The position numbers and the translations under genes were made by a program. This document shows positions 1 through 64,000 of a stretch of 64,000 nt of DNA, one piece after another. Within the stretch, counting starts at the first letter, position 1. Each line of letters starts with the position of its first letter. The DNA comes from a virus. Location of the stretch: the IMG/VR virus record IMGVR_UViG_3300037515_000188, positions 1 through 64,000 of that record. One strand, 5' to 3'. The notes below the pieces were generated by a model, which saw nothing but the letters and a program-made list of their open reading frames with translations, was not told the origin of the DNA and did not search any database.

Positions 1-3000
1 CTTATCTGTATAATAATGTTATTAATTAATTGATCCACTACATGTTTTATAATAACGTAAGTCTTTATTAATTGAAAAACTTTTATTTGCGGTGTATGAT
101 TATTAGTTTTAACAAATCCATATGGATGCGTGGAATAAACTGTTAAAATTTTCATAGTTAAATTTGTTTATTTTCTGCTATATTACTATATCAATGCACT
201 TTTTATTAAACCAAATATTTATCCAGATGTTTGACCATAATGGATATAAATATTCTCTCATATCAAATACTATAGTATCTAATTTAGTGTCTAATTTAAT
301 ATAAGAATCCGTTTTAATTTTTGTTAAAATATTATTTAAAATATGTCTATTTATAGAAGTTAAAATTTTCATTTTATAGTAGACCATATATCCAGACGTA
401 TTGGTTGAACAAATTGTTTTATGTTTCTTTGTATATCATTTAATCTAAAATACAAACCAATATATATTAATTTATCATTTCTTATTTTTTCTAAAATTTT
501 ATCTGTAACTGTAATATCAGTATGTTTTAATTTTAAGGGTCTCATTTTAATTTACAATAAATTATAGTATATATCAATACGTATATTATATCTATTAGTT
601 TCATTATTATTGAATTTTTATATTTTTAAGAATAAAACATTGTTTCTTCCATAATAATAATTTTTAATCTTCCAATAAATGCATCCAATGGTTGCAACCA
701 ATAATAATTTCCAAAGTGTGGATAACGTGGTAGTTTGTCATACGTATTATTTTTAAATTTTAAAATTTTCATATTTTTCAATAGGTTAGTTTACTTTTTC
801 CCTAGCTGGTAAAGAATTATAATCATATAAAAAATTTCGTACAATGGAACGTAAATCCCATAATGATCCTATTATAGTTAATTGTGATTGCTTGTTTTGT
901 CCAATTAGATTCCATAATGTATAATATACATTAGACCCGATACAGGATTTAAGAGTAAATTTTAAAATTTTCATATTTTTTAATAGGTTAGTTTATTTCT
1001 CTAACGAATAAGGAACTATTTCTGCTCTAATATTAGTCAATAATGGTTCAGTGGATAAATGTATTAACTTCCATAATGATGATAATGTTGATAGTTTTAA
1101 AACTCTTTTTTTATTTGTAATAATATACATTGCATCACCCATTTTTTCATGTTGTAATTCATAAGGACTAATTAATTTCATTTTTATATTATAACATAAT
1201 GGACCAGTATATTTTAATTCATAAGGTTTAATTAATTTCATATGTTATTTTTTATTTAACTGAAACCAAATACTCAGACGTATTGGATATATAAGTTGTC
1301 TTATATTTGTTTCTATATTTCTTATTTTGGCATAATATGGTAATGATTCTTTATAAGTATAAAACTTATTATGTAGACTATACATATATCTTAATTTTAA
1401 AATTTTCATTTCAATTAAGTTCCGACACTCCATCATAATAGATTTGAAATGTATATTTTAGACTTCTTTGTCTAAGACCTATCTGTATTGCGATTGGTTG
1501 TGAATATGCCTCATGCAATGCCAGAAATTGCCATGCCAGAGCACGAGCCTGTGCCGGACCATAGAGTCCAGCAGCATGTAGTAGACTACCATGCAGAGAC
1601 GGAGCAGGTATTCCGGCAGCATCATTAGTATTCTTAACAGGTATTTCTTTCCATGGATGAGTGGGATTTTCTCTATATACAGGTTCCCATCCGGTTATCG
1701 TTCCTTCCGCATGATCCGGAGTCATTTTAATTTTTCCAATATAGCATATAATTTTTTGGCGCAATGTCGGCATGCAGCAATATAACCTGCCCCATATAAT
1801 GGACCAAATGGGTTTTCATCCATGATAAAAGTGTTACATTTATCAGCAAATTCCTTTATTTCATTTTGTACTTCATCGAGTATGGTTTTTAAGTTTTCAG
1901 TCATGGTATTTTTCCTCTGTTGAATTAATTATAACATATAGAATAGTGTATTTAATAGATATTATATCATGACTGAATATTTTAGTATATATTTTTTCCA
2001 TTTCTGCAAATGATAGTGGCGAGTTAAAAATAATTCTTTTTTTATATGGATTAAAAATTAGTGTATTTAAAATTTGCATAAAGTTTTTCAGTGATATTTC
2101 TTTTTAAGTTGGATAATGATAATAATATCTCTCGTTTCATATTGAATATATTAGGTGGGGAAACTATTATAGTATATAATATTTCATCTTTTTTATAAGA
2201 TGGATTAAAAATTAATGTATTTAAAATTTTCATCTTATAAATATAACATAATTAAAATAATAAATCAAATCGTGGTTAATGCTTCCGATATCATATAGAA
2301 TTTATTATTATGGAAAGTATTCGAGATGTTTTTGTGTTAATATGATTGAATAGTCTAATACCTGATAATCCTGATAATCTTTCATTAAAAATAAGTTTCA
2401 TTTTCGTTCCTTCGTAATATCTGTTATAAACTAATGTATTCAAGATTTTCATTTTAATTGCATATATTCGATAATATTATTTTTAAGTTGGAAAGTATGA
2501 TCAAGTATTTTTTTCTCTATTTTTGATACTATGGAAAATTTATTCATGGATAATATTTGTTGTCTTTTATTCTTCCATATATAATTGTCTATGTTCGTAT
2601 GTATTATGGATTCTAAAATTTTCATAATGTAAGTCTAATATAATGGAAAGAATAAATCAATATATTTTAAAGCTAAATATCTAAAAATATTATGTTTTAA
2701 AGGTACTATATCATGAATATTTATTTTATCATATATATTTCTATTTTTTGTTATAAGTGATATTAAATATAAGTTAATACCAATTCGGTCTTTATTTGAT
2801 GGGTCATATATTAATGCGTTAAGTATTTTCATATTTTTTAGAACTGATGCGGTATCTGACACGTCCTGCTAATATATCCAATAGTGCATATCTATTAAAA
2901 TTTGTTCCGATGTTAATTTTGCAGTTAATATATTCATTAACATAAATTTTTATTTGTGTTATTAAATTGCTCATAATGTCAAATTCAGTATTGATTATTT

Positions 3001-6000
3001 TTCTATTTTTTCTTAATATATTAATATTAAAAATTTTTGGAATACTCCATTTACCTGTATCAGTATAAATTTTAGGTTCGTATATTAATGCGTTAAGTAT
3101 TTTCATATTTTTGTGTTTCTTGCCATATAATATTACGCAGTGGCATTATTATATTATATATATCTTGATATATAGTTCTAGTGTTTCTTGCCATATAATA
3201 TTACGCAGTGGCATTATTATATTATATATATCCTGATATATAGTTCTAGTCTTTGATGATGGATAATTAATAAATATATCAGGATGTATTATGGATTTTA
3301 AAATTTTCATATTATGAGTTTAACAAAATAGAAAGAATAAATCAATATCTAATAATAGTGTATTTTAAAGATATTATATCATTCATCCGCATATGGAAAA
3401 GTGTTTTACTATATATATTTTGTCGTTTCGCCATTGGTAAAGATAAATTAATGACGAAATTATTTTTATTGGAGTGATTATAAATTAATGTATTTAATAT
3501 TTTCATAATAAATCAGTTTCTTGAAGTATTGCTAAAAAAATATTCCATTTCATGGTCCCTATAATAGATATTCTGTCATCGGAAGTTATTAAAGAACGTA
3601 TCCTTTCCGATAGTTTGGAAATTAATAATTCATGAAAGAATAATTGTTCAGTTGCGGGAATGATATTTAATATTTTCATGTTTTGTTATAATTTGATGCA
3701 TGTTCATTAGTAGTGGAAATATTATATCATAAATGTAAATAAATACTTTGTCATTAGTTATTATCTGGCTGGTTAATGATAAGGGTAATTCATAACTTAG
3801 TATTTTTTTATCGTATATACGAAAGGTTAATGAGGTTAATATTTTCATTATATACACTGTTTAAGAATAATGTGTTTTAAACCTAATATATCGGAAATAG
3901 GGGAAATTATTTTAGTATATAATTTTTCATCTTTCTTTATAATTGATTTAATAATAATTATTTTTTCATAAGATGGATTAAAAATTAATGTATTTAAAAT
4001 TTTCATAATAATAATTGATAATAGAGATAATTTAATAATAATTCTTTTTTCATAAGATGGATTAAAAATTAATGTATTTAAAATTTTCATAATATATATA
4101 TTTTAATATGGAAAATAAATAAATGAGTTTATTTTTCGTAATATATGCATACGTATTGGATATATTTGTTGTTTTATATTTGTTTGTATATCTTCTATTT
4201 TATGATATTTGAAACAATGTCCTTCATTATATGATGAATAAATAAATTTATGTATATATTCATACCATACGGAACCTGCATATAAATTAAGTTGTAAAAT
4301 TTTCATAATGATATGGAGTCTATAATATTGTTTTTAATCGGAAGAATATGAGCATCTATCGTTTGCTCTATAGTTACCATAGTCTTAAAATTATTCATGC
4401 CAAACATCTGTGATCCTATATTTTTCCATAAATAATTGTCTATTTTATTTATGGTTCTTAAAATTTTCATGTTATTCTTTGTGTATATTTTCTATTATAT
4501 TACGCCATATTGGAATTATTGCATGATATACATAATTAAACACATTCATATTAACGTTAAATGTATTTGCCGGAATATTAGATGGTAGTCCAATAAATAT
4601 AGTTTTTTGTATATTAATATCTAATTTATTACATGATAAATCATTTAATATTTTCATTATGATATTATAACATGATATTGATAATGAATCAAATCATAAT
4701 TGAGGAGAAACATATCTAAGAATAGTATATTTTAAAGATATTATATCAAGAATGGAGTCAATATATATTTTAGTATATACTTTTTGCATTTCTGGCAATG
4801 ATAATACATATAAATTAATAGTACTTTCTTTTTGGTAAGCTGGATTATAAATTAATGAATTAAGTATTTTCATGATTTTTTATAAATTCTATAATGTTAT
4901 TCTTCAATATGATGGATACGATATCATATATTTTTACTTCCATATTTGTTATTCCAAACACGATATATTGGTCAGATAGTTTCATATTGAGCATAATATC
5001 TATTCTATTATATATGATAGATTCTAAAATTTTCATCTTATAAGTATAACATAATGGAAATAATGAGTCAAATATTGATTATATAATGAATAGTGAAATG
5101 GGAGATATTATAGATCAATCTAATTTTTTACATATATAATGAATAGAGATGTGGGGTGTAGTGGTATTATGTGGGAAATATTGGAAATCTATTGGGGGAT
5201 GTATTGAAGAGTTGGGGAGCTTAGTCCGCCTTCAATCTCTCATTAATATTTCAAAAATTTTATCTTTTAAAAGTCCCCGTATATTAATCATATCATTATA
5301 AAATTCGTAAAATTTATATGTATAAAATTCAGGTGATACTACCATAGGTGGCTCTATTTTCCATATATCCTTGTTGTTAATGTGTAATTTCAAAATTTTC
5401 ATAATATTTCATTAAAAGTCCCCATATATTAATACGTAATTTAATCATATCATTTGATAATTCTGATGTATAAAATTTAGATGTTACTAAAATAGCTGGT
5501 TTTATTTTCCATATATGCTCCCATATATGTTTCTTCCATTCTCTGGTATTATGTAATTTCAAAATTTTCATAATATTTCATTAATTTTATCTCTTAAAAA
5601 TCCCCATATATTAATATGTAACTTAATTATATTATCATTAAAAAATTCAGATGTATAAAATACAGATGCTATTTTAATATATAGGTCTATTGCCCATATA
5701 TGTTTATTTATTTCTTTATTAATGTGTAATTTCAAAATCTTCATAATTTTAAAACTCTCATAATTTCATTGTATACGTAATTGCGCAATCCATATACAGT
5801 ATTATAAAATTCAAGAGTTAATGTAGGACATATATAATATTCCACCATCTCTTTTAGTTCAATTTTTTGAAATTTCAAAAGTTTCATTTATGTTATAAGT
5901 ATAGCATAATAGAGATAATAAGTCAATTTATTTTTTCATATTTTTCAATAAGTTAGTTTATTTTTTCCCTAGCCAGTAAAGAAATAATTTATAGAATTAT

Positions 6001-8752
6001 TTTTTATTGGTGTGATGGATATATGAATTGGTCTCCATATTGTTTTCATTTCTAAATTAAATTTTTCTGACGCCAATGCATCCCAGCAGTTAAACTGTTT
6101 TTTATTCAAATTTTTTATTATATTATATAAATTTATTGATTCTAAATTTTTCATATTTTTCAATAGGTTAGTTTATTTTTTCTCAGGAGAATAAAATATT
6201 GTTTCTTTTATAATAATAATTTTTAACCCTCCAATAGATGTAGTTACTGGTAGTAGTATATAATTATATGTTCCAAAATATTGATAATATGGTAATTTGT
6301 TATACGTATTATTTTTGAATTTTAAAATTTTCATATTTTTCAATAAGTTAGTTTATTTCTTCTCGGGGGGAGTAAAACATTATTTCCTCTGCAAGAATAA
6401 TTTGTATCAATCCAAATTGGGTGTATAATGAACTCCACAATACTGTTAATTTTTTATTTAATGGATATGTACCGGGGACTTCAGGAATATTCATACTGAT
6501 AAGTGTATCGTTTATATGTAATGTTTTTAAAGTTTTCATAATCTATTAATTAACTTTGAAAATTTTATATCTAAATCTTCATATATATGATTACGTAATG
6601 AATTGGTCGCAACATTTATTTTCTGAAACATATTCAATGATAGCCAATAATTTTTTAACCCACCAATACTTATATCATTTCCTTTAATTTTTAATTTTAA
6701 AATTTTCATATTTTTCAATAGGTTAGTTTATTTTTTATCAGGATAATAAAATATTGTTTCTTTCATAATAATAATTTTTAACCCTCCGATAGATGTAATT
6801 AACTTTGAAAATTTTATATCTAAATCATCATATAAAATAGCAAGGAATGGATTTGTTGCAGCCTCTATTCTATGAAACATCTTTATCGCCAACCAATAAT
6901 TTTTTAACCCGCCAATACGTATATCATATCCTTTATTTTTTAAATTTAAAATTTTCATATTTTTCAATAAGTTAGTTTATTTTTTCCCTAGCTGGTAAAC
7001 AACCATTTCTGCTCTAATATTAGTCGTTAATGGTTCAGTGGATGAATATATTAAGTCCCATAATACACTACGTAGTAGTATTGGCATTTCCAATAATTTA
7101 TAATGTATATTAACACGTATATTGTATTTATTATTTTCCTTAGTTCTGAATTTTAAAATTTTCATAACTTTCAATAATGTTTATATTACTAGTTTTTAAT
7201 GGATAGACTGATATGAATACTGAATTCCATATGCTAGCTGGTTCATCATGTATTTCAACAAATGAATTTATATTACTCATTTTTATAGTATTGAATAGAT
7301 TTATAGATGTTAAAATTTTCATATTCTGTTATCACTAATTTAATAACATGTTTTAATACACTTATTTCATCAAATACAATAACTGAAATAATATTTGCAG
7401 TATCTACAGAATTTATTGTTAATTTATTAATTAAAGTATTATACCATAAAAATTCCGGCTTTTTAATTGATTTTAAAATTTTCATATTTTTCAATAGGTT
7501 AGTTTACTTTTCTCAGTGGGGATAAATAATTATTTGTTCTATAATATTAATTTGTAATATACCTACTGGAAAGGATATTAAATTCCATAATTTTGCCAAT
7601 GATCCTTCATGTATTATATCAAATGAATGGATATTACTCATTTCAATAGTATATAATAAATTAATTGATTTTAAAATTTTCATATTTTTCAATAGGTTAG
7701 TTTACTTTTTCCCTAGATGGTAAAGAATTATAATCATATAAAAAATTTCGTACAATGGAACGTAAATGCCATAATGATCCTATTACATACATTTGATTAT
7801 TATATTTAGATGACCATATTGTATAATATACATTATAACCAATACAGGATTTAATATTACATTTTAAAATTTTCATAAATTTCATCTACAATATTAGATT
7901 TTATCGAAGAAGTATACACATATATTTTCTTCCATATTTTTTTGTTTATTGTAAATGTATTAGATTCCCATAAGGTATAATATGTATCATACCCGATACG
8001 GGATTCAAAGTTAAATTTTAAAATTTTCATAAATTTCATCTACAATATTAGATTTTATCGAAGAGGTATACACATATATTTTTTTCCATATCCTTGTTTT
8101 TATTGTAAATTTAGATATATCGGGTCTAAATTTTAGATTATAAAGATTAAGTACTTTCATATATTATTTTGGTTTAATGTAATTTCCCGTTTTATATATG
8201 ATGTTAAAATATTAAATATAAAACCTAACTGTGACGACATTGCCGTTAACATGATTTTTTTATTAAGTGAACATGAATTTAAATTTGTAATTTTACATTT
8301 TATTTTAAATGCATTATCATTTTTTGAATGGGTAAGTGTTTTCATTAATCTGCTAGTTCTACTCTAAAATGTAAATTACAATTGGAGCATTCATAATTTG
8401 CATAATCACCACCACCGGTTAATCCATAATAATCATCATTGACATGATTGGCATCCGGATGTAGCCACCAGCCATTGTCACCCTTTGGCATGGGAGAATT
8501 TTTGAGCATATATTTCTTTGTTGCATTTTTGTATTATAACATAATGGATAATTAATGTAAAGAAAATGTTTTATGCAATTTTATACTTATGGATCGAATT
8601 TCATTTGTTATATGAAATTTTATATTGTGTAATGAAATATTGTGTAATGAAACATGTGTCAGTCGAGAAAAATTATTTTGTGTTTTATTCATATCATATA
8701 CTGCATCACCCAGTTTTGCATATATTAAATCATAAGGATTAATTAACTTCAT
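1..8752 (-). CDS. Array 1: ~40-45 tandem micro-ORFs (45-95 aa) of a hypervariable MK[ILT][IL] family
   Basis: ORF track plus shorter ORFs visible as recurrent (a/t)tttcat starts on the + strand. Starts are MKILK/MKILN/MKLI, stops overlap or abut the next start, and many pairs are paralogous. Confidence 0.75.
1411..1725 (-). CDS. hypothetical protein interrupting array 1 (likely start MTPDHAEG)
   Basis: Higher-GC ORF, not of the MK family; ATG overlaps the stop of 1722..1904. Confidence 0.6.
   Translation of the reverse strand: MTPDHAEGTITGWEPVYRENPTHPWKEIPVKNTNDAAGIPAPSLHGSLLHAAGLYGPAQARALAWQFLALHEAYSQPIAIQIGLRQRSLKYTFQIYYDGVSELN
1722..1904 (-). CDS. hypothetical protein
   Basis: 60-aa ORF preceded by GAGG. 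Confidence 0.65.
   Translation of the reverse strand: MTENLKTILDEVQNEIKEFADKCNTFIMDENPFGPLYGAGYIAACRHCAKKLYAILEKLK
3113..3248. repeat. 68-bp tandem duplication inside array 1
   Basis: 3113-3180 and 3181-3248 are near-identical. Confidence 0.9.
8345..8526 (-). pseudogene. small Cys-containing protein, apparently frameshifted in an A5 run
   Basis: The promoter-proximal ATG (8526) gives MQQRNICSK. The continuation NSPMPKGDNGWWLHPDA...YECSNC...ELAD* is in another frame (8345..8509). Confidence 0.45.
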
Positions 8753-8961
8753 TTTTATATTATAACATACTAAGTAATTGATGTAAAGGACGATTTTTCA
8801 GTTTTCAAATGGAAAACCCTAAACGATTTTTCCATTTTGGTTTTCAAAACCCTAATTGTTTTTAATTAATTTATGTAATCTTTAATTCATGAATTGTTAA
8901 TGATTAAAAACTCGTTAACAGAGTATTGACAAATTTATTTAATTATGTAATACTATATTAT

Positions 8962-9195
8962 ATGAAAGATAGTAATAAATTTCCATTATACTTATATGGA
9001 CCTTGTGACGAGGTAAATATAGTTCCTGTAGTGGGAGATACTATTGCGATTATGATATATTCCACCAGAGTATCGTTTAAGATCGTGACTGATGTTATAA
9101 CCGATGAATATGGATATATTACTATATGGGTAGCGGGTGATAAACAATATCGTTTATCTGAATGTTTTATTATACGATATGAGGAAATTAATTAA
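8962..9195 (+). CDS. hypothetical protein (probably leaderless)
   Basis: TTGACA...TACTAT immediately before ATG 8962; followed by a terminator. Confidence 0.7.
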   Translation: MKDSNKFPLYLYGPCDEVNIVPVVGDTIAIMIYSTRVSFKIVTDVITDEYGYITIWVAGDKQYRLSECFIIRYEEIN

Positions 9196-9230
9196 TTTAT
9201 TTGATTTCATATAAGGACATGGTTAAATTT

Positions 9231-9255
9231 TAGGACAGGGAAGTCCTTTTTTTTA
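9231..9255 (+). terminator. intrinsic terminator
   Basis: aggac-aggga-agtcct hairpin followed by a T run. Confidence 0.6.
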
Positions 9256-9760
9256 TTATAGTTAATTTATAAATTCTTTATATTCTATATTTTATATTGT
9301 AGTTTATATTATCATTAATCATTCCATTGGATATTATTAATGTTAATAATGATTCCATTGGAAATTCATTTATAATTTTTTAGTGGTGTGGTGTTATACT
9401 GTACTACAACACCAGTGTTGTTTTTTGCCACATATGGTGGTAAAAATACCACGGAATTTTAGTTCTGTTGTTTTTTTGCAACAGCTATGACAAAATAACT
9501 CCGGAACAACTATTCTGTTGTTTATTTGCAACATGTGTTGTAGTTATACCACACTTGTCTCGTTTTTGCAACTCCTTGTTGTTTATTTACAACAAATTTA
9601 TTTAAGATAAGCGAACCCCTTCCAGCGGGACGCTAGAATGATGATGATACTTACAGTATACCATAATGTAAAGATTATTTCAATGGGTTGACAAGATTGA
9701 TTTATTATGGTATTATATAGATAATGGGAGATATGAGTTTTCTAAAAGTTAAAAGCACAG

Positions 9761-9847
9761 ATTTCCCCCTGCTCGTGGCCTTCTCTCCGATGCTTCGCAG
9801 TCCTGTTGTTTATTGTTGGGAGCGGACTACTTCTTCTTCGACTTCAA
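9761..9847 (-). ncRNA. conserved 87-nt element, copy 1 (putative sRNA)
   Basis: Near-identical at 20500-20586 and 42574-42660. A - strand TTGCAT..TGgTATAAT promoter lies directly upstream; GTAGTCC/GGACTGC stem. Confidence 0.6.
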
Positions 9848-9944
9848 AACCATTATACCATAATAAGCAAAAAAATGCAAGGTGGATTTTTACTTTTATT
9901 TGTGATATGATAGGGGTTCTCAAAGTTGAAAGGAATTGATTGAA

Positions 9945-10109
9945 ATGAATGAAAACAAAGATACCTTAGATCATTTGGAAATGTGGCTTGCTTGTGAACC
10001 AGCGGATGAATATTGTACTGTAAGTTGGATGCGACAGATCGCTGCTGATTGGCGTGAAGAACGTTATCAATTTGAAGCATTTGAAAAACTAGTTGATAAA
10101 AATTGGTGA
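9945..10109 (+). CDS. hypothetical protein (54 aa), weakly similar to the N-terminus of 49164..49478
   Basis: MNENKDTLDHLEMWLACEPADEY...ADWREER vs DALDRLIEWINQEPEDK...RDWTKDR. Confidence 0.55.
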   Translation: MNENKDTLDHLEMWLACEPADEYCTVSWMRQIAADWREERYQFEAFEKLVDKNW

Positions 10110-12159
10110 AAACATTAAAATTTAAATATATTTATAAGCTTCCTAGAATTACTAAATATTATTATAGTAATACTAATAATATTAATTTGGTCTTTTTACA
10201 ATTACATTATGATAAATTAGGAAATGTTGTAGGTAATCAGGTATATGAGCAATTAAAATTTCCATTATTGCAAGAGTTAGATAATGATAATAGAATTATA
10301 TTAAAAGGTACTGCATATAGAATTATATTAAAAGGTACTGCATGATATGAAAATTTTAATTGATAATAATAATTTGCAGGATTTTGATAATATTAGACAA
10401 TTGCTAATTAGAAATCATAAAAATAAATATTTTGATATGTATTTATTATATGAGACTGGAGTATTTTATAATCTTGGTTCATTGTGTGATATACTCCGAG
10501 AATCAATTGATGAAAACAATTGTTTTTAAAAATATGAAACAGTATTATGATATATGTTTTTCTAATGAGATATTTAGAAACTTATTAGGTACTAAATTAA
10601 GTGCTGGAATTAGTATTGAAATGAATCCTGTTAAAATTTCAATTGTTCAAATATTGTGTGAACAAATGAGAATGATTAATGAAACTAATAAATTCAATTC
10701 TTTCTAATTATGGTGATTTACCGCACTATAGTTTCTATAGTATAATTAAAAATTCAATAGGAGTTACAACATGTGTTTCAACATATAGTAAAATTCATAA
10801 TCAGTTACATCAATTGTATGTAATATGGTTAAATATATCTTGTGAAATGGAAAATTATTTTAGTGGGGAGAATTGATTAATGAAAACAATAAATTCAATT
10901 CTTACTGATTATGGTTATTTACCACATTATAATTCCTATCTTACAGTTAAAAATTCAATAGGAGTTACAACATGTGTTTCAATATATGGTGAAATTCATA
11001 ATCATTTATCTCAATTATATATATTATGGTCGGATATATCTTGTGAAATGGAAAATTATTTTGGTGGGGAGAATTGATTAATGAAACTATTAAAATTTAC
11101 ATATACTCATAATCTTCCTACCGTTCCTAGATATTATTATTGTTATATTACAATTGCGCACTCAATAGGAGTTACAAAATGTAATTCAATATATAGTAAA
11201 ATTCATAATCAGTTACGGCGACGGAATATATTATGGTTTTATATATCTTGTGAAATGGAAAATTGTTTTTTTATGCGGAGAATGATTAATGAAAATTATA
11301 AACACATTAAAATATTATGCCTGTTTTCATTACATTAGGTTCATTATGTAATATAATTAAAGAAGTAATTAATGAAAGTCATCCCTATTAAAAATATACA
11401 ACGTTGTTATTATGGGGCATATTGTTATTATGGGGTATATAATAATATTGAAAGATTAATAAGTAGTAAATTGTGTATTAACATTAATTTTAGAGTATAT
11501 CCTGTTAAGAGTTCAGTTGTTCAAATATTGGATGATCAAGTGAGAATGATTAGTGAAAACAATAAATTCAATTTTTGCTAATTATGATGGTTTAGTTTAT
11601 TATCATTACTGTATTACAGTTGAGAACCCAATAAGAGTTACAAAATATAAATCAATATATGATGAAGTTCATCATCAGTTGCATCGGCGCAATATACTAT
11701 GGTATGATATATCTTTTGAATTATGGTATAATATATCTTGTGAGATAGAAGAGTGGAAAAATTATTAATGAAGCCGTTACAATTACCTGCTCCTTGTTTA
11801 TTAGAATATTATTATGATATAATAATTAAAAAACTAGTGAAACCGGAAAAAATTAATTTAATAAAGAATACATTTGATTCGATAGAATATAGTCCTATAT
11901 TAATACTTGCTGAGATTACAAATAGGTTTAAACAATTAAAAATTATTCTAATATTATGAAAATTATAAACACATTAATGTATAATATAGAATTACGAAAA
12001 AAGATATATACAATTATACAAGAATATGATAAAAAATATGCATCCATGCGGTTTCCTTCTGTTCCGTATGATACAAATGATTCAGTTTCTAATAAGATGT
12101 ACCCGTTTACAAATATTGTAGTGGACGAATTATTAAGAATAATTCATAAAAGATATTGA
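10103..12159 (+). CDS. Array 2: ~11 tandem MK[TLIV][IL] micro-ORFs
   Basis: 10679, 10880, 11081 and 11553 are clear paralogs (SIGVT..SIY..IH.QL....LW..ISCEME); overlapping ATGA junctions. Confidence 0.75.
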
Positions 12160-12235
12160 CAAATAAAATAATTTAATATAATATGAAAAATAATATCATG
12201 AATTTTATAATATTTTTGTAAGTTTAAAAAAACAG
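12157..12235 (+). mobile_element. internally deleted IS607/TnpB-type miniature element (left end with promoter fused to right end)
   Basis: 5' half aligns with the promoter end of the 20061-20226 element; tatttttgtaagtttaaaa (12211-12229) is identical to 13709-13727. Confidence 0.5.
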
Positions 12236-12290
12236 TTGACAATTTAAAATTAATTTGGTAATATACATTTAACATTAAAAAGGTAAACAT

Positions 12291-13199
12291 ATGGAAATTT
12301 CAGAACAAGTGCTAGAAAGTTTAAGAACCGAGTGGATTGATATTGGTTTTTCTACTGGTGATGTAGATGTGGAAAAGGCTAAGCCTTATATTGAAGAAAT
12401 TTATCGCAATGGTAAATTCGATCCACCTGAATTTTATTTTGTAGTTAGTTCTCCTATTGAATTGCTGCAATATAAAACAGTGTTGGAAACTCTTGATCTT
12501 GATGTCCTTCGTAAATCGAATGATCCTTATAAGTTGGTTGCCAAAAAGGCTAAAAAAATAACCAATATTAAACTTGATTATGAACAAATCTGTTTTGGTA
12601 ATCATGATGCCGCAAGCTTGGCATTTTATGATTATTTTGTTCGTTATGAACATGTTGATGGTATCGAACCCATTGTTCCATTTATTGAACTTGCAAAAGT
12701 ATGTGGATGGTGGATTCCATTAGACGGAGCGGTTATTCTTACCAATTTACCAACATCCATTAAAAAGGATGATGAAGGTAGATTGCATTGTGATAACGGT
12801 CCTGCCATTTCTTATGATAACAGTGATTTTGAAGTGTATATTTGGCATGGAGTAAGAATTCCTCCTGAGTGGATCAGAGACAAGAGTTTAACTGCTGAAC
12901 AGGCATTAAAACATCCACAAATAGAACAGCGTAGAGCCGCATGTGAAATTTTAGGGTGGCACAATGTTTTGGAACAGCTAAATAGTATTATAATCGATGA
13001 TCATGATGATGAAGAGATTGGTACATTGATAGAAGTTGAAATACCTGATATTGGAACTGAAAGATTTCTTAAAGTGAAGTGCGGTACCGGAAGAATATTT
13101 GCCATTCCTGTCCCGCCAGATATTAAAACGGCCCTAGAAGCAAATGCATGGACTTATGGGGTTGCGGCAAATGATTACATACCGGAGATTAGAACATGA
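12291..13199 (+). CDS. DUF6745-family protein
   Basis: Motifs FGNHDA..LAFYDYF, CGWWIP, DDEGRLHCDNGPAI, WHGVRIP, EQRRAACEILG, C.TGR.FA.PVPP. Confidence 0.8.
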   Translation: MEISEQVLESLRTEWIDIGFSTGDVDVEKAKPYIEEIYRNGKFDPPEFYFVVSSPIELLQYKTVLETLDLDVLRKSNDPYKLVAKKAKKITNIKLDYEQICFGNHDAASLAFYDYFVRYEHVDGIEPIVPFIELAKVCGWWIPLDGAVILTNLPTSIKKDDEGRLHCDNGPAISYDNSDFEVYIWHGVRIPPEWIRDKSLTAEQALKHPQIEQRRAACEILGWHNVLEQLNSIIIDDHDDEEIGTLIEVEIPDIGTERFLKVKCGTGRIFAIPVPPDIKTALEANAWTYGVAANDYIPEIRT

Positions 13200-13549
13200 G
13201 AACATTTAAGAACTGTGCAGCACAAGGCGATATTTTGATTACCAAAATTGAGTCTTTGCCTGAAAATATAGTAGAAGTAGCACCGACGGAAACAGGTGTG
13301 CATATCGTTGCCCATTCGGAAACAGGGCATCATCATGTAATTACATGTGATGACGTTGACTATTTTCATGCCGCAAATAATGATGATATGGATGGTTTTG
13401 TATCATATTTGCGCGTGAATAAAGAGACAACGCTTCGTCATTTGCGCACCTTTGATACCCATGAGCCAATTAAATTTCTTAAAGGCTTATTCAGGTTAAA
13501 TCGTCAGCGGGAATATGTAGCTGAAGGTTTCCGTAAAGCTCAAGATTAA
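13196..13549 (+). CDS. His-rich partner protein usually adjacent to DUF6745 genes
   Basis: AQGDILI, AHSETGHHH, H.THEPI, RQREY motifs; ATGA-coupled to the upstream gene. Confidence 0.75.
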   Translation: MRTFKNCAAQGDILITKIESLPENIVEVAPTETGVHIVAHSETGHHHVITCDDVDYFHAANNDDMDGFVSYLRVNKETTLRHLRTFDTHEPIKFLKGLFRLNRQREYVAEGFRKAQD

Positions 13550-13598
13550 TTTTTGACTTTTTAATTAAAATAATATCGACAGTGCTTACTGTCGATTG

Positions 13599-13733
13599 AA
13601 AATATACCGGGAGTTTCTCGGGATTTTAAGCCTGCGGAGAACGGAGTTCACTGAATGAAAATTTGGTTAGCTGTTCAATGAAACAGGAATTTAACGGAAA
13701 ATATAAATTATTTTTGTAAGTTTAAAAGAACGG
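13599..13733 (+). mobile_element. TnpB omega-RNA-like right end / IS607-type miniature element (no tnpB)
   Basis: ACCG(T/G)GAGTT..GGATTTTAAGCCTGCGGAG...ATGAAACAGGAA...AAGTTTAAAAGAACGG resembles the tnpB 3' tail (T-V-S-S-T..A-C-G-E..M-K-Q-E) and an IS607-like GG end. Confidence 0.7.
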
Positions 13734-13789
13734 TGTAATGAATCGGATCATATAATCCCTAAACAGATGAAGTTATAGGAAATATATTT

Positions 13790-13918
13790 ATGTCTCAGAC
13801 AGAAGAAGTTCGATTAATGGTTGAACGAAGAAAGGCGCAGGCTGAAGAAAAAAGGGTTCGTAAGGCACAAAAAAGATTACGAGATTCAAAAAAAATAAAA
13901 CTAAAGAAGTTTAATTGA
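13790..13918 (+). CDS. small basic protein (42 aa)
   Basis: MSQTEEVRLMVERRKAQ...; its leader is a duplicate of the 14007 gene leader. Confidence 0.5.
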   Translation: MSQTEEVRLMVERRKAQAEEKRVRKAQKRLRDSKKIKLKKFN

Positions 13919-14006
13919 TTAAATCTAATTAATTTTTACTTGCTTAAAACCAGTAAATATGATATCATATAATCCCTAAACAAATGAAATTATAGGAACT
14001 ATATTC

Positions 14007-14507
14007 ATGTCAAAGAAAGCAAAGTTAAAGCCGAGTATAAGTTTACCAATTAAACCGAGTAAACTTATTCGGGATGAACTTGATATGATTAATGTATTGC
14101 GTATAAATCCTAATTATAATGTGATTTATTTTAGTTGGGAGCATTACTATGATATAAATTATCATGGTGACGATAAAATTACGGTTTCTTTAGTTGGATG
14201 CTGGATCATCAAAAATATGGATTTTGATACATCTAACCTATTAGATGACGAAAATATGCCATCAAAAATTTATGATATATTGGAATCTCTTAATCAGTTT
14301 AATGATGGATATGTTGAAGATGCTTTAGATTCATTAAATATTTTAGAACAAGTACAAGATAAATTAATGTATCGTGATGTAATTGGTAAATGGATGAACC
14401 GGAATCATGTAAATCCAAAAGATTTTTCACAAGATACCAAAATATTGAAAACATGGTTTTCTCAAATGGAAACACTTGCTACTGATTTAGAAGCGATTGG
14501 ATTTTAA
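14007..14507 (+). CDS. hypothetical protein
   Basis: 166-aa ORF with promoter and AGGA RBS. Confidence 0.8.
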   Translation: MSKKAKLKPSISLPIKPSKLIRDELDMINVLRINPNYNVIYFSWEHYYDINYHGDDKITVSLVGCWIIKNMDFDTSNLLDDENMPSKIYDILESLNQFNDGYVEDALDSLNILEQVQDKLMYRDVIGKWMNRNHVNPKDFSQDTKILKTWFSQMETLATDLEAIGF

Positions 14508-14512
14508 AAATA

Positions 14513-14767
14513 ATGAGAAAATCATATAATACATGGTCTGATGAAAGACCAGATGAAGCTGGATATTATTGGCTTTATGGTTATCCATATAATAAAAATA
14601 ATACTGATTCTAATGGAGATAAAATTAGTCCAAAATTATTGTTTATTGAATCAAAACCGTGGAATGAAACTTTTATTTTAACGTTAGGTGGAAGTATGTT
14701 ATATAGTTCAGATTTTGGAGATGTTAAATTTAAAAAGGCTGATCCACCTAAACTTCCTAAATTATAA
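14513..14767 (+). CDS. hypothetical protein
   Basis: W...P...G.YW motif typical of small phage proteins. Confidence 0.75.
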   Translation: MRKSYNTWSDERPDEAGYYWLYGYPYNKNNTDSNGDKISPKLLFIESKPWNETFILTLGGSMLYSSDFGDVKFKKADPPKLPKL

Positions 14768-14782
14768 TAACGGATAATAAAT

Positions 14783-15034
14783 ATGAAATATATAGCTAAG
14801 TGCGATGTTGGAGATGATATACATGAAGTATTATGTGAGGCAGCCTTTGTAGAACTTGATGGTAATTGGTTTCCTGTACTTGGATATGACCCTTCTGACG
14901 ATGTATTGTGTCTGGAGAATTTTTGTGGAAATGATTATGAAATACATAATGCTTCAAAAAATATTTTACCACAAAATGTTAAGGTAGCAGTACAGGTAAC
15001 TGAGAATGATTTGTATTTTAAACTATTCGGATAA
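14783..15034 (+). CDS. hypothetical protein
   Basis: 83-aa ORF in operon. Confidence 0.75.
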   Translation: MKYIAKCDVGDDIHEVLCEAAFVELDGNWFPVLGYDPSDDVLCLENFCGNDYEIHNASKNILPQNVKVAVQVTENDLYFKLFG

Positions 15035-15113
15035 TTCTTATTGTTGACAATGGTCTGAAATTTTGTTATAATGGTGTCATTAGTTCAATAAACCTTTTAC
15101 ACGGAAGGGTATC

Positions 15114-17558
15114 ATGAAGTTACATACTGAAAATCGATCATTAGAATCCGCTGGAATGAATATCAGCGTTGATTTTTCCGTTAAGATGAACGGGAAAGCA
15201 TTCAATGTATTGTCCAGTGGCGTTTATTCCGATGCAATTTCTTCAATCGTTAGAGAACTTTCATCTAATTGTTGTGATTCTCATATTGCTGCTAGAAAGG
15301 CTGATGTGCCATTTGAGGTATATTGTCCTACTGGATTCGATCCATATTTTGCGGTAAAGGATTTCGGTACTGGTCTGAGATATTTTAAATATCATGGACG
15401 GGTTAAATGTGAAATTGATGGGGAATCAACCATTTGTATTTCTGGTGATATCAGGAATACAATTGCTAATATCCGTGTGGTAATCCTTAACGGAAATACT
15501 ACGGTAGGAATTACTACGATTCTATATGATAACACTGCTGATGAAACAATTTTTCGTATTCCTTTAACCTTAAAGAATAATTCCACTATAGATGTGGAAT
15601 TTGATGATGCGCTGGTTTTGTACAGCACATATTTTGAATCGACCAAAGAGGATTCCAATGATTTTATTGGAGCCTTTGGATTAGGGTCAAAGACTCCATT
15701 TGCATATACTGATAATTTTATTGTTATTAATCGTTATAATGGTATTGCTCGCACTTATAATATTTTTACAAGTGAAAATGGAGTACCGCAAATTAATTTA
15801 ATGGGAATGTCCAATACTGATGAATGTAATGGACTGGAAGTTAAATTATCAATAGCAAATGATGACCATATTAAATTTAAAAATGCGATTAAAGAACAAT
15901 TGAAGTTTTTTGATCCACTTCCAAAAATTTATAATGATACAATTAATTTTCCAACAATACTTCATAAAGGTGAAAATTTCATCTTAATGGATGATACAGA
16001 AGTATCTGTTGATAATATGTATTATCGTGGATATAATGTAGTTATTGGGAATAATGCATATAATATACCATATAATGTTGTTTCCTTATCCAAGATTTTT
16101 AAACATAAACTTGTATTACGCTTGGATATAGGTGAAGTTATGGTAACAGCTTCTAGGGAAGCGATTAAAACTGATGAAGTTACTCGTGATATTATTATTG
16201 AACGATTCAACCGTGCTACCGAGGAATATACCAATTATATTCTGGATATGATTAGCAGGGATGATATGCTGGATTATGAAAAGGCTATTTTCTTAAATAA
16301 TAATTCTGATAGTATTGATCTTGATTTGGATTCCGTTCATAAGAATGTTGGTAATCCACATTATTTATATAACTCAAATGAAATAAGTATTCCTGTTAGT
16401 TTATGGGGATCATATATTTCTTTTGATTATACAGAAAAGGAAACTACTGATTTTTATGGTAATATTAAAACCGCATTCACAGTTAATCATGCGAGAGCAA
16501 AATATGTAAGTAGTGTTTGGTATGAATATGATTTGAATAAGAATAAATCAAAAAGAATTGGTTTAGGACAAAAAGAATGGGTTAATTTTTCTCCGCAATC
16601 TACATATCTTGTATTTATTCGAGATGATGCATATGCGTTTCATAAAAAAATTACTCAATATTTTGATACTAATAATACTAGTAAATGCAATAAAATTTTA
16701 ATAGTCGATTCATTTATAGAGGACGTTAATATTGAAGCTATTAATGAATTAGTATCATTTAATACTACATTTGTTAAGTTATCTGATATTAAATTACCTA
16801 AGACAGCTAGGATAGCGTGTAGTAATAAGTCTACTACTCCAATTGCCCGCATATTTACTATAGGAAAAGATAGCGGTTATATTTTTTCACGATTGACTGA
16901 TTGGGGTACGGTATATACATCGCTTAAAAAAATTGAAAATGAGAATGCATATGTCGTATCAAGTTATAGAGATAAATTTGATAATATTCAATATAATGAT
17001 ATAATGTTTTTCCAGACTAGTATTACTCTGGGATTAATTGATAAAAGAATTGAAATTTATGCTGTTCCCAAAGCAAAATATGAAAAAGCTGTTAAATATG
17101 GATTTAAACCTATTACTGATTTGATTAATGAATTAAAAACTAAATTTCATATACCAGTTGATTATGTAAATTATTTAGCGTTGAAAATTTTAATAGATGA
17201 TATTAATAAGACGCATGACATTTTTAAACTTTTTAAACATTTTAATGATTCTGACTGGAATAAGATTAATACAAATACCAATCTTTATATATTACATCGA
17301 ATTGTTGAAATATTTGAAAAAAGATATTTGAAAAAAGGAAGTATTTTCAATGATATCAAAAAATTAAGTAACTATATGGATACTGGTTGTATTCCAGAAC
17401 AAAGTGAGTTTGTAAAAAAGACTATTGACAAAGTAGCAGAACTTTGTTATGATGTAACTAGTTCAATGTTACTTTTAAATAACATTAATCATTATAGTTT
17501 TGGTGATAATGATGAAGAAAGAGATGCATTGATTAAATACGTAAATTTTATTGGTTAA
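15114..17558 (+). CDS. rIIA: RIIA-like protein (GHKL ATPase N-terminus)
   Basis: VRELSSNCCDSH, F.VKDFGTGL, YF.STK..SND.IG.FGLGSK.PFAYTD, V..SRE.I; adjacent to rIIB. Confidence 0.92.
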   Translation: MKLHTENRSLESAGMNISVDFSVKMNGKAFNVLSSGVYSDAISSIVRELSSNCCDSHIAARKADVPFEVYCPTGFDPYFAVKDFGTGLRYFKYHGRVKCEIDGESTICISGDIRNTIANIRVVILNGNTTVGITTILYDNTADETIFRIPLTLKNNSTIDVEFDDALVLYSTYFESTKEDSNDFIGAFGLGSKTPFAYTDNFIVINRYNGIARTYNIFTSENGVPQINLMGMSNTDECNGLEVKLSIANDDHIKFKNAIKEQLKFFDPLPKIYNDTINFPTILHKGENFILMDDTEVSVDNMYYRGYNVVIGNNAYNIPYNVVSLSKIFKHKLVLRLDIGEVMVTASREAIKTDEVTRDIIIERFNRATEEYTNYILDMISRDDMLDYEKAIFLNNNSDSIDLDLDSVHKNVGNPHYLYNSNEISIPVSLWGSYISFDYTEKETTDFYGNIKTAFTVNHARAKYVSSVWYEYDLNKNKSKRIGLGQKEWVNFSPQSTYLVFIRDDAYAFHKKITQYFDTNNTSKCNKILIVDSFIEDVNIEAINELVSFNTTFVKLSDIKLPKTARIACSNKSTTPIARIFTIGKDSGYIFSRLTDWGTVYTSLKKIENENAYVVSSYRDKFDNIQYNDIMFFQTSITLGLIDKRIEIYAVPKAKYEKAVKYGFKPITDLINELKTKFHIPVDYVNYLALKILIDDINKTHDIFKLFKHFNDSDWNKINTNTNLYILHRIVEIFEKRYLKKGSIFNDIKKLSNYMDTGCIPEQSEFVKKTIDKVAELCYDVTSSMLLLNNINHYSFGDNDEERDALIKYVNFIG

Positions 17559-17572
17559 ACACGGAGAATTTT

Positions 17573-18826
17573 GTGAATACTGCATATACAATCACTGATA
17601 AAAGTATTGTACTTATGATTGATGGTAAAACTCAGATAATCAATCGAACTGATGATAGATTTTCTGATGTTTATGATGCCATTCGAGATAAGAATTTTGA
17701 ATCCATTCCTGCTATCCTTGATATTAAAGGTAAATTGATTTCTGATAGTTGTGGTGGATTATATTTATTGAACGGGGTACTTCATTGTAATGACTATAAA
17801 ATTGAGCCATTACTTGCGTCAAGAATTATTCGGATATATAAAGAAAGATTTGATCTTGTTCCAATTACGTTATTCCTTGAAAATCTTATGAGTAATCCAT
17901 CGGAACGTTCGAGGGAACAATTATATGGATTTATCGAAGCATGTAATTTACCTATTACTGCTGATGGGCATTTTCTTGCGTATAAAATGGTTACTTCGGT
18001 TTTTAAGGATATATATACTGGTACTATGGATAATAGTATTGGTTCAATTGTCGAAGTTCCTAGAGAAAATGTTGATCCTGATCCTAACAGAACATGTTCT
18101 AGAGGATTGCATTTTTGTTCTGAAGGATACCTTGGATCATATGGTACTAAAAGTTCATCGCAGGTTGTAATCGTGAAACTTAATCCGCGTGATGTAGTTT
18201 CTATTCCAATTGATTATAACAATGCCAAAGGTCGCGCATGTCGTTATGAAGTAGTTGATACTATTTCATGGGATGATAAAATCAAACCGTTATATACTGA
18301 TGAATATTCTGATAATGTATTAGAAGATAAATCGGAGTCTAATACTAATAAGCGGTGGGAACTTCGTCGTACTAGTGATGGGGAACTGATAGAAGCATTT
18401 ACTACTCGTGCGGAATCTCGTGTAGTTCGTAGAATAAATGGATATGATGACCATTATATATTAGATACGGATACTCAAGATGTTATAGCTGGGACTCCAT
18501 ATTCTGATTATCTTGATGATTACGAAGATGATGAATGTGTAGAGGAATATAATTACGCTGATGATGCCGATGACCCGGAATATAATGAAGATAACGATGA
18601 GGGGTATCTTGGTGATGATGAATATGAAGAGGAATATAATTGTGAAGATGACTATGAGACATATGAAGATGACGATAGTGATCTGCGATGGGTAGTTTAT
18701 AATATTCATGATGGTGGTACAATAGATTCATTTTATAGTCGAGTTGATGCTCGTGCTTTACGTAAAAGCTTAGGATACAGTGATTATTATATTTGGGATA
18801 GGATAAATAATAAAATTGTTGTATAG
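17573..18826 (+). CDS. rIIB: RIIB-like protein with an acidic C-terminal extension
   Basis: FLENLM.NPS, LPIT.DG.FLAYK, VD.DP.RTCS.GLHFCS, NP.DVVSIP.DYNNAK.R.CRYEVV. Confidence 0.92.
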   Translation: MNTAYTITDKSIVLMIDGKTQIINRTDDRFSDVYDAIRDKNFESIPAILDIKGKLISDSCGGLYLLNGVLHCNDYKIEPLLASRIIRIYKERFDLVPITLFLENLMSNPSERSREQLYGFIEACNLPITADGHFLAYKMVTSVFKDIYTGTMDNSIGSIVEVPRENVDPDPNRTCSRGLHFCSEGYLGSYGTKSSSQVVIVKLNPRDVVSIPIDYNNAKGRACRYEVVDTISWDDKIKPLYTDEYSDNVLEDKSESNTNKRWELRRTSDGELIEAFTTRAESRVVRRINGYDDHYILDTDTQDVIAGTPYSDYLDDYEDDECVEEYNYADDADDPEYNEDNDEGYLGDDEYEEEYNCEDDYETYEDDDSDLRWVVYNIHDGGTIDSFYSRVDARALRKSLGYSDYYIWDRINNKIVV

Positions 18827-18835
18827 ATAAAATAT

Positions 18836-18904
18836 CTTACTGATTATAAGTGACCGTGTAACACTTATTAATGGTTCGTCTTTCTCCTCCATTGCATCAG
18901 TAAG
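18836..18904 (+). ncRNA. putative three-way-junction RNA with an anti-SD-like loop
   Basis: cttactgat/atcagtaag closes ataagtg/cacttat and aatgg/ccatt; a loop contains TTTCTCCT. Confidence 0.4.
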
Positions 18905-18908
18905 TATA

Positions 18909-18938
18909 AAGGGGATGGTAGTTTATCCATCCCCTTTT
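18909..18938 (+). terminator. intrinsic terminator
   Basis: aaggggatgg-tagtttat-ccatcccctt followed by T residues. Confidence 0.8.
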
Positions 18939-19002
18939 CTATTGTTAATTTGATCATAATATGGTATAATATAATTACTAAATTATTGGAGGATATAATA
19001 GA

Positions 19003-19278
19003 ATGATAAAAGATGATGGAATGATTGAATCAGAATATGAAGACACTGAATGTATTTGCAAAGGTAATTGGCGCGCTATTGTACGGGAGTCTGAACATTT
19101 GATTGGTAAGAGATTTCATTGTGACAGAGACGGTAATGATTATACATTTTTTGGTCTTGTCCATGGTGATGATGATTATTATTATGGTATGTGTAGTGCT
19201 GGACGCCCCGTTGTATTAGCTAGTTGTGTAGGAGATTTACAGGGAAATGGATTTACTTTAATTCCAGATGATGAGTAA
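19003..19278 (+). CDS. hypothetical protein
   Basis: Promoter, GGAG RBS, 91 aa. Confidence 0.8.
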   Translation: MIKDDGMIESEYEDTECICKGNWRAIVRESEHLIGKRFHCDRDGNDYTFFGLVHGDDDYYYGMCSAGRPVVLASCVGDLQGNGFTLIPDDE

Positions 19279-19342
19279 TATAGGGTAGTTTCTTTGGATT
19301 TTAAGTCTATAAGAAACATATAAACTATTTTCATAAGTTTAA
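19278..19342 (+). mobile_element. degenerate remnant of the omega-RNA-like element
   Basis: agtttctttggattttaagtct...tataaactattttcataagtttaa aligns to both ends of 13599-13733. Confidence 0.4.
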
Positions 19343-19365
19343 TCTATAATGGAGTTTAATAGATA

Positions 19366-19593
19366 ATGATTCTATTAGAAATTATATCTTGGCTAATAAA
19401 ACAAGTATTTCAAATTGTAGTATTATTCCTTCCGATTTGTGCATTAGGGGCAATCCTATGGGGAACATGGATGCTCTTAGTATGGGTAGTCGATTCTCCT
19501 ATATTGTTTGTTATTTTATCCTTAGCTGTCTTTTATTTTGGTTATGAATTTTTTGTATATTTATTAAAGACTATGAACAGAAAATTGTTATAA
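19366..19593 (+). CDS. membrane protein (2 TM)
   Basis: Hydrophobic 75-aa ORF. Confidence 0.75.
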   Translation: MILLEIISWLIKQVFQIVVLFLPICALGAILWGTWMLLVWVVDSPILFVILSLAVFYFGYEFFVYLLKTMNRKLL

Positions 19594-19597
19594 TATT

Positions 19598-19710
19598 TCA
19601 TCCTAACAAAACGGATTTGTGGAAGGTGTACTATACTTTTCGGGAGTAACCAACGTTAGGATGATGATGAAGTGGATGGTTACACATAACATTGGGTGGG
19701 CTTTGTTATC
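19598..19710 (+). ncRNA. putative pseudoknotted small RNA
   Basis: tcatcctaac/gttaggatga stem; loop GTAACCA is complementary to downstream TGGTTAC; TGnTATAAT directly upstream. Confidence 0.45.
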
Positions 19711-20060
19711 AAACTCTAAACGATTTTTCAGTTTTCGTTTTCAAAACCCTAATTGTTTTACCCCATATATTTAATACTATAAGAATTGTATTTTAAACCA
19801 TTTTATATCACTTAACAACATTGTTTAGACGTGTTTAAACATGTATTACATTTAATCAATATCCTAATTTGAAATTGATTTAAAACTATAAATTGTATTT
19901 CAAACTATTTAGTCTTACATTATATTACATTACATATGAATTATTTAAAGTTATTAATGACAATTATAAATTGAATTCTATCTTAAATAAGATAGAATTC
20001 ATTGTAATCAAATAATGTATATCAAATAATGTATATCAAATACTATGAACTGCACCATGA

Positions 20061-20226
20061 CCGTTCTTTTAAACTTACGAAAATAATTTATATTTTCCGT
20101 TAAATTCCTGTTTCAATGAACGGCTAACCAAATTTTCATTCGGTGAACTCCGTTCTCCACAGGCTTAAAATTCCGTGGAACTCACGGTATATTTCTCATG
20201 TTATATTAACATATTCTATTTGTCAA
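20061..20226 (-). mobile_element. omega-RNA-like miniature element with its own sigma70 promoter
   Basis: Reverse complement highly similar to 13599-13733; TTGACA at 20226-20221 with -10 just upstream of the scaffold. Confidence 0.7.
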
Positions 20227-20499
20227 GAATAAATTTTATCCATTAATATTTCCATTGGAAATTCATTGATAATTTTTATAGCGTATTGGTGTTATACTAT
20301 ACTATAACACTAGTGTTATACTGTCCTACAACACTACTGTTGTTTTTCCACAACATATCCATCATGTTGTTTTTATACAACATGGACCTGTTATCATTCA
20401 CAGCATAACATAAAAATTATTTTAATATAAGTATTGACTTTATATGGAAAATATGATATAATTATAGTAACAAGATTTTTCTAAAAATGAAAAACCTGA

Positions 20500-20586
20500 G
20501 TTTCCCTCTGCTCATGGCCTTCTCTCCGATACTTCGCAGTCCTGTTGTTTATTGTTGGGAGCGGACTACTTCTTCTTCGACTTCAA
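20500..20586 (-). ncRNA. conserved 87-nt element, copy 2
   Basis: Near-identical to 9761-9847; - strand TTGACA promoter upstream. Confidence 0.6.
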
Positions 20587-20704
20587 GTATATTATCTCAT
20601 ATTATAGGATAAATGTCAATCTTAAAAATTTATTTAATTGATAATATCTCCTTGCAAATCAACGCTACTTATAGTATACTAATTTTTCTTTAATTCATTT
20701 AGAG

Positions 20705-21457
20705 TTGTTTACTGTGAAACTGCTTAATGTAGATAAGAATTCCAAAACAGTTAAAGGTCAAAAGAAAGGATATCTTACCGGAATTCTATATCTTTCTCCG
20801 GCTACCTTATCCGGGATAAATATTTGTCCTATGACAAAACTTGCAGGATGTGAAAAACTTTGTTTGAATTATACCGGACATTCTGCCATGTCTAAAAATA
20901 ATTCTACATTTGCTGCACTTGATGGTACTTTAATACCTGATAATAGACAGCAACATGGTAGATTAAATCGTACACAATTTTTTCATTCTGATCGTGAAGG
21001 ATTTTTAAATCAATTAAAGAATGAAATTAATAAATTAATCCACAAAGGTAAACGTGATAATCTTATTCCAGTAATTAGATTAAATGGTACATCTGATATT
21101 AGATGGGAGAATATCAAATTTAATGATGGGGAAACCCTATTTGAAAAATTTCCAAATATTACATTTTATGATTATACCAAATTGAATAATCGTAAAAATA
21201 TTCCGGATAATTATTATCTGTTATGGTCATATTCAGAGGCTAGTAAGAAATATGCTGCTATGCGGCCTGAAAATATGAATTGGGTAGTAGTATTTAAAGA
21301 TAGTAATTTTCCTGAAACATTTTTAGGTAGAAAAGTTATTGATGGGGATGAAAATGATTTACGTTTTTTAGACCCTGATAATATCGTGGTAGGAGTAAAA
21401 GCTAAAGGCCCTGCCAAAAAAGATACTAGTGGATTTGTTATTAGACTTGAAAATTAG
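20705..21457 (+). CDS. GP88-family phage protein (radical-SAM-like fold)
   Basis: CP...GC...CL, IRLNGTSDIRWE, FYDYTK, DGDE.DLRFLD, G.KAKG.AKKD.SGFV. Confidence 0.8.
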   Translation: MFTVKLLNVDKNSKTVKGQKKGYLTGILYLSPATLSGINICPMTKLAGCEKLCLNYTGHSAMSKNNSTFAALDGTLIPDNRQQHGRLNRTQFFHSDREGFLNQLKNEINKLIHKGKRDNLIPVIRLNGTSDIRWENIKFNDGETLFEKFPNITFYDYTKLNNRKNIPDNYYLLWSYSEASKKYAAMRPENMNWVVVFKDSNFPETFLGRKVIDGDENDLRFLDPDNIVVGVKAKGPAKKDTSGFVIRLEN

Positions 21458-21512
21458 TAATAGACATGGTATAATTAAACATCATAATTATTAACTTTTA
21501 TGGAGTAATGTA

Positions 21513-21851
21513 ATGTCACATATTTATTCACCACCGCCAGAATTAGGGGAACCCACATTTGATTATAAAGTTGATTATAAAACTAATTTGAAAATGGAAG
21601 AGGAATGGGTTGATAATCTTCGTTCATGGGTTAAAAATGAATTTGGAAATAAAGAATATGTAGGAGAAATTATATGTGATCCTGTAGCTGATGGATATGC
21701 GCAATACATGATCGCAAGCCTGCATCCATTAAAGTTAATACATTTACCTATTGGGGATGCATGGAATTCTAAATGGGCGCATAAATGGAGTGTCAAGGAT
21801 GTAAAATCAATGGTCAATTCTCAAAAAGCATTAAAAGAAATATTCACATAA
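21513..21851 (+). CDS. hypothetical phage protein
   Basis: Promoter, GGAG RBS; GE...PVADGYA.YM motif. Confidence 0.8.
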   Translation: MSHIYSPPPELGEPTFDYKVDYKTNLKMEEEWVDNLRSWVKNEFGNKEYVGEIICDPVADGYAQYMIASLHPLKLIHLPIGDAWNSKWAHKWSVKDVKSMVNSQKALKEIFT

Positions 21852-21871
21852 TAAAATTAGGAATATATAAT

Positions 21872-22099
21872 ATGTCTATCTCTAAGTCTAAATATATTGA
21901 ATCAGGTGGCGCATATTGTCCTCGGTGCGAATCTGTTGAATTATTAGTTTATGATATTCAATCTGATGACGATGGAATTGCAGAGCAATCTATTCATTGT
22001 GAGGATTGTTCTTTAACATGGATTAATGAATATGTATTAACAGATATTAGTTATGCATATGATAATGATACAAGAAAACATATCGAAATAACGGACTAA
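21872..22099 (+). CDS. zinc-ribbon protein
   Basis: CPRC...CEDC...W.NEY; start refined to the ATG after AGGA. Confidence 0.75.
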   Translation: MSISKSKYIESGGAYCPRCESVELLVYDIQSDDDGIAEQSIHCEDCSLTWINEYVLTDISYAYDNDTRKHIEITD

Positions 22100-22103
22100 T
22101 ATA

Positions 22104-22319
22104 ATGAAAATTAAAGATACTAAATTAAATATTGGCGGAGCTTTTAGATGTTGCCTTGAATCTTTTGATACTTATATAGAACAACAAGACGCGGATCATG
22201 AGTATAATGAAGGTGATATCATACCTTGTAAATGGTGTCAGGTTTATGATCCTGAAACGAGTGGTTTAATCTTACATAATGGAACATGGCAATCGCCTAT
22301 TTGGATAGGACTGGAATAA
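22104..22319 (+). CDS. hypothetical protein (Cys-rich)
   Basis: 71-aa ORF in operon. Confidence 0.7.
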   Translation: MKIKDTKLNIGGAFRCCLESFDTYIEQQDADHEYNEGDIIPCKWCQVYDPETSGLILHNGTWQSPIWIGLE

Positions 22320-22323
22320 TATC

Positions 22324-22512
22324 ATGAATGATGAAATCAATATTGCTTTATTTGATGAAGAAACTGGATGGTATGCTGTAACTGATTTTGGAGTAGTATG
22401 GGAATTGTTCAATGATGGTAAACAATTCAATCCTGATTTTGAAAATGAAGCTAATAAAGTTGTAGATTTGATTTTGGAAACTGGTAAACCCCCATTGGGG
22501 GATTGGGTATGA
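22324..22512 (+). CDS. hypothetical protein
   Basis: 62-aa acidic ORF. Confidence 0.65.
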   Translation: MNDEINIALFDEETGWYAVTDFGVVWELFNDGKQFNPDFENEANKVVDLILETGKPPLGDWV

Positions 22513-22513
22513 T

Positions 22514-22587
22514 TGGAGCGGGAAAAGGGAATCAAACCCTTATCATTAGCTTGGAAGGCTAAGGTAATATCATTATACGATACCCGC
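22514..22587 (-). tRNA. tRNA-Gly(TCC), slightly degenerate
   Basis: GCGGGTA...TTAGC-CTTCCAA-GCTAA...GGGTTTGATTCCC..TTCCCGC-T-CCA. Confidence 0.85.
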
Positions 22588-22592
22588 TAAAA

Positions 22593-22668
22593 TGGTACAG
22601 GTTAGGAAGATTCGAACTCCTACTTATTGGTTGGAAGCCAATGGTGCTACCGTTGACACTAAACCTGC
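22593..22668 (-). tRNA. tRNA-Gly(TCC), non-canonical acceptor end
   Basis: GCAGGTT...ATTGG-CTTCCAA-CCAAT...GTTCGAATC...AACCTGT-A-CCA. Confidence 0.8.
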
Positions 22669-22669
22669 A

Positions 22670-22746
22670 TGGAGTTAGGAATGGGACTCGAACCCACATT
22701 TATTCAGTTTTGCAGACTGATGCATAACCAATTCTGCCACCCTAAC
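22670..22746 (-). tRNA. tRNA-Cys(GCA)
   Basis: GTTAGGG...TCAGT-CTGCAAA-ACTGA...GGTTCGAGTCC...TCCTAAC-T-CCA; - strand TTGACA/TATAGT promoter upstream. Confidence 0.92.
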
Positions 22747-22873
22747 AAGTTAATACTATAATATATTTATACAAAATGTCAAGGTATTATTTATATTACT
22801 TGACTTTGTTATAAATATTTAGTAGAATAGAGACAAAGAATTATCTCTTATTCGCAATAGAGAGGATACTGCC

Positions 22874-23227
22874 ATGAAACTTATTACAGTAATTTTGACA
22901 ATAATTTTAACTGCACTGATTGCAAATAGTGCATTTGCGCATGGTCCGTCTAATTATGATAGATACGGAGTTCCATATTATACCTATCCTACTCCAGTAC
23001 CAGTAAATCCATATAGTCATTGTTATAATTGTCCTCCTTACGGTAATTATTATGGACATGGACGAGGACATAGACATGGACATACTGCGCATTATGGACA
23101 AGGTTATTATTATACTCCATATAATACCTATCCTAATCATTATCCACGATCACGTTCTGGACTTGGGATTACAATTTATGATAATAATTTTTCAGGATCA
23201 TTTTATTATTATGAATCAAATCGTTGA
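22874..23227 (+). CDS. secreted Tyr/Gly/His/Pro-rich protein
   Basis: Signal peptide MKLITVILTIILTALIANSAFA. Confidence 0.75.
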   Translation: MKLITVILTIILTALIANSAFAHGPSNYDRYGVPYYTYPTPVPVNPYSHCYNCPPYGNYYGHGRGHRHGHTAHYGQGYYYTPYNTYPNHYPRSRSGLGITIYDNNFSGSFYYYESNR

Positions 23228-23239
23228 TTAATATTAATT

Positions 23240-23506
23240 ATGGAATCAGAATTTGAAGATCAGTCTTGTACAGAAGAGGATGGGTGTCCTACGGAACTAG
23301 CTGTCTTACAAAGATTTTGGAGAGAACAACATCAAATTAAATTGAGTGTTGAAGCCATTTATGTATGTGATGTAGGCGGGAATTATGGCTCACCAAAATT
23401 TAGATGTTCTGGCTGTAATGGGATTGGGTTATCTGGCTCAAATAATCCACTTGAAGATATAAAACATAAATCAAATTGTCCTTATTTGACTCAATCAAAT
23501 TTTTAA
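23240..23506 (+). CDS. hypothetical protein (CxxC...H...CP)
   Basis: 88-aa ORF. Confidence 0.7.
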   Translation: MESEFEDQSCTEEDGCPTELAVLQRFWREQHQIKLSVEAIYVCDVGGNYGSPKFRCSGCNGIGLSGSNNPLEDIKHKSNCPYLTQSNF

Positions 23507-23543
23507 TCTATAATATTTCTTTAAAATATTAAAGAGGACAACA

Positions 23544-23855
23544 ATGAATGATATTAAACAATTTATAGAATTAGATACAAAATTATTTAGAAAATTATTA
23601 AATGCTGTTTCATCTTCTAATATTAATTGGAAAGATATAGCATTTCAATTGGCAGAAACTAATCCTGAATTATTTCTTGAATTAGTTAATTCTAATATAA
23701 CTATTGATTGGGAAACTGAATCCAATAAGTTATTTAAATCTGGTACGGATCGCGTCACTATAATTAGATATGTGACAGAAAATTCAAACATGGGAATGAA
23801 AGAATCTAGGGATTGGGTTGATAAACATCTTTATAAAACAAATATCAGTGAATGA
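23544..23855 (+). CDS. protein with a ribosomal L7/L12 C-terminal-like motif
   Basis: RVTIIRYVTENSNMGMKESRDWVDK resembles KI.AIK.VR..TG.GLKEAK..VE. Confidence 0.6.
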   Translation: MNDIKQFIELDTKLFRKLLNAVSSSNINWKDIAFQLAETNPELFLELVNSNITIDWETESNKLFKSGTDRVTIIRYVTENSNMGMKESRDWVDKHLYKTNISE

Positions 23856-23938
23856 ATTTGTAATAAAAATAGTTGATTTTATTTAATAGTTCGTGTAAAA
23901 TATATACTTAATTTCAATATCTAAATAAGGATTAAATT

Positions 23939-24691
23939 ATGTCTATTAATGTAAAGCGCGTTTTAGCTGAAGCAGATGACGGTAAGACTGTGTGGATGAC
24001 TCCTGCACAAGCCGATGCCCTTTCTGCTCTTGTCGAAATTCAAGCTGGTGGATGTGGAGCACTTCATGGGTATATTCCTACTAGTGGTTATGTGGAACCC
24101 CCAGTAATCAATATTCAAATGCTAACTCGATTCTCGTATAAGAAATTGGTTGAACGAAAGCTTTCTGCATTAGAGACTATTAATTTTGAAAATGTGCAAG
24201 ACGCTATTTCAAAAACTCCTAAATTAGCATCTTTGTCATTAGATGAACAGAAAGAGCAATTTAACATTTGCAAGGATAAAATGCTTGAATCATTGAACAC
24301 TACTCTTTCAGGAGATAGATCAGACTCACACCGTCAAGGACATGATCGTTGCTATGTTCGCTTTTCTTCAGGTGTGAAAGGACATTTGAAAACTGAAAAG
24401 GGAGAAGATAATTTACAGCAACCAATTTTAGTAAATGGATATCCTGTACTGGAATCTATCATGCTTGAGTATCTTGAATTGAATCGTACCATAGTTAAAG
24501 AAGGAGTGCGAAAGGTTGTTAATTCTGGACCTAAAGTCTTAATGGACAATGCAATTAGCACACTGTTAAATAAACGAAGTGTTGGTTTCAAGACTGCATC
24601 ATTGAAAGAAGATAATTTTGAAAAATTGGTTGTGTCTAAACAAGAGTTTTTGCCTGAAAACGTATCACCTGATATTTTAAGTATAGATTAA
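23939..24691 (+). CDS. hypothetical protein, paralog of 45293..46006
   Basis: Shared GYIPT, TRF.Y.KL, GDRSDSHRQGHDRCYVRF, ELNRTIVK.GVRK..NSGP.VLM. Confidence 0.85.
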   Translation: MSINVKRVLAEADDGKTVWMTPAQADALSALVEIQAGGCGALHGYIPTSGYVEPPVINIQMLTRFSYKKLVERKLSALETINFENVQDAISKTPKLASLSLDEQKEQFNICKDKMLESLNTTLSGDRSDSHRQGHDRCYVRFSSGVKGHLKTEKGEDNLQQPILVNGYPVLESIMLEYLELNRTIVKEGVRKVVNSGPKVLMDNAISTLLNKRSVGFKTASLKEDNFEKLVVSKQEFLPENVSPDILSID

Positions 24692-24693
24692 AA

Positions 24694-24784
24694 AATATGT
24701 AGGGAAGGAAGCATAAATTGGATGCGGAAAGAACCTTGCTGGGGACTTGCATAAACATCTGATCTGTTTCCGTCCCTATATATT
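24694..24784 (+). ncRNA. putative structured RNA / long hairpin
   Basis: aatatgtaggga-aggaagca pairs with tgtttccg-tccctatatatt. Confidence 0.35.
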
Positions 24785-24840
24785 TATCTTGCAAATTGCA
24801 ATAAAATATGATATGATATTTTTTCATTTTAAAGATTAAT

Positions 24841-24937
24841 GCGATGTGCAGTCTGGTGACATTCTCGACGGAGAACAGGTAGGTTCGAATCCTACGAGGG
24901 ATAAAAGCATGGTTCGACTCCATGCCACATCGCACCA
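24841..24937 (+). ncRNA. tRNA-like RNA with two T-arms and a 3' CCA
   Basis: GCGATGTG/CACATCGC-A-CCA; T-arms GTAGG-TTCGAAT-CCTAC and GCATGG-TTCGACT-CCATGC; no canonical anticodon arm. Confidence 0.7.
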
Positions 24938-24968
24938 AACATAAGTTAAATCATACGGGATTAAACTA

Positions 24969-25613
24969 ATGTCAAATTTTAAAAATTCTGAAGTAATTAA
25001 TCTTGCTATTACACATTTAGATAAATGGGGACTCTATGATTGGAGGGTAGGAATTATATCTACTAAAAGGCGTCTTGGTTCATGTGATATAAATAATAGA
25101 TGCATTAATATTTCATCTAATCATATTAAATACAGTGATGATGATGCAATAATTGATACCATTCTTCATGAAATTGCTCATGCACTTCATTATATGCATT
25201 ATGTAAATACTAATCGGAAAGATGAATTTAATTCTTATGTACTAAAAAATGGTGGATGGTATAGAAAGGTCAAATTTCATGGACTGGAATGGAAAAGATT
25301 TGCTCGTAAAGTAGGGGCAAATCCAAGTTCAAAAACACCTGCTGATGAGTTAAGAGAGACTATATATAAGTGGAGGGTGGTTATTATTGATGATGATAAT
25401 ATAAAACTAACTAATTCATATTGTCATCGTTTTATATCTAAATTACCTACAAAGATGCTTATTGGTAGACCTGATACTATAGGGAAACTCTTTTTGGTAA
25501 GCAAAACTGATGCTAATAAATTGGAAAATAATAATATGAATGTAATGGTTTATCAAATTCCAAATGTCCCTATCCCATTGCAAACATTTAGTAAACTTAA
25601 TCTGGTAACATAA
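24969..25613 (+). CDS. SprT-like zinc metalloprotease
   Basis: RRLG.C, DTILHEIAHAL, HG.EWK.FA..VGA.P. Confidence 0.85.
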   Translation: MSNFKNSEVINLAITHLDKWGLYDWRVGIISTKRRLGSCDINNRCINISSNHIKYSDDDAIIDTILHEIAHALHYMHYVNTNRKDEFNSYVLKNGGWYRKVKFHGLEWKRFARKVGANPSSKTPADELRETIYKWRVVIIDDDNIKLTNSYCHRFISKLPTKMLIGRPDTIGKLFLVSKTDANKLENNNMNVMVYQIPNVPIPLQTFSKLNLVT

Positions 25614-25860
25614 TGTTACCAGATTTTTGATCAAAATGATTTTGTATTTCTTTTAATTTTGCATCAAGAATATTAGGATTATCATTTATTGTAATAGTTA
25701 CAGCATCATTTAATATAGGAAATGAAATACATAATGTTAACTTTTCATCATGATCAAAAAGAGAATATGCAAGTGCATTAAATGTTGTATTATATATTTT
25801 ATATCGTTCATGTAAAATAACAATATCATGGATTAATTGTAAAAAAGTTTCTGAATTCAT
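25597..25860 (-). CDS. hypothetical protein
   Basis: 87-aa ORF filling a gap. Confidence 0.55.
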   Translation of the reverse strand: MNSETFLQLIHDIVILHERYKIYNTTFNALAYSLFDHDEKLTLCISFPILNDAVTITINDNPNILDAKLKEIQNHFDQKSGNIMLPD

Positions 25861-25909
25861 TTGATATCTCTGTTTTTATAGTATATACTATTTATACTGG
25901 GAGATATTT

Positions 25910-26206
25910 ATGCATATAGGAACATGTGGGCATGAGATAGATAATGAATGGTTTAATGATGCAAGAAGTTGTTACACCATATTGGATAGCATTGGAGTAT
26001 ATTTATACGTTACTACATGTAAAAAGTGTAGACAACAGAATGAAAATGATAGTATAATTGTTGATTCAGATAATATTCCATTTTTATCAAAAATTGATTC
26101 AACATCTATTTTAATTATAACTGATAAAAATGGAAACAAAAAAGTAATATATCTTGATAATGATGAAACGGTAGAACGGAAAAAATTATCAGATTATTTT
26201 CAATAA
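25910..26206 (+). CDS. hypothetical protein
   Basis: GGAG RBS; TCGH...CKKC. Confidence 0.7.
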   Translation: MHIGTCGHEIDNEWFNDARSCYTILDSIGVYLYVTTCKKCRQQNENDSIIVDSDNIPFLSKIDSTSILIITDKNGNKKVIYLDNDETVERKKLSDYFQ

Positions 26207-26224
26207 AATTTATGGAGTCTAATA

Positions 26225-27199
26225 ATGATTAAATTTTCTGAAATTGAAAGTTTTCGACATGTGCTTAAAAATGTAGAACGATATGTGGAATCTACATGTT
26301 CCCCTATTCCAGTGTATGATTATGTTGGAACCGTAAAATTACATGGCAGCAATGCAGGTATCCGTAGAACAATTGACGGCGAATTGATAGCGCAATCCAG
26401 AACAAGAATTCTTGATATTGCATCCGATAATTATGGATTTGCCAAATTTATAAATGATAATAGAGATGCCATTCATGCTTTATTCAATATGTATTTTGAT
26501 ACTAATTCTGATGTAGTTTTATATGGTGAATGGATCGGTAAAGGAATTCAATCGTCCGTAGCTATATCTGAATTGGATAAACATTTTGTATTATTTAGTG
26601 TAAGAATAAATGGTGAATATCAAGATGGATTTATTCCATTCCCGGAATATATTCAAGATAATGAAATTGGAATTTATAATATTTCCCAAATTCCATCATA
26701 TCATTTAACAATTGATTTCTCTAATCCTACAGAGGCATTAGAGGATGCAAATCGTTTTACTCTTGAAGTAGAAGAAGAGTGTCCATGGGGTAAGTTTCGT
26801 GGGGTTACAGGGACCGGAGAAGGCATTGTATGGATTCCTATTCAATGTCCTACTATTTCTGATCTATGGTTCAAGACTAAAGGTGGAAAACATTCTGGTA
26901 AGGATAGAGTTAAAGGAATAAAGGCTTCTATTTCTCCTGAAAAAGCTGAAACCATTGCTCAGTGTTTACATCTTGTTTTGCCGGAATGGCGGTTACAACA
27001 GGGACTTCAAGTATTAGAAGAACGAGGTATTGATATTGATTATCATGCTATTGGTCCGTATTTGAAATGGATCAATCAGGATATATTGAAAGAAGAATCT
27101 GATACCATTTCTGAAAATAATATTGAATGGAAAGAGATTACTAAAGCAATTTCCAGTCATGCTAGGAAATATATTATGGAAATAATTGAGACTTATTGA
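26225..27199 (+). CDS. RNA ligase (Rnl2-like family)
   Basis: Motif I KLHGSN, QSR, YGEW.G, GEGIVW, FKTKG. Confidence 0.85.
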   Translation: MIKFSEIESFRHVLKNVERYVESTCSPIPVYDYVGTVKLHGSNAGIRRTIDGELIAQSRTRILDIASDNYGFAKFINDNRDAIHALFNMYFDTNSDVVLYGEWIGKGIQSSVAISELDKHFVLFSVRINGEYQDGFIPFPEYIQDNEIGIYNISQIPSYHLTIDFSNPTEALEDANRFTLEVEEECPWGKFRGVTGTGEGIVWIPIQCPTISDLWFKTKGGKHSGKDRVKGIKASISPEKAETIAQCLHLVLPEWRLQQGLQVLEERGIDIDYHAIGPYLKWINQDILKEESDTISENNIEWKEITKAISSHARKYIMEIIETY

Positions 27200-27462
27200 T
27201 TATCCATTTTTAATTCTAACCATTTTCGTTTATGTTTTACTTCTTTACTATTATGTTTGCGAATAATTTTTTTTGCTCTGTTTAACCCATGTCCAAATCT
27301 TAAAGGTGAATTAATTCTATTTTTATTCATATCTCTCCTTTATAAATTAACTCTTTCATTATATAATTATCAGAAATTTCAAATTATGTCAATTAAAACT
27401 ATTGAAATTTGAATTAAATTATGATATACTTGTTATTCTTTACATACACATAGAAGTATAAA

Positions 27463-28752
27463 ATGAATAATGAAACCCGCCCCATTCTAATTGGTAAAGG
27501 TGAATCTCTTATTCATCTATTGCCCAATTATGGAAATCGCCATGGTTTAATTACTGGTGCTACTGGTACCGGTAAAACTATTACTTTGCAAGTATTAGCT
27601 GAAGGATTTTCTAATATTGGGGTTCCGGTATTTTTAGCTGATGCCAAAGGTGATTTGGCCGGATTATCATATTCTGGAAATTCACATCCTAAAATAAATG
27701 CGCGAGTACAAAAAATTGGTATTAATAATTTTAAACATTCCGCGTATCCAGTAATATTTTGGGATGTATTCGGAACTAATGGACATCCTGTAAGAACTAC
27801 TATATTTTCACTAGGACCATTGCTACTTTCCACCTTGTTAGAATTGAATGATACGCAAGAGGGAATTTTAAACATTGCTTTTCGTGTAGCTGATGAACAT
27901 GGATTGTTGTTAATTGATATGGACGATTTACGTGCATTATTAAGATTTGTTGCTGAAAATGCGGTTATATTTTCGCAGCAATATGGTAACATAAATGTAT
28001 CTTCTGTAGCATCCATTCAAAGACGGTTGTTAGTGTTAGATCAGCAAGGAGCGGAAGAATTTTTTGGGGAACCTGCAATTAAATTATCAGATATGATTCG
28101 ATGTGATTCTTCGGGTCGTGGTATGATTAATATATTAGTTGCGGATAAATTGATACATAAGCCTAAACTCTATTCCACTTTTTTGTTATGGATGTTGTCG
28201 GAATTATGGGAAACCTTACCAGAAATTGGTGATCCTGATAAACCAATTATGGTATTCTTTTTTGATGAAGCGCATTTATTGTTTAATCATGCACCGAGAA
28301 TATTATTGGATAAGATTGAACAAATAGTGAGGTTGATTCGATCCAAAGGGGTTGGAGTATATTTTGTAACACAAAATCCGTTAGACGTACCAGACGAAGT
28401 ATTAGGACAATTGAGCAATCGTTTTCAGCATGCCTTACGTGCATATACTCCGAGAGACCAAAAAGCAGTACGGGCAGCAGCAACTACTTTCCGCACTAAT
28501 CCTAATATGGATACGGAACGTGCTATACTTGAATTAAGCGTAGGGGAAGCATTAGTTTCAACATTACAAAATGATGGTATTCCAAATATAGTGGATAGAT
28601 GTTTGATATGTCCTCCTACATCGCGTATCGGACCCATTACACTAGAGGAACGCAATAAAGTGTTGTCATGTAGTCCAATTGAAAAACATTATGATACTAC
28701 TATTAATAGGACTTCCGCTACTGAAATTTTATTGCAAAGAAATAAATCTTGA
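27463..28752 (+). CDS. DUF853 / HerA-like ATPase (YjgR-like)
   Basis: NRHGLITGATGTGKT, FFFDEAHLLF, VRLIRSKGVGVYFVTQNP. Confidence 0.92.
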   Translation: MNNETRPILIGKGESLIHLLPNYGNRHGLITGATGTGKTITLQVLAEGFSNIGVPVFLADAKGDLAGLSYSGNSHPKINARVQKIGINNFKHSAYPVIFWDVFGTNGHPVRTTIFSLGPLLLSTLLELNDTQEGILNIAFRVADEHGLLLIDMDDLRALLRFVAENAVIFSQQYGNINVSSVASIQRRLLVLDQQGAEEFFGEPAIKLSDMIRCDSSGRGMINILVADKLIHKPKLYSTFLLWMLSELWETLPEIGDPDKPIMVFFFDEAHLLFNHAPRILLDKIEQIVRLIRSKGVGVYFVTQNPLDVPDEVLGQLSNRFQHALRAYTPRDQKAVRAAATTFRTNPNMDTERAILELSVGEALVSTLQNDGIPNIVDRCLICPPTSRIGPITLEERNKVLSCSPIEKHYDTTINRTSATEILLQRNKS

Positions 28753-28801
28753 CTTAAAACTAAATTTATGATATAGTAGTATTATTCATTTATTACTCGG
28801 G

Positions 28802-29029
28802 ATGCTAAATATCATGGGTGAATTAGATATTACAATTAGTGATCTTGATAAATGTTCTAAATGCAATCGGTATAATCAATTAATATTTCAAAATGCTGAA
28901 GGATGGTGGATTGCATGCGGATATCGCAAATGTAAACATCAGACTGGAATATATGAAGAACTTTTAGACGCCGCAGATATATGGGGTCTTAAAGCAAATG
29001 ATGAAATTTTAGAAATTATTACTGATTGA
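28802..29029 (+). CDS. Cys-rich hypothetical protein
   Basis: CSKC...C...C, W near the C-terminus. Confidence 0.65.
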   Translation: MLNIMGELDITISDLDKCSKCNRYNQLIFQNAEGWWIACGYRKCKHQTGIYEELLDAADIWGLKANDEILEIITD

Positions 29030-29059
29030 ACTAAATTGAATAAATATAATCAAAATCGC

Positions 29060-29087
29060 TTGACATATTTATAAATACGAGTATAAT
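29060..29087 (+). promoter_or_regulatory. sigma70 promoter with an embedded T4-type late box
   Basis: TTGACA-16-TATAAT with TATAAATA in the spacer. Confidence 0.7.
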
Positions 29088-29230
29088 GTCAATATATTCC
29101 CCATGCTTAGATTGATAAGGATGAGGTCAATTAAAATTTCTTATCCCATCCGGAAGGGACCGGTTAGCTACAATAAAAAAGTAATACCCATCTAAAGTAG
29201 CTACGGATGGGACTTTTCAAAGATGATAAT

Positions 29231-29312
29231 ACCGTGAGTTCCACGGGATTTTAAGCCTGCGGAGAACGGAGTTCACTGAATGAAAATTTAGTCAGCCGTT
29301 CGATGAAACAGG
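29231..29312 (+). mobile_element. omega-RNA-like scaffold lacking the element right end
   Basis: Near-identical to 13606-13687, then diverges after GAAACAGG. Confidence 0.65.
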
Positions 29313-29520
29313 TGCTGATCCATTTAGGGGATTAGAATCAATGGTGGTAATAGAACCGCGCGATTGATACAGTTACATTGTTTCAGACAACTCTGGAACA
29401 GATGGTAGAAGGGCATTATGTTCTTCGTGATCATCGGGGGTGTGACATTTTATAGGTTTACCAGCGTCACATCAGGTAAATGCGGCAGGATGGGGCTACT
29501 TACCAACAGTTTTAAGGGTG

Positions 29521-29642
29521 GGTATTGTCATATAATTGGATTGGAAGGCTTGACAAAAATTTAACTGGCGTTACACAGTAAATACAAATCAAGCGACCGT
29601 GACGGGTAAACCGGGATCACATTCAAATCTCGGGACAATATT
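29521..29642 (+). ncRNA. pseudoknotted RNA motif, copy A
   Basis: CTTGACAAAAAT...CGTTAC...TACAAATCAAGCGACCGTGACG.GGTAAACCGG inside a gtattgtc/gacaatat stem. Confidence 0.75.
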
Positions 29643-29673
29643 TACTCCTTATAGGTTTTGTAATATATGCGCG

Positions 29674-29788
29674 AATCGTTGTTCTATGAGGACTTGACAA
29701 AAATCTAATTGGTGTCACCCAGTAGATTACAAATCAAGCGACCGTGACAAGGTAAACCGGGATATTATCAATCTCGGGAACAACGATT
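29674..29788 (+). ncRNA. pseudoknotted RNA motif, copy B
   Basis: Same core with TGTCAC/GTGACA inside an aatcgttgttc/gaacaacgatt stem. Confidence 0.75.
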
Positions 29789-29918
29789 TTAGTTTATTGC
29801 TCATGGTGTAATTTGATTCGATGTCGTAAACTTGAATCTTATCACCATGAGCAATTTTATACTTTCATTTATTGAATTAATATGTTATAATGCTCTTTCA
29901 TAACATGGATTACACAAC

Positions 29919-31025
29919 ATGTTCCAGCAAAAACTCTATCAGAATTTAATGCAATTGGTAACAACCAATGAGGCATTTTATTATGTGGATCATGTAATCA
30001 ATAATGTAATCTATCGTGTATTCACCTATCGGTTAGCATCCTATACGGATTTTCTTAATCCTGATGCATTAGAATGCAGAGGACATATGTTCCGTTTAGA
30101 TGGTGATGCCGTTAAATTGGTTTCATTGCCATTTACAAAATTTTTTAACATAAATGAAAACCCAATGACTATGGATTTAGATTTATCGTCAATAAATTTT
30201 GCTCATGATAAAAGAGATGGATCATTAATAGCCACTTTCAAGCATGATGATATGATATGTTTGAAATCAAAAACTGCCATTGCATCGGATCAAGCATTAG
30301 ATGCCACTAAAGTAATGCATGCTGATCAACGGTTATTTGATGTAATTACAGATTTTGTAAATCAGGATTATACGGTAATTATGGAATACACTGCTCCTGA
30401 TAATCGTATTGTATTACCATATCAAAATAAAGAATTGAAAATTCTTGGAGTACGTAACAATAAGCATGGGGAATATATTGACTATGAGCAGTTATACGCT
30501 GATATTCCTGAATACATGGTAGATGATTATACCGCGTCTATCAATGGAACTGTAGAGGATTTCATTGCGTCTATTCCGTCTATGAAAGGGATTGAAGGAT
30601 TTGTAATTGGATTACCTTCAGGACAACGTATAAAAATAAAGACTGAAGAATATCTTGCATTGCATCGTGCAAAAGATTCTGTATATTCCAATAAACGTCT
30701 TTTTGAAGTGGTATTGAATGAAGCATCAGATGATTTGCGTTCCATGTTTCATGATGATGAATATGTAATCAATCGTATTACTGAAATGGAAAATATTGTT
30801 GGTCATGCATATAATGGTTTAGTGAATTCTGTAGAACAATATTATTCCAATAATAAAGAACTTGATCGTAAATCTTATGCAATTAAAGGACAACAGGAAT
30901 TAACCAAAACCGCATTTAATCTTGCTATGATGAAATACACTGGTAAGAAACCAGATTATAAAAATATGTTGTTGAAAAATTTCAAGGATTATATTGATGA
31001 TAATGAGCAGGATGAAACTATATGA
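29919..31025 (+). CDS. rnlA: RNA ligase 1 (T4 gp63/RnlA family)
   Basis: ECRG.MF, PF.KFFN.NENP, KRDGSLI, EY.AP.NRIV, IEGFV, KIKT..YL.LH. Confidence 0.92.
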   Translation: MFQQKLYQNLMQLVTTNEAFYYVDHVINNVIYRVFTYRLASYTDFLNPDALECRGHMFRLDGDAVKLVSLPFTKFFNINENPMTMDLDLSSINFAHDKRDGSLIATFKHDDMICLKSKTAIASDQALDATKVMHADQRLFDVITDFVNQDYTVIMEYTAPDNRIVLPYQNKELKILGVRNNKHGEYIDYEQLYADIPEYMVDDYTASINGTVEDFIASIPSMKGIEGFVIGLPSGQRIKIKTEEYLALHRAKDSVYSNKRLFEVVLNEASDDLRSMFHDDEYVINRITEMENIVGHAYNGLVNSVEQYYSNNKELDRKSYAIKGQQELTKTAFNLAMMKYTGKKPDYKNMLLKNFKDYIDDNEQDETI

Positions 31026-31216
31026 AAATCACGTTAATTCAAAAGGTTATTAAACGTCATAGTGTTGAGATAAGTGATTCATTTATTACAGCAATTAACG
31101 GAGAACTAGATTGTACTGAAATTAAGGATGAAATATTTAAATCGGTAAAAAAGAATGGATGGGATATAGAAGATGTTATAGTGGAAACTGTAATTATGGA
31201 CCCATTTGATTATTGA
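31022..31216 (+). CDS. hypothetical protein
   Basis: ATGA-coupled to rnlA. Confidence 0.7.
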   Translation: MKITLIQKVIKRHSVEISDSFITAINGELDCTEIKDEIFKSVKKNGWDIEDVIVETVIMDPFDY

Positions 31217-31284
31217 CAATAGTGATTAAATTTGGTATAATACATATTCACTAGTTAATAATTTTTATTTGGATGGATTAAAAA

Positions 31285-31632
31285 ATGAAACTCCTTACTA
31301 AAATTATCAGAAATGAATTGATCAAAAATCATGTTACTAATTCTTCATTGGAATCACACCATCAGGATTTTAAACCAGTAGTTAAATTTTTTAATCCTTC
31401 GGGAAGTGGAACATGGTTAATTACCGAACTTGATCCTGAAACTAACCTTATGTTTGGATTGTGCGATTTAGGAATGGGGTTCCCGGAACTTGGTTATGTT
31501 AGCCTAGATGAACTATCTCAAGTTCGATGCGCTTTTGGTCTGTCCATTGAACGAGACTTGTATTGGACTGCTAATAAAACATTGGGAGAATATGCAAAGG
31601 AATCGTATGATTTAGGATATATTAAAACATAA
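31285..31632 (+). CDS. DUF2958-family protein
   Basis: PVVKFFNP.G.GTWLITELD, FGLCDLG.G.PELGYVSL.EL, IERDLYW. Confidence 0.88.
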   Translation: MKLLTKIIRNELIKNHVTNSSLESHHQDFKPVVKFFNPSGSGTWLITELDPETNLMFGLCDLGMGFPELGYVSLDELSQVRCAFGLSIERDLYWTANKTLGEYAKESYDLGYIKT

Positions 31633-31665
31633 AATTATAAATAAATTCTATAGGAGGATATTATC

Positions 31666-31938
31666 ATGTTCAAATTTAATTCAGTAAATGGTTATATTTT
31701 AACGGATGATTATGGATTTCCATTATTTCTTCCTGATGAATATAAAAATATCGTTAAGTTCGATATCGAATCTTTAAAAAGTTTTTGTGTAGCGAATCAT
31801 ATTGTAGATAGAACGACATGGCATATTTTTAATGTTGGATATTGGAAAGATGACGGAGAATATGTTGCACCATTAGATTATTGGTATAGTGTATACATGA
31901 TATCAAAAGAGGATGAGGAATATGAGTATGAATATTGA
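31666..31938 (+). CDS. hypothetical protein
   Basis: AGGAGG RBS. Confidence 0.75.
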   Translation: MFKFNSVNGYILTDDYGFPLFLPDEYKNIVKFDIESLKSFCVANHIVDRTTWHIFNVGYWKDDGEYVAPLDYWYSVYMISKEDEEYEYEY

Positions 31939-32152
31939 TATTCTTACTGGTGAAGATGCTGAAAAATGTGTCAAGGCCCTAGAGAATTGGTTATCATCGT
32001 TTTTAGAATATAAATATACTTCTAGCGAAGGATATACTGGATGTATTGATGGGGAACTTGTATCAGTTACTATTGCTGCAAATATGGCCAGAAGATTATT
32101 AATAGCAGCTAAATCTAATAGCCTCGGTGGGTGCTTGCTTTGCAAGAATTAA
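31922..32152 (+). CDS. hypothetical protein
   Basis: GAGG RBS, overlaps the upstream stop. Confidence 0.6.
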   Translation: MSMNIDILTGEDAEKCVKALENWLSSFLEYKYTSSEGYTGCIDGELVSVTIAANMARRLLIAAKSNSLGGCLLCKN

Positions 32153-32194
32153 TATGGTATAATATTCAATTATATTTCTAACTTCGAGATAACA

Positions 32195-32824
32195 GTGAAA
32201 GATAAGGGAAGTATTGTTAGAAAGCTTGACAAAAATGGTTTAATTAAAGGTATCAAACCATTTGCGGTCAATACCCATTATGAAGTCATAATGGGATCAT
32301 TCGCATATGGCGTATCTAATACTACGTCCGACATGGATGTATACGGAGTATTTACTCCACCGATTGAATATATTTTTCCACATATTGCTGGTTTTATTCG
32401 AGGATTCGGAGAACCTGCTCCAGTTTATGATACATACCAGAAACATCATATTCAACATAATGAAAAGGAATATGATCTTGCATTATACAGTATAGTGAAA
32501 TATTTCAATTTATGTGCGGATAATAATCCAAACATGATTGATTCTTTATTTGTTCCTTCACGGTGTATCATTCATTCTGATACAGTAGGAGATATTATTC
32601 GGGAAAATCGAAAAATGTTTCTGCATAAGGGAATTCAAAAAAGATTTACCGGATATGCTTATTCTCAATTGAATAAATTGAAAACAAAGAAATTAACACC
32701 ATGTATGAAAAAATTGGAAGATTTTGAAAGTTTGCATAACATATTAAATTCACCTACCATAAATACTTTAGAAAAAGAATTAAAAACTAGAGGATTATGG
32801 AATGAAAGGAAAAATAACGAGTAA
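32195..32824 (+). CDS. Pol-beta nucleotidyltransferase (Nuc-transf/RlaP-like), N-terminal fragment
   Basis: GSFAYG....SDMDVYGVF, NNPNMIDSLF, F.GYAYSQL. Confidence 0.85.
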   Translation: MKDKGSIVRKLDKNGLIKGIKPFAVNTHYEVIMGSFAYGVSNTTSDMDVYGVFTPPIEYIFPHIAGFIRGFGEPAPVYDTYQKHHIQHNEKEYDLALYSIVKYFNLCADNNPNMIDSLFVPSRCIIHSDTVGDIIRENRKMFLHKGIQKRFTGYAYSQLNKLKTKKLTPCMKKLEDFESLHNILNSPTINTLEKELKTRGLWNERKNNE

Positions 32825-33734
32825 TAAAGATATAACAAATGAAAGATTTGGAAAATTAATAGCTATAAAACCAACAAATGAAAGAAATAGAAAATCTATT
32901 CTTTGGGAATGTAAATGTGATTGTGGAAATATTATAAAAAGATCAATTGGAGATTTAAATTCTGGTAAAAAGAGCGGAGCAAATCAATCATGTAATGAAT
33001 GTAAACAATCATTAAATTTAACAGGAAAAAAATATGGTAATTTAACTGCTATAAAACAAACAAAAAAAATTAAAGGAAAGGGATGGTATTGGATATTTAG
33101 ATGTGATTGTGGTAATAGTGTAGAAAAAATTGGTTCTCAAGTTTATAGAAAGGAAGGAAAATTAAATTGTGGATGTATAAAAAGAAAATTTACAAATAAA
33201 ATTGATTTAATGGGAAAACGGTTCGGTAAATTAAAAGTCATTTCAGAAAATGGATTATCAAACAAGCAACAAGCATTATGGAAATGTAAATGTGATTGTG
33301 GTAATATTATTTTAACTAGATCACATTACTTAATACAAGGAAGAAAAACACATTGCGGATGTATTAAAAAGAAATATAATAATCGAAAAATAATATTCTT
33401 AAATAATACTAAAATTAGTTATAGTTTTTGGAAAGGACTTAAATATGGCGCAAAATATAGAAATTTTGAATTTAATATAACTCCAGAATATATATGGAAG
33501 TTATTTAAAAATCAAAAAGAATTATGTGCATTAACAGGAAATGAAATATATCTTCTTCCATATTATACTAGAACTGCATCATTAGATAGAATTAATAGTA
33601 ATATTGGTTATGTTGAAGGAAATTTACAATGGGTTCATGTTAAAGTTAATATGCTAAAAATGAATTTTTCAGAAGATGATTTAATACATTGGTGTAAAAA
33701 AATATATGAGCATAACATTAAAAAATTTAAATGA
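32802..33734 (+). CDS. free-standing homing endonuclease (HNH/His-Me type with repeated DNA-binding modules)
   Basis: Three D(I/L)TG.(R/K)(F/Y)G.L...W.C.CDCGN repeats; C-terminal CALTG...SLDRINS..GY..GN.QWV...N..K. Confidence 0.85.
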   Translation: MKGKITSNKDITNERFGKLIAIKPTNERNRKSILWECKCDCGNIIKRSIGDLNSGKKSGANQSCNECKQSLNLTGKKYGNLTAIKQTKKIKGKGWYWIFRCDCGNSVEKIGSQVYRKEGKLNCGCIKRKFTNKIDLMGKRFGKLKVISENGLSNKQQALWKCKCDCGNIILTRSHYLIQGRKTHCGCIKKKYNNRKIIFLNNTKISYSFWKGLKYGAKYRNFEFNITPEYIWKLFKNQKELCALTGNEIYLLPYYTRTASLDRINSNIGYVEGNLQWVHVKVNMLKMNFSEDDLIHWCKKIYEHNIKKFK

Positions 33735-34161
33735 TAATGAATTATTAGAATATTATTCATTATATTCTATTTTAACTGTAAGAGAAAGAGATAGACATGT
33801 AAATAAAATAGATACTAAATTTTCTACTCATATAGTTCGCTTAATCCTAGAATGTGAAATGGTAATGGTTCTTCATGATCTCGATCTTGAAGCCCATAGA
33901 GAGATTCTAAAGAGTGTTCGTCGTGGAGACTGGACCTTAGAAGAAATTGAAAATTGGTTTAAACGGAAAGAAGCAGAATTAGAGACTCTTTACATTGAAA
34001 GTACCTTGCCATATTCCCCTGATTATGGTAAACTAAAGAAATTGCTAATGAATTGTCTTGAGGCTCATTTTGGTTCACTTGCAGCGTATTTTAACATGGA
34101 AGGTAGTAGCAAGGTGATGCAAGATAAATTGAATCGTATTAGATCAGTATTAGAGGAATAA
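33706..34161 (+). CDS. nucleotidyltransferase C-terminal fragment
   Basis: DTKF..HIVRL..E, RE.LKS.RRG.W, S.LP..PD...K.LL..CLE. Confidence 0.8.
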   Translation: MSITLKNLNDNELLEYYSLYSILTVRERDRHVNKIDTKFSTHIVRLILECEMVMVLHDLDLEAHREILKSVRRGDWTLEEIENWFKRKEAELETLYIESTLPYSPDYGKLKKLLMNCLEAHFGSLAAYFNMEGSSKVMQDKLNRIRSVLEE

Positions 34162-34361
34162 TGATGAATGAATTAAATCATGATAAATTAGTTCGTGCAT
34201 ATGTTGAAACATGTGTAGAAAATATGGATATTGCTGATTTGATTACATATGCAACTGAATGCATGACAGAAAGATTATATGATATTTCACAAGAAGAATT
34301 AATTAATGAAATAACAAAATTTCTTCCCGAGTTACTTGATGAATTTAATTTAGAGAAATAA
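34161..34361 (+). CDS. small acidic hypothetical protein
   Basis: Coupled ORF. Confidence 0.7.
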   Translation: MMNELNHDKLVRAYVETCVENMDIADLITYATECMTERLYDISQEELINEITKFLPELLDEFNLEK

Positions 34362-34582
34362 TGATGAATAAATTAACTCACCTAGTTAATTTTCCTGATA
34401 TTTATCTTATCAGATCAACATCAGAAATTGATGATGAGACTAGTGCATCCTTATTTTGGTCAGTTCATATAGGATGGGTATCGATTCAGGATGCTACTAT
34501 TTTTTTAAAATCAGAGATAGCCACTTTTGCATATTTTCCGCTCGGCAGTGAAATTATTTGTTATAAATATGAGGTAGAATAA
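34361..34582 (+). CDS. hypothetical protein
   Basis: LFWS...GWV....AT.F motif. Confidence 0.7.
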   Translation: MMNKLTHLVNFPDIYLIRSTSEIDDETSASLFWSVHIGWVSIQDATIFLKSEIATFAYFPLGSEIICYKYEVE

Positions 34583-34773
34583 AAAATGTATTTATATTTT
34601 AACCAATTGGATGAGGATGATAATAATAGATTGAATGATATTTATAATGATGTTATTAATTCTGATCCATATTTACAAATATCAAAAAATGATGTGAAAT
34701 TTATGCTTAAAATTATTGAAATACTTGATAATGAAATTAATATTCTTTTAGATAGAATATAGAGGTTAAATAA

Positions 34774-35094
34774 ATGAATACATCAGAATATCAATGGATA
34801 AAGATTCGTTATAAATGGGCGCATGGATTTGGACAATGGTTTTATATTTATGTAAGTAAAAAACTTTTAAAAGATGTTTATAAAAATAAAATAGATGATC
34901 TTTTTGAAGATAATAATTTCATAGAAGATTATTCATGGTCAGATAAATATCGTGAATATGAATTTAAATTAGTATCGCCATCTAAAGTTCCATTAAAAGT
35001 TTTGAAATCTTACATAAGACGATATGAATCTGATATGGATATTGCGCGTGATCAATTATTATATCTGAGGACTTTAGATGCCTACCGTACATGA
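34774..35094 (+). CDS. hypothetical protein
   Basis: GAGG RBS, 106 aa. Confidence 0.75.
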   Translation: MNTSEYQWIKIRYKWAHGFGQWFYIYVSKKLLKDVYKNKIDDLFEDNNFIEDYSWSDKYREYEFKLVSPSKVPLKVLKSYIRRYESDMDIARDQLLYLRTLDAYRT

Positions 35095-35335
35095 AAATCA
35101 TATTATAGAGGTAGCCACGGCATTAGGATTGAAATTATGCGTAGGTTGTGATGGATTTTTCGATACAGCTACTACTATATTTGAAGTAGATGAAGATAAT
35201 TACGGTAAAGAAATTTGTTCCGGGTGTCGTGAATTTAAGGAACTTAACGAGGAAATTATGGAAAAAGAAAATCAACTTGAATTTCTTGTAGACGGTTTGA
35301 AACATTTATTAAATGGAGTAGAATCATTTGACTAA
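35078..35335 (+). CDS. zinc-finger/coiled-coil hypothetical protein
   Basis: CVGC...CSGC. Confidence 0.7.
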   Translation: MPTVHENHIIEVATALGLKLCVGCDGFFDTATTIFEVDEDNYGKEICSGCREFKELNEEIMEKENQLEFLVDGLKHLLNGVESFD

Positions 35336-35363
35336 ATACGGTATTGATGATATAATTCAATTG

Positions 35364-35457
35364 TAAAATTCATTGTGCGTTGAAAGATAGATTACTCAAC
35401 TATTGCAAAATCTGGATAAGGATGAGGATAAAACAAACCCCAGACACATGAATTTTA
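35364..35457 (+). ncRNA. putative sRNA with GGA-rich loop
   Basis: Own TTGACT-17-TATAAT promoter; taaaattcat-tgtg/cacatgaatttta closing stem. Confidence 0.45.
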
Positions 35458-35493
35458 ATACATTAATCTAAATACTTTTAATAGGGATTATAA

Positions 35494-35769
35494 ATGAAAA
35501 TTTATTGTATTTTAAGTAATTATCAAGCAAATTTATCCTGTAGTGCATTTTATAATGAAAATAAAGCTATAAAAGAATTTCGTGAATTGGTATTAACAGA
35601 TATTAAAGATTGTACTAATTATGAAAATGAATTTGATATTAATTCATCATTTATAAGTAAAACAGAAGATGTTTTTTATTTTGCTGATTCTTCATATACT
35701 CATATAGATAGTGAACCATATGATATAGTATTGGAGGCAATAGAAGTAAATACAGAAGATGTAATTTAA
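35494..35769 (+). CDS. hypothetical protein
   Basis: 91-aa ORF. Confidence 0.7.
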   Translation: MKIYCILSNYQANLSCSAFYNENKAIKEFRELVLTDIKDCTNYENEFDINSSFISKTEDVFYFADSSYTHIDSEPYDIVLEAIEVNTEDVI

Positions 35770-35775
35770 TATTAT

Positions 35776-35853
35776 GGGACGGTAGCACAACTGGTTAAGT
35801 GCAATCCCCTCATAAGGGATAGGTTACAGGTTCGAGTCCTGTCCGTCCCACCA
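35776..35853 (+). tRNA. tRNA with CAT anticodon (elongator Met or Ile2)
   Basis: GGGACGG/CCGTCCC-A-CCA; ATCCC-CTCATAA-GGGAT; GGTTCGAGTCC. Confidence 0.92.
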
Positions 35854-36000
35854 TAATTTAAAGACAATCAACAAATGGTACAGAAAAATAACAAAATATG
35901 TTTGACTTTATAAATAATTGTGTTATAATATAATTGTTTGTGGTACTTGGGGTAAGCGGCAAATTGCATGTAAGCATTGTCACACTGCCCCCTTTTTTCA

Positions 36001-36077
36001 GGATCGTTAGCTCAATTTGGTAGAGCAGCGGACTTTTAATCCGGTGGTTATAGGTTCGATCCCTATACGATCCACCA
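36001..36077 (+). tRNA. tRNA-Lys(TTT)
   Basis: GGATCGT/ACGATCC-A-CCA; CGGA-CTTTTAA-TCCG; GGTTCGATCCC. Confidence 0.95.
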
Positions 36078-36101
36078 TATTATAAATGAGACCCATTATT
36101 C

Positions 36102-36269
36102 ATGGATAAAAACATTTCAGAAGATACCAAGACACGGGAACCATGTGAATATTGTGGTAGTCATGGGAAAATTATGGGTTATTTTGAAAAGTTAATAGAT
36201 TGTCCTATGTGTGATGGCTGGGGATGGACAGTTTATAAAAAAGAGGAATATATCAATGAGCAAAAATAA
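36102..36269 (+). CDS. small DnaJ-type zinc-finger protein (55 aa)
   Basis: CEYCGSHG and CPMCDGWG. Confidence 0.6.
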   Translation: MDKNISEDTKTREPCEYCGSHGKIMGYFEKLIDCPMCDGWGWTVYKKEEYINEQK

Positions 36270-36633
36270 TACAAAAAAAGTTAGTATGACAATTTATGAA
36301 GAACTTTATCCTGAACTCGTTGCGGAAATAGTTGATCTTGAACGTAAGTTAATTGAAGCATGTAAACCGGCAGTATGTAATGTATGTGGAGGGTTCCCAT
36401 TATCAAATGATAGAAAGTGTATTTGCGACGGTATTGGTACGGAGCAAGCTGAACTTGTTGGATTGCGTAAAGAAATATTTAAAAGTGATCAAGCAAATAA
36501 TGAAATATTAAAAATTTGCACTGAAAAAGATTATTATGAATTTAAAGATGAAACAGAGCAATGCATTTATTATAGAGGATGTTTGATAGCTATTGAAAGT
36601 ATTATACACAATATTCTTAACTATGAGAGATAA
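36256..36633 (+). CDS. hypothetical protein
   Basis: GAGG RBS; CNVC..CIC. Confidence 0.7.
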   Translation: MSKNNTKKVSMTIYEELYPELVAEIVDLERKLIEACKPAVCNVCGGFPLSNDRKCICDGIGTEQAELVGLRKEIFKSDQANNEILKICTEKDYYEFKDETEQCIYYRGCLIAIESIIHNILNYER

Positions 36634-36637
36634 TATA

Positions 36638-36853
36638 ATGAAAACAATTTTATGGATGATATTAAGATTTTTAATGCTGTGGGCATGCGTATTTTTAGCT
36701 TTGGCGGGTATACTAAGTATCAGCTATGGAATTTTTTTCATTGGTAATTTAATTCTTGAATTTTTAGGTCCCGGAGCCACTGCGTTACTTGGTGTATCAT
36801 TTATAACAGCTTTAGGTATAGCTGTCATAGAAGGATTGACGATATTAAAATAA
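36638..36853 (+). CDS. membrane protein
   Basis: Two hydrophobic segments. Confidence 0.7.
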   Translation: MKTILWMILRFLMLWACVFLALAGILSISYGIFFIGNLILEFLGPGATALLGVSFITALGIAVIEGLTILK

Positions 36854-36894
36854 TTTTTAATATACCTAATTTTTAAATATAGGAGATATCTTTC

Positions 36895-37164
36895 ATGAAA
36901 TATTTTATTGTTATACTTGCACTATTTTTACTTACCGGATGCGCGGATAATCCAACATATGTGATTAATGAATCTAATGTTCATGTCTATGGATTTTTTG
37001 GTGGATTTTGGCATGGAATGATCATTGTTTTTAATCTAATTGCCATGATCTTTTCTGATAATGTAGCCATTTATGCCCCAAGTAATTCCGGTGGTTGGTA
37101 TGCATTCGGGTTCTGGTTAGGATCATTGTTTCCATTAACATTAACAGGCAAAATAAAATATTGA
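36895..37164 (+). CDS. membrane lipoprotein
   Basis: Lipobox LTGC; GF.GG.WHG, N.GGWY.FGF.LG. Confidence 0.8.
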   Translation: MKYFIVILALFLLTGCADNPTYVINESNVHVYGFFGGFWHGMIIVFNLIAMIFSDNVAIYAPSNSGGWYAFGFWLGSLFPLTLTGKIKY

Positions 37165-37328
37165 CAACTGTAACTAAATATGATACTATATTTGAATGAT
37201 GGCTAGCATCTAGCATCATTTCAGTGAACTCCGTTCTCCGCAGGCGTAATCGGTGCCGGACATTCAGGCACAGTTGGCAGATACCTAGAAACTGCCATAA
37301 TTATATTTTTTAATACGGAATATATATT

Positions 37329-37757
37329 ATGATTATAAAATTAAAACCTAAACAACCTGATAAGAATCTAACAAATTCTATTGAAATAAATAATCATGAC
37401 TTAGGGGTTTTTAGCGGAATGACTATATCAGATATTTTTATTGCGATAAAAAAATATTTAAAATCTTTAAATTATACTGATGAAGAATTAACATATTTGA
37501 AATATGATGATATAAAAGTTTACCTTAAATATTCGGCTACTATAACTTTTATGTTTGATATACCAATATCAAAAGTCAATTATGATTCACAAGTTGAAAA
37601 ATTTAATACCAAGATGAAAAATTATAACAAATGGTATAATGAAAATAAAGATAAAATTGAACTTGAACTTGAAAATAGGACAAAGAGAAATAACGAAAGA
37701 AAAATTATTAACAAACATATATATGAATTAAAATCACAACTTAATCAATTAAATTGA
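37329..37757 (+). CDS. hypothetical protein
   Basis: 142-aa ORF. Confidence 0.7.
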   Translation: MIIKLKPKQPDKNLTNSIEINNHDLGVFSGMTISDIFIAIKKYLKSLNYTDEELTYLKYDDIKVYLKYSATITFMFDIPISKVNYDSQVEKFNTKMKNYNKWYNENKDKIELELENRTKRNNERKIINKHIYELKSQLNQLN

Positions 37758-37873
37758 GATGAATAATATGTTAAAGAAAATTGAAGAAATTATTCGTTGG
37801 GCAATTGTAATAATTATGGCAACCTTTATAATTAGTTTATATCTTTGATAAATATCTTAAAGAGGATATTATC

Positions 37874-38104
37874 ATGGCTAGACCGAGTAAACCTAAAACA
37901 TTTGCCAGAACTAAACAACGTAAAAATGCAAAATCAGGCATTAATAAACTTAGTGATGTCTTATATAGTGCTAATAAATTACTAAGAGATGTTAATGCTT
38001 TAGAGAAGGGTAAAGTTATAGATCGTATTGAACGTAGAGTTCTAGGTAAATTGGCATCTAAAGGTTTATCTTCAAACTTACTTAAAATTTTCAGAAAGCA
38101 TTGA
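37874..38104 (+). CDS. small very basic protein, late-promoter associated
   Basis: K/R-rich 76 aa; ATAAATA box inside an RBS-containing hairpin upstream. Confidence 0.75.
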   Translation: MARPSKPKTFARTKQRKNAKSGINKLSDVLYSANKLLRDVNALEKGKVIDRIERRVLGKLASKGLSSNLLKIFRKH

Positions 38105-38135
38105 CATTCATTCAATATTCATATATAATTATGGT

Positions 38136-39600
38136 ATGACGGATCAAAATTCATATAACACCGATGAATTCATATGGACACAAACAAACATAGAAAAAAC
38201 TAAAAAATTGCTTTATCCAGAATTAAATAAATTAATATATGTATTGAATGAATTAAATAATTCTAAGTCTGAATATCATAATGAGATATCATCCAGAATA
38301 TTTGTTATCATAGGTAGATTATATTCTTATTGCGAGATTCTTAATAATATACAATTAGAAAAATTATTAGCTACTTTACAAAGTCAAATATCAATATTGT
38401 TAAATGGTATTAATGATCCCGGTTCGTTAATCGATATCATGGATAGTAAAAATAACATTATAGAATTTATTAATAAAACATAAAAATGGATAGATTAAAA
38501 TATCAATTATGGGAAATGCTTACAGGAATTTCATTAATTCTTGATGGTGTAATCAGTCTAATAACATTTGGTTTTTGTAATACCACGTCTCGAATGATAA
38601 TTTTACAATATCGAACTACTGGAAAATTCTTTAATCCAATGCTAATTGATGATAAAATAGACTGGATAAATAGTCAAGATATTGGAGCAAATTGTAATTT
38701 TTTTATAGGAGAAAAAAATGAGTAATTACGCAAATCGTTTACGTGCAGCACAATTACGAGGTAATACATCACCAAAGGAGTTATATCTATTAGAGGAAGT
38801 TGCCGAACATATTGACCAACTGGAATCAAAGATGGAATGGAATAAATTTGATTATGAAGATGCATCTACATTACCTGATGAATCATTAATTGTAATATGG
38901 AATATAGATGGACAAATGTATGCCAAACATTTTACATATGAAGATAATGATATTAAGGATATTGTAGCATGGCGTAAAATTTTACCATCGGATATTCCAC
39001 CATGGTTTAAATAATGTTTACATTATTTCAACATAACAATATATTGTATTATGGTTCTAATGGTATTACCGCAGAAAATTTTGGTAAGGCAGATCAACCA
39101 AATGGATGTGTCTGGTTTTGGAAAGATGCTCCTGAATCCATAAAAAAAGAATATAAAGAATCACATCCAGATTTTTTTGCAAATGCTCCTTATGGTGTAA
39201 TAAAAGAATGGATTGATAACCATATTATAAAATTAGGCATTAAATTATAAATGATATTAAAATATTTAATACTTAAATAATTTTATATAACATTACTTTG
39301 CACGATAACATAGGTAATGTTATCGTGCAAAGTAATGTTAACGTAACTATAAGAAATATTAATTTTATGCATCCTTTACAACAAGTCATTATACGTACAT
39401 TTAATCCACGTTCTGGAATATCAGGCATGTCCCGTATTAAATTTAGAGATTTACCAAATATACTTAAACGAAATTGCGAACGTGGTATAAAGACAACGGC
39501 ATATGAAAATGGTGATATAGATGGCATAATTATTGGTGTCGTATGGCATGATGATATAGAAGGATGGAAATGGTATTGTGAACCAGTAGAACAAATTTAA
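38136..39600 (+). CDS. run of five hypothetical genes (38136-38483, 38486-38725, 38718-39014, 39014-39250, ~39298-39600)
   Basis: Contiguous or coupled ORFs; the first is leaderless after TTGACA/TATAAT. Confidence 0.7.
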
Positions 39601-39604
39601 GACG

Positions 39605-40081
39605 ATGCATGAATTCAACCCAAGTTTTGTTAAAGTAACTACAGCATATGAATGTGCTGATATAATTAATTCATATCATGAAGATTATCCACAACGAGTA
39701 TATTCCACTTATGAAATAATTAATAATTGTTTGGATATGAACATGGTATCAATAAATGAATTTGAATGCAAAGGGTTTCATAGTTACATTATGAATGACT
39801 TGGTACCCCAATATAGAGGACAATGGAGGAATACTTATGTCACCATAGGTGGATATCAACCGTGCGCTCCTTGGATGATACAGGGCGAAATAGAAGAAGC
39901 TAATTTATTTCCATTTGAATTTTCTTCAATAATTGACGAGTCTGATATTATTAGATGGTATAGACAATTTGAAATCATCCATCCATTTATTGATGGTAAT
40001 GGCAGAGTGGGGGGAGTGATTGCAGCAATTGCGTCTTATTGGTTTTCCAAGGGTGAATATTTACTTGCTCCGGGGCAATGA
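39605..40081 (+). CDS. Fic/DOC-family protein
   Basis: HPFIDGNGRVG. Confidence 0.88.
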   Translation: MHEFNPSFVKVTTAYECADIINSYHEDYPQRVYSTYEIINNCLDMNMVSINEFECKGFHSYIMNDLVPQYRGQWRNTYVTIGGYQPCAPWMIQGEIEEANLFPFEFSSIIDESDIIRWYRQFEIIHPFIDGNGRVGGVIAAIASYWFSKGEYLLAPGQ

Positions 40082-40126
40082 TTATGTTATCATATTATCA
40101 TCATAATATAGTTTGGAGTAAATGTT

Positions 40127-40315
40127 ATGAATGATGTACTGTATGTACTTTCCAGATGTAAATCAAAGACTGGCATAGAACGTTACAATACCACGCATTT
40201 TGGAACAGAACATGAAACCTTGTGTGGTAAAAAGGTTAATGAAATGTGGTGGATTGAAACTGATAACATACCAGTTACATGTAGAAAATGTATATCTAAA
40301 TATTGTGAACCATAA
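40127..40315 (+). CDS. small Zn-binding hypothetical protein
   Basis: H...TLCG...VTCRKC. Confidence 0.7.
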   Translation: MNDVLYVLSRCKSKTGIERYNTTHFGTEHETLCGKKVNEMWWIETDNIPVTCRKCISKYCEP

Positions 40316-40342
40316 ATTAATTACTCTTAATGGAATTTAATC

Positions 40343-40642
40343 ATGAGATCAAGTTTTAATTATAAAGTAAAACAGATACCATCAATAGGTGATGTTGTAG
40401 TTATTGTAGATCGGTCTACAGATGATGATAATTACATGTCAGTAACTAATGATGCAGAAAATGTAGTAGAACATATTGTTCACGATATAGAATATATACC
40501 AGATAGATTTGTATATTGCGATACAATGAATACATGGAGTGAATTAGAAGTTGAAACAGATGGTAAATTTTGTGGATTTTTACCATTAGGAGAAGATTTT
40601 TCGTTTGACATTTTGAAAAATTATTGTTATAATGAAGTCTGA
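40343..40642 (+). CDS. hypothetical protein
   Basis: SVTNDAENVV...Y.DT...W motif of a small phage protein family. Confidence 0.75.
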   Translation: MRSSFNYKVKQIPSIGDVVVIVDRSTDDDNYMSVTNDAENVVEHIVHDIEYIPDRFVYCDTMNTWSELEVETDGKFCGFLPLGEDFSFDILKNYCYNEV

Positions 40643-40650
40643 TAAATAAG

Positions 40651-40900
40651 GATAGGAATGACATATAACAGAGATGTACCTGTTAGTGGAGAAGGTAATT
40701 CCTTAGAGGAAAAACTTCGCTGAAGCTTAGATGTTATGTATGATGAACAGTCTGTTGCCGGGACTTGAATGGTTCGACCTATCAGCGCAATTAGATCAAT
40801 GATGGGTTAATAGATAGACGTATCGACGGAACTGTTGACTATAGAGCGGGATGGCAACCCGGTCATACATAGACGGAATAATACACCGTCCATTCCTATC
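40651..40900 (+). ncRNA. ~250-nt multibranched structured RNA
   Basis: gataggaatg/cattcctatc closing stem, internal tatgtatga/tcatacata, gttgcc/ggcaac, gacgg/ccgtc, taacag/ctgtta; early and late promoters upstream. Confidence 0.65.
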
Positions 40901-41183
40901 ATTATTTTTAATATTTCATAATTTATAATAGGTTATAAATATGGACACCTTAGAACTTATATTAACCAATCCGTTATTGTATATTGCCGGGTCTTTATTG
41001 TGTATTGTTCTTGTAATAGAATATGGAAGAGAAAATGATAATTTTCCTTTATGGTGTTCTTTCACTATATTTATTTCCCTATTGTTAATTTTTATTGCTT
41101 CATCTAAAATATTATGATATAATTATACCTCAATAAAACCATATACCTTAATGTCAACGTGAAGTATTAATTGGAACCTGAAC

Positions 41184-41716
41184 ATGAAAACATTAGAAGA
41201 ATGTAAAGCAGCAATAGATGAAATCTCGGAAATATGCAAAAAGCATGGAATACTCCTTGTAGGAACATGCAATAACGAAGGTATATACGGAGAAATTACT
41301 ATTGAAGATATTGATGATGTATTTGATATTTCAGTTCGTAAAGCGGACAATATTCTTAGATTTGAATATGAGAATTATGTAATTACTGGAATTAATCCTT
41401 ATTTTGATACTGCTAGAGAAGATAATACATGAATAATCCAAATGATTACAAAACAGAATTAGATAATATTCTTTTTCTTATCCGATCAGTGCATCCTGAC
41501 CCTGAATTTTCAGGAACCGCATATGATGGAGTGAACTGGTTACAACAGGAATATTTAAAGGAAATATTTTCTGATGACCATCCTGATATAGAAGTGATGG
41601 ATGATCTTGGAAATGAGCACACGATTCATTGGGAATATGGAGATGCATCTGTGGGTATTCAAAGTGGATATGTAATAGATGGCATGGTTGTTATTGATGA
41701 AATGAGAACCGAATAA
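41184..41716 (+). CDS. two hypothetical genes (41184-41432, 41429-41716)
   Basis: ATGA-coupled ORFs. Confidence 0.7.
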
Positions 41717-41817
41717 TCACTAAATAATAGTCGAAAATCCAAACGATTTTTCAGTTTTCGTTTTCAAAACCCTAATTGTTTTTTGACTTTTTGTGCTTAA
41801 TAGGATAAGATAATATC

Positions 41818-42138
41818 ATGCCAGCAAAGTTGTTAACAAAAGAATATCGTTACTTATCTGAATTTGATGATGAGACGATATCATTTCTTGCCAGTGTCTT
41901 ATCATACAATAATATTACTGGGTCTGGTCTAACATATAAATTAATGGTGTGTCTCGAATATTTGAATAGGTTGTTTAATCATAATGTATATGATAATGAT
42001 ACTGGAGATAACATATTAAAAACCTTTCATGAACGATATGGTGTCACAATGGAAACATTTGTTATTCTCGGGTTAGATGATGATATTAATAAAGTGTTAA
42101 ATAGGGGAAACCTATTTTCTTCGGTTTATAAAGGTTGA
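41818..42138 (+). CDS. hypothetical protein (leaderless)
   Basis: TTGACT-17-TAAGAT-6-ATG. Confidence 0.7.
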   Translation: MPAKLLTKEYRYLSEFDDETISFLASVLSYNNITGSGLTYKLMVCLEYLNRLFNHNVYDNDTGDNILKTFHERYGVTMETFVILGLDDDINKVLNRGNLFSSVYKG

Positions 42139-42573
42139 ATAATTTAAGTATATTTTATCTAAATTATAATTTAAGAACATGATGTAAGTTTATGTCAATG
42201 ATGAAAATGTATTAATGATCTATCAATCTTATTCTTTATTATTTGCAATTTAAAACTCCATTATAATTCCATTGGGAATTTTTAATGATTTTTTAGCCTA
42301 CCCCGCCCGATAATATTCCATTTGATTATATTGAAAAAGTCTAATATAACCAAAAGTTATATAACATAATTTTAACATAATTTTAACATAATTTTAACAT
42401 AATCAAAAGTTATAATCTCCCATAGCAAGCCATAGGCATAATTTACGCATTATGCGCACCGTCTTATATAATATCATAAAACAATATAAAATGTAAGGGG
42501 TTGACAAGCTTGATTTATTATGGTATTATATAGATAATGGGAGATGTGAGTTTCCTAAAAGTTAAAAGTACGG

Positions 42574-42660
42574 ATTTCCGCCTGCTCATGGCCTTCTCTC
42601 CGATGCTTCGCAGTCCTATTGTTTATTGTTGGGAGCGGATTGCTTCTTCTTCGATTTCAA
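42574..42660 (-). ncRNA. conserved 87-nt element, copy 3
   Basis: Near-identical to 9761-9847. Confidence 0.6.
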
Positions 42661-42785
42661 AATCATTATATCATAATAAGTAAAAAAATACAAGGGTTTT
42701 ATTCATGATAACATTTTTCATTGACCATATAGGAAAAAAATGTTATACTTGGCTAATTAATGGAATTATTCAGGAAAATTAAATA

Positions 42786-43288
42786 ATGAACAAGCCTTGT
42801 TATGTATCTGAATTAGATAGTGATCGACTTGAATATATTTATACATCTGCTAACCCTACGGATTTTTATAAGGAACGAGTACCAGTATTATCAGATGAAA
42901 ATTTCAGAATATTAGTAGATGCATATAATGAATTAGTTCAACTATATTATCGCGGAGAAGTAGAATGAAGAAATTAGTGATAGAAGATCATGAAGAAATT
43001 GATGTTAATGATACTACGTTAGGTAATTTGATTTTTTTATTGGAAGAATATCGTACAAAATACGGTGAAGATGCATATTTTTCAATGGATGCTGAATATG
43101 ATGATTATGATAGGATACGATGTTTCCGTACACGTATATTGTTTCAACGGAATGAAACGGATATCGAATATGACAAGCGGGTAAAAACATTGAAAATAAA
43201 GCGTGAACAAAGAAAAGCTGCCAAATTGACAACGGAAGAATATGAACGTAAATTGTTACAAAAATTGAAAGAGAAATACGAAAAGTAG
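42786..43288 (+). CDS. two hypothetical genes (42786-42968, 42965-43288)
   Basis: Promoter, RBS, coupled. Confidence 0.75.
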
Positions 43289-43361
43289 ACATTATTTTAC
43301 TTGACCTAATGGTGGAATCATGTTAAAATGGTTCCACCATTCAACAATACAGGAAAGAAAA

Positions 43362-43697
43362 ATGTCTCTTACCTTTGCTGAAATTTTTGAAAAAGCTTGT
43401 AAAGCCGCGCAAGAAAGTAGCGATTATGCAGAAGCTACTACAGATCATTGGTATCCTTGCGGTTTCGCATGGATCAATATCAAACCTGCCCGTGGACCCT
43501 TCATTTCATGGTGTCGGAAAAATGCTATCGGTGGAAAAGCATATGAAGGTGGTTGGAATATTACTTCTTATGCGGTGTGCCGACAAACTGCTACATGGTC
43601 TCAGAGCATGGTTGTAAAAAGTGCTGGTGTAGATGCCGCCGTTAGAGTGTTGCGCGAAAATGGTATCAATGCCTACCCATGTAACCGCATGGATTAA
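43362..43697 (+). CDS. conserved phage hypothetical protein
   Basis: CGFAW.NIKPARG, QS...K..G..A...VL...GI.A....R.D. Confidence 0.8.
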   Translation: MSLTFAEIFEKACKAAQESSDYAEATTDHWYPCGFAWINIKPARGPFISWCRKNAIGGKAYEGGWNITSYAVCRQTATWSQSMVVKSAGVDAAVRVLRENGINAYPCNRMD

Positions 43698-43748
43698 TCT
43701 AACAAGCTGGGAAAGGTTAGATACCTTTTCCGACTTTACTGTCTTAAA

Positions 43749-44853
43749 ATGGAATATACACTAATGCCCGATGTAACAGAAAATAATTGTACTCATGAAA
43801 ATTTTACAACGATTAAAAATGTAGGATATGATGCTGATCCTACCGGAGAAGAAAACCAACATATAGACAATTGTTTGGATTGCGGATGTTGCCGCTGGCG
43901 TATCGAAAGGTTACAAAATTTTACAGATTATCATCTAATACTCGGAGAATGGGGTAGTAATTGGTACTGGGTTTAATAAAAATATATCTTGAAAATAGTT
44001 GATTATTATGGTATGATATGCCATATCAAATGACCTAGTAAGGAAAATCAATCATGTATATTGTTTATGACATAGAGACTACAAAAATTGTAAAATCCTA
44101 TGATCTGGAACGGACAGCAAAAGCATTAGTCACCAGATTAAACAATGAAGCAACGTTCGCCGTTATTGCCTATACGGATGAAGATAATTATTATGCCAAT
44201 ATCGAAAAAATGATAGAACGCACTAATCTCATGACTGGTAAAAAATTTCTTGAAAGTGTAAATGTTCCTTATTGTTGTTCGCCATCATCTGAAACTTATT
44301 GGAGTTCATAATAAATATTCCTTGAAAATATCTGATTATTATGGTATGATATACCATATCAGATGACCTATAAAGGGAATCGGACATGAACGACACTAAA
44401 AGCTGGAAAACAATTGCCTATACCATTGAACGCACATTATTCTGGATTCTGTTAGTGGTGTCACTTTCATTCAACATCCTCGGATGGAATGATTATACTA
44501 CTATGGAATCACAAGTTAAATACATGAAAATGGAATTTGTTGATGATGTAGTAGGATATAATTATTGCGATAGAGAAGATAATATTTAAAAACTTCTGTA
44601 CAATGGTTTAGCAATATGATATAATGATTACATCATTTAAGGAATAACTTTAATGACTACTGATCCCGATTTTTTCAAAAAGCTGTATCTTTATAAAACT
44701 GCATTTTCGCCTTTGCATGATAGATATGTCGGTATTAAAAAGGTGCAAAGAGATGCATTTGGCGGCTATTGGATTACTGCTCATGTTACTGGATATCCTG
44801 AATACGAAACTTATTTATTCCGTCCGTTTGAATTGACAATGTATTGTCTCTGA
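43749..44853 (+). CDS. four small hypothetical genes (43749-43976, 44054-44311, 44386-44589, 44653-44853)
   Basis: Most have their own promoter. 44054 has the RTNLMTG..F.E....P.CCSPSSETYWS phage motif. Confidence 0.75.
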
Positions 44854-44868
44854 TTGGAGTATAAGTTA

Positions 44869-45213
44869 ATGGCTTACATGACTACAGAAAATGCCAAGCG
44901 TATCCGCACGGAATTGAAGAAATCTTTTCCAGAATTTAAATTTTCTGTAAAGAAAGGTTCTGGTAATTTGAGCATTGATGTAACCATTCTATCCGGTCCC
45001 GTAATTTTTGATTCGGAACGTCCCGATCATTCAGATTTAAATCCCTATTATCTGAATAAGTATGAACATTCAGAAATTCTTGAAAGAATGATTGCTATTA
45101 TCAATAATGGTAACTGGGATAAATCCGACATCATGACAGACTATTTCAATGTCGGATGGTACGTACATTTTCATCAAGGGAAATGGGACAAGCCTTATAT
45201 TCTTACACAATAA
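44869..45213 (+). CDS. LPD29-like domain protein
   Basis: AK.IR.ELKK.FP.FKFSV, D.SD.MTDYF.VGWY. Confidence 0.7.
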   Translation: MAYMTTENAKRIRTELKKSFPEFKFSVKKGSGNLSIDVTILSGPVIFDSERPDHSDLNPYYLNKYEHSEILERMIAIINNGNWDKSDIMTDYFNVGWYVHFHQGKWDKPYILTQ

Positions 45214-45292
45214 TACAAAAATGTATTGACAATAAATCCATAATTTGATATAATCGTTACACGATTTAAAGACAAGACGGAGAAATAAGTTC

Positions 45293-46006
45293 ATGTCTAT
45301 TCGTAAATTGATTACCGACCTTAATGGTAATTCAGTATGGGCTACTGAAAAACAATGTAATGCCATTGATGTATTGAAAGAGACCAATGCCGGTGGAATT
45401 GCCGGTATAAATGGTTATATACCGACTACTAATTATACTACGCCACCTGTTCAGAACATGCAGATCATTACCCGCTTCAACTATGAAAAGCTGCTACAGC
45501 GCCGTTTAAATGCCTATGCAGGAATTTCTTTTGACGATGTTAAACCTTATATTACAGGTAAATTAGTATCCCTTCCAGAAACAGGACAGCGTACCTTGTT
45601 TTTCCAGCGGTTACAGCAGGAAATTGATTCCGCTACCAAAACGATTGACGGAGATCGTTCAGACTCGCATCGTCAAGGACATGACCGCTGCTATGTACGC
45701 TTTACGGAAGGTATCAGCGCCCATCTAGTGACTGAAAAAGGTTCGGATGGTCTGATGCATCCTGTATTGTCTGATGGGTATCCTACCGTTGATTCTATCA
45801 TGGTATCATTCCTTGAACTGAATAGGACAATTGTAAAACAGGGAGTTCGCAAAATTATTAATAGTGGTCCCAGTGTTTTGATGAAGAATGCCATTGATAA
45901 AGTATTGAATCAGCGTAGCGTAGGGATTCGCAAAATTTCCCTGAAGGAAAATAACTTCGATAGTCTGAATATCAGCAAGAATAGTATAGTACCGGATAAT
46001 ATTTAA
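45293..46006 (+). CDS. hypothetical protein, paralog of 23939..24691
   Basis: See paralog; consensus TTGACA/TATAAT promoter. Confidence 0.85.
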   Translation: MSIRKLITDLNGNSVWATEKQCNAIDVLKETNAGGIAGINGYIPTTNYTTPPVQNMQIITRFNYEKLLQRRLNAYAGISFDDVKPYITGKLVSLPETGQRTLFFQRLQQEIDSATKTIDGDRSDSHRQGHDRCYVRFTEGISAHLVTEKGSDGLMHPVLSDGYPTVDSIMVSFLELNRTIVKQGVRKIINSGPSVLMKNAIDKVLNQRSVGIRKISLKENNFDSLNISKNSIVPDNI

Positions 46007-46024
46007 CAGACTAGGAAAAATATC

Positions 46025-46219
46025 ATGAATGCTAAGACAAATTCTGAAGATATGTTGGATTGTCCATTTTGTAAATCTAAACCAGTATTGCTAAGACCAA
46101 AAGAATTTACTTTTACTGTATCATGTGTGAATTGCAAGTGTAATGGAAATAATCCATACTCTTATGCAGGAACTAAAAAGGCTGCAATTAATAAGTGGAA
46201 TACACGATCATCGGAGTAG
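46025..46219 (+). CDS. Lar-family restriction alleviation protein
   Basis: L.CPFC...V.C..C.C...AI.KWN.R. Confidence 0.75.
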   Translation: MNAKTNSEDMLDCPFCKSKPVLLRPKEFTFTVSCVNCKCNGNNPYSYAGTKKAAINKWNTRSSE

Positions 46220-46229
46220 GAAAAACATC

Positions 46230-46421
46230 ATGTTTATAATTCATTGCTCAGATAATAAAGGAATAACATTATGCGGTGATGCTGATTCTATCATTCATTT
46301 AGCATATTTATTTGAACAAAACAAGATAGAATTTACTGTATCCGATAAATTTGGAACAATGGATCAAGATCAATTTGGATTCAGTGATTTTAAATTTTGG
46401 ATGATTAAAAAAAATTATTAA
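46230..46421 (+). CDS. hypothetical protein
   Basis: AGGA RBS. Confidence 0.65.
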   Translation: MFIIHCSDNKGITLCGDADSIIHLAYLFEQNKIEFTVSDKFGTMDQDQFGFSDFKFWMIKKNY

Positions 46422-46460
46422 TACTTGACAAAATAATTGAATTATAGTATTATTATAAAT

Positions 46461-46570
46461 GAAAGTGAAAGAGTAAGATAAATAGGAAAGTGGAAAAGTA
46501 AGATAAATTGGAGAAGTAAGATAAATAGGAAAGTGGAAAAGTAAGATAAATTGGAAAGAAAGTGTAAGAG
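46461..46570 (+). repeat. purine-rich tandem repeat (AGTAAGATAAAT(A/T)GGA x4)
   Basis: Directly visible; follows TTGACA-17-TATTAT. Confidence 0.85.
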
Positions 46571-46651
46571 AATTGCTGATGTGATTTTGCATTAGGAGCC
46601 AGTGGGTACACCAGTGAACAGAAATCGTAGCCGCGACTGGCATTTTTTTTA

Positions 46652-46773
46652 AAATGAAATAGTGGTTTAGAGAGGATTGACAAAAATCTATTGATGCCAC
46701 TTAATGGATTACAAATCAATCGACCGTGGCAAGGTAAATCGGAACCGATAGGAACCGGGCCACTTTTTCATTT
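46652..46773 (+). ncRNA. pseudoknotted RNA motif, copy C
   Basis: ATTGACAAAAATCT..TGCCAC..TACAAATCAATCGACCGTGGCAAGGTAAATCGG with compensatory changes vs copies A and B. Confidence 0.75.
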
Positions 46774-46796
46774 ATAATCAAACAAAGGATTTATTC

Positions 46797-47024
46797 ATGA
46801 TTAAAATAATTATAATTTGTATGATATTTGGCTTACTTGCGGGATGTAATGAATATTATTCAGAATGGCAAAATGCTCCAACATGTTATACTTGTACTGA
46901 AGCAGAAATGAATAGAGTACAAAATGAAGCAAAATGGTGTAAGGAAAATACTACTTATAAAGATACTTATTGCTTCGGTTCAGCCATTATGAGAATATGT
47001 CAAAAAAGGAATGTGAACCGATAA
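46797..47024 (+). CDS. lipoprotein
   Basis: Lipobox LAGC. Confidence 0.75.
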   Translation: MIKIIIICMIFGLLAGCNEYYSEWQNAPTCYTCTEAEMNRVQNEAKWCKENTTYKDTYCFGSAIMRICQKRNVNR

Positions 47025-47046
47025 TAGATATAATCAGAGATTAAAA

Positions 47047-47471
47047 ATGTCTAAATATACATTTATTAAAGAATTTTCTTTCGATCATCCAGATGTAAAA
47101 AGAACTATTCGCATCGAGATATGGCAGGATAACGAGCAAGATTATACATTCGCCGTTGATTCCATATTCTTAGATAAAAGTAAAACATTTTTTAACCCAT
47201 TCAACGGAGAGTGTGAAGTTATAGACGTTAGCCTTCCGGCACAATAATTTTATAACATAATATCATGCTATCAGAAGGAAAGACAAGGGAAAAGGCTCGT
47301 AAACTTTCGATAGAAGGTAATTGTATAGTATACGTTACTGAAAAACAATATACTGGTGGAAGAATAGATTATAATTATTGCGGAGCCGATGCGTTTCATT
47401 CTTTAAATACATGGTTTGAAGATGAAACCATAATTGCAACATACAAAAACGGTATAGAACAAAGAGATTAA
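47047..47471 (+). CDS. two hypothetical genes (47047-47247, 47265-47471)
   Basis: Contiguous ORFs. Confidence 0.65.
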
Positions 47472-47512
47472 AATTCTTGACAATCTACCATGATCCGTGC
47501 TATAATATTCCA

Positions 47513-47640
47513 TATTCAATAGATTTAGTGTAACGGTAGCACGACCTGCAATGGCAGGTAGCAGGCAGTTCGATTCTGCAATAGGGATTGGTTCCGGCTG
47601 ACAACTAAGAATGGTTCGACTCCATAGCTATTGAATACAA
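47513..47640 (+). ncRNA. second tRNA-like RNA with a D-arm and two T-arms
   Basis: tattcaatag/ctattgaata stem; TAGTGTAACGGTAGCAC D-arm; GCAG-TTCGATT-CTGC and ATGG-TTCGACT-CCAT; own TTGACA/TATAAT promoter. Confidence 0.7.
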
Positions 47641-47664
47641 ATTTCTGTTAATACGGAACAGATA

Positions 47665-48126
47665 ATGAATAAAATTAATGTAAATGATAAATTCAAGATA
47701 ATGGAATTAGCATCTAAGTATCTGTTAGATGAATTAAAAACAAATACAGATGTTTTATCATCGCCAGAAATAGTAAAAATATTCTTGCACACTCATATGT
47801 ACGGAAAAAAGAATGAGTGTTTTTGTGTTCTTTTTCTAACCTCGCAACATAATTTAATTGCATTTGAAGAATTGTTTCATGGTTCAATAAATAGTTCAGC
47901 AGTTTATCCTCGGGTAGTAGCTATGCGAGCATTAGAATTAAATGCAAGTGCCGTTATTTTTGCGCATAATCATCCGGGGGGAATAGCTAATCCAAGCCTT
48001 GAAGATAAAAATATTACAAAGGTATTAACCAAAGCCCTAGAACTATTTGAGATTAAAGTATTGGATCATCTAATTATAGGAAACGGAAATAATACTACAA
48101 GTATGAAGGAACAAGGAATGATTTGA
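47665..48126 (+). CDS. radC: RadC-like JAB domain protein
   Basis: E.F.VLFL, LF.G.I....VYPR, AHNHPGG...PS.ED..IT, LDHLIIG. Confidence 0.9.
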   Translation: MNKINVNDKFKIMELASKYLLDELKTNTDVLSSPEIVKIFLHTHMYGKKNECFCVLFLTSQHNLIAFEELFHGSINSSAVYPRVVAMRALELNASAVIFAHNHPGGIANPSLEDKNITKVLTKALELFEIKVLDHLIIGNGNNTTSMKEQGMI

Positions 48127-48197
48127 AACAATGATCTAAATGTGCTATACTATGTTCCATAGTTGATATAAATTTTAAGAAAAATAGAGAAATAATC

Positions 48198-48551
48198 ATG
48201 AGTACAAAAACAATTAGTAATTGTGATGATATTATCGATTCGAGAGATATTATAGAACGTATAAGTGATCTTGAAGATTTGCGTGATAATAATATCATTA
48301 ATGATGAAGAAAGTAATGAACTTGCCAGTCTAAAAACATTACAAGAAGAAGTTAAAAGCTTTTCATCGGAATGGGAATATGGAGTTACGCTAATCCACAA
48401 TAACTATTTCACAGAATATGCCATAGATGAACTTGGGAATTTACCGAAAGACCATATCGTCATAGATAAAGAAGCCATCGCGTATAATATTCAAGAGGAT
48501 TATACATCGGTGGAGTTTAATGGTTCTACATATTGGATACTTTCATCCTGA
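48198..48551 (+). CDS. acidic ArdA-like (antirestriction) protein
   Basis: Acidic; TLI...YF.EYA.DE...LP....ID....A.....DY..V. Confidence 0.5.
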   Translation: MSTKTISNCDDIIDSRDIIERISDLEDLRDNNIINDEESNELASLKTLQEEVKSFSSEWEYGVTLIHNNYFTEYAIDELGNLPKDHIVIDKEAIAYNIQEDYTSVEFNGSTYWILSS

Positions 48552-48673
48552 TAGGAGTAATTAATATGCCTATTATCTTAATGATTATGGCTACTATCAT
48601 TGTATTAATAGCTACTCATCTTATAGGACATGATCGACAAATTTTGTAATACATCATTATCGGAGTAAATGCT

Positions 48674-51196
48674 ATGAAGCGTTTATTTGTTGGTATCACA
48701 CCATCTGCATCGCGTGAAGTATTTCAATCGTTTATAACACCTACAGCAGATACGCATGGTGAAAAATATCTAGCATGCATTGGTCCCTTTCGTACTCGTA
48801 AAGCTGCTAATTTTATGTCTACTCATGGTAGAAATAATCCACATCTGCAAACGGTTGCGGATGCTGAACGCATAGTAAAACTTTTAAATTAACTTGATAT
48901 AATCCTAACATTATAATATAATATTCCATATTGAATAAGTAATTTAAAGGAAGAATATCATGAACTATACCTATGTAATCGACTATTCGGACTACGGATG
49001 GTATGTTGAATGGTATACGGATTCTGATAATGGATCAGGATTAGGGGACAATCCTAAAGTTCAATACTGGTATGGAACACGGGATGAATGCTATGACCGG
49101 GTTATGGAAGCGCCATGCGAAGATGCATGGTTTGATATGTAAAATAATCAAAAGGTATAAACTATGAAGGATTTATTTAATGTATTTTTTGATAAACCAG
49201 ATGCATTGGATCGTTTAATAGAATGGATCAATCAGGAACCTGAAGATAAGCTTTTTCAGTTTAATCGTGAAGTATTATCCATTATACGTGACTGGACCAA
49301 GGATCGTCAACGTATCGCAGACTTGGAAGATGCATTAAGACCATTCGCACATCCTGATTTGTGCAAGATGTTAAGCGGTAATGTTAAAGGTGATGCAAGT
49401 ATTGTTTTTCAAAGAGATAATGCTTTCTTGAGGATCGGAGATTTTGCACGAGCACAAAAGCTTTTAGCTAACGATTAATAAATATCTTTATGATTAATTC
49501 TCATTGTCTCATATCATTTGATCCTAATCGTCATGAAATGGATCGTGTATATTTTAATCCAAATTTTGATGCGGTGGACTGGGTAGAAGAATCTTTTAAA
49601 ATCGCCCCATCTGGTGGATACTTGTGCGGAGTGTTTAAAATAGTATTTCCTTCTACACTGTTATTGATTGATGTGAGATATGCTTAAATACATCTAAAGA
49701 GGAATAACATCATGACTACTATTAATGATCTTGAAACATATGTTACAAAATTAGAGGAACTTGTTTTACAGGGTGAAAGAATAGTAGAAGATTTCTTACC
49801 TAATATTGGAAAATGTGCATTACAAAATTACGCACAGCTTAATGAATTTTTAATTGCTGCCAGTTCATTGCGAAACAGTATTAAGGATCGAGTGAATTAA
49901 AAGCGGGTGTTCTTAGATAACGTTTGATATAATCCTGTCACTATACTATAATAGCGGAATGAATGATCGAATAAGTGATGAACGGATTACTGCGATTGAG
50001 GACATGCGCTTTAAAAATGTAATGGTTTCACCGCATCCGGCACGTTCAGATTTGGTAATGGAATTGATGAAGGCCCTTAAAGCCGAGCGCGCCCATGCTG
50101 TAGAATTGGAAAAACTCTTAAATAAATCTTGATATAATCCTGCCACTATGGTATACTAATATTTCAATAGGGAGATAAATTAATGAAGCCTACCTCTATC
50201 AGTTTTGAAAAAGAAAGTGTTGTTGACAATGAGAAGATACTCGCTATCCGATTGAAAGACAACATTGTTGAACTTGAATGCGGTAATAGCGTTTATCTTC
50301 ATGTTAATGACATTGATTGGATAGTTGATGTATTATCGCAACTAAATGATCCAATCTGAATAAGAATTGGTATAACAATCTAGGAACCAATTGTACACTC
50401 TGAAAGGAAACAACATAAAGCGCAGGAGTCTGATACCATGACTAGAGAAAAACTGCAAGATTACCAGAGAACAAAAACCGTGTATGAATGGGACTTTGAG
50501 GTAACTGACAAGTATGGTGACGTGATCGACCATAATCATATGGATCATCTACCAGTCAAGACTAATCTAACTGGTGAAAAAAACAACAAAGGTGATTTGG
50601 TCCTTATTCGTGATAGTGGCACGGATGCAGATGGTTTGCAGGATCGTCAGTGGGCTTACACCGAGCATGACGATGCTGGCTACCTGCAACTGCCATCGCA
50701 CTTTGATGGTGGATACAAAGTTCCGTCCAGATATCATACCGAACTGAAGAGATGGCAAGGAGATTAACACCATGACGAAAATCAAACGCACTGCAAAATG
50801 GATGAAGTATTTAACCATAGCAGAATTACGTCATATGAAAGATTGGCAGAAATCTTTAACGCTGAAAAGTTTTGTAGTTAACCGTGAGTATCAAACAAAA
50901 TCAAACGGGATAATTTGTTGGGAATGTAAAACGATTGAGAAAAAGTTATTGAAGGCTGGAGTACGATTGCCATTCAGCTTGACATAATCATCTTAATATG
51001 GTATAGTATTATTATGTCCTATATACTTAAACGAACGGATCAAAGTAGTGGCTATGTAGCCAAGTCTGGTTGCTCTCATAGTTATACAAACAAGATAGCA
51101 GAAGTTCTAAGGTTTGCTACCTATGAAGAGGCTAAGACAAATGCCTGCGGAAATGAAATTGTAGTTAATCTTGACCAAGCTGATCTAGTAATCTGA
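48674..51196 (+). CDS. run of small early hypothetical genes (48674, 48960, 49164, 49490, 49712, 49959, 50183, 50438, 50772, 51014)
   Basis: Short ORFs, many with a repeated TTGA(T/C)ATAATC...TATAAT-type promoter. Confidence 0.7.
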
Positions 51197-51235
51197 GCAT
51201 ATATCATAGACCGTAACATTAAAAAACAAGTTTGG

Positions 51236-51530
51236 AAAAAAATTAACTTTGTTTTAAAAGTACCCTTATATAATGGTGGGGGTGGAACTCAGTTTTCAGG
51301 GTCTGTATATACTTATTTTTATATTTCATGAAAAATTTATATTAACCATATTTTTATATCTTTTAATAATAATTATATACTTATCTTTACATAAAATTTT
51401 ATATTAATATACTTTATACGTATTTTTATACCCTATTATATTATAAAAAATTAGCTCTGTTTTAAAATTACTCTTATATTATAATAGCGTAAATCTCAGT
51501 TTTCAGGGTCTGTATATACTTATCTTTACA
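51236..51530. repeat. ~85-bp direct repeat pair at the convergent strand switch
   Basis: ctcagttttcagggtctgtatatacttat at 51288-51316 and 51495-51523, with homologous upstream flanks. Confidence 0.85.
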
Positions 51531-51599
51531 TTATATCTAAAATTAAACATTTCTAAAATTTCCATTTAATGTATCATATATAACGCATTAGACCCTTTA

Positions 51600-54500
51600 A
51601 TGTATTATATATAATACATTAACCAAAACTATCTTATATTTTTTTTTAAAAAATTTTGATCCATTTCATCTTGCATTATCATTTTAATATCAGATAAATT
51701 ACTATCATAAACTAATTTACTGTATATCTTCCTACGGTAAGTAAAATGATCATAATATATCATGCGAGGATGTAATATCTTAAAATAACATTTATTAATA
51801 ATATGCATAATCTTAATTTATAAGTTTATCAATATTCAATAAAAAATTTTATTATTTTTTTAATTAACTATATATTAAAAATTTTTTTTACCAAAAAATT
51901 TCGATTTAATTCATTCTTTATCATCACTCTTATATCATTTAAATGAAATAATATATGATATAGATAATATGCTTTAGACTGATTATAATTTAATAGCGTA
52001 TGCTCAATATAAGCAATTGAATCATTATACCTATAAAAAATATCTTTAACAATATTCATCTTCTAATTCTTCCACTATTCGATCTATTAACTCCCCCAAA
52101 ATATCAGTAAAATATACAACATCATATAACAGAGAATCATCATAATTCAATGGTAAACGTATTTTATAATAAAAATCTACATCAAGTTGTTTATATATTG
52201 GTTTCATACTAAATTTATCCTCTAATAATTAATTACAAATTTGTCAATTTTACTAGAAAATTCAATAAATCTTATATATAATTTTTATTCTTATTTCATG
52301 ATTTATTATATTCTTTATTATATTTAAATCATTATCATACATTATTTTACTATACATTTTTCTCATACTAAGACTCCGAGGGGATAAGATATTAAAAATT
52401 AAAGTATCTTTAATGATTTTCATTTTTTCATTCTAATAATAATATCTTGCAAAAAATAATCAATAACATTTATCATCATCCATAATTTTATATCATTTTC
52501 AGATGGATATATCTCTTTAAAATCGTGCATCATTAATGCCAATTCAATATTAATTTTTAATGTGTTATAAATTAATTTCATCAAATTTCAGACTAATATT
52601 AATTTACTTGTAATTATATTCATATACTTCTATTTCTTTTAATATTATATCCCTAATATTCTGATTAAATAATACTTTATCATACAATAAAACCCAATAG
52701 TCCGGATATAAGTTATATAACCTTAATGGTAGTTCAATTACTTGTTTATAAATTATTTTCATCCATCGCATTCTTTATTATCATATTCTTTATTATATTC
52801 AAATCATTATCATATAAGAATCTATGATATAAATAATTTCCTTTAAAATTGAAATCATTATCAATATAAACAAATAAATCGTTATATCTATAAAAAATAT
52901 CTTCAATAATTTTCATCTTTTCCATTTTCCAATTATATAATCTATTACATAATCTTCTATTAATTCTTCTAATACTATATTTACTGGTTCCCATATAATA
53001 TTATTAAAATATATACCATCATATAAAAATAATGTTGTATTATAATTATTATCAATTAACATTAAACGTATTCTATTAAATACATCCATAGAAATTTTTT
53101 TATAAATCAGATTCATAAAATATATAATCCAATTCTTCCAATACTACATCCAACAAAAATTCTTGATCCCCCAAATCATACATCTGTAATAGTTCTGAAG
53201 AATAATAACCTCCATCATATAATGCCTGACTAATAATATCAATATTAAACTGTTGATAAATCAGGTTCATAAAACATATAATCCAATTCTTCTAATATAA
53301 TATCAATTAATGAGTCTTCTTGAATCCTCCACTCAATTAATGAGTCTTTAATCCTCCACAATAAATCATACATCTGTATTTTTTGATAATAATCATTATC
53401 AAATATAGATTGTTCAATAACATTAATATTAAATTTTTTATAAATCAATTTCATATATTTTTTTTCTTAGTTCATGATTTATCATATGCTTTATTATATT
53501 CAACTCGTTATTATATATTAATGTATGATATTTGGTATAAATAATTTCATCCAGATCAAACATATAATGTTCAAATGCATTAAATGATTTACCCTTTAAG
53601 AATATTATTTTTCCAATAGTTTTCATAAATTTTTTAATGATTCCAATATAGCACTCTTTAAACGTATTATATTCATCATAATAGTAAAATATATTACCTC
53701 TTCTATTTTTGCATACTTTTTTTCATGCGTCAGTATATACCTGCCATCACCATCCCATTGTATTTGTTTATATATTAGTTTCATATATTTTCAATTCATC
53801 CAATATGATATCGATCATTGATTCTGAGTCATGCCATATAATATTCTGTTGTACATAATTCCATGTAATATTTTGTTTCCTATTCATAAAATCATGTATC
53901 TGAAATATTTCTGAATGATACTCGGTAACGAATAACATGTATACCTTATCTACGATACTAGCAAATTGGACATGAATTTGTTTCATAATTGCAATTCATC
54001 CAATAATACTGTTCTTATACCCGTAAGTCCGGGAATATAGATTATACGATTTATTTTTATGCTTTTAGCATATAATAATGTATAGAATAAATTTCCATCA
54101 AATTTATTTAATTGTTTATATATTAGTTTCATATATTTTCAATTCATCCAATATGATATCGATCATTGATTCTGAATTATACCATATAATATAATCCCAT
54201 GTAATACTTTGTTGCTTGTTTATGAAATCATGTATCTGTAATACTTCCGGATGATACTCGTGACATAATAATATATAAATAGTTGGTCTTATTTTAACTA
54301 ATTGTTTATTAATTATTTTCATATAATTCATCCAACATATCATCCACTACTTCTAATGTAATTCTAAATCGAGTAATATTATATACACTATCCATATAGT
54401 GAGATAAATACATCATTGCATCATAATGATTTTCACTTAATGATGAATATATTTTATCAAATACATTTTCTTCAAATTGTTTATAAATTAATTTCATTTT

Positions 54501-57500
54501 TTATTTGTTCTTTGATAACACTTAATATAGTTACAATATCAACCGAATATAATGGTAGAGTATAATAAAAATGAGTTTTTATTAACATCCAATGTATAGA
54601 ACCGAATACATTTTCTTCAAATTTGTTATAAATTAATTTCATATATTATACGCACCATATCATTAAAAAATAATTCATCTAATAATAAATTCTGAACCAA
54701 CACCAAATGCATGATTCTATAATGTTTTAACGGCTGCTTTATAACGTAAATTATTATCTATATTAAATTTAAACCCATTTAATTCATTATATACAATATT
54801 CATTATTTTAATTTGCCAATTCATTCAAAATAAATAATCTTAATAATTTTGTTGGATTATCAACATACCAACATATATTTGTTTCATCCGTTCCGGAAAT
54901 TTCGTTCCATAATGTAATACCCATTGCTTTTAATACAGTCTTTTTATATACCAACTTATGGAGTAATTTACCATTAGCAGTAAATTCATTTAATGAGTTA
55001 TAAATAATTTTCATCATAATTTATCCATTATAATATCCATTATGATATCATGTATTGCATCTACCCTTAATAATTTTTCTATTATTATTGGTTTGGAAAT
55101 ACACCAACATTTAGATATTTCATTTTCCGTTGCCGTGAAATACATTATACCCGACATATTTCCACGAAATAATATATAAGTTATTTTAACTAATTGTTTA
55201 TTAATTATTTTCATCTAAATTGGATTAATTCATCTATTATTAATTCCATCATAATTATTTCTAAAGTATTAAATTTAAATGTATGATAATACTTGTTATA
55301 CTCATTTATACATATTGAATTATATACGTCAGTAAGTATAATTGATTCAAATTGTTCATAAATCAATTTCATGAATTTATTTTCTTATAACTTATACAAA
55401 TCATATAACGTGTATAATATAAAATCTTTCATATGCAATCCAACATCTTCTCGTATAATAACTGGTTGTTCATGTTGGTAATAATACTTACAATAAATTC
55501 CCCGCCTGATTTGTTGTTCCCTAAATTTCATTTGGTTATAAATGAATTTCATTAATTTGTTCCATGATTGATAATTTTAATAATGAAGGGCTTTCACGAT
55601 TACTTAAAAAAACATTTGGCCCATTATGTAAAATTAAATTATACATTATCACTGGTTTAATTTTAACTAAAATAAATAGCATGTTTAATCTCCATTAAAA
55701 TAAATTGTATTAATGTTCTTGGAGTATTATTAATATTCCAAAATCTAGTTTTTACCATATCATTATTATAACATAATAATTTAAATAATAAGGGTTTTAT
55801 TTGAGATAATTGGTTATTAATTGTTTTCATACAGTATTGTAACATTATGTAAATTCAATTGTTTATAACTTAATTTCGTAATTCTTCCATTAGTTTATTT
55901 CGTATATCTAATATACTTTCAAAATAAAATGACAATAATAGTTTTGGATAATAATGAATACCCAATATTTTCCAATATATGTTATCAAATATATTTTCAT
56001 CAAATTGGTCATAAATTAATTTCATAAATTTGATCCCATATCAATATTTTAATTAAATTTAAATGCCCCAATATATTATAGGCAAATTATGCTTTTTACG
56101 ATATTCATGTATTAATATATTAATGATAAATGCATTTAATTGATTATAAATTAATTTCATCTTCGATATACTCATTATCATCTATTTCATCAACTATGGC
56201 ATCTGTAATAGTCCATAAAATATTATCATTTATAATATAGTCAATACAATCATAAGATTCTTCGCTTAATATAACTTTAAACTTACCAATTAATTCTGAT
56301 TCCAATTTTTTACAAATTATATTCATTTTTTATTTCTTCTTTTATTCTTAGTAATGGAACAAATACATTATTTGTAGGAGAATTAATCACTATATTTTGA
56401 TCATATGTTAATATTTTATTAAATTCATAATTATAATAAACTATAAGAATAGCTATTATATTAATTATAATTTCATTTAATTCTTTATAAATTAATTTCA
56501 TCTTCTAAATACTCATATACTCATATTCATTTATTTCATTAATTATAGTAGTAATAATCAATAAAATATTATCATGAATATATATTGCATCATAATATTC
56601 TTCACTTAATGGCAAATATAATTTATCTGTAAATATTAAATATAATTCTTTATAGATTATAATCATTATAGTATCTAATGTAATATTTCATAAAAAATGT
56701 AATCTTGTATTATTCTAATTAAATTAAATGATCTATGTGTAGTATGATATAATTGATTTACAATGCCTGAATGATCTATAACCATTTTACGAGGTTTCTC
56801 ATGGACACGAAGATCAAATAATTTGTTTTTAATAATTTTCATAAACTTGATCCAATATCAAATATACTGCCGCATGTCCAATCTGCGTTCTTATCATAAT
56901 CTGCATTCTTATCATACCAGTTAATTGATATATTCTATTTGATATAACATTATTATAAATATAATTTACATTATTCCTATCGTGCAATCGGTAATTTAAT
57001 AATTGTTTATAAATATTTTTCAATTTTTTTTCTTATGGATGCATCTAATCATCTGTATTTATTTTCGAGGAAAATGTATAACATTCTATTAACAAGTTTC
57101 TTACCATAACTGTAAAATTAATTTTAAGTAATTCTTTAAATAATAATTTTCTTTTTTCTTTAAATTTATGTTTTAAGACAACCTGCATGACAAATACATC
57201 TAAATTTATTTTAATATTGTTCATAAATTATTTTCCATGCATTTTTTTCATCAATTAATTGTTCTTTTATTAATAATCGTATAGATAGTAAATCATTATA
57301 ATAATATGATAATGATCCAATTATTATTTTTGATTTATTAGAATTTAATTCATTGCTATAAATTATATCATATATTGGTCGAAATATCAATGCTCTATTT
57401 ATAATAGTTTTCATAAATTATCAAGTTCGTGAATTATAAACATTTTTATATTATTAAAAATCAATAACATATAAATTTTATAATAATCTGAATATGCTAT

Positions 57501-57548
57501 TAAATCAAATATATATGTTATTTTTAATTTGTCGTTAATTAATTTCAT
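51600..57548 (-). CDS. Array 3: ~30 tandem micro-ORFs (MKLIY/MKII/MKTI family)
   Basis: ORF track plus shorter ORFs; C-termini ..I(L/I)(D/E)EL..YE overlap the next ATG; promoter TTGATA-17-TATAAT before ATG 57548. Confidence 0.75.
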
Positions 57549-57597
57549 AACTATTGTATTATACATTGTTTTTTTATTAATATCAATAAATACGTCT

Positions 57598-58245
57598 ATG
57601 AAATTGAATGAAATAATAGATTTTAAACATGAGATAAAATCAGCATCCGATCTTAAACCCGGAGTATTACAGGGTAGAGGATTTTTTTCAAAGGTATATA
57701 CCGATCAGGATGATCCACACATGGTTATAAAACAATCTAAATTTTCCGACCAACTTGATACAAGTGATGGGTATTACAAATATATTGAAGCAACCATTAA
57801 AAATGGAATGAATGGGGTTAATCCATATGTACCTAGAGTTTATAAAATAAATGCGATTGATACTGGTATGCAACTTATGAAAGGAGTAAATTCTTATAAT
57901 CATGAAGTTCAAATAGAAAAATTAAATGTGGTGTATGATCTTGATATTAAAGATATTGAATTTATTTTGTCGAAAATTTTTCCAGAAGATTTAGTATCTT
58001 CATTATTATCAAAGGAATCACCAAATGAAATATTTGAATCCGTATCTGATATATTATTTAAAATATTAAAAGGTACATATACAATTAAGAAAACCTTATC
58101 CAAGGATTTAAATCAAGTATTGGAATTAATTAAAAAATTATATGATGATAAAATAATTACAGAAATTGATTTAAAACCAGCAAACTTAATGATTCGTAGA
58201 AGTCCATATGGTCCACAACTTGTTATTACCGATCCGGCGGCATAA
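57598..58245 (+). CDS. protein kinase-like (T7 gp0.7-type) paralog 1
   Basis: GRGFFSKVY, P.MVIK, PRVY, DLKPANLM.R, LVITDP; ATAAATA upstream. Confidence 0.8.
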   Translation: MKLNEIIDFKHEIKSASDLKPGVLQGRGFFSKVYTDQDDPHMVIKQSKFSDQLDTSDGYYKYIEATIKNGMNGVNPYVPRVYKINAIDTGMQLMKGVNSYNHEVQIEKLNVVYDLDIKDIEFILSKIFPEDLVSSLLSKESPNEIFESVSDILFKILKGTYTIKKTLSKDLNQVLELIKKLYDDKIITEIDLKPANLMIRRSPYGPQLVITDPAA

Positions 58246-58246
58246 T

Positions 58247-58858
58247 ATGAAATTAAATGAAATTATAGACTTCAGACATGATAAAATTGATATGTCTTCC
58301 ATAAAACGTGGGGAACGAATGGGTTCAGGATTCTATTCAACTGTGTATGCGGATAATGATGATCCACACATGGTTATAAAGGATATGGAACGCCATGGGG
58401 GTGATAAACCAAGAGATGGATTTTCCAGCTATATAGAAGCAATTATTGAAAATGGAATGAATGGAGTAAATCCTTATGTTCCTAGAGTGTATAAATTAAA
58501 TTCCTCTAAAACCAAAGATAATGAATATAAACATACTTATCAAATTGAAAAATTAAATGATCTTGAACATTTAGATAAAAAAGATTTTGAATTTATATTT
58601 TCAAAACTTCTTTCTGAAGATAAGATTAAAGAATATACAGATCATTCTGTTCGTTTAGCATGGGCTTTGGCTTCTTATATTGATGATTTAGTACATGGAT
58701 ATGAACCATTGTCAAAATCCAAGAAATTAAATGAAGTTATAGAACTTATCAGACAATTATATCAGAGAGGACTTTCCTATGATATAAAACCTGAAAATAT
58801 GATGTATCGTTCAACACCATATGGGGCACAATTGGTTATTAGTGATCCATTATATTAA
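58247..58858 (+). CDS. protein kinase-like paralog 2
   Basis: GSGFYSTVY, DIKPENMMYR, LVISDPL. Confidence 0.8.
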   Translation: MKLNEIIDFRHDKIDMSSIKRGERMGSGFYSTVYADNDDPHMVIKDMERHGGDKPRDGFSSYIEAIIENGMNGVNPYVPRVYKLNSSKTKDNEYKHTYQIEKLNDLEHLDKKDFEFIFSKLLSEDKIKEYTDHSVRLAWALASYIDDLVHGYEPLSKSKKLNEVIELIRQLYQRGLSYDIKPENMMYRSTPYGAQLVISDPLY

Positions 58859-58869
58859 TAAATATATTT

Positions 58870-59493
58870 ATGAAATTAAATGAAATAATACAATCGGAAG
58901 TATCTATTCATGATACAAAAGATTATAATCCATTACAGATGGGAGATCATATAGGAACCGGAACATATTATACAAGTTATGAAAATCCTGATGATCCTCA
59001 TACAATTCATAAATTCTCAAGACAACCAACAATATCCCATGATGGATTTAAAATTTATGCTGATTACATTATAAAATATAATTTAGCATCGAAAAATCCT
59101 TATTTTCCAAGAATATATAAACATCGAACTAATATAGAACCTCCATCTGATTTATCATATGAATTTGAAATAGAAAAATTATTATTATATTATGATATAA
59201 GAATAAAAGAATTTCGTCCCATACTTGAATTATTATTTAATGACTCTGAAGTTGAAGAAATTATGAACATACATAGTAATGAAGGAATTACAATTAAAAT
59301 TGCTAGAAAAATACGATTGATGATAACACAAAATATAAAAAGTAAATCAAAATTATTAAATCAGGCATTTTTTATTATACAAAAGATAATACGTGATAAT
59401 TCTGATATATATATTGATATACATGAAGATAATATCATGTTTAGAAGAACTAATTCTGGCATTCAATTAGTTATTAATGATCCATTAGTTTAA
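58870..59493 (+). CDS. protein kinase-like paralog 3
   Basis: GTGTYYTSY, DIHEDNIMFR, LVINDPL. Confidence 0.8.
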   Translation: MKLNEIIQSEVSIHDTKDYNPLQMGDHIGTGTYYTSYENPDDPHTIHKFSRQPTISHDGFKIYADYIIKYNLASKNPYFPRIYKHRTNIEPPSDLSYEFEIEKLLLYYDIRIKEFRPILELLFNDSEVEEIMNIHSNEGITIKIARKIRLMITQNIKSKSKLLNQAFFIIQKIIRDNSDIYIDIHEDNIMFRRTNSGIQLVINDPLV

Positions 59494-59741
59494 AACTCAG
59501 GTAATGAAAATATACAATAATTTTCATCCAATCCATATTTTCCACCATAAAAAATATATTGTATTTCAAAGGGATCAAGTTTTCTTCCAGTGTATACACC
59601 ATTAACGGTTTCTTCAAGATAAATCATATCATATTTTTTAAACTCGCGATCATTAAAACGTAATTCAAATTTTTTATCCCCGCGTTCTATTGCTTGATAA
59701 TATTCTGTTTCAGTTTTTAAATGATGATGTTGCCTGCTCAT
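59490..59741 (-). CDS. DUF3850/ASCH-like protein
   Basis: H.LK...EYY.AI..G.KKFELR.NDR.F...D...L.E, GL...Y.I.S. Confidence 0.85.
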   Translation of the reverse strand: MSRQHHHLKTETEYYQAIERGDKKFELRFNDREFKKYDMIYLEETVNGVYTGRKLDPFEIQYIFYGGKYGLDENYCIFSLPEF

Positions 59742-59761
59742 AATTTATTCTCCAATTATTT

Positions 59762-60037
59762 TTAAGATATTGAAAAGATACAATAATCTTCATGTATTCC
59801 ATTTATATTATCACCATATAAAATATGTTTTATTTCAAATGATGGATATATTCTACCAGTTCTTGTTCCATTGACGGTCTCTTCAAAATAAATCATATCA
59901 TATAATTTAATGTTATTAGAATTTTCTCGTAATTCAAATTTTTTAACCTTGCGTTCTAAATCTTGAAATTCTTTTGTTTCCAAATCTAAATGATGATGTT
60001 CTCGGCATCTACCATAATATCCAGTTTGTATAACCAT
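59762..60037 (-). CDS. DUF3850/ASCH-like protein, diverged paralog
   Basis: Paralog of 59490..59741. Confidence 0.75.
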   Translation of the reverse strand: MVIQTGYYGRCREHHHLDLETKEFQDLERKVKKFELRENSNNIKLYDMIYFEETVNGTRTGRIYPSFEIKHILYGDNINGIHEDYCIFSIS

Positions 60038-60348
60038 AATTTTCTCCAGTTTATATCTAATCTTTTTTCAATATATCTAACTTTTTCCAATATATCTAAT
60101 AATTTTATGAAAAATACCAATAATATAAATTATTTTTATTCATTTTATTGTTCTAGTCCTTCATCAATTATTTTTTCTAATTCATCTAATGATATCTCTA
60201 AAGTTTTTTTAGCAACAGTATCCCAATGTCTCATAAATGATTTTGGAATTTTAATATTTCTTTGACGTGTAATTTCATCTTTTACTTTTTGTAAATATTT
60301 TTTTTCTATTTTATTTTCCATAATTATGTACCTTTAAATTAAATAATT

Positions 60349-60788
60349 TTATGAGAAATACCAATTAAAAAATGTGCCATATATTGCTACAATAAATGAT
60401 AATAATGTTATTATTGATATTACGGCTCCCGGAGTTTTATAATGATCTACCATAAATTTATGAATTTTCGACCCTATTACACCAAATATGAATACCCCGC
60501 TAATGAGTATGATAGATATTATAAATATTTCCAAAAATGTAAACAACATCATTAATCCTCGTCAATTATAATTGATAATAATTCTACAATATAATTATGA
60601 TATGAAATTACTTCTTCTTCCGGTGTGTATCGTTCTAACTTATTGTAAAAAATCCTAATTTCTTTTAATTTATCAGCAGCTTGTAAAGCTAATCCAACGG
60701 GAACTCTAATTTCTTGTTCCATATGTGGAAAATTATCATCATCATATTCATATGATTCTAATTTGTTGATTAATTTATCTATATTCAT
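60349..60788 (-). CDS. two hypothetical genes (60552-60788; membrane protein 60349-60552)
   Basis: Coupled ORFs after a - strand TTGACA promoter. Confidence 0.7.
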
Positions 60789-60854
60789 AAATTATAATAT
60801 ATTATATTAATTTATAAATGTCAAGGAATAAAAAATTATAATAAATATGATTAT

Positions 60855-61298
60855 ATGCTTGAAAATAATAAAATTATACATTGGAATGATTTATATGTCA
60901 CTATTAAAGTGAATGAAATTAATCGTGATATGAATAATATTCCAAATTTAATAAAATTTGAAATATATCCGCAAATATTTGATGTTTCATCTGGTGTATT
61001 CCATGAACACGAAATAAAATATAATAAAAGTAATACTGAATTGGTTGATACTATTAATAATGCAAACCCGTATTTTATAGTTTACATTTCATCTGTGAAT
61101 AATAATTTAAAAACATTAGAAGATAAAATGGATGACAATTGGGAGAATGTTGGTATGATGTATAATTTCATACCCTTAAACGATGTTAAATTTGTTTTAC
61201 AACGATGTTGTGAAATATTTGATTATTCACAAATTGAAAAACATTCTTATAATATGTTAATATTATATAATAAAAATTATACATTTAATATTAAATAA
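60855..61298 (+). CDS. hypothetical protein
   Basis: 147 aa; ATAAATA upstream. Confidence 0.7.
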   Translation: MLENNKIIHWNDLYVTIKVNEINRDMNNIPNLIKFEIYPQIFDVSSGVFHEHEIKYNKSNTELVDTINNANPYFIVYISSVNNNLKTLEDKMDDNWENVGMMYNFIPLNDVKFVLQRCCEIFDYSQIEKHSYNMLILYNKNYTFNIK

Positions 61299-61315
61299 TT
61301 ATAAATAATTATATT

Positions 61316-61612
61316 ATGAATATAAATGCTAATATTAATACACAACTTGGGTCGGGAGTGGTAGTATCTGGAGTCCCGCATGTGATCACATTTCCTATAC
61401 AAACAAAAATAGTTTCATTTGCCGTAAAACCATCATCAGGAAATATCATGAATATAAAATATAATCTTGATGAAAACGCTGATGTTATATTATGGATAGA
61501 ATGGACATATGGTGAAGTTAATGATACTCAAGTATGGTCTGCTGCTTTTAATGGTGGGTTTAGACAATTTGAGGTTAGTGGAGACGGAAATTATAGTTAT
61601 TCATGGGATTAA
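61316..61612 (+). CDS. putative late/structural beta-rich protein
   Basis: TATAAATA at 61300-61307. Confidence 0.7.
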   Translation: MNINANINTQLGSGVVVSGVPHVITFPIQTKIVSFAVKPSSGNIMNIKYNLDENADVILWIEWTYGEVNDTQVWSAAFNGGFRQFEVSGDGNYSYSWD

Positions 61613-61615
61613 GTC

Positions 61616-61888
61616 ATGGCAATACAATTACCTATACAATTACCTATACAATTACCTATACAAGCAGTAATACAAATATTACCAACACCAACACCATCTC
61701 CTACTATATCGTTAACTCCCACACCAACAATAACTCCAACAATAACGCCAACCATAACAATCACGATATTAAATTCGGTTGGGGGGTCATTTATGGTTCC
61801 ACTAGAGATATTAAATTCATCTGGTGAAAATTTTAACGTAATAAATGAAATCCGTAATTCTGATGGTGATATATTCTTTGTATCGTAA
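61616..61888 (+). CDS. Pro/Thr-repeat protein (putative virion decoration)
   Basis: (QLPI)3 and PTPTPSPT repeats. Confidence 0.65.
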   Translation: MAIQLPIQLPIQLPIQAVIQILPTPTPSPTISLTPTPTITPTITPTITITILNSVGGSFMVPLEILNSSGENFNVINEIRNSDGDIFFVS

Positions 61889-61949
61889 TTATTGACTTTT
61901 AATTTATTTTATGATATTATAGTATTTTAAATTATGAGGAATTTTTTTT

Positions 61950-62222
61950 ATGTATAAATTATTGATTTTTATGTTATTTCCAATTATGTTATTCGCTGGA
62001 GAGCCTGTATCAAATAGTGCAAAATCTGCACAGCTTGCAATTTCTGTTACTGTTATACATGGAAATAGTACAGATCAATCTTATGTTTCATATTCTAAAA
62101 TGGAATGTAAAATTGTGGATAATATTGAATATTGTACTCCTATAGATACACAATCAGATTCTACACTAGAAAATGATTCTATTTGTTCAGAATCGGAAGA
62201 AAATATAACTTGTTGGTATTGA
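61950..62222 (+). CDS. secreted hypothetical protein
   Basis: Signal peptide, sigma70 promoter, GAGG RBS. Confidence 0.7.
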   Translation: MYKLLIFMLFPIMLFAGEPVSNSAKSAQLAISVTVIHGNSTDQSYVSYSKMECKIVDNIEYCTPIDTQSDSTLENDSICSESEENITCWY

Positions 62223-62249
62223 AAACTAGATAATATTTTATAAAATATA

Positions 62250-62290
62250 ATCTCCTTTTTCTATATTTAATAAATATAGAAAAAGGAGAT
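62250..62290 (+). promoter_or_regulatory. RBS-sequestering hairpin containing a late promoter
   Basis: Perfect 20-bp inverted repeat; ATAAATA at the apex, AAGGAG in the 3' arm, ATG at 62295. Confidence 0.8.
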
Positions 62291-62294
62291 ATAA

Positions 62295-62747
62295 ATGCCG
62301 CAAAGAGAAGTTATTGTTTTATCTGAAGAAAACTCTAGATTAGAAGTTCCGCAATCAGGAGATACCTATTTAATGCCCCGCGATGTTTCTATTGTGGGAG
62401 ATGCAACAGTATCTGGAACAATTAATGGGCAAGATATTACTCAATTTATATATACTGGAGATATAGATTTTGCAGAAGATAAAGATTATATATTATGGTT
62501 TTCTGCTCCATTTAATGGAACTATAACAAGAGTATATACTAAATCAGAACTAGGAACAGCTACATTTACTATAAAAATAAATGATGTCGCATCTGGTGGA
62601 ACGCCTAATAATGTAAGTACAATTTCGGAAGAACAAATTCATTCTTCAGATAATGAATTTGTAACTGAGGATAAATTATCATTTACACTTGCATCTGTTG
62701 TTGATTGCGAAAATGTATCCTTTATTGTTTATGGTGTCCGTACATGA
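62295..62747 (+). CDS. putative virion structural protein
   Basis: Beta-rich acidic 150 aa under late control. Confidence 0.7.
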   Translation: MPQREVIVLSEENSRLEVPQSGDTYLMPRDVSIVGDATVSGTINGQDITQFIYTGDIDFAEDKDYILWFSAPFNGTITRVYTKSELGTATFTIKINDVASGGTPNNVSTISEEQIHSSDNEFVTEDKLSFTLASVVDCENVSFIVYGVRT

Positions 62748-64000
62748 GTTTTAATAAATCATTTACCCGTGATTTATCCGTAGCCGAGGAATGGGTTCGT
62801 AATCCTGAATGGGTGACATTACCAACAGTTACCACGGGCGATAACACTTTTGTTGGGTTGTATGCCATTCACCCGGACATTCCGAATCATTGCGCCTTAC
62901 GTGCTTCCGGAAATTACACGGTGGATTGGGGAGATGGAACCGCTCCGGAAAATGTAAATTCTGCCGTTACGGCAGAGCATACTTATAATTACGATGATGT
63001 TGACTTATTAGGTACTACTGTAGGTGCTGTGGATGCAGTTGACTGTACATTTCAGGATACTGAAGATACAGTTACGGTAACTGATCATCTATTTCAAAAC
63101 GGACACATTATCCAGTTTGCCACTATTAACAGCACAACAGGGATCAGTATTGATACCAAATACTATGTACGTGACCGAACTGTCAATACATTTAAAGTTT
63201 CGGCTACTAGAGGCGGGGATGCTCTGACTCTGACTACAGATGGCACCGGTACAGTCTATGCACCAATGTATCGGCAGGCAGTTATTGTAATCACTATGCA
63301 ATCAGCACAAACATTTACTAGTATTAGTTTGGACTTTTCGCATTCGGCAACATCAACTATTAATTTTAGTGGTTTACCATGGCTAGATATAATCATATGT
63401 GGTGCATCATTAACCATAATTGATCTCAATATGGGCTATAATCGGCGTCTTTCACGGCTGGAACAAGTCACTATTATTGATCACTCTATGATAAATATGG
63501 CTAACATGTTTATTAAATGCTTCGCTTTGCAATCCGTGCCATTATTTAATACAGCATCCGTAACGAACATGTCAAGCATGTTTAATAGTTGCAGCGCTTT
63601 GCAATCCGTGCCATTGTTTAATACAGCATCCGTAACGAACATGTCAAGCATGTTTAATGGCTGCGGCGCTTTGCAATCAGTGCCATTGTTTAATACGACA
63701 GAAGTAATAGGTATGAGTAGTATGTTTAACTTATGTTACTCCCTACAATCAGTACCATTGTTTGATACGGCAAAGGTAACGTCCATGAACAGCATGTTTA
63801 ATAATTGTACCTCTTTGCAATCAGTGCCATTATTTAATACAGCGGCAGTAACAACTATGTCCAGCATGTTTGCTAGTTGTAGCTCTTTGCAATCAGTGCC
63901 ATTATTTAATACGACATTGGTAGATATTATGAGTAATATGTTTAATGTATGCTACTCCCTACAATCAGTACCATTGTTTAATACAGCGGCAGTAACAACT
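62744..64000 (+). CDS. BspA/DUF285-type repeat surface/tail protein with a PKD-like motif (partial, runs off the window)
   Basis: Open from ATG 62744 to the end; YTVDWGDG...HTY; at least seven 23-aa repeats M..MF..C.(A/S)LQSVPLFNT..V.. Confidence 0.85.
   Translation, partial: MSFNKSFTRDLSVAEEWVRNPEWVTLPTVTTGDNTFVGLYAIHPDIPNHCALRASGNYTVDWGDGTAPENVNSAVTAEHTYNYDDVDLLGTTVGAVDAVDCTFQDTEDTVTVTDHLFQNGHIIQFATINSTTGISIDTKYYVRDRTVNTFKVSATRGGDALTLTTDGTGTVYAPMYRQAVIVITMQSAQTFTSISLDFSHSATSTINFSGLPWLDIIICGASLTIIDLNMGYNRRLSRLEQVTIIDHSMINMANMFIKCFALQSVPLFNTASVTNMSSMFNSCSALQSVPLFNTASVTNMSSMFNGCGALQSVPLFNTTEVIGMSSMFNLCYSLQSVPLFDTAKVTSMNSMFNNCTSLQSVPLFNTAAVTTMSSMFASCSSLQSVPLFNTTLVDIMSNMFNVCYSLQSVPLFNTAAVTT

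Follow-up and report, generated by a model that had tools for sequence, protein, structure and literature searches.

The segment at 51629–57548 on the minus strand of the window (the whole 64,000-nucleotide stretch analysed, positions 1 to 64,000 of IMG/VR record IMGVR_UViG_3300037515_000188) is a true protein-coding tandem array of a single orphan family of 45–72-residue proteins, a genuine row of mini-genes whose readable frames are preserved by selection. Taken jointly, the evidence is best explained by a selected orphan-family array that is probably expressed early and encodes putative takeover or counter-defence binders or inhibitors, an account to which we give slightly better than even confidence. 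The first-pass annotation had described about 30 ORFs here; 34 co-oriented, chained mini-genes of 28–72 codons were counted, all on the minus strand, with 32 intact and 2 frameshifted, and with ATG as start codon in 33/34 and TTG in 1/34 (56829–57023). The array (array 3, GC 21%) shares the contig with array 1 (1–8752, minus strand) and array 2 (~10103–12159, plus strand) of the same phage, and its features, in order of transcription, are as follows.

57558–57586, minus: predicted head promoter, TTGATA-17-TATAAT, 11/12 match
57411–57548, minus: mini-gene 1, 45 aa, MKLIN..., leave-one-out HMM 17.4 bits, above all 100 shuffles
57211–57414, minus: mini-gene 2, 67 aa, ATGA overlap with gene 1, leave-one-out rank 1/100
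57045–57224, minus: mini-gene 3, 59 aa, weakest family member (leave-one-out rank 29/100), assigned by position and size
56829–57023, minus: mini-gene 4, 64 aa, TTG start, then family head (MKNIYKQL...)
56675–56842, minus: mini-gene 5, 55 aa
56505–56666, minus: mini-gene 6, 53 aa, subfamily A
56310–56501, minus: mini-gene 7, 63 aa, single hydrophobic TM-like stretch
56144–56326, minus: mini-gene 8, 60 aa, subfamily A, very acidic, net charge -12
56009–56160, minus: mini-gene 9, frameshifted, head ORF 56059–56160 (33 aa), family C-terminus (ends YEINL-stop) open in a different frame at 56009–56086
55870–56025, minus: mini-gene 10, 51 aa, subfamily A
55663–55830, minus: mini-gene 11, 55 aa
55536–55682, minus: mini-gene 12, 48 aa, atypical head MLFIL, leave-one-out rank 7/100
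55385–55552, minus: mini-gene 13, 55 aa
55211–55372, minus: mini-gene 14, 53 aa
55014–55214, minus: mini-gene 15, 66 aa, head like that of gene 20 (repeat family D5)
54808–55014, minus: mini-gene 16, 68 aa
54626–54803, minus: mini-gene 17, frameshifted, head ORF 54717–54803 (28 aa), family C-terminus (LLLDEL...YEINL-stop) open in a different frame at 54626–54757
54481–54642, minus: mini-gene 18, 53 aa, subfamily A
54309–54497, minus: mini-gene 19, 62 aa, subfamily A
54116–54322, minus: mini-gene 20, 68 aa, subfamily D, mosaic duplicate of gene 22
53983–54132, minus: mini-gene 21, 49 aa
53768–53986, minus: mini-gene 22, 72 aa, subfamily D, duplicate of gene 20
53623–53784, minus: mini-gene 23, 53 aa
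53438–53626, minus: mini-gene 24, 62 aa, subfamily B
53245–53454, minus: mini-gene 25, 69 aa, subfamily C
53100–53270, minus: mini-gene 26, 56 aa, subfamily C, net charge -12
52913–53116, minus: mini-gene 27, 67 aa, subfamily A
52746–52916, minus: mini-gene 28, 56 aa, subfamily B, kin to gene 33
52604–52762, minus: mini-gene 29, 52 aa
52420–52581, minus: mini-gene 30, 53 aa
52262–52423, minus: mini-gene 31, 53 aa, subfamily B
52046–52207, minus: mini-gene 32, 53 aa, subfamily A, among three genes with a good Shine-Dalgarno site
51868–52059, minus: mini-gene 33, 63 aa, subfamily B
51629–51808, minus: mini-gene 34, 59 aa, subfamily B, final gene
51557–51630, minus: long hairpin of ~30 pairs beginning in the last stop codon, -26.9 kcal/mol, z -4.6, 0/200 shuffles as good

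On the sense strand, 88.7% of the array was covered by 31 ORFs (ATG to stop, ≥45 aa), against 1 such ORF (2.3%) on the antisense strand and a mean of 1.19 ORFs (maximum 5) and 3.2% coverage (maximum 13.6%) in 200 first-order Markov resamples. The MKLIY/MKII/MKTI starts noted earlier generalise to M[KN][LITFPQN][IV], found in 31/34 proteins (exact MKLIY in 10/34, MK[IT]I in 10/34); the pattern recurs genome-wide in 30 ATG-ORFs (≥35 aa), 21 of them at 52–58 kb on the minus strand. The ending proposed with these starts, I(L/I)(D/E)EL, occurred in its strict form in 4/34 only and as [LIVM][DE]E[LI] within the last 25 residues in 11/34, and was enriched in a relaxed form (hydrophobic-hydrophobic-x-[DENQ]-[EQ]-[ILMV]; 13/34, where 200 shuffles averaged 0.86 and never exceeded 4). 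Periodicities of an amphipathic helix (z 2.3) and a strand (z 1.9) were weak.

Adjacent genes overlap at 22/33 junctions (by 17 nt at nine, 14 nt at four, 4 nt at six, and 1, 20 and 26 nt at one each) and are separated by 3–74 nt at the other 11. The next start had been placed, as ATGA, within terminal 'YE' codons, which is so for Tyr-Glu at 8 junctions, and for [Y/N/D]-Glu at 14. Part of the apparent C-terminal signature is the head of the downstream gene read in another frame. The best-kept part of each gene, its first ~24 nt, has a triple role as start region, as family N-terminus and, in both other frames, as the stop of the preceding gene (ATGA giving TGA, and ..ATATATAA giving TAA 17 nt in), and thereby dictates the C-terminal 5 residues in many of the proteins encoded upstream.

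Both internal duplicate pairs noted earlier were recovered by BLASTP (53768–53986 and 54116–54322, 61% identity, E 3e-28; 51868–52059 and 52746–52916, 40% identity, E 1e-8). An 84-nt junction was 95% identical versus 79% for the gene body (repeat families D9 and D11), and in a further alignment (A3) the first 20 codons were unrelated, followed by ~85% identity, then by ~75 nt identical over the C-terminus and next head, and finally by an unrelated remainder. The array has thus grown by tandem duplication in this phage lineage, reshuffled by recombination between paralogues, and gene death is visible in the two frameshifted copies, which retain the C-terminal motif in another frame.

GC at codon positions 1/2/3 was 0.282/0.164/0.171, compared with 0.390/0.352/0.172 across 44 longer ORFs (≥200 aa), and dN/dS for seven paralogue pairs was 0.62–1.17. 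Frames are open in 32/34 although most paralogues are <45% identical; in a neutral redraw, changing 10% of sites left ~10.8/32 frames open and 30% left ~1.7/32. Selection preserves open frames and barely constrains the choice of amino acids; the dN/dS near 1 and the GC2 close to GC3 would suit near-neutral drift equally with diversifying selection. In leave-one-out HMM searches 27/34 members scored above all 100 of their own shuffles; with the junction-constrained ends removed, only 6/33 bodies did so, and 18/34 bodies were singletons at E≤0.01. Family membership for about half of the members is carried mainly by the head, itself under nucleotide-level constraint.

A profile search of 1.84 billion representative proteins gave 14 matches, all this phage's own copies, and a word-index search of 5.77 billion gave 2, both again its own. 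The 34 members had no consistent match in Pfam, PHROG, PADLOC or PDB, no member matched a defence or anti-defence family, and the single structure model considered, that of the ESM Atlas, was poor (pLDDT 0.55, pTM 0.29).

The promoter earlier placed before ATG 57548 was recovered at 57586–57558; its -10 hexamer ends 9 nt upstream of that ATG, implying a leader of ~2–3 nt. The window holds 10 minus-strand sites of at least 11/12, five at the heads of minus-strand units (8787, 22782, 57586, 60824 and 60901) and only one other within array 3 (57390), with no excess of promoter-like matches over the whole region (97 versus 97.4 in shuffles). No terminator-like site was found inside the array, and the hairpin at its end is likely a terminator or 3'-end stabiliser of the transcript. 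Since array 3 runs from a near-consensus promoter to a strong hairpin, it would most simply be read as one transcription unit of ~6 kb.

Starts pairing with the anti-Shine-Dalgarno sequence at -4 kcal/mol or better numbered 3/34, versus 18/34 for large plus-strand genes (Mann-Whitney p=0.0009), in line with the earlier remark that such sites are almost absent; no conserved bases were found upstream of the ATGs, conservation spanning +1 to +24. Re-initiation, proposed earlier for the array as a whole, fits the 7/33 junctions with a classical -4 (ATGA) or -1 overlap, the arrangement for which Huber in 2019 reportedly described translational coupling through termination-reinitiation. The commonest overlap is, however, -17 and not -4, and overlaps of 14–26 nt make up 15 junctions. 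Re-initiation is unlikely at the seven junctions with gaps of 21–74 nt, because by the account given in Huber 2023 (PMC10666635) coupling is nearly abolished at such distances in E. coli and Haloferax. Translation would be independent of Shine-Dalgarno pairing, with a nearly leaderless first cistron, and with later cistrons possibly relying on re-initiation at short overlaps and otherwise on direct loading on unstructured A/U-rich starts.

BLASTP at E≤1e-3 gave 19 pairs within array 3, 35 within array 1, 8 within array 2 and 0 across arrays, the densities at E≤0.01 were 35/561 (array 3), 58/820 (array 1) and 1/1394 (array 1 against array 3), and the nearest neighbour of 31/34 array-3 members lay inside array 3, all of which agrees with the independently expanded branch that had been proposed. 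That arrays 1 and 3 also belong to the same system is a claim for which only a set-level signal spoke: 14/41 array-1 members placed fifth or better against 100 shuffles of their own sequence, versus 2/39 control small ORFs (weaker without the first 8 residues, 6/41 versus 1/39). The array-3 HMM reached only 2/41 array-1 members (E 0.003–0.004; best decoy E 0.0075), and profile-profile comparison gave P=0.073 over 16 columns. These results weakly support kinship of the two arrays, and shared constraints (start context, AT bias) could yield the set-level signal without common descent. Arrays 1 and 2 resemble array 3 in size class, chained layout, 21–24% GC and few Shine-Dalgarno sites (~10% at -4 kcal/mol or better in array 1); arrays 1 and 3 both have MK-plus-hydrophobic starts, weak C-terminal helix periodicity and a near-consensus promoter (in array 1 with the -10 hexamer 6 nt upstream of the first ATG), but differ in their heads (MKIL/MKNMKIL versus MKLIYKQ) and in charge (mostly basic in array 1, pI >8 in 32/41, versus 13 acidic to 16 basic). 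On the contig, which itself begins inside array 1, the earlier statement holds that the early region is flanked by arrays 1 and 3.

The genome, that of a large uncultured phage whose nearest cultured relatives are the jumbo phages XacN1, Xoo-sp13, CM1 and RAS14, has a match to rIIA. Array 3 lies on the margin of the rIIA/rIIB early region, adjoining three divergent T7 gp0.7-like kinase paralogues (phrog_15752, E 8e-12 and 2.5e-8) with which it has a common 49-bp control region, and because of these neighbours its genes are probably early. They most likely encode putative early host-takeover or anti-defence mini-proteins: diversified small intracellular binders or inhibitors would serve such a role, in which an N-terminal strand and a C-terminal amphipathic helix, both constant, would hold a freely changing middle. 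Many small early genes also make up the host-takeover modules SPO1 gp37–60, T7 class I and the T4 small early proteins; like array 3, such modules comprise small, early, non-conserved proteins adjoining gp0.7-type kinase and rII genes, with strong sigma-70-type promoters. Their genes are unrelated, each with its own ribosome-binding site, whereas array 3 is the 34-fold expansion of a single family and almost lacks Shine-Dalgarno sites.

That these are not genes at all, the ORFs having arisen by chance in AT-rich repeats or the true genes being written in another genetic code, is already close to refuted, and we give it next to no credence: it would suit the very low GC (21%) and the absence of database homologues, but ORF counts are far above resampled sequence, GC skew is strand-specific, copies are similar at the protein level with indels in multiples of three, an Rfam search of the region gave no match, no long genes emerge by fusion of the ORFs when any single stop codon is recoded as sense, and table 11 leaves the large conserved genes intact. 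A more serious contender, though still unlikely, is a self-expanding, near-neutral tandem family, a young-gene nursery or filler whose copies have no individual targets and whose openness only averts untranslated or prematurely ended message that would be harmful or unstable. The near-equal GC2 and GC3, the dN/dS of 0.6–1.2, the 18/34 singleton bodies and the failure to find homologues outside this phage suit it, and tandem duplication is suggested in Hua 2017 (PMC5646251), in its passage on jumbo-phage genomes, as one route of their expansion. Against it, 32/34 copies are open at full family length where 30% neutral change should leave ~2/32 open, enrichment of the C-terminal motif is seen, the closing hairpin means that no downstream gene is exposed for which read-through would matter, and DNA space is limited by the phage head, yet 5.9 kb is spent here and ~15% of the contig on the three arrays.

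It is improbable that the mini-proteins are interchangeable partners retargeting or regulating one conserved phage protein (the kinase paralogues or the DUF6745 protein). The array has its divergent 49-bp control region in common with the kinases, and a constant N-terminus and C-terminal helix around a variable middle would suit a common docking surface, but the adjacency may reflect only that both are early genes, the DUF6745 gene (12291–13199, beside array 2) is ~38 kb away, and net charges of -12 to +6 are odd for one shared docking mode. Least credible among the protein-level readings are small membrane-active peptides acting in superinfection exclusion, lysis timing or toxicity, which we judge very unlikely: the proteins are small and rich in Ile/Leu (27%), and a hydrophobic window of 19 residues occurs in two members, but such a TM-like stretch occurs in those 2/34 only, mean GRAVY is -0.02, most members are strongly charged and signal-peptide-like starts were not evident by eye in the translations.

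Tandem small-gene arrays in jumbo phages are an already reported kind, phages 121Q and G having tandem arrays of >30 similar small genes, as described in the relevant part of Hua et al. 2017 (PMC5646251). Like array 3, these belong to large myoviruses and consist of ~30 co-oriented chained genes of 50–90 codons with unassigned function, many start/stop overlaps (including -4 and -17 in 121Q) and MK(I/V)(I/L)-type N-termini. In the 121Q record, 21 ORFs with an LGTNYQE-like core lie in a chained small-ORF run at 155.7–162.2 kb; the 121Q copies keep this central core, whereas array 3 is conserved mainly at both ends with largely unalignable bodies, and GC is 21% in array 3 versus 34% in the whole 121Q record. 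The array-3 profile had no match in 121Q or XacN1, and hhalign against the 121Q array gave P 0.49, no sequence relationship. The promoter-early stem-loop (PeSL) cassettes in hyperplastic regions of T4-type phages, reported in PMC2839356 and PMC4122927, are likewise variable small early genes, grouped in the intervals that separate conserved stretches of a T4-related genome, with signs of modular shuffling among neighbours. Because 22/33 junctions overlap, there is no space for a promoter and stem-loop between array-3 genes; unlike PeSL regions, array 3 contains just one near-consensus promoter and lacks terminator-like sites within it, its shuffling substrate is the coding head, and its genes are paralogues, not unrelated ORFans.

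Array 3 was found to comprise 34 chained small genes on the minus strand (51629-57548, numbered 1-34 from the promoter end), confirming the run of about 30 ORFs reported in the first-pass annotation. The 31 ATG-to-stop ORFs of at least 45 aa occupy 88.7% of the sense strand of this interval, against one such ORF on the antisense strand and a chance mean of 1.19 (maximum 5) in 200 first-order Markov resamples. Protein starts followed M[KN][LITFPQN][IV] in 31/34 members, with exact MKLIY in 10/34, in line with the MKLIY/MKII/MKTI starts noted previously, and both claimed pairs of duplicates were genuine by BLASTP (61% identity, E 3e-28; 40% identity, E 1e-8). The claimed C-terminal motif was enriched in a relaxed form, present in 13/34 members (0.86 expected, maximum 4), the strict I[LI][DE]EL being found in 4/34.

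Successive genes overlapped at 22 of the 33 junctions (by 17 nt at nine, 14 nt at four, 4 nt at six, and 1, 20 and 26 nt once each), and the other 11 had gaps of 3-74 nt. The consensus gene head was ATGAAAaTaATTTATAAa.AATT, and no conserved bases were found 5' of the ATG across array-3 starts. Shifted by one base, this head gives an immediate TGA, and shifted by two it reads [Y/N/D]-E-x-x-x-stop, which is the -17 overlap class. In many members, therefore, the tail '..YE.N(L/I)' is dictated by the head of the next gene and is no independent protein motif; the more upstream ..I-L-D-E-L.. is not accounted for by that head. Conserved ends of chained mini-genes should therefore not be taken as protein motifs.

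Relatedness within the array was measured by leave-one-out HMM, with 27/34 members outscoring all 100 of their own shuffles. After removal of the junction-constrained ends (first 8 and last 5 residues), 6/33 members beat all shuffles and 17/33 ranked 5 or better (median 4/100), and body-only clustering (E ≤ 0.01) left 18 members as singletons and grouped the others into subfamilies of 7, 5, 2 and 2. From the clustering and the trimmed-HMM ranks, about half of the members are demonstrably related through their bodies, whereas the remaining ones owe their place in the family chiefly to the head and C-terminal helix.

Since sequences this short and this diverged do not allow a supported phylogeny, pair densities and nearest neighbours were used in place of a tree for comparison with the other small-gene arrays of this phage, array 1 (1-8752, minus strand) and array 2 (about 10103-12159, plus strand). 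At E ≤ 0.01, pairs numbered 35/561 within array 3, 58/820 within array 1 and 1/1394 between the two, no cross-array BLASTP pair was found at E ≤ 1e-3 (0/1394 for arrays 1 and 3), and the nearest neighbour lay within array 3 for 31/34 of its members. By these densities and neighbours array 3 is its own expansion, as the claim of an independent branch had it. The accompanying claim of homology to array 1 found no significance at the pairwise or profile level, and the signal present at the level of the set was an excess over shuffles and controls. The array-3 HMM reached 2/41 array-1 members (E 0.003-0.004; best decoy 0.0075), both matches running through a common ..DEIYEN.. tail, and hhalign of the two arrays gave P 0.073 (probability 0.8%). 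Tested as a set, 14/41 array-1 members ranked 5 or better (median 15) versus 2/39 control small ORFs (median 59), and without the first 8 residues 6/41 (median 26) versus 1/39 (median 55). This excess is real, yet common start-context and AT-bias constraints could yield it; a common origin of arrays 1 and 3 is possible.

Codon-position composition was 0.282/0.164/0.171 (GC1/2/3) for array 3 and 0.390/0.352/0.172 for 44 ORFs of at least 200 aa, placing array-3 second positions at synonymous-site equilibrium, so that residue identity is barely constrained; dN/dS was 0.62-1.17 in seven paralogue pairs. When sites were redrawn from local composition in simulation, about 10.8/32 frames stayed open at 10% and about 1.7/32 at 30%, and 32/34 are open in the actual array; frame openness is strongly kept. 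The two broken copies are frameshifts, with head ORFs at 54717-54803 and 56059-56160 and the family C-terminus open in another frame (54626-54757 and 56009-56086), ending 17 nt into the next gene. The duplicated unit at about 53.6-54.3 kb has a mosaic structure: its two large copies begin with 20 unrelated codons, one head resembling that of gene 55014-55214 (DNA repeat family D5), the middle is approximately 79-85% identical, and about 75 nt over the C-terminus and next head are identical, after which similarity stops. The unit was thus duplicated, and its paralogues then recombined or underwent conversion. Cluster look-up placed each of ten members on 2-5 contigs (JGI/IMG, Logan), where the variants differed only in their choice of start and population variation was therefore not visible.

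The window makes up the first 64 kb of a record 109,848 bp long, with an estimated completeness of about 47%. Its closest cultured-phage protein matches are jumbo myoviruses; the glycosyltransferase shares 57-62% identity with XacN1, Xoo-sp13, CM1 and RAS14, and RNA ligase 1 shares 43% with CM1 and RAS14. Window genes include rIIA, two RNA ligases and 5 tRNAs, and the ORF following rIIA is read as rIIB by position. GC content is 21-22% with negative GC skew at 52-58 kb, and 28-36% with positive skew in the plus-strand early region (12-50 kb). The following neighbours of the arrays were annotated:

57598-58245, plus strand, ~205-aa putative T7 gp0.7-like kinase, first of three paralogues
58247-58858, plus strand, ~205-aa putative T7 gp0.7-like kinase, second paralogue
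58870-59493, plus strand, ~205-aa putative T7 gp0.7-like kinase, third paralogue
12291-13199, DUF6745 gene adjoining array 2

The kinase paralogues are divergent from the array-3 head, with 49 bp between. Two match phrog_15752, the T7 gp0.7 kinase PHROG (E 2.5e-8 and 8e-12), and the third matches only phrog_3809; Pfam Pkinase scored 16.8 bits, below the 31.7 cut-off. The kinase motifs used were the glycine loop, the VxK lysine and the D-x-K-P-x-N catalytic loop, and two paralogues keep the D(I/L)KPxN loop, which is degenerate in 58870-59493; this third paralogue, having lost this loop and matching a different PHROG, is possibly a pseudokinase. Two adjoining DUF3850 genes lie at 59490-59741 and 59762-60037 (minus strand; E 1.2e-19 and 6.4e-9).

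A promoter at the array-3 head had been proposed, and TTGATA-17-TATAAT was located at 57586-57558 (minus strand), its -10 hexamer ending 9 nt before ATG 57548. Promoter-like matches across the region were at shuffle level (97 vs 97.4). Sites with at least 11/12 matches were rare, numbering 45 in 109,848 bp on both strands, 10 of them on the window minus strand, and 5 of these 10 head minus-strand units (8787, 22782, 57586, 60824 and 60901), site 22782 heading the minus-strand tRNA cluster. The array-1 promoter (TTTACA-17-TATAAT, 8759-8787, minus strand) has its -10 hexamer ending 6 nt before ATG 8752; given the usual promoter geometry, spacings of 9 and 6 nt mean that arrays 3 and 1 would give leaderless or nearly leaderless first cistrons. 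Within array 3 no terminator-like site was found, and one other near-consensus minus-strand promoter was present, a second TTGATA-17-TATAAT with a TG extension (57362-57390) inside mini-gene 2, which is a possible internal promoter. At the distal end, a hairpin of approximately 30 pairs (51557-51630) begins within the last stop codon (-26.9 kcal/mol, z -4.6), with 0/200 shuffles folding as well. The 3' flank (51197-51628), in the convergent gap beyond the array, carries a ~100-nt repeat (copies 51237-51337 and 51445-51544, 81% identical; exact 25-mer unique within the window), for which neither an Rfam match nor a consensus fold on the minus strand was found. As candidates for a PeSL-like module or for the 1-kb control module of the phage, the array-3 flanks were rejected, showing no similarity to 8753-9900.

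For translation, the 20-nt stretch before each start was paired with a generic anti-SD sequence, giving a mean of -2.1 kcal/mol for array 3 with 3/34 starts at -4 or better, versus -3.8 and 18/34 for a comparison set of plus-strand ORFs at least 100 aa long (Mann-Whitney p 0.0009), consistent with the annotated near-absence of SD sequences. Random positions averaged -1.2, and the small excess of array-3 starts over these is attributable to GGA in L-D-E-L codons. Translation by re-initiation, as had been suggested, would fit part of the array: 7/33 junctions have the classical -4/-1 geometry, 15/33 overlap by 14-26 nt, and 7 have gaps of 21-74 nt unsuited to it. According to Huber et al. 2023 (PMC10666635), distances of ~20 nt almost abolish termination-reinitiation coupling, so these 7 junctions would need independent initiation, and an SD-like site was found in only 2/7 of the genes downstream. 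Provided that the genes are expressed, ribosomes must therefore initiate on A/U-rich starts independently of SD pairing, with a possible contribution from re-initiation where overlaps are short.

Searches outside the phage returned only the array itself. Searching 1.84 billion representative proteins with a profile gave 14 matches at E ≤ 0.001, all identical to array-3 proteins, and a word-index search of 5.77 billion gave two, both the phage's own. Megablast of array 3 against 50,697 phage records gave no match, and IMG/VR scans with an array member, rIIA, a kinase paralogue and the kinase alignment gave no relative, the window's own record possibly being omitted from the scanned set. Pfam, PHROGs and PADLOC yielded nothing consistent across all 34 members; Glyco_transf_18 (19.4 bits, cut-off 28) and Tis1_ImmP (E 0.007) were rejected as isolated sub-threshold matches. 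The best PDB sequence match had E 3.1, and in the ESM Atlas the model stored for one member was poor (pLDDT 0.55), its look-alikes being generic helical structures, and another member had a feature match of 0.76, within noise.

Several other identities for the array were weighed against its layout. A different genetic code was rejected, reading through TGA, TAG or TAA leaving the ORFs unfused. An array of RiPP precursors, for which a conserved leader, a Cys/Ser/Thr-rich variable core and an adjacent modifying enzyme would be expected, was rejected given the Cys, Ser and Thr contents (0.6%, 3.7% and 3.2%), conservation at both ends and not in a single leader, and the lack of a modifying enzyme among the neighbours scanned. 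PeSL cassettes of T4-type hyperplastic regions, described as having an early promoter and stem-loop between successive ORFs, differ from array 3, in which 22/33 junctions overlap and there are 1 internal near-consensus promoter site (57390, minus strand) and 0 terminator-like sites. The closest likeness was to the tandem arrays of more than 30 related co-oriented small genes that a passage of Hua 2017 (PMC5646251) describes in jumbo phages 121Q/G, the only printed mention of tandem tiny-protein families in large phages found in the literature searched, where no functional study of jumbo-phage mini-gene arrays was found either. Array 3 has the same layout, with 34 tandem co-oriented related small genes (27/34 recognised by leave-one-out HMM), and its phage is likewise large (109,848 bp at ~47% completeness, with jumbo-phage relatives). 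In 121Q (Escherichia phage, KM507819.1), a chained small-ORF run was located at 155.7-162.2 kb with 21 ORFs (65-90 aa trimmed) sharing a common LGTNYQE-like core, along with smaller clusters at 133.4-134.6 kb and 72.5-74.2 kb (6 and 5 members). The arrays are unrelated in sequence: the array-3 profile (A1) had no match in XacN1 or 121Q, and hhalign of array 3 with the 121Q array gave P 0.49. In XacN1 (jumbo phage, AP018399.1), a run of 100-160-aa unknown ORFs lies 5' of rIIA on the opposite strand (9671-15346), partly paralogous with 7 pairs at E ≤ 1e-3 among 28 ORFs compared, and possibly a positional counterpart of the arrays.

On the sequence evidence, array 3 is a real, selected, orphan tandem family and a new example of the mini-gene arrays of jumbo phages, a class that has received little study; a function in host takeover or counter-defence is inferred for it. 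Sequence by itself here allows a clean separation of three things, namely strong selection on the open frame, almost none on residue identity (GC2 ~ GC3), and a seeming C-terminal 'signature' part of which is the start of the next gene in another frame. Sizeable parts of the genomes of large phages go to tandem tiny-protein families unnamed in databases, and if the products were binders serving takeover or counter-defence, small inhibitors could be drawn from these arrays as a large and so far untapped source. A further proposal, an improbable one, is that the three arrays (~85 genes, ~15% of the contig) are a mini-protein library that the phage itself makes and shuffles by recombination, with its own read-out mode. 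The promoter of each array would give a nearly leaderless message, the conserved 24-nt head would supply an SD-independent start, a stop for the preceding gene in each of the two other frames and a crossover site for cassette exchange, and selection would act on remaining translated and remaining diverse; if true, these features would match the needs of a library of decoys or binders aimed at host defences that vary. With its promoter layout and -17 overlaps, array 3 is also a natural test bed for SD-independent initiation and long-overlap re-initiation.

Elsewhere in the record, eight perfect 12/12 sigma-70 consensus promoters punctuate the early region on the plus strand at 15-51 kb (for example 15044, 29060, 31213, 38101, 40605, 45226 and 47477). 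The whole record also carries a transposase-like gene (phrog_506, E 1.3e-68) in its later part and two large homing/HNH endonuclease genes, the three lying at 68077-69240 (minus strand), 97026-98756 (plus strand) and 104167-105819 (minus strand).
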